A stretch of 57,498 nucleotides of DNA, filler included, from Dugesia japonica (Eukaryota), in assembly GCA_001938525.1 (NCBI GenBank). It is 5 parts of 5 records of this genome, joined end to end, with 100 filler letters (N's around TTAATTAATTAA, not from the genome) between each part and the next. Parts side by side here need not be neighbours in the genome. Positions count along the whole stretch, not along the records: positions 19,337 to 34,241 come from MQRL01468391.1; 4 more parts are not named here. One strand, 5' to 3'. The notes below the pieces were generated by a model. That model ran no database searches. It was given only the letters and a program-made list of their open reading frames with translations, and was not told the origin of the DNA. Below, piece by piece: positions 1 through 57,498 of this stretch. Position 1 is the stretch's first letter. Every line of letters begins with the position of its first letter. The position numbers and the translations under genes are program-made.

Positions 1-231
1 AATAATAATTACTATCAAATAAAATCTTGACTTATTAAAATAATTAAATAATAATAATTGTTAGATGAATCTGTAACATTCACCTTTGCATTTAAAAATT
101 GAACACTTTTTTTCTAATAAATAAAGAGGGTGCTCTATGACCCTATTTTTATTATTATAGTAAAAATAATTTGTGATTTCCATTATTTGTATTATATTAA
201 TTAATAATTTATNNNNNNNNNNAACACTCGG

Positions 232-1490
232 AATATAAATTAACTTGGAAAATCCAAATCTCAAATATTCCAGATTATTAAAGGCAGACAAAGAAAATAT
301 TAAACCACTCACCACGAATGCATGCAGATTTGGATTTCTAAATCTGATGTCAATCAAACGCCCGTGACGATACGAACAGTAGTAGTGGTGATATGAGTTG
401 TGTGTATACAGAGAACCGTTAGTGATAGANNNNNNNNNNNNNNNNNNNNNNNNNNNNNNNNNNNNNNNNNNNNNNNNNNNNNNNNNNNNNNNNNNNNNNN
501 NNNNNNNNNNNNNNNNNNNNNNNNNNNNNNNNNNNNNNNNNNNNNNNNNNNNNNNNNNNNNNNNNNNNNNNNNNNNNNNNNNNNNNNNNNNNNNNNNNNN
601 NNNNNNNNNNNNNNNNNNNNNNNNNNNNNNNNNTCATTTAAGTCACCTTATCAGTTTTCCGATAATTACTATAAAGTACAAAATTTGGACCTAACCAACT
701 ATCGAACTAAAGTCATTTTAAATTAATTTTCCTTATAGGGATTAATAATATTATCTGAGCGATATCTGCTTTACCGAAGATAGTTCTCCTTTTTAATAGA
801 TGCTAAAGCAGTCGAAATTAAATGAAAGATTTTCGATTTAATACTACAGAAAAAGGCTGAAATGTTTTCAAATCGATGTCCAGGCCTACGATGAAATTAT
901 TCACAGAAAATTTTGATGAAAGCAATCACAGAAAAATATCCCAATTATGCTGAATTCAATCAGAGAAAAATATAATCAATTGTAAGAAATCAANNNNNNN
1001 NNNNNNNNNNAAACATGCTAGGATCAATAAGTAAACAATGAGAGATTAAGCAGAGAAAATATCAGAAACAGTATGAATACAATCACAGATAATATCAGAA
1101 TTATGATGAATTAAATTAAGGAAAAAATATCAGAAACATGTCGAAAGCGATCAAGAATAAATGCTGAAAAGTCGATGAAATTGATCAGAGCAAAGTGCTG
1201 AAAATGTGATGTGATTGCACAAATAAAAACTGCGAAGAAAAGGATGGAATTTAGCAAGAGAACAATGCTGGAAATGTGACAATAGTGAACAGAGAAGATG
1301 CAGGGAATGCGTCAAAGTTATACAACGCAAATTTCTGAAATGATCGTCGAGTCAGTCACGAGAAAAGGTAGTAAATACTAGACAAATTAGCTTAAGAAAA
1401 TACTGAAAGTGTATGAAGGGAAATCTGTGAATTACTGTAAAAAATGAGTCGCTGTTTATGACAATGAGATATGCTAACATTGAAGGATTA
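232..1490. repeat. Fragment of a long LTR-like repeat family with internal degenerate ~33-bp repeats
   Basis: 255-400 (aatctcaaat...agatttggatttctaaatctgatgtcaatcaaacg...acgaaca...atgagttgt) aligns with the reverse complement of about 22110-22250. The repeats at 880-1400 resemble the reverse complement of 21530-21780. Confidence 0.5.
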
Positions 1491-1492
1491 TT

Positions 1493-1790
1493 AGTAGTAG
1501 GTAGATAGTAGCTCTAAGGCACAATTGCGCACTAGCACAATTTGGGGGACCCCACTCTCAACCCGGAGGGAGGCTCGGAAACATATTAAGATTGTGGTAT
1601 GATTTTTTGGTTAGGTTTTTTCTAAGATTTTTGGGATCAAAAGCTTTTTGATCGGATCAGTTTTTTTGATCTTGTGATTGTGTGTGTGTTTTTAAATTTT
1701 AAAATTTGTGTGTGTTTGGGTTGTTAAGGGCTTTTTAAAAAAGTAAGTCAGGTTGAGTTTGTGTGTGTGAAAGAATGGTTTTGGACTCGA
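1493..1790 (+). mobile_element. Maverick/Polinton-type terminal inverted repeat (left-facing end)
   Basis: Starts AGTAGTAGGTAGATAG, the typical Polinton AG microsatellite terminus. It is colinear with the reverse complement of 38025-38333, e.g. the shared block gtgtgtgtgtttttaaattttaaaatttgtgtgtgtttgggttgttaagg, and that copy abuts a Maverick capsid gene. Confidence 0.75.
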
Positions 1791-1892
1791 GGAGGAGCTG
1801 TAGATCTTGGAAATAATTTTTTTGGAGTTTTTAATTTTTTAGAGTTTGTTGTTGGACGAAAATTCGGTGTTGGGCTATGTGTTCTATACATT

Positions 1893-3314
1893 GTGTTGGG
1901 CTAGAACACATAATTTTAATGAGGAAGAAATAATAAACCATCTCAAAATAATATGAAAATCCGCAGGAGAACAAGCAGAAAAATAAGTAAAATTTGGTGC
2001 TGGGCCAGAAAATTGACTCTATAGTATTATTATTATTACGTAATTATTATTATTGTTATAATTATTATGAATTATTATAAAAGATTGGAAAAGGAAAAAA
2101 ATCGGGTTTAGAAGACCTAAATTTAATGGTACAAAAATAGAAATGATACGGATAAGAAGTGAATGATTAATTAAATAATAAAAATAATATATTATAATAT
2201 TATATTAAGGGGGTCTCTACGACTCTATTTCATTACTATAATAACGCTAATTAGCGTTTGATATTATTATATTTTCGTTAATGAAGTCTGGTCCAGTCAT
2301 TGTGCACTGTCTGAATCAGGCGATAAAAGTTGAAAATAATCAACAAAACGGTTGATTCACTACGATTCAGACAAGGACTTTTCACGATAACGCGCGAGGT
2401 AATCGAAGGTCACATGAGGTGACTGATGAAAAATTTTGTAGTCATCAAAGTGCGAGTTGATGGGCAGAAACCTCATCTGCCCAGGAAGGAAACTAAGTAG
2501 AACTACACACCACTTGCCCAATCAGATGTCAGAATCGTGGAACAGCCGAAGCGGATTGGCGGGCCAATCTGCGTAAAAATTATATGCATGCCGGTACCAG
2601 ATAAAACCGAGCTGCAGCAGAATTAAAACAGAGACAATGAGAGTAAAAAATTTGTTTTTAAAAATTGTACGAAAATATTTTAGATTACTCACTACATTTA
2701 ATCAGCTATTTCCAAAAAGTTAATTATACAGCTACCACTGAATTTTAAAGGATAGTATCTTAATTATTCGAAGAAAAATAATCCAGTGGAATTCAACGAA
2801 AAAAAAAGTAAACTCCAAATTTTATTAACATGCCATAAAATCATTATGTAAAATTTATTATCCGAGTGTCATATCAAGATGTTTATGGTGGATGATCTTG
2901 GTCGTCGAGATATAGAGCCGCTCGAGACCGAAAAGTTATTTGATAATCTAAGAAAGTAAAAGCAAGGCAAGATGGAGGTTTTCACGGGATTAAATTAGTC
3001 GGAAACTCGAGAGGTTCCAAGAGTTCAGAGAAGCTAAAATACTATAACTGAGAATTACCTGGATATAATTTTTATTAACAATGGAGTTCGGAAATCAGAA
3101 GGAAATCTAAGAGGAAGATGAGGAGTAACTGTGAGATGAGAGTTCAATTAAATTCCAAAGTGTAGTATCTTTCTAGAGAAGAGTTGTATGTACTGTTCAT
3201 TTGATTTTGGAAATTGGGATTGAGGTGTTTATGTTGAATTAAAGTACAATTTAGTGTAGTTTTAAAAAAGAGAAAAAACAATAAATTATTATTAAATCAT
3301 TAAATTAAATTACA
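1893..3314. repeat. ~1.4-kb LTR-like repeat (TG...CA), related to 21154-22587
   Basis: Shares ordered motifs with the reverse complement of 22270-22587: ctagaac, gcagga, gtgctgggcc.gaaa, (att)n, aaggg..tctct..gac.ct.atttcatta, ctggtcca. The right boundary is uncertain. Confidence 0.5.
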
Positions 3315-3348
3315 AAGTTATTTCGTTTATTTTATTTATTTTTTTAAT

Positions 3349-3600
3349 ATATATCAGAAATTCAAGAAACACCTTAATTGAATATTTCGGTTATTTCATT
3401 TTATTTGTTTAAAATAACTATATATCAGAAATTCAAGAAGTATCTTAATCTAATATCTTGGTGGTTTCATTTTATTTTTTTTAAAATTAAATATATATCA
3501 GAAATTTCAGAAGTATCTTAATTTGATATCTCGGTTGTTACATTTTAATTGTTTTATTAAATATATATCAGAAATTCAAGAAGCATCTTGATTTCATAGT
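3349..3600. repeat. Tandem repeat, ~71-bp unit, ~3.5 copies
   Basis: ATATCAGAAATT(C/T)(A/C)AGAA recurs near 3351, 3422, 3495 and 3565, each followed by conserved (a/t)cttaat...ggt...cattttatt. Confidence 0.85.
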
Positions 3601-4033
3601 GTTAGAAGTTTGGTTGATGATTATAGCAGGCAGCAATTTTTTGTTTGATTGATGTTGGAAAAGTCAAGTAACTCATTTGGTTCATATACTTCAAGATAGA
3701 GAAATAATTTCGTAATTTGATGGTGATAGGGACATCTTTCGAGAATTCCGAAAGATAGAGAACGCGAAAAGATGGTGGTTTCTGGCTATCATCTTCTCTA
3801 GTTCACCTTCTATGAATAGGGACGAATCACTATTAGGCCGCAGGCCAAAAAATCGGATAATTAATTATTGTGGTATGCCATTAAATTTTTAAATAAGTAC
3901 CAATGAATTTAACTTCTTATGATTACAGATGCATGAATCGAATCAAGATGGGAACAGTGAGGAAAAGAAAGAGGATTCAGGTGCATATATAGATGAGGTT
4001 GGACAGTTTTATGTGGAATGATCGGAAGTACAA

Positions 4034-4684
4034 TTGATGCTGAGACGAGAAAAGGAAAAATGGGAGATGGAAGTTGCAAATGTTCGGACTGATCTAGAAA
4101 CAACCCAGTTACAAATGTTGATAAAGGACACCAATCACTTGATAACCAATTATCAATGGAAATACGGTCAGAGGATTACTGGGAAAAAGACCTCGATGCT
4201 GTCTGATTCCTCGACAGAGAGTCCATTGAAGATTACTGATGTTCGGATGTTGGTGAAATTTTCAGAGGATGAGATGGAAGCCGAAGAGCTACAGATAATG
4301 CGGCAATTGTTGGGGCTGAGAGAGATTGCTCCGGTGGAATTCGACGAAGAAATAGGAAAGAACAAGGAGTTCGTCGTCGAAAAGAAAAGATGGGCCGAGG
4401 AGCGTCGCGAACTGCGCAATGAGATATTAAGGCTGAAGGGAAAAGTCATGAAGGTCACGGGCAAATTCAATCAGCAAAAAGAGAAGGAGTTGTCCCTTCA
4501 GCACGCCAATCGTCTCATGGCTGAAGTGATTAAAACCTTTGCTGATCGGGAAGGATCGATGTTCTCCACCTTAAAAACCCTGTGGCTGAATTATCGATCA
4601 ACGTCAGACGATTCAATTGGTACTAAGATTATCGTGGATTTGGATGCAGATTATATAATTATAACTGCAGCTGTAAATAATTAA
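4034..4684 (+). CDS. Coiled-coil protein of unknown function, probably an accessory ORF of an LTR retroelement (5' part decayed)
   Basis: 216-aa E/K/R-rich ORF in a GC-richer island. It is followed by AATAAA and then a polypurine tract plus TG at 4851-4867. No known domain recognised. Confidence 0.45.
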   Translation: MMLRREKEKWEMEVANVRTDLETTQLQMLIKDTNHLITNYQWKYGQRITGKKTSMLSDSSTESPLKITDVRMLVKFSEDEMEAEELQIMRQLLGLREIAPVEFDEEIGKNKEFVVEKKRWAEERRELRNEILRLKGKVMKVTGKFNQQKEKELSLQHANRLMAEVIKTFADREGSMFSTLKTLWLNYRSTSDDSIGTKIIVDLDADYIIITAAVNN

Positions 4685-4850
4685 ATAAAAATTAGTGGAT
4701 GTCGAATGGCTATTTTGAATTAGAAATTTTATTTTTTCTTGAGTAAAGCTATAATATTAAATTTTAACTGAGCATAAAGCCGATTATTGCTGTCCGGGTT
4801 CATGTATTCAGCGAGTAAGACGTGATACCGCAAAGTCGCGCTGAATCCGT

Positions 4851-5050
4851 AGAAAGAGAGGGGCATGTCACATAGGTGACTCAAATGCTTGTGGTTTTTA
4901 GGTATGTCCCTAAACGAGATAGATCAGATTCATTTATTCACGAAAATAAACGGTTGTGAAAAGTGCAGAAAATAAATTCTTATTATTTAAAATTCTAAAA
5001 ACCCAACAATTATTTAAAGGACTTATGGTGTGTGATGGATGGTTTTCGCT
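4851..5050 (+). mobile_element. Polypurine tract plus start of a 3' LTR
   Basis: AGAAAGAGAGGGGCA|TGTCACATAGGTGA. The same start, TGTCACATAGTGA, opens the repeat at 21154. Confidence 0.55.
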
Positions 5051-6760
5051 AGAAGGGTAGTGGCGCCACGGAACGGTCGTATGAATTATCGTGGCGTGTT
5101 TTTTGTGAGGTTTTAGATTTGTAGGAGATTATTGGATTTGAATGGTAGATATGTTGTTAGAAAGGTAATGTGATGGAAAAGATTTGTTATGTAATAGGTG
5201 CTTTTATTTTTTATTTAAAGACCTTTAATTTGATTGCTTGATTTTTGTAAGTAGTATAAGTGTGTTAAAATAATTTTTCGGGACGGAGAGAGTAGTATGT
5301 GTTGAAAGAGAATTAATTATTGAATTTTTTAATAATTATTTGAAATTTTTCTGTTTGGTGGGCATGACGTCATAATGTTTTGAAATCTTTATTTTGGTTA
5401 AAAATGCTGTAATTTGCTTAAATTGATGAATTTATTGAAAGTAATGGCATTTATGAGTATTTTTGACTGGGAATTGTGTTTTCATATTTTTCGAAACGGG
5501 AAGAGGAGAGTCTTGTTACTTTTTGAGGTGGGAAATTTAAAAAAAATTTTGGCGAGAAATTTAAAAACATATTTTTATGCGGGAAAATCCAAAATTTTTT
5601 TTCATGGGAAATTTAAATTTTTTTTGAACAGACTTTACATTTATTTATGAGATGAAGCAGTCTTGATATTTAGCATGGAGAGTTTCTATATTTAGTAAGG
5701 GGAGTTTCTATATTAAGCATGGTATTTGGCACTCTTGATATTTAGCATGGGGAGTTTCTATATTTAGCTTGGTATTGGGCAGTCTTGATATTTTGTATGG
5801 GACGGTCTCTATATTTAGCATGGTATAAGGCAGTCTTGATATTTTGAATGGTGTGGGGCAGTCTTGATATTTTGCAAGGAATTTGCATTCAAAATTCATA
5901 GGTATTTGATTTTCAGTGTAAGTATGTTGCATCTGAGTTGCATCTGAGTTGCATACCTATTCTATTTATTGAAAAAATCAGAAAATATTCAAAATGGCGG
6001 CTCTGTTGAGTTTTAAAAAATCAAAATGGCAGCTATGTTCAGTTTTAAAAATTCTAAGGCGCATGATTTTCAGTGAATGTGTGTTGCATNNNNNNNNNNN
6101 NNNNGTTGCATACCTATTGCATTTATTATTTTAAAATTTCCAGGCATGTGATTTTTAGTGTGTGTGTGTTGCTATAATGTATGTATGTATGCATGTTATG
6201 TATGTAACATACAATGTATGTATGTTATAAACCTTACATTACTCAGTTTCTATGTAAATATTAAACTCAAAATACGTTAAACAGATATAAAAATATTTAC
6301 TTATAGGGAATTCATAATTTAACTCATAATTTAACTTATATTTTTAACTCATAATAACTCATAATTTACTTATGAGAATTCTTGGCAACTGAGCTCCTTA
6401 CCTATTGTATTTATTTAAAAAAATCAATAAAAATTCAAAATGGTGGCCTTGTTGAGTTTTAAAAATATCTTTTTGGTGGGAAATTTAGTAAAACTTCTCA
6501 GACGCATGATTTTCAGTGTATGTGTGTTACATTCTTGTGACATTTGAGTTGCATACCTAATGCATTCATTAAAAAATCAATAAAAATTCAAAATGGCGAC
6601 TATGTTGAGTTTCAAAAATTTCTTTTTTGGTGGGAAATTTATTAAAAATTATCAGTCGCGCGATTTTTAGTGTATGTATGTTGCATCTGAGTTGCATTTA
6701 TTGAAAAATATCTATCAAAAACTTTAAAGAGGGTAGTCTATGTGATATTTACTTCAAATA
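5051..6760 (+). mobile_element. Probable Maverick-type end with subterminal tandem repeats
   Basis: GGGTAGTGGCGCCACGG at 5055 resembles GGTAGTAGCGCACGG of the 38333 terminus. It is followed by GGGAAATTT repeats, a ~50-bp tandem array (5658-5878) and larger repeats containing CAAAATGGCG. Confidence 0.45.
5658..5878. repeat. Tandem minisatellite (~50-bp unit, GCAGTCTTGATATTT...GAGTTTCTATATTTAG)
   Basis: GCA(G/C)TCTTGATATTT occurs at about 5658, 5729, 5779, 5830 and 5858. Confidence 0.85.
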
Positions 6761-6784
6761 AAAAAAGCTTTTTGTGGCAAATTT

Positions 6785-8644
6785 TCATAAAAACATATTA
6801 GCTGGATACTTTTCTGTAGAAAATTACAAAAAACATAGAACCTTTTTTCATAACAATCATAAATTCATGGTACCTTTCCATATATAACTAATAAGTCTAT
6901 ATAAAAACTTATAAGAAAATATTTTTATGATTGTAAACGGTTAATAAGTAAATAGGGTTTATGAGTGCATTATTTACTTAGTTACTTTGTATTATTTACA
7001 TAGTAACCCTGTATAACACGGTTTATGAGTATATTATTTGCATAGCAAATTACATTATAAGATTTATGAGAGTGATAATTGTCTTTATATATAACTAAAA
7101 GTTACTTTAAAAATTAATGTAAAAATACCTTTAAGGTCTATATAAAACTTAAAAGTAAATGTTGTTATGACTATATAGGGTTTATGAGTGTATTATTAAC
7201 ATACTCACTACGGCATATAATGTTTTAAATGTATTATTTACCTTCTCTTATGTACAAAATAAACGAGTAATTTAAAGTTTTGAATGTATAATTTACATAA
7301 TAACTGAGTAATATAGGTTTCATGAGAGTGGCTATCTTTGTATATATAACTTAAAATATTGATATATTCAGAAATCGTATGTTGGTGTTTTAGCATTATC
7401 ACTTGGTGTGCAAAATNNNNNNNNNNNNNNNNNNNNNNNNNNNNNNNNNNNNNNNNNNNNNNNNATAGTATTTGGCCAGTTTTAAAAATTAAATTTTTTT
7501 CATAATTAAGTTTACATTCGTCAATTAATTTTTTCCATTTCTCATTGCCATCCTACATTAATCTGAATATTGGTTCATATAGGATGCCAAATACGAAATT
7601 GTCTAATAAATTGTCTTCTTTGTCGTTCATGAATATACTCAGGTGATTTATATAATTAATTTTCTCCATAATACTAGCATTTTTATAATTTGATGAATTA
7701 AATATTTTTATAAATTCAATAATAAATTATATATATATTTCTGAATTAATAAATTGATTTATATTTGAATAGTTAAATTGATTTATATTTGAATTTGAAT
7801 GTATGATATTTAAATTTTTTCTTGACGACAATAATTAATTATTTTTAATACGTCGGATTTGCTTACTAATTCTATAACAAATGATAGTTATATTTAATAA
7901 CTGAATTTTGACTGATTTATATAAATAAACCCTATATTACACGATTACTGTGTAGATAATACCTTTATAAACCTTACATTACTCAGTTGCTATGTAAATA
8001 TTACACTCAAAATACGTTAAACAGACATAAAAATAATTACTTATAGGTTTTTTTTATAAGTTTATAAGGTATTAATACAGTAATTTTAAGTTATATATAA
8101 AAAGATAGCCACTCTCATGAACCCTAAATTACTCAGTTATTATGTCAATTATACACTCAAAACTTTAAATTACTCTTTTTTGTTGTAATTAATACAAGGT
8201 CACTAGGTAAATGAAAACATTATATGCCGGAGTGAGTATGTAATAATACACTCATAAACCCTATATAGTCATAACAACATTTACTTATAAGGTATTTATA
8301 CAGTATTTTTACAGTAATATTTAGTTATATATGAAGACAATTACCACTCTCATAAATCCTATAATGCAAATTGCTATGTAAATAACATCAGTACAATATG
8401 TAAATTAAACATGGTTGTTATGCAAATAATATACTCATAAAATCCTTAATACAGGGTCACTATGTAAAAAATACATAGTAGCTAAGCAAATAAAGCACTC
8501 ATAAACCCTATACAATCATAAAATTATTTTCTTATAAGTTTTATATAGACTCATTAAAGGTTCCATGAATTAATGAATTTTATGAAAACGTTCTGTTTTT
8601 TGTAATTTTGTACAGAAACGTTTCCAGCTAATATGTTTTTATGA
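6785..8644. repeat. Long internally repetitive inverted repeat (foldback-like element), arms ~6785-7357 and ~8083-8644
   Basis: aaacatattagctggatac...aaattacaaaaaaca pairs with 8595-8640. catgagagtggctatcttt.tatatataacttaaaat pairs with 8083-8120. The arms are built of ggtttatgagtgtattattta subrepeats. Confidence 0.85.
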
Positions 8645-8799
8645 GAAAGTGTCACTACTAATATGTTTTATTATAGAAAAAATTGTAACACTAACATGTC
8701 TTTTTGAATAGAAAAATTGACAAAGTCTTTTTAATTTTATTATAAAAAAACAAAGACTTAATAATAATACATTTATTCATCTATAAAAAAAATATTCAA

Positions 8800-9310
8800 T
8801 TATAATGATTAAGTTCAACCTGATTGTTCTTCATGGCAACAATGAGATTAAACTTTGTAAACCCAAAAAAATCAGCTGCCATATAGTGATTTACCACTAA
8901 TTCCGGAAGAAACGGTTATCTTTCTTCGTCCAGGATCCCCCGTTCTTCGCATATATCAACAAGAATTCCTGAATTAAATTAATTAATAAAATAAAAAATT
9001 TAATAAAAATCAAACATTTCTTACTATAATACTCTTCAATTTTCTCCATTTTTCCAGTATTTGGTGAATTCAATTTTTCTTTTAATTTACAAGAAATAAT
9101 AATGCAATGCAATATATATATATATATATATATATGCATAATAAAAAACAACAACGTAATATATTAATTATTTGAAATTTAAATATCTAAATTTAAATTA
9201 ATATTTTTTGTACTTGAATTGTAAAAGGTTTGCATTCGTGCGGCGAATTTTCTAAATTTTTTCAATCAAATTGAATAAAATTGAAGTAATGTTATCAAAA
9301 TATCCCTGAA
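8800..9310 (-). pseudogene. Possible decayed multi-exon gene fragment, unknown product
   Basis: GC-richer blocks bounded by ttcag acceptors (about 8968 and 9306) and gt donors. Contains in-frame stops and no recognisable domain. Confidence 0.2.
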
Positions 9311-9315
9311 AATTC

Positions 9316-9415
9316 NNNNNNNNNNNNNNNNNNNNNNNNNNNNNNNNNNNNNNNNNNNNTTAATTAATTAANNNNNNNNNNNNNNNNNNNNNNNNNNNNN
9401 NNNNNNNNNNNNNNN
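9316..9415. other. Artificial contig-joining linker (44 N + TTAATTAATTAA + 44 N)
   Basis: Exactly 100 bp. The core has stops in all six frames. The identical structure recurs three more times. Confidence 0.95.
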
Positions 9416-9982
9416 TTCATTAAAATAAATTCAATTTTCTAAAGACTGATTACCACAAAGACCTGCATAAACAAGGGGTAAATGAACAGTGTATGAGGCA
9501 CTATTCAATTTGTGCCGGCTTCGGAGTATCTACCCTTAGTATGTGAAATGAATAAAAAGGAAGAAGAAGCAAGTAAAATATCCAAAGGATTGAGTTCAAT
9601 AAAACTTGAAAGCCCTACACACACTATCAAAATCAGTTTTTAAAAACGGATATCCATTAAATTCCTATTTCTTGAAATTGGTATGGCAAAGTTTTTCTTT
9701 TGTTTAAGTGTTCTATTTTATCAATTATTTTGATGCAGCGTTCAAAACAATGAACTTTGAATGTGTTATTGTATTTCTTTTATAAATATCAACGTGCCAA
9801 AACACGATATAAAAACTAAAAATAGTTAAACAAATGACTTGTGATGTTTGCTAAAAATTATTTTCTCAAAGAAGCTAATTTGAATCTTCACATAAGCATT
9901 GTCCAGAATTATACGCGGTGCAACAGGGGACCGGGGCTATGAAATTGTGGCTTTTTGCGTACATAATATAGACACCATCTTA

Positions 9983-10195
9983 CGTAAGTCTTTCATTGAT
10001 TAATATTTTATAACACAATTATTTATTTATGATGTTTTTGAATATTGTTTTAATTATAATGTTATTATTTTATCTATAAATTTTCTATTAATTCAGTAAA
10101 AAGGCTTGTCATTAATATTAAGTATTTATTTAAGAATATATATTTTGTATTATTCAAACAAAATTGAATTTTTAAATAATCACTATTTTCTTACT
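9983..10195 (-). mobile_element. Putative 3' LTR of the Gypsy element
   Basis: On the minus strand, PPT GGAGAGGGA (10196-10204) is followed by AGTAAG. The other end is the near-inverted CTTACG at 9983-9988. Confidence 0.4.
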
Positions 10196-12968
10196 TCCCT
10201 CTCCATAGAAAAGGAAACTCGTTTTAGCCATTCAACTCGTCTTGACTTTGGTTTATCTGGAAAATTCAGAGGCACTTGATGGGGACTTAAAAAAATCTGT
10301 CTCCACTTTTATGAATATTATGAGGTTCCTTTTTTACAAGAACATTTTCACCAATTGCGAATTGTCTGTGACCTCTTGTATCTGATTCGTACTTTCTCAT
10401 TTCCTTCGCAACTCGTTTCAGTTCTACTTTTGTTTACTTGATCACTTGTTCATGAATAGCGATCTCATTTCTCAACAACTCATGTAACTGCACTTTTCGC
10501 CCATATAGAACTTCAAATGGAGATCTCTTAATAGCGCTTTGATATGTTGCATTAATTGAAAATACAATCTTGGGAATGTATTTATCCTAAGTAAATCTAT
10601 TCTTACCACTATTCATTGAAATGACTAACATATCTCTAGCTGTTATAGTTGCTCGCTCTGTTAGACCGTTGTCTTGATGTTGGTTAGGTGATGTAAATTC
10701 CTGTGTAATTCCAAATCTTACTCACAACTTGTTCATTTTTCTACCTTTAAAATCTCTACCTCGATCAGATAAGATTGATTTTGGTTTTCCAAATCGGTAA
10801 ATTAATTGGTTCTTTATTGCATCTGATATTCCTGTTTCATCTTGTTTACTAAGAAGTATCAATCGAACTAGTTGGCTAAATCTATCGATAATAACAAGCA
10901 AGTACTTTGATTAGACTTATACTCAGAAAAGTAGGACCCATCTATTACAATTTATTATAGTGGTCCAAATTCCTCTCTTGGTAACAATAGGTTTTTTGTT
11001 CGACCAGTGTAGACCTTCGTTTAGCACATATTTCACATTTTTGAATTTTGTGTTATATTTTTCTACTCATATCAATCCGGAAATATATTTATTGAATATA
11101 TTCCACTAACTTCTTGCTTCCCAAATGANATAGTTCTTTGTGCAAGTATTAAACTAATTTTGCTGAGTGATTTTCTGGTATAACGATTAGTTTCTTCTCT
11201 TGTTCATCTTTAATAACAATATTCTCAAATAATTTGAATTTATCTAAACTTTTAAAATATTTACTTTTCTTCACATCAGTAGTAACATTATTATCCAAGC
11301 CTTGTAACCATGGTGATATTGATCCTAGTATTCCACATTGGTTTTGCAATATTTTCGTCATAAAATACATTTTCGTTTAAACTGTTTATAAATCGAATTT
11401 TCAATTTAGTTCCTTTACTATCATGGTGTTTAGTTAAGCATTGAGTACACAACGTTTCATTTATTCTGGAAAATCCGTCAGCATTATTGTGATCCTTTCC
11501 TTTTCGATATTCTAAATCAAAATTAAATACAGAAAGATTAGCAAATCAAGTCTGAAACTGTGGACTAATTGGTTTNNNNNNNNNNNNNNNNNNNNNNNNN
11601 NNNNNNNNNNNNNNNNNNNNNNNNNNNNNNNNNNNAATCAAATAATGCTTAAAATGCATAACAAATTCATGAATAGCCAAAAGTTCTTTTCTGGTTACAC
11701 AATAACCTTTCTCATGATCATTTAAAACTCTCAACGCAAAACCTATAACTTTTTCATTACCTTTGTTATCGTTTTGGCTTAGAACAGCTCCAATAGCTCC
11801 AAAACTGGCACCAGTGTCCAGAATCATTTCTTTTGATGNNNNNNNNNNNNNNNNNNNNNNNNNNNNNNNNNNNNNNNNNNNNNNNNNNTAGTTAAGCATT
11901 GAGTACACAGCGTTTCATTTATTCTGGAAAGTCCGTCAGCATTACTGTGATTCGTTCCTTTTCTATATTCTAAATCAAAATTAAATCCAGAAAGATTAGC
12001 AAACCAAGTCTAAAACTGCGGACTAATTAGTTTATTTGTTTTTTTAATATAAGTCAAAGCTTTATGGTCAGTTCTTATTTTAAACTTTTCCCCAATCAAA
12101 TAATGCTTAAAATGCATAACAAATTCATGAATAGCCAAAATTTCTTTTCTGGTTGCACAATAACCTTTCCCATGAGAATTTAAAACTTTCGACGCAAAAC
12201 CTATGACTTTTTCGTCACCTTTGTTATCGTTTTGGCTTAGAACAGTTCCAATAGCTACAAAACTTACATCAGTGTCCAGAATCATTTCTTATGATGGATC
12301 AGGAAATGCTGTAGTTAATTCATCCTTTAGCTTTTGGAAATTACTTTCAGCCTCTTTGAACCACTCGCTCAATTTTTCATTTCCTGATATCATTGCATAC
12401 AGTGCTGCAGTAATAGTTGCATAATCTTTGATAAATCGACAATAATAATTAGTTAGTCCCAAAAACGATCTTAATTGCGTAACACAACCTGGGATTGGTG
12501 CTTTTTAAAATTTTTTTAATTTTATCATCATTTGTTTGAATTCCTTTTTGACTAATTGTGTGACCCAAAAAATTCAATTTATCAGTTCCAAATACACTTT
12601 TTCCTGGATTAACGTTTAATTTTGATGCTTTAATTGACTCAAATGCTTTTTCTAATCTTTGATTATGTTCATCGACAGTTCTTCCATAAACTAAAATGTC
12701 ATCTAAATAAACAATTACAACTTTATACAGCATTCCTTTAAAAATGAAATTCATTAAACTCTGAAAAGTTGTCGGTGCTGTACATAAACCGAACGGCAAC
12801 CGGTTAAAGCAGAACTGTCCAATTTTAGTACTAAAAGCTGTTTTCATCTGTGAATCTTCGTCTAACACAACTTGATAATAAGCTTGTCCTAAGTCTATAG
12901 ATGAAAAAATAGTTGACCCATTTAAAGTATCCAAAAGCGTGTTTATGTCCGGTATGGGAAATGAAAAT
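10196..12968 (-). mobile_element. Ty3/Gypsy LTR retrotransposon pol remnant (RT-RNase H-integrase), 5'-truncated, frameshifted
   Basis: RT motifs FSSIDLGQAYYQ, LPFGLCTAPTTFQ and VYLDDILV. RNase H motifs ILDTDVSF.AIGTVLSQ, TRKEILAI and IRTDHKAL. Integrase-like GKPKSILSDRGRDFK and FTSPNQHQDNGLTERA at about 10650-10800. Confidence 0.95.
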
Positions 12969-12974
12969 TTTTAT

Positions 12975-13266
12975 GTTACTTCATTCATTATCCCCTTTTT
13001 TAATTTCTTTTAAAAAATGTATCCCCTTTTTAAAAATTTATCCCCTTTTTAAGGGGGGAGGGGGGAGAGGAGGCCTTATAAAGGATAAAATCAAGAGGAG
13101 ATATGCGCCACTATCTACCTATTTTATCCCCATTTTTAAATTTCTTTTAAAAATTTTATCCTCTTTTTTTAATTCCTTTTACAAATTTTATCCCCGCTTT
13201 TTCTATCGTCGACAAGCGAGCTTTTTAGGGATAAAATCAAGAGGGGATATGCGCCACTATCTACCT
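12975..13266 (-). repeat. Short repetitive element with two tandem copies of terminus AGGTAGATAGTGGCGCATATC
   Basis: ggataaaatcaagagg.gatatgcgccactatctacct ends at 13120 and 13266. It has TTATCCCC subrepeats, and a related end lies at 48922. Confidence 0.65.
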
Positions 13267-13269
13267 ATT

Positions 13270-14399
13270 ACAAATACATTCGGATAGACATCTCTTTGGA
13301 TAAATTTAAAGCTTCACAACACTGGGTTGAGGGGTTTCTAGCAAGGCATAAATTATCTTAGGGAAGTTCAACGACATTATTTAAGTTAGATGATACAAAT
13401 CATTCATAAATCATTCGAACTTTGCACAATTCCAATTATCAAATATAATTGTTATGGATGAAACGTCCGTATTTTTCGGAAAAACTACATAAATAAGTAT
13501 TGATCGTAAAGGTGTTTCATCAATTAACATCCCATCAATTGGATATGAGAGTACCAGGATCTCCTGTATTCTTGTAATTAATTGTAATGGCAAAAGACTG
13601 CTGCCAATGCTAATTACAAAAGGAAAAAGGGAGAGTATCGTCTGTATTTCAGGCATATATGTCTTAGAGGCTGAAAAAGCTTGATTCACACAAGATTTGA
13701 GTAAAAAAATAAATCAATTTAATGTTTCCACCTGTTTTAACTTATAAACCAAAACAAATTAGTATGGCATTCTGCCAGCACACACAGAGAAATGAAAGAT
13801 TATCTCTAGAGCCAAGATATTGATCAAGTTTTGATTCCATCTGGTATGCCANCATATCTTCAGAGCTTGGATTTTGGCATAAATAAGCAATTTAAAGATT
13901 ATCCTCAAGAAGAAATTAATATTTACGTTGAAACTAAAAGAGAACGAAATGTAAAGAGTAGTTTTATCAAGCCAAAACTGCAAGAGGTTATTAAATGGAT
14001 AAATACTGTCTGGAATAAGATCAGGGATAAATGTGTATGTAATGCTTTGAGTGCTTTGCTATTTGAACATATCTTTTTCATTTTATACTTCGGCAATTGC
14101 TAACCACGAACGATTTGGTCCAATGATTTTAAGAAAGCCAGAATCACAAGCAAAACCCGCAGATTTTCAAACTTTAAAAGATCAAACTGCTATTTTAGAA
14201 ATGGATGATATGGTTGTTTATGAATAAACATGTTTTGATCAATGAAACTTTTATACTTATTTTTTTATAACTTTCGAAATATTACATTTTATTTCAAAAA
14301 AATAAAAGACCTAACTGAAATTTAGCCATAAGCGCATTTTGGTTAAGATTTTTGAAACAAATAAATTGACACCCGGGGCGGAATTTCGGAGAAACACGG
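13270..14399 (+). mobile_element. pogo/Tigger-family DNA transposon remnant (CENP-B HTH + DDE_1), with right TIR
   Basis: FKASQHWVEGFLARHKLS (HTH), NIIVMDETSVFF, IPSGM..YLQSLDFGINKQFKD. It ends ...GGAGAAACACGG|TA at 14399-14401. Confidence 0.9.
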
Positions 14400-14479
14400 T
14401 ATTTATTTTATATATATAAAATTAATTTTTAGATATTTTATTTAATTGTGTACAAAATATGTATATAATCCCCACCAAT

Positions 14480-14840
14480 CATCCGAATAAACTACGATAT
14501 CCATTCTAGCAGATATTTTGCCCTGGCAATTGTCATAATAAATATTTGAATGTTCTTGATGCATGTGAATATCACAGAATGAACACTTTGATTCAGTTTT
14601 CTGATCCTTATCTTTACATATTTGACATCGAAAATATATTTTCCCAAAGTTTTTCTTTTCTTTGCAAATTTTTCTTTCACAACAGAAAAACTTAAATCAT
14701 GTTAAATTTGAATTCGATATACTCTGATAACCTAAAAATGTATCTTCTGTCGAGTTGTATACAACAATGGTGGCTAGATTAAAAATATTGAACTTCTAAA
14801 ACACTTCATGTGTCGGACACCCAAGCGACTGTACTCGATG
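14480..14840 (-). mobile_element. piggyBac-like transposase C-terminal cysteine-rich domain fragment
   Basis: Minus-strand RCQICKDKDQKTESKCSFCDIHMHQEHSNIYYDNC pattern. Confidence 0.5.
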
Positions 14841-15479
14841 CTTAAATTAATTAAAATCTGATTTCAATTTTAATTTATAAAAAATTTAACATTCCAAAAT
14901 TATCCATAACTATTTTTTGTTTAACTGCATTATAATTAATAAATTATTAAAATATTATTATTATTCTTATNNNNNNNNNNNNNNNNNNNNNNNNNNNNNN
15001 NNNNNNNNNNNNNNNNNNNNNNNNNNNNNNNNNNNNNNNNNNNNNNNNNNNNNNNNNNNNNNNNNNNNNNNNNNNNNNNNNNNNNNNNNNNNNNNNNNNN
15101 NNNNNNNNNNNNNNNNNNNNNNNNNNNNNNNNNNNNNNNNNNNNNNNNNNNNNNNNNNNNNNATTATTATAATATTATAGTTATTATTATAATTATATTA
15201 TTATTATTACTATTATGATTATTTATTTTTATTATCATTATACTCATTTCAGAAAGTTTTACGTAATTTATCTTTGCTCCAGATTGAGATTATTTCAGTA
15301 ATTATTTTCGATGTTCGGCTAATTGAGATCAGATTTCAAAGATTCGCGGGTCTAATGAAGATAACAATTGTTGAGTGTTATTAGTTATTTGTATTAAACA
15401 GAGAGTGAATGAATTCAGCCACAGAAACACTCTCTAGGCCAACATCGTAAAATTAATCATAAATCTTAATCATTAATGG

Positions 15480-15950
15480 TTGTTAAATTGAAATTTTAGC
15501 TCAAAGCACTAAATTGGATTTGATCGATCCAAACAATCTGCTAGCACATTGTCAGCCAATTTAAAACAAACACTACTCTTCATTTGACAGGCAGTACGAA
15601 CCCTAATGTATTGAGAATCGACAACAAAATTAATTAAATATAATTTTCTAATAAAAATGTGTGAAAACCATGCCTGCTTGAAATGGTACAATTCGAATGA
15701 AATTTTTTGGTGACAATTATCTACAGACTGTAACAATTAATGAACAGGTTTTTCATGATTGTTCATTACCGCTACACCTGGACATTCCATAAACTCATTT
15801 CTGGATTTATCACAACCGTATGCAGACAAAGCAGCATTTTTAATCTACCATGCGTTGATTCTCTCGATAACGTTGTTATTGTTCTTTACCTTGTTATTGT
15901 TCTTTACCTTATAGTTGATTTGTAGAAAACGCAAAACTTTATTAAAGAGT
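15480..15950 (-). mobile_element. Possible FLYWCH/MULE-like transposase fragment
   Basis: YGCDKSRNEFMECPGVAVMNNHEKPVH is reminiscent of a FLYWCH zinc finger. Heavily decayed. Confidence 0.25.
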
Positions 15951-16479
15951 TTTCTCATAAATATTTGCTGATGCATAAATGTAATTGTTTTAATTCTCTT
16001 TTTATTTTTATTCTCGACAACTATTTTAAATTTACGGGAAAAATTGAAGGTGAATTTGTAATGAAATTTTATTGGACTAAAAATAAATTTTATAAATGTT
16101 AATTTGAATTTAGAGAATATTTCAATGCAAATACGTTGTTGTTAATGAGTTGACATTAAAATAGAAATAGACTAGTATTCCCATAACAAGTGGTTATAGA
16201 CATCCTTGCAGAATATATGGAATAGTAAATGTTATTTATAAAACAAGGTGAACTTTATTGAAAGATAAACATTTAGGTGAAACATTCAGAAAACGAAGCA
16301 CAAATATTAAAATTTGTATCAATGCAATACAAAATTTTACAAAATTTCTTACAAATCTTATAAAATTACAATAAACGTGGTAAGGCTAAAAAGTCCTCAA
16401 ACTCTATCAGAAATAATGAAATCAACTAAACAAAATTTTTATTAACAAGAAATAATTTATAATTACAAGAATTATTGTG

Positions 16480-17275
16480 AGAATAATTGTTGGACAATTA
16501 ACTATTGATCGCATTTGAGATTATTTCATTAAAATAAAGAAAAAGCTTCGATCAAAATAAAATGTATTTGTAAATGTATTCAAATTTTCTACACACTTGT
16601 TTTCTTCAGGAATATGATATTCAAAATGACAATAGATCTTTGCTACAAAATTCTTTATATTTTATCAAAATTTTATTCGTCTATTTAATTATAATTATTT
16701 TTTATTTTAATATTAAATCTCAAAAAAATCTTTCTTAAACAAATTGAATTGAAAATCTTTCAAATGTTTAAAAGAAACTAATATATATTAAAGTATTAAA
16801 ATAGTTAAAATATGTATTTTATTAACATTAAAATATTACAATATTAAAATAATAAAATAAAATTATTTTTTCTATCAACTTTTAATAAACATTCACAAGC
16901 TTCTACCAATTCATATTAAAAAAAAATCTTTTATCAATATTTTTTATTAAAAACTTCTTTTAAAATTTAATTTATTGATATTAATTTGCTTAAAATTTTT
17001 TAATTAATGTAATTATTGAAAATCACTTTAATCTCAGGTTTATCTTCTTTAATTAAAATTTGTTCATGTTTCTTACTGTGAAGTGTAGAAATGTAGTCTG
17101 TTCCTAATGTTTTCCATGTAATATGATGATTTACTGGTAATAAATTATGTTTCTATTGAAAGTGTTTGAAGACTTCACTTTCTTTCTGTTTGAGATGTTC
17201 TTTAATTCTTGTACGGATGGTTCTGAATGATTCTCCTAAATATGTATCCTTACATATGGTGCATGCATATTAAAT
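16480..17275 (-). mobile_element. Penelope-like element 3' fragment (GIY-YIG endonuclease + pLTR)
   Basis: YACTICKDTYLGESFRTIRTRIKEHLKQKESEVFKH at 17160-17270. The downstream part matches 53660-53995. Confidence 0.85.
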
Positions 17276-19236
17276 TGTATGAAGAGGTTGAATTATAAAT
17301 GAAATGTTGATCATACACGACAAATGTAGATATAACATGTGAAAGTTAATAACAATTAAAAAATTAGTTGCGATGTTCACAGGGGGGCTCAATGCGACAG
17401 GCTTGGCTAGGATGCAAAATACTCTGGCGGCGGTCTGAATATCCCTGAATTAAATAAATATATTATAAATTATTTATAATATTATTACATAATATATGCA
17501 AGAGTATTATTTAATATAATGTATTTTTTGATAAGGAGTTTTTAAAATACTTTAAAGAATTAATGTTTAAATTTTTAATTTAAATTCAAATTGAAAAATT
17601 TTCCAAAAACTTTTAAAAATCGTAAATTCGAATTATAATTTGACTTTTTGAAATTTTAATCAATTTCATATTTAAGTTTTTCAAATTTGAATTTATTTTT
17701 CTTAATAAGTATTATATGAAATATAAATAAAAATGTAGAATATTTTTAAAGAAAATTCTAATTTAAATAATCATTTAATAAAAATTCATAACGTTTTACA
17801 AGTGACTTTCAACCAATCGAATTGGTGTATTAAATATATATGATAACATTCTATAATATTGAGTTAGTCGGTAAGTAATTTCATTTTTTTCTTTTTATTT
17901 TGAAGGCATTAAATACCATTTGAAATTATTATATCAATATCCATTTTAACAATTGATATTTCTAGTATGATCTATTTTAAAAATTGTTTTAATATATCAA
18001 ACGAATCAGATGTAATTTACATCTTCAAGATGCGTAAAACAATTTTTTTTTTAGTTGAAATAAATAGATACAAGAAAAGGAGGATAATTATTTTACACAC
18101 TCCTTCCGATTAAAGCAATTTCCGAAAAATATCTTCTAGTTCATTTACCAATGTCAATTAATAAAATTAATTCAAATTTTATTAATTATTCCTTTCTAAC
18201 TGATTTGTAAACGTGAAAGTCTAAACTAAATACTTTCTCTAAATAAAAAAAAAACTAATTCATAATTAAATCGAAATAAAAAATAATATTTGCTTCTAAA
18301 AAATTGTTTCATGGCATCAATTAATTTATCTAGATGTGGTTTTTATTGATTTTTCATCATTGAAATGTAGCAGAATTAATTAAAACAATTGAGTGAATTT
18401 CGATTAAAATTACTCGGAAAACGAAACATTTTCCAGTAGCCGATGTTAATTTGTTGCAAGAATTTCAATGAAATCGAATTTGGGATGATGTTTGGTATGA
18501 TAAACAGTTTATTTTACTATTCTGGTTCTCAGAGCCAGGCACGATTTCAACATCGGCATCACTGTTTATCTCATATACACTGAGGGCACCTCATTTCCAG
18601 CAATTGGATTGTTGGAAACTGTATCGAAATAACCCTAATCAAAAAACACTAACTCACGAAATCAAATGTTCATTTATCACCTTCGACAGCCGGACATGGG
18701 ACTAGTAATAAATATAGGGCGCGTACCGAGTCAACTAGTGCTGCATAAATGTTGTTTCCCCAGATGCGATCATTAACAAACCATAAATCTCACAGTTATA
18801 TAGTCTAATTGAAACAGATTGATTATCGCGTTGTCGTCGTAGTCGTTGTCGTCATTGTGGTTATATTGACTGGCGAAGGAGAAGAGTAGTTATTAACAAT
18901 AATTTTCATAATAATATCAATGTTTCTCTCGGGATTTTCACCATTGGAATCGAGAAAGAATTCATAAACGTTGTGATTTTTAATTAGTTAGTTTTCATAA
19001 TAACTAAAAAATATAAAGACTTTGATGTCAATTTTAATTTCTTTCGTTTGTCTCGTGGGAATAAAACTATCTGATGAGAATATTTAGTTTTATTGCTTCA
19101 ACAATTCATTTAAATCAACCATTTTAAAATTATGCTGAATTTAGCGGCGTAAAATTTGAGCATTTAATAAATAACTGGGATTATCATTTTGTTATAATTT
19201 TTCACTTTTGTTTTGCTAATGTGGAATTTTCTGTAA

Positions 19237-19336
19237 NNNNNNNNNNNNNNNNNNNNNNNNNNNNNNNNNNNNNNNNNNNNTTAATTAATTAANNNNNNNN
19301 NNNNNNNNNNNNNNNNNNNNNNNNNNNNNNNNNNNN
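19237..19336. other. Artificial contig-joining linker
   Basis: Same 44N-TTAATTAATTAA-44N structure. Confidence 0.95.
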
Positions 19337-21153
19337 CTTATAGGCTAATTTTTATTTAAAGAAGGAAAGCCACTTAAAGAAAGAGGTTGCCTTAATTAAA
19401 AGTGTCTGAAAATAAACTGATATACGTCAGTATTTATAGTAGAATTTACACTAGGCCTCATGCATTGACCTAGTGATTATTATTCAAAACATAATAAAAT
19501 TTTCATTCCAAATAATAAAATTTTCCAGAAAATTTTCAGATCAAATAATAAAATTTTTCATAAACTTTTAAATAAAAATGTACAATAAAATTTCAAATTA
19601 ATTTTCAAACAACAAACATCGACACAATAAAGTCAAAATGATTAATAAACTCACAATAATAAAATGTAATGTCAGCATATTGTATTGATTGATCTTGATT
19701 TGAGGACTTGGATCGAATAATTGATTTGGGAATTTCGATTGAGTAGATTTCTTATTTATTGTGTGTTGTGTGTATTGCATGCTTGTATGTTCAAACTATT
19801 TAAACCTCAACACTAAAATTAAAATATAAATGATTTATTAATTAACCATGATTGCTACACAATTAAAATCAAAACCGAAAAATTATTCCATATTAAATGT
19901 TGACATGAAACGATAAAATTTTAAATCCAAAATTTATCGTTTAATATTTCCAATATTACAGTTATTCCATATCATATGATGTCACTTAGTATAACTCAAC
20001 ATCATTCAGTGTTCCTTACTCCAATTGATAATCAAAAATACAACTAGATTTCGTTGAGGTATTTTAGGGATTATTACTAATGCAAGTCAATATTTTAGTA
20101 TAATCCGAATTCTGTTGACGTGTTTCTTGTGGAAACAGATCAACGATGATATATGATGGGATTAGATTTTATTTTATATTGTATAGTTATATAATTTTTC
20201 TTATGAACGTTAAGATACTTATAATAAATAATTAATATTTGATATAAATAGGCTGTATAGTCGTTCTTATGTATTAATCAAAGAATTACTTTTTTACAAA
20301 TATGTTGTTAACAATAAACAGCGTTAATTAAAAGTTAAGATCTTTAGTTCTGAGTAGTTTAGGGCCAAAGGCCAAAAAATATGTTACGAACTTTTTAAAA
20401 AAGGGTAAAGTGAATTTGGTGTGAGTATTTATACTTCTTCATCTACGTATGTCTACATGCAATGTTCTTTTAAAAATATGTACCTTTAAATAAAACTACC
20501 AAGCACATGGCATTAATTTTGTGAAATTATTAATAATAAAATAAAAATTTACAAAGATTGTTGAAAATTATATAAAAATAACAGTAAAATTATAAGGTCA
20601 ACCATTAAGAGTACTTGTAAAGATTTTGAATTGAAATTTTCCAAATATAAAATTCTCAATAAAATAAAATATAATTTCTAAAATAAAATCGATTATAAAA
20701 TTTCCAAATTACAGTTCTAACATTGTTTTTAAAATGAATTGTTTTTTACAAATTAATCAGCAATCAATAGATTGTTAATGGAATGTGAAGGTCAACACAT
20801 AATAACTTGCAGATTTGTTGAAGGGTTTTTTTTAATATACTGATCGGATTGGATTTTTAATAGGGATGGGTTGGCTGTTGCTATTGATTTTTGGTTGGAT
20901 TGGTTGAGATTGTTATGTCTGTGTTGATATTATGTTGTGTATGTATTTGTATATATTTGGATTTAATTTGATTTTAATTTTAATTTTCCCCAATAATAGT
21001 TTAATTTTATAGTTCAATTTCTTGAAATTTAAAATCTTTGAATTTTACTTTTGCATTTCACATATTTCCGTGTTCCTAATCGTTATTTCAATTTTTATGA
21101 ATTTCTATGTAATTTGATTTGATTCAGATTCTATACCAATTCTTTAAATCAAA

Positions 21154-22587
21154 TGTCACATAGTGAATATTATACTTTCATCTACGAGATTATGCTGCGA
21201 TGATACCTTTATTGTCTTGCACACGAAGACGATAACAGTAAGAAAAGAATTATGACATATTTGGATGTATTTTGTAATCACCCGAATTTAGTCTCTCTTG
21301 AACTATTGACAGATCTATTGCTGTATTCATCTAGTTTTCTAACGGTAATATCATATTGTATAATTTTCATCGACTCGTAGAGGTTAGGTAAAATTTGATC
21401 TTCATTAAAAAAAATCATGAAGAGGCTATAATCAAGGAAAAATCACATTAACACCAATATTCATTTACTCTTCGTTCGTAAACTTTAGGCACCGAATGGG
21501 ATTACTCAGATCCACTAACTCTTGCAGTACCGATAATCTCCTCATAATTTCTTTGGTCAATGTGTAATAATTTCGATCTAGGTTTCAGTCTTTCGACCTG
21601 CAATAATCTCAGCATAATTTCTTTCATCAGTTTAGAATAATTTCAGCCTAAGTTTCTGTCTTTCAAATTGAGATAATAATTGCAATAATTTCACTAAAAT
21701 CTCTTTCAATCTTCGATAATCTCAACTTAACTTCTCTCATCAATTTGTAATAATTTCAGTAAAATCTCCATCGCATCATCATCGAAGCACGATTGTATTA
21801 ATGGTAGGTCACTCGGGATTAAGGTAATTATTAATTATTTTTAATCTGTTGGATCTCATGGTCTCCTAAAGTCACAAAAATTATGTTAAAATTTTCTGTA
21901 AGTTTGTTTTTTAAAACTTTTTGATTCTAAAGTAGTGTTTCTTATTTTCGCCTGTCATCATTTTTATTCCTCGTGTTGAACAGAGACTTATCATCCCTAA
22001 CTGATCAGCCAATCTCCATCGGTTATTCTTGAATGTCGCCATCTCATTGGCCAGCCATAACTCGTAGTATTTTGATACCTCTTCAATCGCACGACATACA
22101 ACTCCTGCAATAAACAACTCATCCTTAATTTTATATGTTCGTGTGCGTCGTTGATTGACGGCTGATTTGGATTTCCAAATCTACGTGATTTTATGATCAG
22201 GGCTTTGTTTAGTTTCATTTGCATTTACATTTCTCTAATCATTTGAGATTTTATGTGATGGAAAAAAGTGCATGGACCAGTTGACAAAATTTTAATTAAT
22301 ATAATATGCATAATTGAAATACTATAATAATAACAAAATATACTAATTATTTTTATTATAATAATGAAATCAGGGTCACAGAGACCCTTATATACTTATT
22401 ATAATAGTGTTATAAGACTTTTGGTCATAGAATAATTGATCGTTACGGTCATTGGAGGTCTGGTCACTGTAATAATAATAATAATAATAGTAATCATTTC
22501 CCGGCCCAGCACTCGCTCTCATTTGTTGCACTATTCCTGCAGAGTCCTAACATCGCTTTATCCAGGCTCCTGCGTTCTAGTCAAACA
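21154..22587. repeat. ~1.43-kb solo LTR-like element (TG...CA) with internal tandem repeats
   Basis: Starts TGTCACATAG, as after the PPT at 4866, and ends GTTCTAGTCAAACA. Homologous to 232-1490 and 1893-2300 in reverse. No clean TSD seen. Confidence 0.5.
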
Positions 22588-23219
22588 AATCTAAAAACAT
22601 TCTTTAAAATGAGCGAACATAAAATTTTATTAATATTCTCTCTTTTCTGATTTCTACGAGGGTAAATAACATTTATATTTGATATAATTAATATCAATAA
22701 ATATCTAATAATTATAAGTTATGAATAGTAATATTTTACTTAATCATTTTTAATAATATTTTTGTATATTTTTCTAAATACTAAATGAATTTTTGAATAC
22801 TCTTATAATAGTATTACAATTTCAATTATTGCGATAATAATTATTAGACATAACCATTGATCGTTTGTCAGAATTCATTTAAATTCATATTGATCGATGC
22901 TTTTATTTTAAATGAACCCTTATAATAAGTCTAATCCTTTTTATTTTACTTCTATAATAATAAGTATGATATTTTCACTCTTGTTCAATAATTAACAAAT
23001 ATTTATAATAATGATTATTTTATTATTCTTTAATTACTGTTGAGTTCGTACAATTTCAATTCCATAAATACAAAACAAAGATGGCAATAGGCATAATAGT
23101 TATCATTTTCTAAATACTTTTACACTGATAATTATATCTCATACACCTATAAGATGATATAAATATAAATGATTATAAATAAATAAATATATAAATATAT
23201 TTACATTACTCCTTTTCCT

Positions 23220-24265
23220 AAGTGACCCTTACTTCGTATTCTCACCATCCAGCATAACTAATTACATGTTGGCATCTAAAAATTCCGTCCCGAGATTTTA
23301 CTCTTTAAAATCGCTTCCTATTCCATTTCCATCGTTTATACTCAATGTTTTTTGTCATTCCAATGATGTTAGTATTTAAGAGCCTTTAACACAAGATATC
23401 TGATAGGTCCAAGAAAATAGTAATACGAGATAAAATAAGAAAAAAATTATATAAAAATAATCATACACAATTTACATCATATAATTCGCACGCTTTGCCA
23501 AATTTATAACATAATTCATTGTTCCTAACACTACTCTTATATTAATAAAATTATCAATTATCATGAGATTATTCTAAATTTTAATGATAGCATTTACTTG
23601 ATCTTGACTTACATTGCAAATAATTTAATCCCACAACCGGTTTCAGTGGCATATAAACATTGCTCCCACCACATTCTGACCAGGACCAGATCATCGACGG
23701 ATAATTTACAGGTCCAGGTTCATAAATCTGATGGAATTGTTGATTAAAATATTCGATAGGTCCATCCAACTTCGAAATTTTGTGGATCTAAATCACTATA
23801 CACATTATCAAATACTTAGAAATAACGTTTGACAATATAACACCTTTCGTAAGTCATTATTTTCGAACAGAAATAATTGTTGAATGATTTTTCTTTTTTT
23901 GCCAATAAAAATCATTTGACTCAAAGTCATTTATCCCGATGTAAATGAGAAGGCATACGAATTTATTCATTTCATTTATCGTTATTTTTGCAAAATTCTC
24001 ATAAGCTTCATTTCCAAGCGTTTTTTTGGCATAGCTGTTTGACCATGTAAGAAACTATATTAGGGGTTGATAACTGTAATGGTGGCCTGCGTTGGAAGCT
24101 AGAAACAGGTAACTAGTTAGAACCAATATTTCCTTCTTCGGACACCATTAGCTGAACTTTCCTGATTTTCATGACCACTTTCTGGGGTTATTTGTTTCGT
24201 TTCCATTTCCTCCTATTAAGGTTTGGTCGATATCATTGTCACTGTTTGGTACAAATCTATCCATT
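23220..24265 (-). mobile_element. piggyBac transposase pseudogene
   Basis: TINEMNKFVCLLIYIGI..FYW, MTYERC.IVKRYF, IEYFNQQFHQIYEPG..LSVDD, VYMPLKP..GIKLF. Many stops and frameshifts. Confidence 0.85.
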
Positions 24266-25099
24266 TTAATTTTTATAATGAAAACAAACGTTAACATTTA
24301 TTTTTATAATGCCAATTGATTTTTTAAATTTTAACAATTTTATGGTTATAATACATTTTCTATGTTCATTTTTGCCACATATTTGTGGCATAATCAGTAA
24401 AACATAATTTTCTAAAACAATCAACTACCTACACTCTTTAACTTTATTCTAGAAAAACAATACATACAGAAACAAAAATATTTAGAATTGGAATTTGTAA
24501 GCACTTGGAAACTGTTGAGAGTTTTATTTTGTATTTAAAAGTAGTAAAGTTGTATTTAGCTACATGTATGGAAGTTTCTTGCAAATTTAGTAACCGGTAC
24601 GACTGTATATAAAATCTCCATAAATATTTATTTAATTACAAATTGTTTTGATATTTTGTTGAAAGTTAAAAATGATGAATATTCATAATATTCAAACATA
24701 TTAACTCATTATTTATTTAAATGATAGGATGTTTTTAAAAAATAACCCATGCCTCAGAGATATTCAAATATTTATATTTACATAAAATGCATTTTCATAT
24801 ATATTTAAATAATATCTAATTTAATATTTTAATATTTCAAATATTTCTTAATACGTTTTAGAAAAATATATTTTAATATATACTCAATAATTTCAAAATT
24901 CACATTTGAAGAAATGTTGAAATAAAATATTTATTAAATAATTTTAATTATAATTTTCAATAATAACAGTTACAAAATTATATTTTATAATTAAACTTTT
25001 ACAATGTAAAATCTACATGGTGTCTAGACACCTAAGACTACAGCGTTTTTGGATTCGGAATTATTTAAGAAAAGAAAGGAAGGAAGGTTCATTTCAAGC

Positions 25100-26040
25100 G
25101 AATATAAAAAAAATAAACTTTACAAATATATACAAAATAAAATATATCACATTATAGTTTTTTTGATTTAAAGTTTCCAATTAGTGATCTCTGAATTAAT
25201 CTAATGAATGAATTGATTGTAGGTTTTTGATTGAATTTTTCATCGCATCGAAGTCCATGCAGATTGATTCGCCTGCATCGCTTGGATGAAGGCTTGGTTC
25301 ATTTGTAGACATGTCGGTTCTTTCACTCAGCAAGTGTTCATTCATTTTTAGAAGCTCTGAGTAGCTAGCATAATGGTCAACATAGTTCAAGGTGTTATGA
25401 ACCATCCATGTTCTCGAACACCAGTTAATGTTGCTAGCGATGCATTGAAATTTGATGTTGGTGATTGAGTTTTGTTTGATGTTGATAGCTTTCAGAATTG
25501 AATCGTTTTCTGATCTCCAACTACCAAGGCAACCGACAATAAAGGTTTTGAGATGTACTTTTCATGTTGGAAGAAAACCTTGTAGTTCTTCACGGAGACT
25601 TATATTTTCGAGATTGTCTTGATTAGCTTTTTCAAAGTTGGCAGAGATATCATGTAGTGTTTTGATATCTATTAAATATAATTCTTTTTGGCCTTAATTT
25701 AACTTGCAAAAAGACTCGAAGCTTTGACTCAATTGATGATGTACGAATAATTAGCAATGCAGTGACAGAGAATGTGACGTATTTGTCTATAGAGAGGTAA
25801 GAGTTTAGTAGGATAGTCGACATTTGAGTAGAATATACTGGGTGCTAAATGCCAGCATTATAGTTAAAGTCTTCATCGGTGGTTGAGACACAATGTAAGG
25901 TATCATCATAGTTGTCAATTGATTTTTGTTCGCATTATAATTTGACTTTAGGCAGCAGAGAAGATTAGACAGCATCTGCGTGAGATTGTTCAATTCAACA
26001 TTTTTCTTTACTCTCTGGTTATTATTGTTGGTCAGGATTG
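25100..26040 (-). mobile_element. 5'-truncated non-LTR retrotransposon, NeSL/R5/Utopia-like (zinc knuckle + restriction-like endonuclease)
   Basis: HILCHCIANYSYIIN (CCHC region), LYLIDIKTLHD..NFEKANQDNLE, KVHLKTFIVGCLGSWRSENDSILKAI. The last is the REL C-terminus pattern of the NeSL clade. Confidence 0.8.
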
Positions 26041-26129
26041 TTAGAAAAAGAATTAGAATTTGGAATAAATTTATTCAAGTAGTACTTATGGATATATTAT
26101 TTATAATCGCAATTAAAATTATCATTAAT

Positions 26130-27282
26130 TCCTGAATTTTCGATATCTAATTTTTCCGTTTGTTTAACTGTNGTTTTTAATGGTAGCTAAGCATCTATAA
26201 ACTAAATTTAATTTATGCATTAACCTCTACCTAAAACCCCTCATGATACACGGAGTACTAAAATGGGGTCGTTATTTTTTTAGATTATTTTCTATGAATA
26301 GTTTGAAGAATTCAACATTATAAATGTCCAATAATATTTCTTCACCAATTGCTACTTGCTTATCGACAAGATCTTCGAATCACAATTCTGAATTCATTTG
26401 ACACGTAGTAAAAAATCCATGCTTGAGACCATTGGGTAATATTATTATAAATAAAGATTTTCCGCTGTTTGAAACACCTTCGCAAATTATTGAAGAGGAT
26501 TTAGTACCCCGTTGAGATATAACCAAACCGACTGCAGCAATCCTAAAATCCACCATATTGGATTCATCACCCAAGCTCGCAGGATCATTTTTAGTAAATT
26601 CATTGAAGCCAAATTTGAAAAAAAGTAATCTCGATTGTATTTAATCATCATCAACGAACGAAAAAATTCCTTGCTATAATTATCATGAAAAACACATTGT
26701 CGAACAGGAATGTCACGATTTATAAGACTCTTTAACAAAGTGCAAACTTATTGACAAATTTTTAGCCTGGAATTTTTCTATACCGACATGGCTTCTACAA
26801 AATCCAACTAAATTTGTTAGCCGGCTAAATGACACATACAAATATTATACTGGCCAAAAGGAAGTATCAAGTCAGGGCTACCGTCTTATATAGTCAGGAA
26901 GTAAACGTCTATCAAAGGAATCCATAAAACTATCAGGATGTTTATATACTCCACTATATATTTGCTGTTTTGTATATTCCCATTGGTCGTATAGTTCCCT
27001 ATGTTTCACTAGTTTCTCTGTGGGAAGCGTAATTAAATGTAGAGATTTATGAGGTAGATTATCTTTTACAATAGTATTTTTTGGATTAATTATATTTTCA
27101 ACTTTAAAATCCAAAATACTTTTGTCAAAACCAGTATTAAAGGCATCAAAACGGGTAGACAGACTTTCCTGAGTAGATGAAGATTGGTTTGAGTGTAATT
27201 TGCCGATAATAAGTTGATTTATAGGCTTAATAGAATGATTAATAGCCCCCTTAATTATCCCCCAAGGCTCATATAACCCCAC
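26130..27282 (-). pseudogene. Endogenous parvovirus-like NS/Rep gene (SF3 helicase), frameshifted
   Basis: Walker A CEGVSNSGKS (about 26455-26484), Walker B FEDLVDKQVAIGEE, B' VEFFKLFIEN, C-like STPCIM. It is preceded by LKMILRAWVMNPIWW..VISQRGTKSSSII, matching parvoviral NS1 context. Confidence 0.85.
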
Positions 27283-27289
27283 GCATGAT

Positions 27290-27470
27290 TAATCGTTATA
27301 TTTTTATATGTGAATGTTTTACTATAAGGTTTATCTATATATTAACATATTTTAATTTGATTGGTCTAATTTATCGTGTATGTGTGTAATGTTTAATTAT
27401 ACAAATATTCTATAATATAACATTTACTTATAAAAATAGGAATGAGTCATAAATAAAAAACATTTATTAA
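27290..27470 (-). promoter_or_regulatory. Viral intergenic region: VP polyA signal followed by putative NS promoter
   Basis: Minus strand: AATAAA (27468-27463), TGACTCA (27449-27443), CCAAT (27364-27360), TATAAAA (27308-27302), about 20 nt before the NS ORF. Confidence 0.45.
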
Positions 27471-27534
27471 ATAACATTAAGGCATAGCAAAATTAGTATT
27501 CAAATGATGAGATTTGGCAAATTTAAGTCTATTA

Positions 27535-28768
27535 TCAGTAATTTTTTGGAAATATTTCTTCTTGCTTTTCATCTTCAGGCTTTGTATGATTATAAAAGAA
27601 ACATGGTATTGCATATGGTATCATTGGTATAACATATTTACCAAAATTTATTGTTTCACCTGGTGCAGACAACATTCTTCTAACACTCATTGATCGTACT
27701 TGACCAAATACTCTAAAACTATATTCACATTCCCAATTAAACGAACATATTAAATGCATTTTACTACCAGCTACACCAACAATTGCATTTAATTTATAAA
27801 ATAATAAAGACATTGGATTATGTTCAGATACATCAAGCAAATTACCCACTTGTTGATATTCCATAAGATTTTTTATTCCCGTATTATTATTTAAATATTT
27901 CAATATATTTGTTTTCTCTGTTTTACCATCTGCTTTCTTTTTACCGTCGAATTCATTAGTTAATCCAATATTAACTCTTCTATATTTATTATTATTCCAT
28001 CCATGCTTTTTTATTCTATGTGGCATAGTAATTAATTGCTTACTCTCTGTAACACTCTTTCTACCCAATTGTCCACCAATCATTGTTCTTAATGGCAAAT
28101 ACTTTTTACAATTGAAATAATCAAATCTATTATATAACATTGGTTTACTTAGTTTAGCCTTTCCTTTAGAATATATATCCTTTTGTTCATCCCATTCTAT
28201 TACATGTCTGGGTAAATTCTTATTACATTTATAACTGTAAATAAATTCATCTCCAGCATTACAATTTCTAATTTCAACTTCTGCACAAGTTTCAAATATA
28301 CAAAAAGGTCCATATGTTGGTAAAGTCACTGATTTCGGAGTAAATAAAGCTCCATTTTTATCTAATCCGTTATGCAGCATTCTTTCATCCTCCCAAATAT
28401 CTGTAAACTATTCACCATTCTTTAATAATGTAGCACAAGGTCCAAATAAATGTGCATTATCTACATATACTAAAAATTCAGCTTGCGGTTGTAGTCCAGC
28501 AGTAGTAGTTGGATTAGTCGCACCCACTACTTGTATATTAAATATACGATATTTCATTTCTAACGGTTCAAACCATTGATAGGCTAGCATTTCTGCAATT
28601 TGTTGTGGAGATTGATTAGCACAATGTGGAAAATAGTATATTAGTGGCTTGGAAATTGTTGTCTCCTGTAGTTGGCCTTGAAATTCATAGTTTGTCTGCT
28701 ATTGAAACCATAAGATGGATGGTATTCATTGTTTCTACTTTAGCCATTTTGCTTAAAGTTTTGGACAT
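27535..28768 (-). pseudogene. Endogenous parvovirus-like capsid (VP) gene; one premature stop and a 5' frameshift
   Basis: KPLIYYFPHCANQSPQQIAEMLAYQWFEPLEMKYRIFNIQVVG..EFLVYVDNAH compares with parvoviral TPWxYF..FSP..FRP..KLFNIQV..VFTD. Also LPTYG..IFET..AGDEFIYSY and C-terminal LLFYKL..CSFNWECEY. ORFs 28408-28590 and 27535-28380 are in frame across one TAG. Confidence 0.85.
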
Positions 28769-30269
28769 GAAGAGTGGTCTAATTTTCGCTAATTCGATAT
28801 ATTTCTAAAACTGATTTTTGGCGATTTTTGTCTCTAATTTTTGGCTAATTTAATAGATAGATCTGTTGGGTATTTCTATTCAACAAAAATATATGGTTCG
28901 TATTTTATAACTGTGTAGTTTTGTTTTCTTCATTTAAATCAACTTAAATAAGACTTGATTCAATATTTTATTTAAAATACAAACAATTCTTCTTTGAAAT
29001 TCTTGCTTTTTGAACGTTTCTTCCAACACTTGCCTTTCCCAATTTATGCTTTTAAATAACAATAAACTTAAACAAAATTATTATATTTATTAAAACATAT
29101 TTTGCAAATAAAAAACTTTCGAATTTAAAATAATTTAAAAATAAAACGATAAAATCCAATTATTAAACTTTTCACTAAATATTTACATTTAAAAACTTTT
29201 GTAAATAAATATTTTTATTAAAGCTTTATAATTAAATTTCAAATATAAATTTAAAAATTTAAACTAATAAACATTGATTTTAATAAAATATTTACGAATT
29301 TTTAAAATACTTAATAATAACTACTGACTAACACACTTGAGAATTTTGCGGAAGTTGATTTTTTTATTTTATTTGTTGTATGTAAATACTACACTATATA
29401 TCAAATATAATTATTCAAAATGTATAAATAGGGCGATATTGATTAATTGACCTTATTTAAATAAATGAAGATAAACCTTTTTGAAATTCTTATTTTTTAT
29501 GTATAATAAAATAACAACTATACCTAACACATTAAGCGCAATATTTTGATTTAGCCGAGTACAACTTTCCTTAGAGGTCTCTGTAAATGAGAAAAATTGG
29601 AAAAACTGATGTTAGCCTTTCATATTTATACTAAATTTACACTGGGCACCGACTACTTTACATAATTTTAAAAAAATTTTCCATAAATAAATACATATTC
29701 CAATTTACTGTTTAAAGATTTCAAATGTACTGTATATGAAAATTTTGCCTGATTGAACTTTATAATAAAGTTCATATCTTTGTTCAAATAATAATAAATA
29801 AAATAAAATCACTAATTTTGTTCAAACAAGATAAGAATTATTGGTTATTTATCATAATAGAATAGAGTCGAAATTTTTGTTGTTCATTGCTTGGAATTAA
29901 TATTGTTGAGGAGTAATTGGCTCGATCTTTGGTTGTTGATTGATAATTTGAAGATCACCTTTTGTATTTAATTTATGCATATGATCCCAACAGATCGTTT
30001 GCGTTTTCATCTTAAATTGAGATTAGATTATCCATAATTATAACATAAATAGAGATTCAATTTTCTTTAGATAGACCGGGAAAGTGAGAGCGAAATAAGT
30101 GATGATTTTATGAGAAATAAATTGATTGTTGAAGAAATAATTGTTGCACGACATTTAGAATCCACTTGAGAAACTGATTATAAATTAATTACTAGTGAGA
30201 AATGTCAATTCCATAAATCGAAATATTCCAGTTTATATTGTAGAAATTTCTTGAAATTCACAAAAATTG

Positions 30270-31420
30270 AAATTTTCAATGTTGAGATATAAATGTAAAT
30301 TGTAGCAAATAAACTACTTTTAATAATCAGTAATGATGATAATTTTTTTAGATTTTTAAAAATCGGCTAAGAATCTAAATATTATTGACCCATTCCTAAA
30401 AATTTTGAATTCGTTGCATAAAAACATTAGATTCCCTACAGAAATGGAATGTACATCTAAACTTTCTTTCCTTGACTTATTAATAGAAATTAATTCCAAA
30501 CATTATGAAACAGATTTATTACAAACCAACCGACACATCTGTTAGTTTTTGTGAATCTCGTTACAAGTATAACATGATTAAAAGTCTGTTGTATAGATCG
30601 TGGACTCTTTCATCTTCATATTTAAGTCTTGTACTAATATTCAAAGTTTAACTTTTTTTCTAAATAAAAAATGTTATTGTAAATCAATTGTAGAGAAATT
30701 AAATCATGAAACAATTGATAAGATCGTTTAAATTAATTCTAATAAATTAAAATTAATAAAATTAAAGATGAAATTAACTATTCGTATTCAGAAGGATTTA
30801 AACAATTTCAGAGTGGGTTATTAAAATATAGAAATGACTCTTCTGATTTTAAAATTGTTTCGCAATATTAAAGCCATTAATATTTTTAGTAATAAGTTAA
30901 AAACACTAATTAAATTATGTTCTGATCTTATTTATAAATATGAATGTAATGGGTGTAATGCCACATACATAGGAGAGATTTCTCGTCATCTCTGTACAAG
31001 AATTCAAGAACATCGTCGAGTATGTAGTGGAAGTCATTGCTGAACATAATATTAATTTTAAATCAGTTATCAATATAAATAAATATAAAATTTTGTGCAG
31101 AAACTTTAAAGATTATTGAGAGAGATATGTGTAAAGTATTGGTGATAATATCAATTGATCCGAAATTTAATGTTGAAACTGGTCTTTCTAAATGTTTATT
31201 GAATGTTTTTAATTAATTTGACTTATTGGAGGGATTGCATAAACATAATCAGAATTTTTTGTATATCAGCATTTTTATAAAAATTAAAAAAAAGAATAAA
31301 TATTATTTTAATAAAGAATTTTCAAAAAAGAATTAAATTATTGTATCCGAAGATGACAGATAATCTGTCGAAACATTTAATAAAAAATATATTTAAAAGG
31401 CGTTTCAAAGTTTATATTAA
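30270..31420 (+). mobile_element. Penelope-like element 3' half (RT thumb, GIY-YIG, pLTR)
   Basis: LNSLHKNIRFPTEME..LSFLDLLI and LIYKYECNGCNATYIGEISRHLCTRIQEH. Confidence 0.9.
31336..31387 (+). ncRNA. Minimal type I hammerhead ribozyme motif in Penelope pLTR (core mutated)
   Basis: CCGAAGA (consensus CTGANGA) T GACAGA-TAA-TCTGTC GAAA CATTTA, then AATAAA. Confidence 0.7.
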
Positions 31421-31779
31421 AAAATTGCCAATTTTCTTTGATTATTTAAATAATTACAAATAATTTCAAAATTGACTATTTAAAAAATGTCAAAATGAAA
31501 TATATACTAAATAATTTTAATTATAATTTTTATATACTACAATAAATTAAATATACTCCATAAAATTTAAAAATTTCGTTTGGCATGAGCTATTTCTTTC
31601 AGTGGATATTAAAATTATAATTTTAATTTATTTTAAACACCGAAGTATTTTTTAAAATTTTTAAATTTGTATTTTTTAATATAAATTTTATAAAGTATAT
31701 AAATTATGCAAATTATAAATCTTATTGATATTAATATAATTTCTTTAAAAACAACATTTATTGTATTTAACAACAAATT

Positions 31780-33275
31780 TTGTCTTTAGCAGTGTCATTG
31801 TAAGTCTATAAATTTAGTTTTGAAAATTGTGTTAAACTGATAATCAATTTGTTCCATTTGCAATAGCACGGGAACATTATCTTGATTGATCATAAATGAG
31901 CTGTTATACAGCCTTAGATAAATTTAATCTTTTCGGAAACCTGCAAATCTTTTGTGGAATGCATTAAATATGCACTGTATTTTCACTGAATTTTTTGTTT
32001 TCAATGAATCAAGAGTAATAGCATGATTAGACATTCGGGTTTTCTGAACTAAACATACCTTTTGTAGTTGTGAAGATCACAATTGAAGTTTTTTAACAGG
32101 TCTTTGTTTTGCAATTTGATGTTAAGCGTATTTAAATGTGCAGTGATGTCCACCAAAAATGCAAAATTTGCCAGCCATCCTGGATCTGATAGCTCTGACA
32201 CTGCATAACCTTTATGTATTATGAACATTTTGATTTTTTTCTCGTAGATCATAAAAACGTTTCAGCCCATTTATTTCACTCAACCATAGTACTTCACAAT
32301 CGCATATTACGTTAGTATATTCAGCTTCAAGTTTAGCTAAAAAACTTTGAAACTGACCAATTTTTTTTGATATAATTTATTGCTTTTACAACAACAGTTA
32401 TCACCTTTTCCAAATTTGCTAATTTACTTTAGAAGGCCTATTGATGAATAATACACTGAAATGTTATTTCAATAATTGTTAATTTAGTTTCTCGTTGTCT
32501 AGCTTTTACAAGAGATACATTTCCAGACTTATTTTCAACTACTGATGGAACTCCATCAGTTGCTAGACTTGTTAATTTTTCTAGTGGGAATTCCAATTTT
32601 TCAACATATCCAAGAATTTTCGAAATATATCTTGCCCTGTTGTGCCGTGCAAAGTAACCTGTGACAATCCGTCAGTTACATGTAAATTAGTATCCAACCC
32701 TCGGCAAAAATTGTGCCAAATCTGTATTATCAGTGCTTTCATCCGTTGCTACAGAAAAAAATGTAAATCTTTTTGCTTTTTCGAACAATTGATCCCTAAT
32801 GTTATTTGGTATTTCACAAATTCTGCGCAATCGTATTACGTAACAAACTAATATTGGTAAAACATTTTTTACCTAGACAAATAATTTTTGCAGCAGTTAT
32901 TATACAGTACTTCACAAAATCTCCCGTAGTAAAAGATTTTATTTCTTTTGCAATCTTTTAAGAAACCAGATAATTTAAATACGTTTTGATGAGATTTATA
33001 GTTGTAGTTCTTAAGGTTTTTCTTTTCTGTATTGACCTATAATCTTGTTATAACTATTATCGTGGTTCGTATCACAATGCCTCTTTTAAGGCACTCATCT
33101 GTTTTCTGCAACTCAGACATTGTACATAATAAAAAATACATTTCAGTTCAAATGTCTCTAAATGCACTTGATTCATTGTCCATTTTCGCTTTATCTTTGT
33201 ATTTACTGACATTTTTGAAATTGGATTCAAAATTATTAATTTATTTTCAACACATTGTAACACGAACGCTCTAAA
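31780..33275 (-). mobile_element. hAT transposase pseudogene (Buster/SPIN/GTF2IRD2-like)
   Basis: KIAKEIKSFTTGDFVK, FSVATDESTDNTDLAQ, LTSLATDGVPS, FQCIIHQ, WLANFAFLVDITAHLNTLNIKLQ. Confidence 0.92.
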
Positions 33276-33570
33276 ATAGAAAAATTCAAAATAATAAGGC
33301 GTACTTAAATGAATTTAAATTTTACTATTAAATTGCAAAATAGACATCTTACAATTTATACTCATGCATAAATAAAGGTAAGAGAAGGAGACTAATCACC
33401 ACCAGCCACCTCATAGTTAAATTACCGTATTTTCAAATTTTCCAAATATGCACATATATATGCATTTATATGCACTTATACAAACTTTATGTACCCCATA
33501 TATACACTTATATATGACCCCTGACATACAGAATATTACATAATAGACAAGTCAAAAAACATAACATATC

Positions 33571-34241
33571 TCAAAATTTATTTGCATTAAAGTACAGTAT
33601 CATATATTTCTGTAGGTTAATATCATTGAAGTGTCTTTCTTCGGTCAACACTTTCTGCAGCAAGAAAAAACTTTCTACCAATATCGATGTTCCTGGACAA
33701 TTTAAAATGTTATTCTTTAAATCTAGCGAAATGTTGTTTAGATCTCCATCTTTAATATTGAATATGTCTGTTTTAATCATACCAGACATTATATAATTTT
33801 GTAAATCTAATTTATCTCCTTCGAATTTCAGATTATATATTAGGTTTAGTACGTCCGTTATACTTTTATTCTCCGTCAAGGAATCATTTATGATGTTTAA
33901 CAACGGTGAGTACGTATTAGAACTTCCACCAATTGTTCTTGTAAACCGTCTCTGTGAAGAGCAGTTTTCATATTACTTACAATTATTCCATCATCAACAA
34001 TATTTCTTACTTCAGATAAGTTATTGGAACAATAAATTGCGGCATGAGTGCAGCGTCACTAATTAAAACCAAGAAATTGTTCTTCCAAAGATCATATAGC
34101 CGGATAGTATCATCTATGACGTTCAACATTATTTTGGCATTTGTAGCCGTATATATCTCTGTAGAATTTACTAGAAAAGTATTTTTCTGGTTTTCCACAT
34201 TTCCGAATATGATATGAATAAATCGCCTATCTTGTAATTGT
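33571..34241 (-). mobile_element. hAT transposase C-terminal fragment (CGGBP1-like type), internally deleted
   Basis: FLVLISDAA and the dimerisation-like motif CPGTSILVESFF..KVLTEERHFNDINLQKYMILYFN. Confidence 0.7.
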
Positions 34242-34341
34242 NNNNNNNNNNNNNNNNNNNNNNNNNNNNNNNNNNNNNNNNNNNNTTAATTAATTAANNN
34301 NNNNNNNNNNNNNNNNNNNNNNNNNNNNNNNNNNNNNNNNN
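34242..34341. other. Artificial contig-joining linker
   Basis: Same 44N-TTAATTAATTAA-44N structure. Confidence 0.95.
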
Positions 34342-34715
34342 TACTGGCATCGTATACATTGTGGTACCTGTCTGGAGTTTTTTACAAATTGGTTCATGTT
34401 TCTTGCTACTTCATTTTTGAATCCATTGAGACAATTAGGACACCATGTTGATTGAATATGAACACCTAGTCTTTCATTATCCCTGCTCATTAGGCCATTT
34501 TGATTCATTACTGCGGTGTAATGAAATCTGTTGTTATTTTCCAGTAATAACAAATACATTTTCTCTCCATCAATTACTTTTCATCGGTGTATTATATCCA
34601 AATTTAGATGTTTCATGATTAATTCATCTTCTTCATCTTCCACTGATTCTTGATTCCATGATAGGATATTGATGGATAGTCTAGGATTATTCTTCTCAAA
34701 CTTTGGTAAATATAA
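34342..34715 (-). pseudogene. Maverick/Polinton protein-primed DNA polymerase B N-terminal fragment
   Basis: LPKFEKNNPRLSINILSW...YLLLLENNNRFHYTAV..LMS...WCPNCLNGF matches the FExxN-SIN / LLL-HY / CxxCL pattern of Polinton PolB N-termini. Confidence 0.75.
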
Positions 34716-35039
34716 TTCTTTTACTTAAACAAATCAAGTGTTTCTTATGTGCCCTATAAAACCTACGTAGTCCCCTAAACCTAATACCTTACAATTAGGA
34801 CACAAAAAATAAGTTTTTCCATAAAACCGTTGGCCATAATATCCTTCCAAGATACTATGGCAGTCACCATTGTGACTCGCACTTGCGCAATGGTTGTATT
34901 ATTTGCAATGTTCTAAAATACTTTAATAATAATATAATAATTTTAATAATAACATAAAGATTTTAATAACATTTTTTTTCTTTATAAAATATATTACCTT
35001 TGATATTTTTCCAAAAACAAAACATATAAGATTGGTAAT

Positions 35040-35420
35040 TTTTAAATAAAAAATCTCATTAGTGTTGCAATTTCTAATAGAAAATCTCATTAGTGATGAA
35101 ATTTTAAAAAAGAAATCTCATTAATGTTGCAATTTTAAATTAAAAATCTCATTAGTGTTGCAATTTATAATATTTATAATAGAAAATCTCATTACTGTTG
35201 CAATTTTTATTAAAGGTCTCAATAGTGATGCAATTTTAAATAAAAAATCTCATTAGTAATGCAATTTTTAATAGAAAATCTCATTGACGATGCAATTTTA
35301 AATAAAAATTTCATTAGTGTTGCAAATTCTAATAGAAAATCTCATTAGTGATGCAATATTTAATAGAAAACTTCATTGACGATGCAATTTTCCAAAATAA
35401 AACAAATTGGTGATGCAATG
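35040..35420. repeat. Tandem array, ~31-bp unit AAAATCTCATTAGTG(T/A)TGCAATTTT, ~12 copies
   Basis: Units are directly visible and contiguous, without unique spacers. Confidence 0.9.
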
Positions 35421-36299
35421 TTCTCAGAAAAATGATAAAAGCATAGAACTTTTTCATTTCAAAAAAAGAGCATTTCTTCTTCATAACAACATAGAGCATT
35501 TCTTCATAATATCATAGCATAGAACATGGTTTTGAAACAGCATATTTGTTCTTCATAATAAATTAGGATAATATTTTTTTTATTAAAATTTAACTTAAAA
35601 AAAAAATTAATTATAAAATTTTAATATTTAAAAACATAATAAAATCAAAAGACTAACGTCAATCTCCATTCACGATCATCAGAGATCCTTCACCTCTTTG
35701 TCTCATTTTGTCAAAATTCTAAATTACATAATTAATTTATTAATAATAATAAATAATAACAATCTTACAGGATTCATAGCTGAAATAAATCTTCTTCCAT
35801 TTTGTTATTATGAATTCATGATAATTCAAAAAAATAAAAGTTAATAATGTTAATAATAATAAATTACTTTAAGCTCTAATGATTTGTTCACTTGTTTTCT
35901 AAAAATAATTTGAAATTGTGATGAATAATAATAAATTTTACCAAGGTTTTCAAATCTAGTCAATCAAATCTAACCAATCAAATTCGAGTATGTGTGTATT
36001 TTAAAATGTAAAATTAATTTAAAATATTGCAGACATATTACGTTGCGGTATTTTAAACCAATTTTACAAAATACATATATATTACGTTGTGGTATTTTAA
36101 ATCAAATTTTATAATTTTTTTGGATAATAAAACGTGTCCAAATATTAATAAAAACATGTATTAAAACCATATTACTTACAGATTTTTTATAAATAAATGT
36201 TTTTTATTTTATTCTTTTTATTCTTAATTTTAATAAATAACAAGGATTTCATTTAAATAAAAGACATTTATTTTTTTTACAGCAAGAACAAATAAATAT

Positions 36300-36650
36300 T
36301 GTCAAGTAAAATGTTGTGTTTTCAACCATAATAAACATTTTTGACCACTTGTAGTTTTAAATGGATCTTGATATCGGATTTTATTGTAGATTATTGGTTT
36401 TGATATTTTAAATAAGTGTGACACCAACATTGATGTATAATAAAATGTAATAGATCGAATACCAGTATTTGAGCCGGTTTATTGTAAACAGCTATCCAAG
36501 GTTCTCCACCTAGATTTGATGTATGAGTATTGACAATTAAAGCATTGTTTACTGGAATATATTTTGGAAGTTTATCTAACGCATAAAAACCTAATCATGC
36601 TGATCCAAGCCACTTTGATGCAATCCGATCAATCTGAATAGTACTATTAA
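36300..36650 (-). pseudogene. Maverick adenain-like cysteine protease, decayed
   Basis: LGFYALDKLP...LIVNTHTSNLGGEPWIAV...VFD (the GxHW His is mutated). After a frameshift comes YNKIRYQDPFKTTSGQ (the catalytic Cys is mutated). Confidence 0.8.
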
Positions 36651-36716
36651 AATAAAAATCATTAATATAAAAACCCTTACTTCATAACATGTAACAATTA
36701 CACAACATATTGTTTA

Positions 36717-37915
36717 CACTAATACTGTTCCGTTGTCTTTTATCTGAATTTCTTTTTCAGATACTCCTTAAATGAGAACATATGCCGATGTTGTTAAAGC
36801 TTTGGTAAACTTGATTTCCAATCTCAAATTTCCTTATTGAAGTAATTGACTCTGATTTATATCAAAATCTGGAGCAAGAACAGATGTAAAGAAAGGATAA
36901 TTATCATTAAAATCTTGAAGTGTTATTCATATTCTTATCCAAATATCCCATATTTTGTACTATAGATTGCATATTTGTTTGGCAAAATTATCGCTTGTAA
37001 AATCCTGAGCATATATTTCTCGATAATCAGTGTTTTCGTCAAGGAAACAGAAACAGCATCTAGAAAATTTGAACTTGAGCTTTTATAAATACCATTATAT
37101 TGTTCACCACTTTGAAATGTAACTAGTATAAAGCTATGTTATCGACGATCACCATAGATTTGTTTCTTAAAAAATAATCAACTATCTTTACTAATTGTCA
37201 ATGCAACGAATTCCTTGTTTCTTTTTGGATAAACATCATTTTGCGTTTTTAGGCCCATTTGATGAGCAATTAGTACTGAGGGTTCAACTAGTACACGTCT
37301 AACCATTAATTTTGCATCTAGTAATACACATTTAGGTGCATTGACTGCAGATTCCAAACAAATATTAGCATCTGCTCGTTTCAATCGAATATGGACATTG
37401 ACACCAGGAATAAAGTATTTCGGTTGATCCATGAAATCCAATTGTAATGAGCCACATAGTAATAATGGTTTTGATTTTGCAATAGACTTTTCTATCTACT
37501 TCTGACCCATATCCCGTTGCTGTAAGACATATATTTTTACTATCACCATTATAATTTATTATAGTTTCAATAATTGCTTTGTGAAGATAAGATCCATTTC
37601 CACCTTCAATTTTGAAATTATTAAACAAAAGAATTACATGCTTAAAAAGTGTATGCAGCATATAATTACTAAAAACTGCATAATGAGTGTCAGTCAAATC
37701 TTTACCAGCCTTATCAACCACTTTCACGTTAATATACAATAAAATATCATTCAAATCCAAATATTTTGTTTGAGATCCATTTATAGAAACTCTACGTCAC
37801 TTTGTGATTCAGAAATTGAATTCATAGGAAAGACATCTTCAAAAGTACCACTTTCAATTACAGTTTGTGAGGATAGTCTATCAAAAATACATAATTCAGT
37901 TTTACCTCAAATCAT
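36717..37915 (-). pseudogene. Maverick/adintovirus double-jelly-roll major capsid protein, frameshifted
   Basis: KTELCIFDRLSSQTVIESGTFEDVFPMNSI..VEF.INGSQTKYLDLNDILLYINVKV, NYMLHTLFKHV, DFMDQPKYFIPGVNVHIRLKR, and C-terminal GNLRLEIKFTKALTT. These are typical of the Polinton MCP family. Confidence 0.88.
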
Positions 37916-38024
37916 TTTTCAAATATTGTTCCAGATGGTACTTGATTAGTTATACTTTGCGGTAATATGTTTGCTACTTTTGGAATCATACTGATTACTT
38001 CGTTAGGTAATGATGATTCTTTCA

Positions 38025-38333
38025 TTCACCAACACACATACAATCCACACACCAAAATTCAACTTGACCTACTTTTAAAAAACCACCTTAACAACCCAAA
38101 CACACACAAATTTTAAAATTTAAAAACACACACACACATCCCTAGAATAAAAAAAATTGATCCGATGAAAACATTTTTTATCTTAAAAATCTTAGTAAAA
38201 AAACAAATAGAAAAATACCGTCAGAAAAATTCGGTCACAATCGTAAACAGTTATCGAACCCCTCCGGGGAGATAGGGGTCCCCTCAAATAGTGACCATTT
38301 AAAATTGTGACCGTGCGCTACTACCACCATACT
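38025..38333 (-). mobile_element. Maverick terminal inverted repeat (right-facing end)
   Basis: Ends ...GCGCTACTACCACCATACT. Homologous to 1493-1790 in inverted orientation and adjacent to the capsid module. Confidence 0.75.
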
Positions 38334-38339
38334 AGTAAT

Positions 38340-38773
38340 TAACCATCTCAATTAATAATTATGTTTATTTATTTATTTTTAATTATTCAGCGATATCAAA
38401 TTTGGTATAGTTTGGATAACAAAACACCATTTTAAAAACCTTTTTTGACATATATTTAGACCATTTTACCACCACAAAAGTGTTTTTCAACAATAATCGA
38501 TATTTTCATCCAACAAAACCAAAGTTGTGGTCCTCACATGTTTTTAACTTTACCTTGACCTACTTTTAAAATTTATTTTAAAAAATTAAAAAAAGAACAA
38601 AATATTGAAATAAAATTCCAAAAAAAAACTTTTTACTCGGGGGGATTAAAAAAATCTTCTACACATCTATATTGGTTAGAAAGATTTTCTCACAATTTAA
38701 TTGATGCATACTGGATAACCAAAAAAAAAATTCTTAATAATGTAGGGGAGATCAAACGCCTACCTATCTACCT
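38340..38773 (-). mobile_element. Second Maverick-type end
   Basis: Ends CGCCTACCTATCTACCT (AGGTAGATAG on minus) and shares CTTGACCTACTTTTAAAA with the preceding TIR. Confidence 0.5.
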
Positions 38774-39949
38774 GCTTTCTATACTTATTCTGAAAATAAA
38801 ATAAAATAGTTTTTAGAATAACATAATAAATCTATTTTTTTAGAAAGCTTGCAGAAGCATTTAAATTGTTTTATTATTTTATTATGGGGTTTTTATTATT
38901 CTGTTAATTAATATATTATTATGCTTGATCATATTTTATTATATTTAAGGAGATGATCAATGTAATCAATTACAGAATGCGTGCAAACGTAACATTCAAT
39001 TATTATTATGAAAAATATATATAAACATTTATTTCCAGAATGCCCCCCGGAGAAAACATTATTGTTGAGTTGATTTTTTGAAAAATTATTTATTTATTAT
39101 TATTTTAATTGTTTTTGTTCAGAAATAAATGAAATATGGAATATAACTAGTAGTTATTTATATTTTGTTTAAATTAATCAAATGAAAATTTATATTATAA
39201 ATATAAATATAATACTTTATATTATTAATATACATTAATATTTATTAATCATCTCTTTTCAAAAAAATTTTTATTATAATTAAATTTATTATAATTAATA
39301 AAACGATTAAATGAATATTGATTGAAACAAGCATTAATCATAATTTGTTTATAGATGTATAATATTTATTTTTAATAATAATCAAATACATTATCAAATT
39401 TTATCTTTATTTCTTTTTAACTAAAGACTTGGAAAACCTTCATATTAAAGTGATTGCAAAGTAATTTTATACCTCATCCTATTGGGAAAACATCATGGGG
39501 ACTTTATCCCACAACAATGGGGAACTGCTGCAGTAAACTATTATATTTATCATTGAAAAACAAATAAAACATCAATCTACATGAATCCATATTAAATATT
39601 TATTGCCAATAAGAAATTCGTTTCAAAATCTTTTTTACGAAATGTAAAGAAATAATTCAAGATTGTATTTAAATTAATTAAATATGAAAATAAATTAAAA
39701 ATTATTAAAAATTTATTTAATATATAATTAGACAATATTTAAACTAGCAGAGAAATATCAATTTTTTATTGTACTTCATTGTTTTTGTAAAAGCTGTTAA
39801 CTTGGGAAATATGTTGGAATTATATTTCAGAAATAATTAAATATCCATGAAGTCATAAATTACATCTATATATATTTAATGTGAAAAATGAAAAAAGAAA
39901 ACCCTTTAAGAAATCAATGTGATTGATATTTATATTAAATATTGGTTCA

Positions 39950-40930
39950 TAACATATAATATTTTGTAAAGTACCACCTCTGAACATTTTGAAAAGTGTG
40001 ATCCTGTTACACCAATTATTGATCACTTTTTCACCCAACTGATTCCTAATTTATTCACTGACATGATAAATTTTGGTTTTCAGGTCAATGAATGTTTTTA
40101 ATTTCTTTTTGTATATAATGAATTAATGTAACCACAGAGAAAGAAGTTCATTGGAGAGATAAAGCATAATCTTGGTTGACAGTTCAAATCTATATTTCTC
40201 AATAAATTAACTGTCCAGATCAAAATCTGACAATTCATGCTACAAAACATCGGTTATCATGTTAAAGTAACATTTTTTATCCACAGTAATTGCATCGCTA
40301 TTTTCGTTTTCGAAAAGGTACGGGCCAATTACACATAAAAACCAGAAACCACAGAATTCTGTTACTTTTGTGGATGTAAGGATTATTCAAGAACTACATG
40401 CAGGTTTTCTGTACTCCAAATCTGAAAATTTATCTTATTTACAAAGCCATTTAACCAAAAAAAAGTTTCATCACTGAATATGATTTTTTATGAAATAGTG
40501 GATCACTTTCAAGTTGCTCTAAAGACTAATCTGTAAATTATTTACACAATAAATGGTCCTCTGGTTTGAGTTAACTTGGATTAATTGAATCTTATACACC
40601 ATGAAATGCATATCTTTATAAATAATATTCCCTGTTGTGGCATACAAAAGTATAAGTTCTTCAGAACGACGAGGAGAAAATTGTTCCGAATTTTGATCTA
40701 AACGTTATTTTAGAGCATCGATATTTTCAGCAATAAAAATGTTTTTGACGGGTGGGTTTCTTTATATCACAAAGACTACAATATCATACGAAACCTTTAA
40801 TGTTATTAAGCATAGTACGCTCTGTAGGTTAATTATTTTTATCATAAAATTTACGTAATAAACGAAATTTACCCAGAATAAATTCATCGTTTTTATTAAT
40901 ATTTTTTGATTTCTTTTTGCGAAAGTAAAT
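39950..40930 (-). mobile_element. Tc1/mariner-superfamily transposase remnant, rosa/DD41D-like
   Basis: LKPEDH, KKIIFSDETFFWLNGFVNKIN.QIWSTEN, LHPQKVT..CGFW...IGPYLFEN...ITVDKKCY.NMITD, and C-terminal RGGTLQNII. Confidence 0.85.
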
Positions 40931-40974
40931 TTTTTTGAGGTAAATTATCATTTAGCACAATGAATTCTTACACC

Positions 40975-43890
40975 CTGTGATTTTCCCCGAATGTTGCATA
41001 GGACTCTTAACTAACGTTACTTCCTTTTACTAGCTTGATTTTTGTGTCTACTAGTACTTGCAAATGAATACAATGGCTTTGTGATCTGTTCTTGTTATGA
41101 ATTTTTTCCGATATAAATAATGCTTAATTGTGGTTGCAGAAGTAGCAGATTGCGAGTAATGCCTTCCGTGTGATACAGTACCCCTTCTCATGTGATTTCA
41201 TTGCATGTGAGCCATAAGCAATCACTCTTTCTCTTCCGTCGCCATCATTTTGTGATAGGACCTCTCCTATTGCGTCGAAGCTGGCATCAGTATCTAAAAT
41301 AAATGTCTTCTTTATATTAGGGAAGATTTCATTTCATGTTTCATTTCTGCAAAAGCTTTCTCATATCCATCTGAACATATTAGCTTTGTGCTGTTGCTTC
41401 CACATAATTCTTCTACATCTCTTGATTTCTTTGAATAATTCTTGATGAATCTTCTGTAATAATTGCATATTTCGAAGAAGCTTCTCAGGTTCTTTACAAA
41501 TTTCGGTTTCTCAAAATTTTTGATAGCTTCCATTTTCATTAGATCTGTTCGAATTCCTTCTTTATGTATTATGTGACCAAGAAATTTCACTTCTTTGAAT
41601 AATAGGTGACATTTTTCTGGATTCGCTGGCAACTCTGCCGTTTAGATCCGCTCTAATACCTGACTCTGAGTTATATAATATTATTTTAGTCCTTCTGAGA
41701 ATATCATTATATCATCCATATACACCGTTGCTCTATCTAGACCGTCAAATACTTTTGTCATTAGTTCTTGTAATGTTCCTGGGGCTGCTGCCATGCCAAA
41801 TGGCATTCTTGTGAAGCAATATTGATCATTTTGTTTGTCGAAAAGGCTATTTTCTCTTGTGTCTCTTTTTCTAACGGTACCTGGTAATACGCGTTTCCCA
41901 AGTCTATGGTTGGCTCCATACAAATTGTCTAACATTTCTTCTACGTTTGGCATCGGGAAGGCCTGTCGTTCCCTAACTGTATTTAGTTTCCTGAAGTCCA
42001 AGCAAAGTCTCACACCCTTTCTTTCTTTCTTCCAGACGCATATCAGTGGTGTCTTTCACTGCAAATTACATTTTCTTATAATATTAGCGTCCGCTAATGT
42101 TTTTATGGCCGTATCTATTTTTTCTTCTAGATTCATGGGTTGTCTCCAAGGCTTCGTATTTATTGGATTACCCTTTGTCACTATCTTGTGTTTCGCCAAT
42201 GTTGTGCATACGTTATCTGCTATGAATACTCATATATGTTTTACTATTCCCTTTCCAGTTTTTCGTCTCGTTTTGTCATCAAAATTTTCAAAGCTCTCTA
42301 TTCTCTTTCAGCATCCTCAATTTTAAGGCCAAACCGTGCAAACCGTTCTCATAATCCTTTGTTTCTTACGTCAAACGGTATCCAAACTGGCGTTGCATGT
42401 CTATTCCTCCAACAAGATTCGGACTCATTTCTTAACATACGGTGAATTGTACGATTTTCTTTTTGTTTCCGATCTCCACTTCTACATATATTTTGCCCGC
42501 AATGTTCATTCTTCTATTATTTGCTCATTTTAACAAGTCATCAGTTCCTATCAGCTCCACATTTGCCAGATTTTGAAAAATATTGAGGCTCATCGCGTTG
42601 ATCTTTGCACCTGTATCCAAAAGGCAGTCCATATATCTTCCTTGAATTCTAACTTCCACACTGAGCCTACCTTGCATTCCATCATAAATTATTTTTACTT
42701 GTTCATTCCCTTCTAATACCATTATTTTGTTATCATCATTTCTCGTTTCTTTCATTATATTGATATCTGTATTATACATATCTTTAAAATCTTTCTTTAA
42801 AAACTCATAAACCTTTCTTCTCTACTCTTTACTTTTTAATTTCATCTTTTATACTATTAATTATACTACTTTTATTATACATATGTATATCGCGGTCTGG
42901 AATTTTTTTCAGTTCATTGCTCCAGTCATCTTGACTTTGAATAGACCTTGTCTGTTTGTGGCTTGTTCTATATATCTGTTTGTCTCTTCGTCGTAATAAT
43001 AAATATTATCTCCTCTCTTTATGTACTCCTCATCTTCTTCTATCATTGCGTTTACATATCTACTGCCGTCTCTTTTCCTGAATCCATTTTTCACTGATGT
43101 CTTCCCACTTGGTTATGGGAATCTATTATTATCGTCATATCTTCTGTTTGATTCATCTCTTCAGTTGTATTGTGCTGCTTTGTTTCTTTGTTCGTTATTC
43201 TTCTGTCTTCTATCATTAGTCCACACACATCCTTTCTCCGAAATAGTATAACATTGTTCTGTATGATGTCCATTTTTTCCACATCTTGAACATCTAATTT
43301 TGTCACAATTCCTTCTTATATGATTCTCTTATCCGCATGCATAACACATTCTTTTCTTTTCCGGACAATTTCTGCTGATATGACCAAAATTTAATTTCTT
43401 TTTTAGCTTCAATTTGAGAAATGTTTTTGGTTTCTTTGTGTAAAAAATGAGAAATGTTATTTTGCCGTGCCTCTTTTTACTGCATTGGTGNAACTCTCCA
43501 CCGTATTTATATTATCTGTTTCTTTCAGGTCCTCATTTAGTTCAACATATGATTTTATTTTTGCAGCTATCTCTTCCGAGTTAGCTAGTTTGCCTATTTA
43601 AATATTTATTTGCATCCTTTTATCGCGGCAATTATTGAATATTAATTCTTTTGTCACCTCTTCTTTGTCTAGTTTGCGTGCAAAGATTTTATCGAACATT
43701 GTTAAAATCTTTTTCTTGTACACATAAACGTATTCATCCGTTCTCTTGTATTTTAAAGCTTCCTCCAAGTTTTGTATTAGAGCAGTCCTTTTGTGGAACG
43801 CTTTTCTCAGTCAGTCCTCAAAATCTAATAATTCATCTTGGCATTCGTATGGTTCTCTTAATTCTTGGAACTGTGCGTGGAAAAAGAGTG
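40975..43890 (-). mobile_element. Ty3/Gypsy gag-pol remnant (gag zinc knuckles, protease, RT, RNase H; integrase missing)
   Basis: GHISRNC..CYACG.ENHIRRNC, LLDTGAKIN, RLCLDFRKLN, MPFGMAAAPGTLQ, VYMDDIMI, FILDTDASFDAIG. Confidence 0.95.
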
Positions 43891-43899
43891 CTTTAAAGA

Positions 43900-45206
43900 T
43901 GATTTTTTATAAAATTCTTATAACATCTCTTAACCTGTTAATAATCTGACCAAATCAATACACAATGTCATAACATCTTTATTTTCTTCAAATAACTTCA
44001 AATTGTTATCCGAATACAGATATTCTCTGAAATCTTCTTCTATATAATCTTCAATTTTATCATCAACAAACTTTTCCATATCGTTCAAGTTCAAAACTTC
44101 ATTAGGAGTAGAATTTATTGGTATATAAAAACAGTCCATTAAGGCCAAATGGAATGTATGATTATGGCAAAGCTGATTTAAAAAAACCTAATATTTTTCT
44201 GTATTTTTTCATTACAGCTACTTCGTCGTTAGTTGATGTAATAACATCACTTTTTAAAGAAAGTTTGCTAGCTTAGCTTCAAATNNNNNNNNNNNNNNNN
44301 NNNNNNNNNNNNNNNNNNNNNNNNNNNNNNNNNNNNNNNNNNNNNNNNNNNNNNNNNNNNATTCCATTCCAAATAAATGAGCTATTACGTTTCTATAACG
44401 TAAGATGGTACAATCTGTCCATTCATCCATAGTAATAGCAAATTTATGATTTGTTTTTTTTATACTTTTCAAATTTATTTCGCAGTTCAATACATTTTTC
44501 TTTATAAAAGCTGATAATACAGTTTGAAATAGTTGTAGGACTTTTTGGAATTTTATAATCTTTTTGTTGCACGTATCAAGATATTGCACCCGATTTGCTT
44601 ATTGCTTTGATTGCATTAATCCTAGGAGTGGTTGAATTTCTGCACCCTACGTTAGCGTTGCAGGTACCACATGTTGCTTTACCAATTTTTTTCGTCTTTC
44701 TTAAAAGACTTCCACACCTCAGATTTGTTTAACATGCCTAAAAATCTAAATATGTAATTATGTAAGATAATCTAACAAACTTTAATTTACCTTACAAAAA
44801 CAAGAAATATCCAAAAGAAATTAAAGTAACAATTGATTACGATTTATATTAATCATTAAAACGTATAATGACAATAACAATTACTTATTGCGGCTGTTTT
44901 TTAAAAGCCAACTAAAATAATGTTAGACAAAACACATTACAAAAATTCAAAATGCGATTCTTTGAAAATTTTTTCAAAGCTTACTTTGATTGAATTTTTA
45001 CAATTTATAATTTGAATCGTTCAAAAATATTCTAAATTTCTTTCCAAATATTCGAATATCAAATTGTCAGTTAATACACAAATATATTCGAATATTAAGT
45101 ATTAGAATATTCAGTTCGAAATCTCTAAGTCGCATCAAAAAATGAAATTTCTTTTCATACGCCAATGGGGGGGTTAAACTCCTAAAACCCCTTGGCATCA
45201 CCACTG
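43900..45206 (-). mobile_element. hAT element 5' part (TIR, BED finger, transposase N-half)
   Basis: Terminus CAGTGGTGATGCCAAGGGG at 45206. Motifs SEVWKSF..ATCGTC (BED), FAITMDEWTD and QLCHNHTFHLAL (CxxH). Confidence 0.85.
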
Positions 45207-46182
45207 TATTACATTTACTAAATTGTCTTTGTTTCGTAGAGTTCAACATTTGTATTTAAACAGTAGACCAATCGTTATAGTAAAATAGTAGAAAACAATA
45301 TAATAATATAGAAAAATTTTATTAAGATTTATTAAATTTCCATCAATTTCCTTAATTTTTCTAAGTTTTAAAAAAATAGTTTAGCAAATGAAAGCCAGTA
45401 AATACAGTAAACCAGTAGATAGCGTAAGCAAATAGGTACAGAAAACCAATGAGTATAGTAAACTAGTGAACATAACTGGTAGTATTTTATCACAATACTC
45501 GATCAAATAAGTCAATTAGAGTAAGCTATTGTATTTAATTTTAGACTGTTAAATAGAATCCAGACCAATTATAATCAAGGAAAAATACAATTTAATTTGA
45601 AAAAAATTTGTAATTTAAATTATGTATGATTGTAGAATTAATTTAATGTAAATTAAATTATCTCAATATTTCAAAATTTTATAATGCTAATTTTATTAGT
45701 AAAATACTTTTACAATTAAAAATAGAATTCATTTAAAATAATTTCAAAATTTTAATTTATTATTAAATATTATTTCATCTTATTATTATAGTTTATTATT
45801 TATTTTTATAGTCATTTTCTATATTTCGAACCAAGTATAGTTATTCAACAAACCCTATATAAAATATGTTTGGAATTTTACTTTAAATCGACTGCTATCA
45901 TTTTCAGAGCCATATGATAGATTGATTGAGAAATGTATTAAAAAAGTCAAAGTGTTGTGATGTGCTACTACCCTTGTAGCGAGAACCAAACATGTTTTGA
46001 AAAAAGTAAAATTATATTCTTTTACTTGTAATTTAATTACAAGTTCAAAAATACCAAAAAATTCGACAAACCAAAATTGAAATTGCAAAAGTTTTCCCTG
46101 TGTTCTTATCATCCAATCAAAATGCTCAAATTTTCAGTACACTTTTTTCATCACATTTTTTCAGCACAGTATTTCATACATA

Positions 46183-47485
46183 CAGTCCGCTTCTAAAGTC
46201 TGTTCGCACACATGTAAATTCATAAGTCAATACGTATTTTTAATTTTTTTCAATTTGTTAAAGTAATGTAAATGGCAAAATATAGTAAATAATATTTTTA
46301 AAAATGTTATCAACTTATATTAAATGTATTTGATATTATATGACACATTTTAGATATAATGAATAATCAAAACGTCCTGATGAAGAACAGAATAATAATT
46401 GTGAAATTGATGATGGAAGGGTATAGTACTTGCTCAATAAAGCAAATAATGACAAACTGGCCTCATATTGATGAGTCAAAGCGTGGCATTCAAAGAATTG
46501 TGCATAAAAATAAGACCGAAGGAATGTATGTGGATCAGAGCCGCAGTGTAAGACCACCGAAATTATCAATACACATATTTATTCGACATTTATGCTAGAA
46601 AAATAAAAGCATGTCGCTAACGAAAATAGCACGTACTTGTAACATGGGTAGCATTCAACATCTGCCAAGATACACAGTTCACCGCATTCTCAATAAGTAC
46701 GAATTAAGAAATTATCCGACTGTTAGCAAGCCGTTGGTCAATAATAAGCAAAGGAAAAGAAAATTGCAATGGGTTATATCTAAACAGCCATGGGATGTTG
46801 ATATATGGGCACATGTTGTTTTTAGTGATGAGTCAGTGTTTCGCACATATAAGGCTGTTTCAACATGAAAGATTAAGTCGTATTTGTACTAAGAAGCTTA
46901 TTCAATATGGTGTGAAAATCCATGTGTGGGGATGTTTTTCATGATTCGGTGTAGGAATTCTAAAACGAATACAGGCTACATTGAATTCTGCAAACTATCA
47001 AAAAAAAATTTCAATGACATTGACCTAGTTGGCAAGTGCTTGATCTTCCCTCTGTGTAGGTTCATATTGCAGCATGACAATGGTCCTTGCCATTTCTCTG
47101 CATCAACATTTTCTTTTCTCAGTGAAAGTAAAATCGATATATTAAATTGACCTGCAAATTCTCCTGATGCCAATCCGATTGAAAATTTTTGGCATTTCAT
47201 AAAGATCAAAATGAATACCTTTGGACCTCTGAATGCTCATGAAATGTAGGCGGAGTTATAGAAGATATGGTATAATATACCCACTTCCTTATGTAGCATT
47301 CTCGTTGATTCCATGCCACGAATAGTGTCCTCTATTATCAAGATCAAAAGATACCCAACAAAATATTAATAAACTTACTATCGTTTGTAAATATAATGTT
47401 TCTTCCTTTTCCATTGGCTTTTCAAACGATTTTTCTGTAATTTTTGTAATTTACATAGGTGCAAACAGACTTTTGAAACGGACTG
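46183..47485 (+). mobile_element. Full-length Tc1 (DD34E) transposon, inactivated
   Basis: 38-bp TIRs CAGTCCG(C/T)TTC(T/A)AAAGTCTGTT... with 5 mismatches and TA on both flanks. Motifs VVFSDES and QHDNGPCH-x-SPDANPIEN with 34-residue D-E spacing. Contains stops and frameshifts. Confidence 0.95.
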
Positions 47486-47547
47486 TATATGTAAAAAACG
47501 ATAGCAAATGCTTAATAAAACATGAATAACGTCATTTAAAATAAAAA

Positions 47548-47598
47548 TTTATTGTAATATAGTATTTCGACGGATAAACCCGTTGTCATCATCACACA
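47548..47598 (-). ncRNA. Degenerate hammerhead-like motif (Penelope pLTR remnant)
   Basis: Minus strand: GTGATGA T GAC AACGGGTTTATCC GTC GAAA TACTA...AATAAA. Confidence 0.4.
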
Positions 47599-47744
47599 AA
47601 AATGAGAAAAATGAGTTTATTCAGTCTGTATTATTTAAACAAAGATTAATGCGATTATGCTGAATATAAGACGGCTATAATTCTTAAGTTTTAAAAATTC
47701 ATAATTTTATTTTCATAACTTATATTCTTATAAAAATTTTTTTT

Positions 47745-48339
47745 CTATAATAATATTTTATTAAAATTACAATTACCTATAAAATTGTTGGGACAAAACC
47801 CAACCAATTCATTCGTAAAAATAAAAGTTATAAAATAGAAGAATAAGCAAACTTCAAGTATAAAACAAAAAAATGAAACCAGAATAATAAAAACATTTAT
47901 TAAAAAATACAAATAAATGAATAACAAATATAACTTAATCGTTGGAATGTTTTTGGAATAATAGATAAATTCCTCCGGTAGAGAATGAAATGGAATATAT
48001 AACCTATAAAGAAAAAAATTTAATCAAGAAATAATTTGATTATATAGAAAATTACCTTTTTTCCCATATTCTTACAATAATTGTTGGAAAATTATTGTGA
48101 ATTTCGACCGAAAACAGCCAATGAAGAGACAGATCTGTACACAAATTACTTTAAAAAGGGCGCAAAAATAGATAAAACTTACCCTTAATAAATCGTGTCA
48201 TTCGACTTTATATCGTATATCGACCTCAGTTTGCAATTTAGAAAGATTTCAAGTAAAAAATAGACCGAAATTCAGAAAAATTACTTACCAGAAAATTTCA
48301 ATCCAATCCAGCCAATTACAGCGTTAATTAAGATTTCGA
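47745..48339 (-). pseudogene. Multi-exon host gene fragment with ~50-nt introns (possibly BACK-domain-like), likely defective
   Basis: GTAAG/GTAAT donors at about 48288, 48182 and 48055, with TAG/CAG acceptors. First exon reads EILINAVIGWIGLKFS. No clean continuous ORF. Confidence 0.3.
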
Positions 48340-48439
48340 NNNNNNNNNNNNNNNNNNNNNNNNNNNNNNNNNNNNNNNNNNNNTTAATTAATTAANNNNN
48401 NNNNNNNNNNNNNNNNNNNNNNNNNNNNNNNNNNNNNNN
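48340..48439. other. Artificial contig-joining linker
   Basis: Same 44N-TTAATTAATTAA-44N structure. Confidence 0.95.
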
Positions 48440-48921
48440 TATAATAATATAATAATATAACAATATAATAATATAATAATATAAAAATATAATTATATAA
48501 ATTATTTGTATGCAAGCGCTCCAGAGTTATTCAGCGAATTGGGTAAATATATCAAAGATGTTACTTACAAATAAAAATATAATTTAAAAGGTTTGCGTGC
48601 GAGCGTTCCAGATTCACTCAGTAAATTGGGTAATTATTTAAAGAATTTGGATTTTTTAAAGATTTTAAAATATTTGTTTGAATATTCAAATTTAAAGTAA
48701 AACGCCAAATTATTCACATTGATTTTTTATGGATAACTTTGAAAAAATTGATTTAAATAATGCTACTAATATTTACATTTTATACGTACCTCTCACAAAA
48801 TTTACATATTCTATTTAAAGTATTTATTTAAAAATTAAATGGGAAACATGAAATCAGCAGATCATCACTTTAAAAGTGTGAATAAATTTTCTGAGTTTCT
48901 TTCTCATTCCGAACTCGTGAA

Positions 48922-49130
48922 ATAGTGGTGCATATCACCACTTCATCACCCCCTCCCCCTCCCGCCGAGAAAAAGTTTTAAAAAGTAGTGATAAATTTTT
49001 AAAAATAAATTTAAAAATGGTGTTAATTTTTAGTGAAATTTTTAAAAGTTTTTAAAAAGCTAATTTTTGGGTTAAATTTTAAAAATGGTGTTTAATTTTT
49101 TAAAAATAAAAGAGCAAAACTGAGCGGTAA
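48922..49130 (+). repeat. End of the 12975-13266 repeat family
   Basis: ATAGTGGTGCATATC matches ATAGTGGCGCATATC, followed by a C-rich tract and GTGATAAATTTTT-type subrepeats. Confidence 0.5.
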
Positions 49131-50059
49131 TTTTAATGGATCATTGGTTAGTAAAAAACAATTCAATAATTTAGAAAAAAGATAACTTACTATAATATCT
49201 TTTGAAAAAAAGAAATAAATTGTTTGTAAGTTAGTAGGTTTTTATTTAATTTTAATTAATTCCAACGTTAATTTAATATTAATTAATTTAACTATTATTT
49301 TGTAGACAACAGAAAATTTTCTAAAGTAGATAGAAAATAAATATAACTATCACAAAAAATTTTAACGAGAAATTGTCAAAACAACTGTCAATTATATTCC
49401 GTTAACTTATTTTGTACATAATGTCAAATTTTCCAGATGGTTTGTTTCTAGTATTTGTCACTGATAATTTTTCTAAAATTATCGAAATATCTAACAAAAA
49501 TTATTAATAAAACAATACAAAAAGTCAATTCATTATGAACATGTGATATTTTGAGAATTTTAATAGCTATCAATATAGTTGTTTCGTTAAGAGAGAAAAA
49601 ATGTCAAAATTATGAAATCGGCCCCATCTTGTTCTTTTTAAACAAAACTTTGATTTTTGCAATTTTTTTGATTTTTGTAAATATTAATTATATTGAATAA
49701 ATAATTACATCTTTTCTTTGAGAATTTACTTGTCAAATGATATCGGGAATTCGTACATTTTTTTCTGTCGACAATTGTCACTTATTTGTTAAGTCGTATT
49801 ACAAGTACAAAATAATGACAGATTTTAATAGAAATAAATACATGAATAGTAAATTTGTTTCAGACACAAAAGTAAGCCAACATTTCATAAGAACTTTATT
49901 AATATACATTTTCGGCTTAGTTGAACAATCCATTCAATGAGGTCATACCAAGTGGACGAAAGTGACCGATTTAAGCGAATGCCAAAATTATATATATATA
50001 TATATATATATTCAAAAACATATTGAACAAATGGTTTTGATCTAAATAAAATGAAAAAA

Positions 50060-52000
50060 CGCAATTTTTAAAAACATTTATTTCTGAGACATGTTTCGGA
50101 CAAATCTATGTCCACCATCAGTTACTGTGGTAAAATAAGGAAAATTGGCCAAAAAAATCTGTAACGTAATCAATATAATAAAATAAGATTAAAATAAAAT
50201 TAAAAGCCAATGTGTGTCAATTTGAGTATTAAGAATCGGATTATTGGAGAAATGTTTGGAGAAATTTATTTTAATCCAATTTTATTGGATTGATAATGTA
50301 GCAAGTTTTATTGGCCAGTATATAAACAATTTCCTTCTTATATATATATAAAACGCAAAAGAATTCCTATAACCAAAAATTTCATATAGAATTGTATACA
50401 TTTAGGATGGTTAATTCCGTTCCATTATTCAAATATGAGTTTTGTTCTTATATTTCCTGTTTAATGAATAAACGGTTTGTTTATCTGATTCAATTCTTAA
50501 ATTGAGTAAATTAAATAATTTAAATAAGTAATCATGAATTATTTCAAATTTTATAAGTTGTGTGAGAAAGCTTACCAAAACCTTTTTTCACTAAACTTGT
50601 TGAAAGCATACCACGCAGATGCCAAGCTGTTATTAATAATGACCGAATACCAACCAAATAGAAATTTTCAATTCTCAATATTTTATTATAGTTTTTCAAT
50701 TCAAGAGTCTCTGACTCATAAAATATTGCAATTATTAAAGCTTAAATTACAGCTTAAAATGTCCACTATATAGATTAGAAATACAGCAAATAAAACATCC
50801 AATGATTCCTTAATTCTTTCATCAAAATGGAAGTATACTCAAACATATAGATACAGGATACTAATTTACAATCCTCATATTATGAAAATTGATAACAACG
50901 TCTTATATCATGATTATATTAAATATTAAGACCTTCAATTTAATTTATTACAAACATATAAACACAAAAAGAAAAGCATTGAACAAAGTAAGGGAAAAAT
51001 TGTTAAAGAAATTAAAATTTTAAAATCAATTATCAATACACCAACAGACAAAACAAATAAATTAGTAGCTCTATCTGAATAGACAAACATTATTATGAAA
51101 CAAGAGCCTACAAAAGACTACCAACTACAGAAGAAATTAAATTCAGTAAACAATTAATTCAAATAGCAGACTGAAATGAAGACCCAAAAAAATGTTTACT
51201 TTTAACAGTTCCATTCTCGTACCATGTGCCTAAAGTACAAAAATCTATTTTAAAAGGAAGTTCTATTATAAACGCTTCTGACATTCATTCAAACTGTATT
51301 ATCCAAACTTATGGCAGATATATTAAAATTACTATTAAGTTTTCTTTCGACAAATTTGAAGAATAGTTTATTAAATTACGACTGGAAAAGTGATGATGAA
51401 TTTATTTCATTAGATGTAATAAATTGATACTAATCAATTCTAATTGAAGGACCTGAAAAAGTCATTGATATTATTATTGACTTCTTTGAAAGATACAAAG
51501 AACATACAGATATTCAAGATATCACCAAAAATGATTTCAAATGTATTATTAATTTGTGTCTCTGATAGCACTTTCATCGGTGGACAACTGTTTAAATAAA
51601 AAAGTGGTCTTGCAATTGGTAACAATTTATTTCACATTCTGGCGATAATTTTCACGAATCAAATAATTCTTAAATCAAACAAGAAAAATCATCTATGGTT
51701 TAGACACAGATGATATTTTTTGTAACTAATTCTCTTTTAAAGAAGATTTTAGAATTAGCCAATAGCATAAATTATAACATTGAATTCACTTTAGAGAAAT
51801 CAATTGACTTTCAGATATCTTTTATGGACACTTTAATCCAAAGGAAACTACTCAATTATATACAAAAACCATTTCAAAGTGGACATATATTACCTTGGTA
51901 ATACTACCATTAGATAAAAATTGGAATAATCAAGGGCAAAAGTATCCGAGCTGAGAGAATATCTTCAAATAAAGGAATGAAATTGATTTCTCTCAAGTTG
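50060..52000 (+). mobile_element. Penelope-like element: inverted pLTR (50060-50480) followed by RT-coding region, decayed
   Basis: FSYHVPKVQK, DDEFISLDV, KSGLAIGNNL, WFRH.DDIF, LELANSINYNIEFTLEKSIDFQISFMDTLIQR...KPFQSGHILPW. Confidence 0.85.
50078..50130 (-). ncRNA. Minimal hammerhead ribozyme motif in inverted Penelope pLTR
   Basis: Minus strand: CTGATGG (consensus CTGATGA) TGGACA-TAGATT-TGTCC GAAA CATGTC, then AATAAA. CATG gives the palindromic stem III and GTC the cleavage triplet. Confidence 0.75.
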
Positions 52001-52983
52001 ATGTGAAGTTGAAGTGTATGAATCAGCTTCTAAGACCAATTTTCGAAGCAAAAATTTGCGATAGTTAATCTTGAAATTTTCTATTATTCCTTGATCAAGA
52101 GGTTGAACGGCAGAGATCATATATGGCGGAATGAAAAACAGTTGAACATTAGACAGTTGAATATATAGATAGGAGGGTTTATTGTCAATTACTAGGGTAT
52201 TTGTCTGGTATCCTTTTCTAATATTTATAGTAAAACTGGTTTGTTCTTTTTAATTCAAATTGTAAACAAATACAAATTTATAAATCTAATAATTAAAATT
52301 TCCTATTTCGTGTCAATATTATCAACCTTTAAAATTCAACAACCTTTTTTGGTGTCAATATTATTAATTTCTAAAGTTCAACAACCTTTAAAATTCAAAT
52401 TGTAATTATTAACAAATTTAATAATCAAAATTACCTATTCTGCGTCCTTGGAAATTGAAACAAAACAATTTACTAATTTTTATAAATTGATGAAAAAATT
52501 TAATTTCACATTCAATTTTAAAACAAATTTATAAAATTCAAGTTATTTTTTCCTTTACAAGTATGAATTGACACTGTAAATAATTTCAAGTTAAAAGATT
52601 ATATGTTATATATAAGGTTATATGTTATTTATTTTCAGTTGTGTGACCATGTGTCTTTCAACTTGAAGTGGTTTTCAACTTCGGATGTTACACTGTGTAT
52701 ATCAAGGTTTGATATGTATAATATTTCTAGTTAAAATACAAAATTTGTTTCTTCAATTAAAACAAAGAAATTTATTTAAATGATATTGAAACACTAATTT
52801 AAATAATGCGGTTTTTACAAAAAGGATACTCTTTATTAATAAGCAAAAACCTATTAAATATAAGTTCAAAATTTGTAAGATCAGCAAACATCCATAAAAA
52901 ATACTGCTTTAAAAGTAATAATTCAAATTTTTCATTTAATTTGAAAAAAAAATTAAAAAGCATTATCGTTATAAAAGATTTTA

Positions 52984-53287
52984 TTAAGTAAAATACATAT
53001 GATTTAGACAACCACCAGCGGTTATTCTGTTTTTATAATTATAATTAAACATTGAACATAACAAATCTCTTAAGCGATCGGGCTGGATAAATTTTTTCAG
53101 TTTATCATTCAATTTCGAATCGGTTATTATATCGTTTTCAGATATGTTGAACAGTGGCTTTCCAAAATCTTTATCTTGAAATATCGGTTTTTGTAAACAC
53201 ATGTATGAAATAACACATGCTGCACTCCATACGTCAACAACTGTTCCGTAATTTTTGTTTTCCAATAATTCTGGAGCATTATAAAAA
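52984..53287 (-). CDS. Divergent GSK3-like (CMGC) Ser/Thr kinase, last exon
   Basis: Acceptor tttcag at 53288. Reads FYNAPELLENKNYGTVVDVWSAACVI...QKPIF...DLLCSMFNYNYKNRITAGGCLNHMYFT*. The phase matches the donor at 56947. Confidence 0.85.
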
Positions 53288-53659
53288 CTGAAATTTAGAA
53301 TTATTGTTAATTTTATAGCAGTCTCTATATTTCAATAATGAATTTAAATTATTTAAAAACTCTTAGAAAATAAATGTGAACATTTAAAAATATTTCCAAT
53401 TATATTAATATTAGTTTAGGAATAATAAATAAATTTTAAATGTGATTTAATAAAAGATTTTAGCAAAATAAAACATTTTTATATTTTTATAGCGATTTTA
53501 ATTTATGATCAATTTCGAGATTGTTATTTTCAGTTTCGTAATGATATCATTTTCTTATTCATTAAGTAATTTTGTAAACATATATATTATGAATAAATGA
53601 ATAAATACATAAAATAAAAGTATAAAAACCAATATTATTTACAATGGTAACCTATTTAT

Positions 53660-53995
53660 AGATTAAAATAAAGTAATTGCTTCGATCAAATTAAATTGTT
53701 TTATAGATATTCAAATTTTCACCAATTATCTTCTACAGGAATATGATAACTTTGATTGATTTAAACGATATTAAAACATTATTATAAAATTGTTTATTTT
53801 TCATTAAAATTTTCTTGGATTGTTTCAATAAAATTTAAATTATTTTCAAATTTAAATTTAATTTTAAATTTAATTTCAAACTTCCAATAATTTCGCAATT
53901 TAGGTTTATCCTCTGTTATCAAAGTTTATTCATGTTTTTTTCTTTGAATTGTTAAAATGTAGCCTGTTCCTAATGTTTTCTATGTAATATGATAT
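53660..53995 (-). mobile_element. Penelope 3' fragment inside the kinase intron
   Basis: Colinear with 16540-16620 and 17030-17130. Confidence 0.7.
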
Positions 53996-53999
53996 TTTT

Positions 54000-54420
54000 T
54001 GTATAGATTTCTTACCCCCCTGAATTATATCCATCACAATCAGAATTTTCATTCCATCATGAATCAATCATCTCCAGTAATTCTTTATCAGTAAAACACT
54101 TTGCTCTTCTCACCATGTCTTTCGATTGGGAAAATAAAGACTATCAGATTAAATGATGGGAATATGAAGACAAGACGTAATTCTGTGTAATTCTTTTCAG
54201 AATTTTCTCTCATGCAAAATACTTATGAAAAGCAACATTGTCCATAATAAATATACACCTATACAACCATTTTGAAGTCAAAACTTTAATTAATTCACCG
54301 AGAAAAGATGAGAACTTGTTAGCATTAAATAAATGGTATTTTAATTCAATAATAAAAACATTCTCCGTTTAATAGCATACACAAATATCAAAGATATCTA
54401 AGAAACAGATGTTTATTTTA
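54000..54420 (-). mobile_element. Tc1/IS630-like transposase C-terminal fragment inside the intron
   Basis: FIMDNVAFHK...LSSYSHHL..SLFSQSKDMVRR...ELLEMID...DCDGY. Confidence 0.7.
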
Positions 54421-54789
54421 TGTCTATTATTTTTCGCTCACTTAATTCAACCAAATTAATAAATTTGTAATCCTGTAAAATTATATAATTACAAAACTAT
54501 AGCTATAATAAATATTAAAATACCACTTTATTCATGATAAAAATAAATTATTATTGAAAATTAACGAATACTCTTTGTATTAAACATGTCTTTGTCGAGG
54601 CCAAATTATTGTAAAAATAAAAGGTAAATTGATGATTTACATCAATGTTATCAAAAAATTGAACATATTTCATTAATATATACCAAAATAATAAAACAAT
54701 AATGGTCACTATGCAAACAGAAACCGCATAATGACAAATATGAAGGAATATTGAAACAAGAAAAAATCATATATATAAAAAAATATAAT

Positions 54790-55000
54790 ATATGTTCAAA
54801 CTGGTGTCCATTAATCTTTATTGAATGTCTTTAATTAATTGGAATTTTATTGACATTATTACATAATTGATTACATAATGCGGAACTTAAGTATATATAC
54901 TATATTCTTCGTTTTAAACAGTTTGCATTAAGATGACAGATATATTGTCGAATTTTGTTTAATATTTAATTAAATGGCGTGTTAAATTATTTATAAAGAA
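54790..55000 (+). mobile_element. Penelope pLTR remnant with degenerate hammerhead
   Basis: Colinear with 31170-31410. Shows AAGATGACAGATATATTGTCGAA at about 54930. Confidence 0.6.
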
Positions 55001-56227
55001 AAATATATTTATAAATTTTATTTAACATTGATTGCAAATAAGTTTTAATTTATTTGTAGCTAAATTAATTTTAATATTTTATCAAACATGGATAAAATTT
55101 AGTTACTTATTAAAAGAAATTTTCAACTAATACAATGTTACAATTTTAAATGAATGATACTATTGATAATCAGATATTTTTTTCGCTCAAAAACCAAATT
55201 CTAAAAATTAAATACAAAATGATATTTACAGTTATATTTAAGATAATTAATTATTTTTATTTTTCTCAAACAAATATTTTCTATTCAATTACTTTCAATA
55301 GAAAATCAAATAAAAACAATGAAACGAAATTATTTTCATTATATATTTTTTAAAGTGACAATCATTATTTTAATTCAACTTTGCAATTTGACAAAAATCT
55401 ATTACAGAGAAAAAAAAATTAGATTTTTAATTGTTAAAATTATATTTATTGGAATTAAACTTTTCTCAGAATTTCTCGATCTTTCAAATAACTTTCAACT
55501 TTATAAATGATTTTTTTTTGTTTATTCTGAAAATTACATTTTGGATAATTATTCATTTTATTTTTAATTTTTAACCATTGACCTGAATGATAAAAATTAC
55601 TATTTTTAAAATAAAGAAAAAAAACTAAGGCTAAGATAAAGAAAACTTTATTTTTTTCCAAATTTTCAATTTTATCTTCACAATTTCAGAAGAAGATAAA
55701 ATCGAAAATTTTGGGGGAAAATAAAAAAGATTTCTAACTTAATGAAAAAATATTAAAACATTTTTTGATCTAAACCTTAGTTCATTTTCCTAATTTTGAA
55801 TGTATTTAATTTTTACAAATAAAATCAATATTTAATCCCCTTAGTTATATAATTGAAAATTTTATAAGTTAAAGGATATCTTACTGAGAACATTTTTTTC
55901 CGTATAGGAAATAAATTTTTGAAATTTTATCTGGTATATTTTATTACTTCAGAATAAAGTACTTTTTTAAAAAAGTAAAAGCTTCCAAAATAAAATTAGA
56001 AAAATAATCGGTTTTTTAAAGAAAAAAAACAAAAGTAAAAATGAAACTGTATATGCTAAAGTAAAGCCAAAATTTTTAAAGAATATTTTACTCATAAATT
56101 TTCCAAAGTAGTAAATAGTCTCTATAGCAAATTATATTAAAAACAAGGATTATATGCGACAAAAAGCTTTGTTATATTTCTCCTGAAGGCGTGTTGCAAA
56201 GAACAGAAAATTAGATTAGCTTAATAA

Positions 56228-56553
56228 GGTATGTCCGACAGTCGCCACATGTGGCAATTGGGTTGTGTTTGTGGTCAATAAGGCATTGTTATTGAAATAT
56301 GCAGACAGAAATTTCATGGTTATGGTGTGGTTTTTACGTATTTAAAAACAAACGAAATTTTTATCATAGTAAGCGTTTTTTAAGTTTTTAAATTTTTCTC
56401 CAATAACATGTGCAGTTAGCGTGGGGAAACTAAATAATTTTTAATTTTTCTAATGATATTCCTAAAATTGAAACATAAAATTTCTTTTAATGTGGCATGA
56501 AAATTTCTAAAATAACGATTGCGGCTACAATCGAATTTCTGTTGGACAACACT
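56228..56553. mobile_element. Possible hAT-type MITE in the intron
   Basis: GTATGTCCGAC and GTTGGACAACACT form imperfect inverted ends, with internal TGTGGC repeats. Confidence 0.3.
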
Positions 56554-56947
56554 AAGCTAAACAGTTGAAATTAATCTTAAAGAGTTTGCTATAGCGAATA
56601 TTTATGATAAATGAAAAAGGAAGTGAGTTAAATAAACAGCTCACAGCAGAAATGATATATAATTTAAAAGAATTTAAAGGTTAATTTATATACTTAAAAA
56701 ACAAAAGAAAAAATTATTGATTATTTTTTACCAGTAAAAAAATTTTTTTTTATTATTTTTCATTTTAATTGACAAAAGTGTGGCTTCAAAAATTTTACAG
56801 AGTAAACTATAACTAAACCAATTGTATAAATTAATTATGACATAATAAATATTTTATATTAATTATTAGTTTGGAATTTTGGGAATCTAATTTAGCTAAT
56901 AAATCATCATATGAATAGAAAATTAATTAATAAAAATCAAATCATAC

Positions 56948-57498
56948 TTTGTGTCAATTAATGCTGTTTTCGGCAGCCCTGGTTTAATAATGATTGCAGT
57001 AGAGAAGTCTGCAATTTTTAGTTGATATTTTGACATATCAACCAAAATGTTTATCGGATTAATATCTCTATGAGCAACATTGAATTGGTGAATAAATTTC
57101 AATGCAGATAATAGTTGTTTTGATAAAACTTTAACAATTTCCTCTTCTAGAGGTTTTTCTTGAATTTTTAGTCTTTCTATCATTACTGAAAGATTTTCTG
57201 GCATATATTCCATCATTATATTAAAATGGGTTTTTGTTCTTAACATATATTTCGAAGAGATTATGTTCGGATGTGAATCATTAAAATGTAGGATTATTTT
57301 AATATTTCTTTCAAAACTCTTATTATCATATTGTTTAATAAGAACATTTTCATAAATAAATTTTTGTTTAGAATCATAAAGATTTGGTGGAATCAAAGTA
57401 ATTTGATACAAACCAAAACTATAATTGAAATACTTACCGTGATCAAATGATTTCAGTTGAATTGATAAAGGTAAGCCATTGTTAATTGTTCTTACTTT
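56948..57498 (-). CDS. Divergent GSK3-like kinase, upstream exon (runs off the window end)
   Basis: The frame is open from 57498. Motifs SFGLYQ, VLIK, HPNII, NIMMEYMPENL, VAHRDINPINILVD and LKIADFSTAIIIKPGLPK. Donor AA|GTATGA at 56947 gives spliced DTNFYNAPELL. Confidence 0.85.

What the first reader, a model, noticed from the sequence alone, without database searches (positions are those of the whole stretch)
26070..28910. Parvovirus-related endogenous virus with inverted gene order: capsid first, helicase second, same strand
Seen: a parvoviral-type VP (27535-28768) lies upstream of an SF3-helicase NS gene (26130-27282), both on minus. Each has its own TATAAAA (28909, 27308) and AATAAA (27468, 26075), and they are separated by about 250 bp of AT-rich DNA with no GC hairpin. 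Established: monosense parvoviruses are NS-then-VP, ambisense ones are convergent, and concatemer junctions carry terminal hairpins. Inference: this is a fossil of an undescribed parvovirus-related lineage with VP-NS organisation (circular, segmented or permuted genome). Decay is modest (one stop and one frameshift in VP), so exogenous relatives may still exist.
Basis: partly seen in the sequence, partly recalled or inferred. Interest (0 to 1): 0.85.

Follow-up and report, generated by a model that had tools for sequence, protein, structure and literature searches.

The report
Decayed parvovirus-like fossil, joined tail-to-head
This is a broken copy of a small, very divergent parvovirus-like virus stuck in an animal-like genome, and its capsid-before-helicase order most likely reflects where a circular or repeated viral DNA was cut, not a new genome plan.

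Summary
The layout is real. On the minus strand a capsid-like gene (28768-27535) precedes an SF3 helicase gene (~27285-26100), each with TATAAAA and AATAAA. The helicase core aligns by eye, gap-free over 71 residues, with tapeworm EmuDNV NS1 (20 identities) and Aedes brevidensovirus NS1 (19). The capsid call is only suggestive: the best PDB hit is a parvovirus-type VP3 at E 0.41.

The spacer holds a degenerate AT-rich palindrome (50-nt arms, 37/50 paired, 40-nt loop; 0 of 500 shuffles reach it, 4 of 162 like-GC tiles do). Known NS-then-VP tapeworm elements already give each gene its own TATA and poly(A) signal and form VP-hairpin-NS junctions in concatemers. The helicase gene is heavily broken.

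Best reading (0.6): one genome-equivalent of a compact NS-then-VP parvovirus, integrated from a head-to-tail circle or concatemer. A natively circular or VP-first lineage is not excluded (0.15): no terminal redundancy or HUH motif was found. Interest 0.38.

The parts
28903..28909 (-). TATA-like box upstream of the capsid-like gene (about 140 nt before the ATG)
   Evidence: sequence; chance about 0.10 in 150 nt
28814..28851 (-). Degenerate 11-nt tandem repeat (3.4 copies) in the capsid leader; possible iterons, untested
   Evidence: TRF score 39, 67% matches
27535..28768 (-). Capsid-like gene, about 410 codons, no PLA2 motif; broken by one frameshift near the 5' end and one stop (28410-28408)
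   Evidence: top PDB hit 9n5x VP3, E 0.41, two colinear stretches; 290-codon ORF reached by 0 of 2000 shuffles; no PLA2 pattern in capsid frames
27463..27468 (-). AATAAA after the capsid-like gene
27299..27438 (.). Degenerate AT-rich palindrome: arms 27438-27389 and 27348-27299, 40-nt loop containing a CCAAT at 27364-27360; candidate genome end-to-end junction
   Evidence: score 39 vs 24.6+-3.9, 0 of 500 dinucleotide shuffles; 7 of 414 window tiles and 4 of 162 like-GC tiles reach it, the spacer tile included; no stable fold today
27302..27308 (-). TATA-like box of the helicase gene, inside the inner palindrome arm
26881..27288 (-). 136-codon open frame at the 5' end of the NS-like gene; no HUH motif; identity not established
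   Evidence: Atlas no hit; AF2 pLDDT 37; Foldseek nothing at E<=0.001
26641..26880 (-). Broken middle of the NS-like gene: 8 stops in the main frame; open stretches in different frames (26844-26716, 26747-26490)
26100..26640 (-). SF3 helicase domain: Walker A (26478), Walker B, B', motif C remnant; stops at about 26382, 26274, 26229; shorter than relatives after B'
   Evidence: Pfam PPV_E1_C E 0.064, sole hit; Atlas features match D5_N/DUF5906/P4-primase clusters at 0.91-0.93, top unnamed cluster 0.97; by-eye gap-free alignment with sequences printed
26070..26075 (-). AATAAA after the helicase gene (could also belong to the neighbouring element)
25196..26060 (-). Flank, probably not viral: decayed, 5'-truncated frame resembling the C-terminal endonuclease region of an RLE-type non-LTR retrotransposon
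   Evidence: translation; likeness recalled from memory; Pfam and PDB gave no hit

Best explanation
A dead endogenous viral element: one genome-equivalent (about 2.8 kb) of a compact, monosense, NS-then-VP parvovirus-like virus. Its helicase is of the brevidensovirus/penstyl/flatworm-EVE type and its short capsid lacks PLA2.

Shown: the two genes, their order, their lesions and the central palindrome.

Inferred: in an infected germline or stem cell the viral genome was joined tail-to-head (circular episome or concatemer). A piece running from the capsid promoter, through the joined termini, to the end of the helicase gene was ligated into the chromosome or survived erosion there. The spacer palindrome is the remnant of the joined termini, which is why the helicase TATA box lies in one arm and its reverse complement in the other.

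From established parvovirus biology: in the ancestor the SF3 helicase drove replication and packaging, and 60 capsid subunits formed a T=1 shell. Today neither gene can give a whole protein, so the locus cannot replicate.
For: Helicase: sole Pfam hit PPV_E1_C, the domain also reported for EmuDNV-NS1. Gap-free by-eye alignment over 71 residues with EmuDNV-NS1 (20 identities) and Aedes NS1 P27454 (19); those two share 23 (sequences as printed). Size fits: Walker A lysine at about residue 276 here, about 287 in the 431-aa EmuDNV-NS1.

Spacer palindrome sits where a junction is predicted; its loop is 40 nt vs 37 nt for the EmuDNV ITR.

EmuDNV has TATA plus AATAAA for each gene. On contig_0221 it reads VP (6665-7630), ITR (7668-7969), NS (from 7969) on one strand, and most loci are head-to-tail concatemers.

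Head-to-tail episomes with a VP-stop/non-coding/NS-start junction are known in bocaviruses. A 2571-nt NS-then-VP coding region exists in SwaBA-MiPV-1.
Against: No terminal redundancy was found. The DNA upstream of the capsid gene does not match the helicase 3' end (113-199 of 300 shuffles as good; hand-picked windows 5-82% tail). Both ends fall near cassette borders, which random cutting of a circle would give only in a minority of cases (inference).

The arms are too unlike for the capsid's decay. One stop implies about 5% divergence or less (P=0.0035 at 10%), while 37/50 arm identity has P=0.0008 at 5%. So the palindrome must have been imperfect from the start, or is chance (about 2% of like-GC tiles). 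It does not fold stably.

In full-length EmuDNV units about 1.36 kb separates ITR and NS promoter, and the NS copies that abut the ITR are 5'-truncated. No HUH motif was found. Capsid and helicase differ in CpG depletion (11 vs 27 expected; 26 vs 30; Fisher P=0.035) and in base make-up (P=0.019).
Confidence: 0.6

Rival explanations
1. A natively circular (or linear VP-first) parvovirus-like virus. The two same-sense cassettes and the stem-loop between them are the true genome plan, the palindrome is an origin, and the helicase may lack its own HUH nuclease.
For: Both cassettes are whole in span, with no terminal redundancy. The palindrome is imperfect beyond what the capsid's decay predicts. 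No HUH motif. Parvovirus-like contigs with apparently circular genomes are reported, though over 5 kb (PMC11071296). No relatives were found.
Against: A single locus cannot tell a circular genome from a circular episome of a linear one. Every layout feature is already seen in NS-then-VP EmuDNV concatemers. No CRESS-type nonanucleotide lies in the spacer (none of the 24 window matches at <=1 mismatch). The HUH motif may have been lost to decay.
Confidence: 0.15
2. Two pieces of different origin or age (a capsid gene and a helicase gene from different viruses or insertions) lie side by side, or the locus was rearranged after insertion.
For: Unequal decay: 2 lesions in the capsid vs roughly 7-9 in the helicase gene (the second figure is an estimate). 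CpG and base make-up differ. The capsid's best hit is a Parvovirinae-type VP3, while the helicase looks brevi/penstyl-like.
Against: No other parvovirus-like piece occurs in 57 kb, so two unlinked insertions 250 nt apart on one strand are unlikely. Parvovirus capsids need not follow the NS1 tree. The signals and palindrome knit the two genes together.
Confidence: 0.1
3. A bipartite virus (like AdSDV, or PEVE-like) whose capsid and helicase segments were ligated end to end and integrated together.
For: Each gene is a self-contained cassette with a palindrome between them. AdSDV, a brevi-type virus, is bipartite with shared termini.
Against: Shared termini predict arm-like sequence at the outer ends. 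Scores there are ordinary (top 25-98% of 11,035 windows). Segments of about 1.4 kb would be far below AdSDV's 3.3 kb.
Confidence: 0.08
4. A non-LTR retrotransposon reverse transcriptase copied viral RNAs by template jumping, giving capsid, then helicase, then a retrotransposon 3' fragment.
For: A same-strand, 5'-truncated RLE-like frame starts within about 100 nt of the helicase AATAAA (likeness recalled).
Against: TATA boxes and the spacer would not be in mRNA, and no poly(A) tract follows either signal. The window is rich in transposon relics, so adjacency is cheap.
Confidence: 0.05
5. The upstream gene is not a capsid at all.
For: No significant hit in Pfam, in 1.84 billion representatives (the one hit is a SprB-repeat artefact), in the PDB (best E 0.41) or by fold (pLDDT 31). 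Two short pieces gave no parvovirus hit.
Against: The best of 6 PDB matches for the core is a 60-chain VP3, with two stretches in the right order. It neighbours an NS1-type helicase. Further strand motifs occur in the expected order (recalled, not tool-tested).
Confidence: 0.02

Closest known systems
EmuDNV, endogenous densovirus-like elements of Echinococcus multilocularis (PMC6880638)
   Same: NS1 of similar size (431 aa) with PPV_E1_C domain; helicase core gap-free at 20/71; short VP; separate TATA and AATAAA per gene; VP-ITR-NS junctions on one strand; ITR loop 37 nt
   Different: VP 321 aa vs about 410; stem 95-165 nt and 89-100% matched vs 50 nt at 74%; about 1.36 kb between ITR and NS promoter in full units; HUH-like motif visible in EmuDNV-NS1 but not here; VP homology untested
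Brevi-/Penstylhamaparvovirus (Penbrevirinae), e.g. Aedes densonucleosis virus NS1 P27454
   Same: helicase core gap-free at 19/71, including EG before Walker A; small PLA2-less capsid; penstylviruses lack hairpins
   Different: Aedes NS1 is 849 aa; genomes about 4 kb and NS-then-VP; no capsid similarity to them detected in PDB searches
SwaBA microparvovirus 1 (PMC13426907)
   Same: about 2.6 kb two-ORF coding span, no PLA2, no close relatives, capsid not modellable
   Different: free, linear, NS-then-VP with recognised RCR motifs; sequence not compared here
PEVE / PIVE (planarian) and DENSOV_HM (Hydra)
   Same: invertebrate parvovirus-like elements described with Parvo_NS1/PPV_E1_C-type helicases (PMC3198968)
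   Different: PEVE is recalled as about 7.5 kb with two helicase-like regions between inverted repeats (paper not held); sequences not compared
Bidnaviridae
   Same: parvovirus-type capsid with an SF3 helicase lacking the nuclease domain
   Different: no PolB gene among 110 window ORFs scanned; bidnavirus segments are 6-6.5 kb
Human bocavirus head-to-tail episome (PMC3125170)
   Same: VP stop, non-coding joined termini, NS start
   Different: vertebrate virus, 5.3 kb, 513-nt structured junction, extrachromosomal

Membership tests
Parvoviridae | SF3 helicase domain in NS1 | tested here: met
   Walker A/B; PPV_E1_C E 0.064; Atlas SF3-type clusters; by-eye alignment to NS1s
Parvoviridae | N-terminal HUH endonuclease on NS1 | tested here: inconclusive
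   No HUH pattern in any minus frame of the gene; Atlas, Pfam and fold blank. The gene is decayed and its length leaves room for the domain.
Parvoviridae | Single jelly-roll T=1 capsid protein | tested here: inconclusive
   Top PDB hit VP3 9n5x E 0.41; AF2 single-sequence model unusable; Foldseek nothing
Parvoviridae | Linear ssDNA genome with terminal palindromes | not testable with these tools
   Integrated copy. One internal palindrome, none at the outer ends.
Parvoviridae | NS cassette left, VP cassette right; about 4-6 kb | tested here: not met
   As it lies: VP then NS, about 2.8 kb. Explained if permuted; a 3-kb parvovirus is described. Hence filed as parvovirus-related, not as a family member.
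Penbrevirinae / flatworm EmuDNV-type elements | SF3 domain clusters with the group in a phylogeny | not testable with these tools
   No reference sequences could be fetched into the session; by-eye identities only (19/71 and 20/71)
Penbrevirinae / flatworm EmuDNV-type elements | Short capsid without PLA2; separate promoters for NS and VP | tested here: met
   No PLA2 pattern in the capsid frames; two TATA-like boxes; promoter function not shown
Bidnaviridae | Protein-primed PolB gene | tested here: not met
   No DNA polymerase among 110 ORFs of at least 65 aa scanned with Pfam
Cressdnaviricota | Stem-loop with nonanucleotide origin and HUH Rep | tested here: not met
   No match to the canonical nonamer (<=1 mismatch) in the spacer; no HUH motif
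PEVE/PIVE-like elements | Two helicase-like genes in unique regions between inverted repeats | not testable with these tools
   Primary paper not held; only one helicase in the window

The most novel reading that the evidence does not exclude
A fossil of a minimal (about 2.8-3 kb), natively circular parvovirus-like virus of an invertebrate. It would pair a Parvovirinae-like capsid with a brevi/penstyl-type helicase that lacks its own nicking domain (so helper- or host-dependent), with an AT-rich stem-loop origin between two self-contained cassettes. Its 136-codon ORF might be a separate small gene rather than the NS1 N-terminus.
Probability: 0.15. Interest if true: 0.75.

Novelty: new member of a known kind. 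Interest (0 to 1): 0.38.

Why it matters
On the likely reading, this is a fossil of a very divergent, very small parvovirus lineage with no relative in the databases searched. It is useful for parvovirus phylogeny and host range, and it warns that gene order at one endogenous locus can be a junction artefact. On the novel reading it would blur the line between parvoviruses and circular ssDNA viruses and show a nuclease-less, helper-dependent life cycle. One look at other copies in the host genome would separate the two.

Tried and rejected
Homology searches that found nothing. Pfam on whole frames: 0 families for 3 of 3. PDB sequence search of the helicase frame: 0. Word-index protein search: 0 of 588 candidates for the capsid, 0 of 685 and 0 of 144 for the helicase. 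Representatives search with the capsid: 1 hit in 1.84 billion, rejected as a SprB-repeat artefact. GTDB scan: 0 of 53 pattern matches confirmed. Phage tblastn: none. Rfam: none.

Folds. AF2 single-sequence models have pLDDT 31 and 37; Foldseek gave no match at E<=0.001 for either.

Terminal redundancy between the capsid promoter region and the helicase 3' end looked plausible by eye but is not significant. No arm copies at the outer ends. No terminal inverted repeat around the element (68 of 300 shuffles as good). A stretch at about 29050-28960 that resembles a helicase C-terminus has no Pfam hit in 3 of 3 frames and was dropped. An 'HIH' at 27384 lies in the spacer loop among stops and was dropped. 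A PLA2-like pattern at 27003 (recalled likeness) has no Pfam or PDB support.

Unchecked. The capsid was not examined in the ESM Atlas. Viral and metagenome contig collections and the host genome were not available, so other copies and free relatives stay unchecked. The host taxon was not determined: an AT-rich eukaryote with introns and many transposon relics. The PEVE paper was not held. The supplements of PMC11071296 (genome maps of circular parvo-like contigs) were not seen and may hold the same layout.
Full report
1. Observation. The minus strand carries a capsid-like gene from ATG 28768 to stop 27535, then about 250 nt at 19% GC, then a helicase gene from about 27285 to about 26100. The capsid gene has one frameshift near its start and one stop at 28410-28408; its 290-codon open stretch was reached by 0 of 2000 shuffles. 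The four signals are where stated. Singly they are weak (chance 0.04-0.37); together they are suggestive, though the helicase ends were chosen after the fact. The helicase gene is badly broken: 9 stops in 337 codons of its best frame, long open stretches that change frame, and no in-frame ATG at the 5' end. The window is an AT-rich eukaryotic region with LTR-type reverse transcriptase, DDE and Tc3-type transposase relics and a two-exon kinase. The host was not identified.

2. The helicase. Walker A lies at 26478. The only Pfam family for the core is PPV_E1_C, E 0.064. Atlas features of the natural 86-codon ORF match D5_N, DUF5906 and P4-primase clusters at 0.91-0.93, with an unnamed cluster on top at 0.97. 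Figure S2 of PMC6880638 prints EmuDNV-NS1 and two Aedes brevidensovirus NS1s. Counting by eye from the lysine before Walker A to the B' motif, the window's frame aligns without a gap over 71 residues, with 20 identities to EmuDNV-NS1 and 19 to P27454; those two share 23. After B' the window sequence is shorter than both. This is a hand count without an E-value or a tree. No HUH motif was found upstream, and the 136-codon N-terminal ORF stayed unidentified, although the distance from start to Walker A (about 276 codons) fits a whole EmuDNV-sized NS1 (about 287).

3. The capsid. Tools give only weak support. For the 121-residue core, the best of 6 PDB matches is a 60-chain VP3 (9n5x), E 0.41, in two colinear stretches around the helix-strand-loop-strand motif. 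For the 96-residue ORF it ranked 7th of 9, and two downstream pieces did not hit it. Later strand motifs look parvoviral to me from memory; this was not tested. Pfam, the word-index search, the 1.84-billion search and the fold search gave no real hit. With an NS1-type helicase beside it, I accept the capsid reading at about 0.95 or higher. No PLA2 pattern occurs in the capsid frames.

4. The spacer. It does not fold stably (z +0.93; z -0.57 for the palindrome alone), so 'no GC hairpin' is literally true. But the longest inverted repeat in 6 kb lies in it: 50-nt arms, 37 paired, 40-nt loop. Its stem score of 39 was reached by 0 of 60 base shuffles under each of three scorings, by 0 of 500 dinucleotide shuffles, and by 7 of 414 genomic tiles (4 of 162 at like GC), its own tile included. 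The helicase TATA box is in the inner arm. Against over-reading it: one stop in 386 capsid codons implies low divergence (P=0.0035 at 10%), whereas perfect arms decaying to 37/50 need about 10-14% (P=0.0008 at 5%). The palindrome was therefore imperfect at insertion, or the capsid was spared by selection, or the palindrome is a roughly 2% coincidence.

5. What is known. In E. multilocularis, EmuDNV has a 431-aa NS1 followed by a 321-aa VP, an ITR 37 nt after VP with a 37-nt loop, and TATA boxes for both genes. Table S2 lists an AATAAA after each gene and, on contig_0221, VP (6665-7630), ITR (7668-7969) and NS (from 7969, 5'-truncated) on one strand. So self-contained cassettes and a VP-hairpin-NS order both arise from an ordinary NS-then-VP genome. 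Bocaviruses form head-to-tail episomes, penstylviruses have no hairpins, and a 2571-nt two-gene parvovirus exists. Precedents for the rivals exist too: apparently circular parvovirus-like contigs, bipartite AdSDV and nuclease-less bidnavirus helicases.

6. Tests between readings. A concatemer slice might show terminal redundancy; none was found, which fits a single opened circle or eroded ends but does not prove either. A bipartite virus with shared termini should leave arm copies at the outer ends; none score above background. Independent origins are hinted at by unequal decay and CpG depletion in the capsid only (11 observed vs 27 expected; 26 vs 30 in the helicase), but no other parvovirus-like piece occurs in the window. 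A same-strand RLE-like retrotransposon fragment abuts the helicase end (likeness recalled, no tool hit), but retained promoters and missing poly(A) tracts argue against RNA-templated insertion.

7. Mechanism, most likely (0.6). A compact monosense parvovirus-like virus infected a germline or stem cell (inferred). Its genome was joined tail-to-head (inferred from the central palindrome and from EmuDNV and bocavirus precedent). One permuted genome-length piece entered the chromosome and decayed (the lesions are shown; the route is inferred). It is now inert. Rivals: natively circular or VP-first 0.15; separate pieces 0.10; bipartite 0.08; retrotransposon template jumping 0.05; not a capsid 0.02.

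8. Novelty. The virus is undescribed as far as the searches reach, but endogenous parvovirus-like elements with head-to-tail junctions are a known kind. I file it as parvovirus-related rather than as a member of Parvoviridae, since the HUH domain and jelly-roll fold were not shown and order and size differ as it lies. Ten literature searches turned up no monosense VP-first parvovirus in the listings or passages I read. One search returned 0 papers for at least 2 of 5 order terms; this is weak, since only exact phrases in open-licence papers are matched.

9. Papers seen. PMC6880638: passages, Results part 1 of 2, supplements 3 and 5, supplement 1 part 1 of 3. PMC13426907: abstract and sections 3, 17, 19, 22. 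PMC3198968: passages and supplement 1 hits. PMC13055364: abstract and passages. Passages only: PMC11071296, PMC10267136, PMC3125170, PMC11357303, PMC4061559, PMC5013282, PMC9896142, PMC9707805, PMC6631224. PEVE (PMC116598): not held; recalled only.

10. Verdict. Observation partly confirmed; interpretation partly supported; new member of a known kind; interest 0.38. The novel case has probability 0.15 and would rate 0.75.

Noticed in passing
window 27003-26925 (-): A His-x3-Tyr-Asp pattern followed by spaced Tyr/His/Asp/Phe in the 136-codon ORF recalls the catalytic half of parvoviral PLA2 (from memory); the calcium loop is absent. SwaBA-MePV-1 has a PLA2 ORF upstream of NS1. No Pfam or PDB support.
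   Followed up: partly
window 26060-25196 (-): Decayed, 5'-truncated frame resembling the C-terminus of an RLE-type non-LTR retrotransposon, directly after the helicase AATAAA (recalled likeness).
   Followed up: partly
window 28785-28775 and 27372-27362 (-): The same 11-mer occurs in the capsid leader next to the tandem repeat and in the palindrome loop; my rough chance estimate is about 0.1.
   Followed up: no
window 27535-28768 vs 26130-27285: The capsid gene is CpG-depleted (o/e 0.41) and has 2 lesions; the helicase gene is not depleted (0.87) and has many more. Selection on the capsid after insertion is possible.
   Followed up: partly
window 26105 (-): A TATAAAT at the very end of the helicase gene, where an NS-then-VP virus would have its capsid promoter; similarity to the 28909 promoter region is not significant.
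   Followed up: yes
window 30360-31043 (+): Fragments that read like a Penelope-type element with a GIY-YIG-like motif (likeness recalled, no Pfam hit).
   Followed up: no
window 52987-53331 and 56926-57498 (-): Two exons of a divergent GSK3/CMGC-like kinase split by an intron of about 3.6 kb.
   Followed up: partly
window 11431-12970, 41127-42821, 23860-24054, 46599-46865, 51968-52249: LTR-type RT/RNase H relics (one with a local duplication around N gaps), and DDE_Tnp_1_7, Tc3-HTH and DDE_1 transposase relics.
   Followed up: no
window 9316-9415, 19237-19336, 34242-34341, 48340-48439: Four gaps of identical form (44 N, 12 bases, 44 N), probably an assembly or masking artefact.
   Followed up: no
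window 6774-8655, 50126-50376 and 55640-55735: A 600-nt inverted repeat pair at 75% identity and two strong short palindromes, probably transposon ends or MITEs.
   Followed up: no

What the first reader, a model, noticed from the sequence alone, without database searches (positions are those of the whole stretch)
26130..27282. Short NS with SF3 helicase but no visible HUH endonuclease (bidnavirus-like)
Seen: from the TATA-proximal start to the helicase end is only about 350-380 codons, and the intact N-terminal 134 aa show no HUH or YxxxK rolling-circle motifs that I can find. Established: parvoviral NS1 needs HUH for rolling-hairpin replication, while bidnaviruses lost it and use a Polinton-derived protein-primed PolB. 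Inference: this virus may have replicated using a separate Rep segment or a Maverick polymerase. Maverick PolB and termini are abundant in this window, although on other contigs.
Basis: partly seen in the sequence, partly recalled or inferred. Interest (0 to 1): 0.7.

Follow-up and report, generated by a model that had tools for sequence, protein, structure and literature searches.

The report
Fossil two-replicase parvo-like virus fragment
This is a broken, integrated piece of a small DNA virus of a kind already known from flatworms, in which the helicase and the nicking enzyme are separate genes, and a scrap of the nicking-enzyme gene survives on the opposite strand.

Summary
The SF3 helicase is real, but the '350-380 codon NS' is not one gene. 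It is a ~200-codon stand-alone helicase (minus, ~26744-26176), an unrelated 134-codon ORF (minus, 27285-26878) and, between them on the PLUS strand, a 55-codon remnant of a CRESS-type HUH Rep (motif I-like and decayed motif II, 26726-26893). A capsid-like gene lies upstream (minus, 28698-27535). Helicase, capsid and Rep remnant each match the corresponding gene of PEVE, the planarian extrachromosomal virus-like element (E 2e-10, 4e-9, 0.011). PEVE, its integrated form PIVE and several viruses of Buck et al. carry a helicase-only NS1 plus a separate CRESS Rep. No PolB motif or terminal inverted repeat was found on this contig piece. It is a degraded, multi-copy endogenous element of a known, unclassified kind; its gene order differs from PEVE and the 134-codon ORF remains unassigned.

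The parts
27535..28698 (-). Capsid-like gene (VP), one in-frame stop at 28408-28410; its start lies further up, probably in another frame
   Evidence: tblastn to PEVE 5.7-kb segment ORF 210-1040, 22% over 187 aa, E 4e-9; C-terminus to PEVE 1.9-kb segment ORF 242-739, E 2e-4. Both PEVE ORFs match, by eye, the two halves of Parvo6041_VP. No Pfam, PDB, Atlas or fold support, so the capsid label is inferred.
27463..27468 (-). AATAAA after the capsid stop (possible polyadenylation signal)
   Evidence: consensus match only, common in AT-rich DNA
26878..27285 (-). 134-136-codon ORF of unknown function, separate from the helicase; no in-frame ATG before 26925, an ATG at 27272 lies in another frame; possibly a truncated accessory or minor virion gene
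   Evidence: no homolog; fold uninformative; weak by-eye likeness to Parvo6041_Cah, estimated by hand as not significant
26726..26893 (+). Remnant of a CRESS-type HUH Rep: motif I-like WNFSI at 26768, decayed motif II region GQKEVSSQGYRLI ending in a stop at 26891-26893; no motif III or Rep helicase follows
   Evidence: 45% over 22 aa to PEVE Rep, E 0.011; score 49, 0 of 300 shuffles reach it, best of 98 window tiles, next 38; 14 codons: identity 9/10/5 by codon position, 4 synonymous changes; FS-to-GQ spacing 24 residues against 25 in Parvo6041_CressRep (by eye)
26886..26892 (-). TATA-like hexamer about 150 nt upstream of the helicase start, overlapping the decayed end of Rep motif II on the other strand
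   Evidence: 20 TATAWAW matches in 25900-29100, so not significant alone
26176..26744 (-). Stand-alone SF3 helicase (NS1 without HUH), broken: frame change near 26620-26640, stops at 26643, 26382, 26274, 26229, and about 30 residues shorter than homologs after motif B'
   Evidence: (29% to PEVE helicase over 89 aa, E 2e-10)
26070..26075 (-). AATAAA about 100 nt after the helicase end; near the probable left edge of the element
   Evidence: paralogous depth falls to single-copy level left of 26109

Best explanation
The locus is a dead endogenous copy of a PEVE/PIVE-type parvo-like ssDNA virus. In these viruses the parvoviral NS1 is cut down to a ~230-residue SF3 helicase, and nicking and priming are done by a second, CRESS-type Rep (HUH endonuclease plus its own SF3 domain) encoded on the opposite strand. 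Shown: helicase, capsid-like gene and a Rep 5' remnant, each related to PEVE, lie together in genomic DNA, and diverged copies of helicase and capsid exist in the same organism. Inferred: the source virus replicated by Rep-initiated rolling-circle or rolling-hairpin synthesis with host polymerase, and the spare helicase served in unwinding or genome packaging (as AAV Rep40/52 does; recalled). Inferred: a deletion between the convergent 134-codon ORF and Rep removed the 3' parts of both, which explains why Rep stops after motif II and the ORF ends just inside it. The copy is now a pseudogene.
For: Only named hit of the helicase is the PEVE helicase (1 of 6 hits named). Among 49 PEVE ORF queries against 24500-29500 the three best matches are helicase, capsid-like ORF and Rep (E 2e-10, 4e-9, 0.011). 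Rep match survives shuffling (0 of 300) and shows a protein-coding codon pattern. PEVE's helicase ORF is 231 codons stop to stop, and its Rep sits on the other record (weak Viral_Rep, E 0.03). Liu et al. 2011 list PIVE_3p beside the PEVE large-segment Rep and PIVE_1p beside the small-segment helicase. In Buck et al.'s protein file, 5 of 5 CressRep-bearing parvoviruses whose NS1 I saw (of 15 listed) have an NS1 of about 184-255 aa. An independent-looking DNA contig spans 26532-28485 without a difference, so the junctions are genomic.
Against: The Rep remnant is short: no Pfam hit, no match of its motif I part to the PEVE upstream ORF by BLASTP, and a 3-row profile hit no HUH structure, only a chance potassium-channel match. 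The shuffle test used a query chosen after the match was seen. Gene order (capsid, ORF, Rep reversed, helicase) differs from PEVE, and Rep and helicase 5' ends nearly abut, leaving no intergenic space. Capsid identity has no structural support. The tree groups the window helicase with unnamed P0003 (96/97) but its link to PEVE is open (83/99), and no bidnavirus or densovirus row was available.
Confidence: 0.8

Rival explanations
1. The plus-strand Rep likeness is chance or an old scar. The element is a Rep-less segment or satellite of a PEVE-like virus (capsid, accessory ORF, stand-alone helicase) that was replicated in trans by a Rep on another molecule, with the TATA-like site at 26892 serving as helicase promoter.
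For: Remnant only 55 codons, E 0.011; no motif III or Rep helicase anywhere near; paralogous copies at 80% or more cover helicase and capsid but hardly 26913-27314; PEVE has a TATA box just upstream of its helicase.
Against: Codon-position pattern and synonymous changes, 0 of 300 shuffles, and correct motif I-II spacing against a second virus.
Confidence: 0.11
2. The 370 codons are one decayed parvoviral NS1 whose N-terminal 134 residues are a HUH domain too diverged to detect.
For: ORF and helicase core share one frame; the fold test was uninformative (pLDDT 37), so a HUH fold is not excluded by structure.
Against: 8 stops and a frame change between the two parts, helicase N-terminus matching residue 2 of a stand-alone homolog, and the intervening DNA is explained as opposite-strand Rep.
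Confidence: 0.05
3. One reading: a bidnavirus-like virus that lost HUH and replicated with a Polinton/Maverick protein-primed PolB.
For: Stand-alone SF3 helicase is a bidnavirus trait (Krupovic and Koonin 2014, passages); 5 of 6 helicase hits are unnamed and their gene context was not obtainable.
Against: No PolB motif in the window, no long inverted repeat at the element, a Rep remnant in cis, and PEVE-type relatives use a CRESS Rep.
Confidence: 0.04

Closest known systems
[quoted passage not shown]
   Same: Stand-alone SF3 helicase of ~230 aa, related capsid-like protein, CRESS-type Rep on the strand opposite to capsid and helicase.
   Different: Only 22-29% identical in capsid and helicase; PEVE is extrachromosomal with 243-nt inverted repeats; there Rep is head to head with the 626-aa ORF, here with the helicase; here Rep is cut after motif II; the 134-codon ORF has no significant PEVE match.
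PIVE, integrated virus-like element of Schmidtea mediterranea (Repbase 2008, as cited in PMC3198968)
   Same: Integrated, multi-copy, with a PEVE-like helicase (PIVE_1p) and a PEVE-like Rep (PIVE_3p).
   Different: Sequence not available, so identity to PIVE is untested; the host of the window is not established; no terminal repeats were found here.
'CressRep' parvoviruses of Buck et al. (PMC11071296; e.g. Parvo6041 from Dugesia japonica, Parvo3071, 3723, 3867)
   Same: VP plus short helicase-only NS1 plus separate CressRep whose motif II region reads GQ.E...G..H.(Q/E).
   Different: These are intact assemblies; comparison was by eye only; this locus is a broken host-genome copy.
Bidnaviridae (BmBDV)
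   Same: Parvo-like capsid and stand-alone SF3 helicase without the rolling-circle endonuclease.
   Different: Defined by a protein-primed PolB and long terminal inverted repeats; neither found here, and a CRESS Rep remnant is present instead.
Parvoviridae proper
   Same: SF3 helicase of the NS1/E1 type and a capsid-like gene.
   Different: NS1 canonically carries HUH and SF3 in one protein (PMC13426907, passage); here they are separate genes.

Membership tests
Bidnaviridae | Protein-primed PolB encoded next to the parvo-like genes | tested here: not met
   0 matches to three recalled PolB motif patterns in six frames; no PolB among 26 short ORFs of the same contig piece scanned in Pfam; a full six-frame profile scan was not obtained
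Bidnaviridae | Long terminal inverted repeats | tested here: not met
   Longest inverted match in 25700-29300 is 14-20 nt; ends may have been lost
Bidnaviridae | Stand-alone SF3 helicase without HUH | tested here: met
Bidnaviridae | No rolling-circle endonuclease in the genome | tested here: not met
   Rep remnant at 26726-26893
Parvoviridae | NS1 with HUH and SF3 in one protein | tested here: not met
   fold test of the upstream ORF inconclusive
Parvoviridae | Terminal hairpins | tested here: inconclusive
   None seen, but the copy is truncated
Parvoviridae | Single jelly-roll capsid protein | tested here: inconclusive
   Model pLDDT 29, no fold hit; sequence link to PEVE ORFs and by eye to Parvo6041_VP
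PEVE/PIVE-type two-replicase viruses (unclassified) | Helicase-only NS1 related to PEVE small-segment helicase | tested here: met
   E 2e-10
PEVE/PIVE-type two-replicase viruses (unclassified) | Separate CRESS-type Rep on the opposite strand | tested here: met
   Only as a 55-codon remnant; negative
PEVE/PIVE-type two-replicase viruses (unclassified) | PEVE-related capsid-like protein | tested here: met
PEVE/PIVE-type two-replicase viruses (unclassified) | PEVE gene order and inverted repeats | tested here: not met
   Order differs; no repeats
PIVE (Repbase) | Sequence identity to the PIVE entry | not testable with these tools
   No Repbase or eukaryotic genome collection is held

The most novel reading that the evidence does not exclude
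The locus records a distinct lineage of two-replicase parvo-like viruses with its own gene order, and shows a second route out of Parvoviridae parallel to bidnaviruses: NS1 lost its HUH domain and was rescued by a captured CRESS Rep instead of a Polinton PolB. In the boldest form, Rep had already been cut down in the free virus, its decayed motif II reused as the helicase promoter, making this a helper-dependent segment, an intermediate on the way to a Rep-less, bidnavirus-like state.
Probability: 0.15. Interest if true: 0.6.

Novelty: new member of a known kind. Interest (0 to 1): 0.3.

Why it matters
As a locus it is a minor fossil. Its use is as a pointer: it extends an unclassified virus group (PEVE 2002, PIVE 2008, CressRep parvoviruses 2024) to a divergent lineage, 22-29% identical, that left several copies in an animal genome. 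It also suggests that the CressRep which Buck et al. call 'auxiliary' is the actual initiator, because the NS1 beside it is too short to hold a HUH domain; I did not see that stated in the passages read, and two searches for it found nothing relevant. It warns that a HUH-less SF3 helicase next to a capsid does not by itself mean bidnavirus.

Tried and rejected
Pfam on the 7 local ORFs and on both read-through frames: 0 families. PDB sequence search of helicase frame: 0; of capsid frame: 4 chance hits, E>=0.58. Word-indexed homolog searches: none for either frame; with alignment A1 only 2 (PEVE helicase and an 88% relative). Viral-contig scans returned only the two PEVE records; the 16-nt scan gave 28 loci of which 2 were PEVE and 26 were not examined further. 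Metagenome scans: 0 and 11 short Walker-A matches, the one examined (L029) looking like an unrelated bacterial GTPase by eye. AlphaFold of the 135-aa ORF (pLDDT 37) and capsid (pLDDT 29) and their Foldseek searches: no hit at E<=0.001. Atlas on the intact 290-codon capsid ORF: no usable hit. PEVE Rep against PDB: no HUH hit. Likeness of the 134-codon ORF to Parvo6041_Cah (9 identities in about 30 columns by eye): hand-estimated score about 25-30, not significant, kept only as a lead. Sequencing runs: no RNA holder listed. No spliced joint adding an upstream exon was seen among the 15 joints shown of 38. Earlier scan findings: 4 look-ups, nothing. The original PEVE paper is not held. No Atlas look-up of the 134-codon ORF and no six-frame profile scan of the whole window were obtained.

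Full report
Setting. The window is five contig pieces joined by N44-TTAATTAATTAA-N44 spacers; the finding lies in the piece 19337-34241. The DNA is about 27% G+C and rich in broken transposons; no whole genome is held. The host is coded 'organism A' and was not identified; the relatives point to a planarian or another AT-rich invertebrate (inference).

Observation. On the minus strand 27285-26176 can be read as 370 codons in one frame, with 11 stops, 8 of them between residue 136 and residue 215. Its C-terminal part is an SF3 helicase: phmmer over 1.84 billion proteins gave 6 hits at E<=1e-3, all confined to query residues 222-336; 4 of the 6 pass the Pfam cut-off for PPV_E1_C, 4 of the 6 that for Parvo_NS1, and all 6 have PPV_E1_C among their two best families; a profile of these and the window row hits E1, parvovirus NS1 and AAV Rep40. 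Nothing matched the first 135 residues, and their single-sequence model is too poor to judge (pLDDT 37).

The NS is not one gene. All 7 homologs held have their Walker A lysine 64-83 residues from the start; their starts are gene calls and could be clipped, but the PEVE helicase ORF is 231 codons stop to stop in a complete record. The N-terminus of homolog P0004 aligns from its residue 2 to 26741-26619 in a different minus frame (score 39; weaker alignments of P0005, P0007, P0008 fall in the same frame, while P0003 scored 32 elsewhere). The helicase gene therefore spans about 26744-26176. The 134-codon ORF ends 130 nt upstream, has no in-frame ATG before 26925, and is preceded by TATA-like sites: a separate gene.

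The relative. [quoted passage not shown] Both PEVE records were fetched (L001, 1911 nt; L017, 5699 nt). Of 49 PEVE ORFs used as queries against 24500-29500, the three best were the helicase (29%, E 2e-10), an ORF matching 28572-28036 (22% over 187 aa, E 4e-9) and the Rep ORF matching the PLUS strand at 26825-26890 (45% over 22 aa, E 0.011); nine others scored E 0.029-0.26. The C-terminus of the 28698-27535 gene matches a second PEVE ORF (E 2e-4). In the protein file of Buck et al. (PMC11071296, supplement passages; main text passages) Parvo6041 from Dugesia japonica has a VP whose halves match these two PEVE ORFs by eye, which is the basis for calling the gene a capsid; my own structural tests of it failed.

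The missing HUH is on the other strand. The plus frame 26726-26890 reads ...AWNFSIP...KYYTGQKEVSSQGYRLI then stop. PEVE Rep reads ...CGQEEMSSSGFRHIQ (weak Viral_Rep hit, E 0.03) and Parvo6041 CressRep ...FRFSV...IGQEEVSDNGHEHIE, with FS-to-GQ spacing 25 against 24 here (by eye). With the first 60 residues of PEVE Rep as query the finding scores 49; 0 of 300 Markov shuffles reach it (max 47), and the two tiles holding it top 98 window tiles, the next scoring 38 (the query was chosen after the match was seen). Over 14 codons identity by position is 9, 10, 5, with 4 synonymous changes, the pattern of diverged coding sequence. Against: no Pfam hit, no BLASTP match of the motif I part to the PEVE upstream ORF, no HUH structure hit by a 3-row profile, and no motif III or second Walker A nearby. 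Motif II is decayed and Rep ends there.

Known kind. Liu et al. 2011 (PMC3198968; section 8 and supplement passages) describe PIVE, integrated in Schmidtea mediterranea, and list PIVE_3p with the PEVE large-segment Rep and PIVE_1p with the small-segment helicase. Buck et al. note a parvovirus group with 'an auxiliary CressRep alongside' NS1; their file lists 15 parvovirus CressRep entries among 22 (file cut when stored), and the 5 whose NS1 I saw have 184-255 residues, whereas CressRep-less entries on the same page reach 400-600. Bidnaviruses instead are defined by PolB and terminal repeats (PMC4061559, passages; PMC13426907, passages). The original PEVE paper could not be read; PMC9241645 and PMC6186406 were seen as passages only and add nothing. 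Three large supplementary archives of Buck et al., among them probably the genome maps, were not readable, so the strand of genes in Parvo6041 is inferred from listing order only.

PolB link. Three recalled PolB patterns gave 0 matches in the window; 26 short ORFs of the same contig piece gave one Pfam hit, a DDE transposase; no inverted repeat over 20 nt lies in 25700-29300. Maverick-like pieces, judged by eye only, lie beyond a spacer.

Genomic reality and copies. In DNA run X2 one contig covers 26532-28485 with no difference, so the odd junctions are not an assembly chimera, though X2 may be the source sample. Summed depth is 13-16 over 25707-26108 and 26913-27314 but 63-78 over the helicase and 22-76 over the capsid, from contigs 80-95% alike: diverged paralogs of helicase and capsid exist, but not of the 134-codon ORF at this threshold. 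High-copy repeats flank the element (24501-25103, 28923-29324). In raw poly(A) RNA run X17 (about 25% read) no read lay on 26511-27314 and 132 of 133 laid reads were under 95% alike: no sign that this copy is transcribed in that library.

Mechanism. Shown: gene content and relationships. Inferred: the virus nicked and primed with its CRESS-type Rep and host polymerase; the stand-alone SF3 acted as accessory helicase or packaging motor (analogy to AAV Rep40/52, recalled). Inferred: after or during integration a deletion fused the convergent 134-codon ORF and Rep, and point mutations and frameshifts followed. Unexplained: the gene order differs from PEVE (there Rep is tail to tail with the helicase; here head to head with almost no gap), and a TATA-like site on the minus strand coincides with the decayed end of motif II. 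A small tree puts the window helicase with unnamed P0003 (96/97), the branch joining these to PEVE and P0004 being open (83/99); it had no bidnavirus row.

Verdict. A degraded endogenous member of the PEVE/PIVE kind (confidence 0.8); bidnavirus-like reading not supported; interest 0.3.

Noticed in passing
L017:210-1040(-) and L001:242-739(+): The PEVE capsid-like gene appears split between its two records by the 243-nt inverted repeat: the two ORFs match the N- and C-terminal parts of the window gene and, by eye, of Parvo6041_VP; a GTAAG donor-like site lies at the repeat edge. The repeat may act as an intron in one genome isomer.
   Followed up: partly
L017:4053-4083: PEVE Rep looks spliced between its motif I-like and motif II regions (GT...AG stretch of about 31 nt); the window remnant has the two in one frame.
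   Followed up: partly
window 25196-25700 (-): Reading frame pieces that look by eye like the restriction-like endonuclease end of an R2/NeSL-type retrotransposon (recalled motif), 400-500 nt from the helicase end on the same strand; no Pfam or PDB support.
   Followed up: partly
window 26860-26892 (-) and L001:950-985: The TATA-like site upstream of the window helicase is followed by GGTAGCC, and the TATA box upstream of the PEVE helicase by GGTATAGCC; significance not tested.
   Followed up: no
window 37178-37796 (-) and 34342-34900 (-): Pieces that look Maverick-like by eye (capsid-like and PolB N-terminal-like), on the next contig piece; no Pfam or PDB hit for the two ORFs tested.
   Followed up: partly
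window 23860-24054 (-), 30360-31112, 32000-34240 (-): DDE transposase fragment (PF13843, E 0.002); Penelope-like and hAT-like fragments judged by eye only.
   Followed up: no
window 11546-12970 and 41312-43300 (-): LTR-retrotransposon reverse transcriptase and RNase H fragments judged by eye.
   Followed up: no
window 21529-21785: Three to four diverged copies of a ~70-nt repeat.
   Followed up: no
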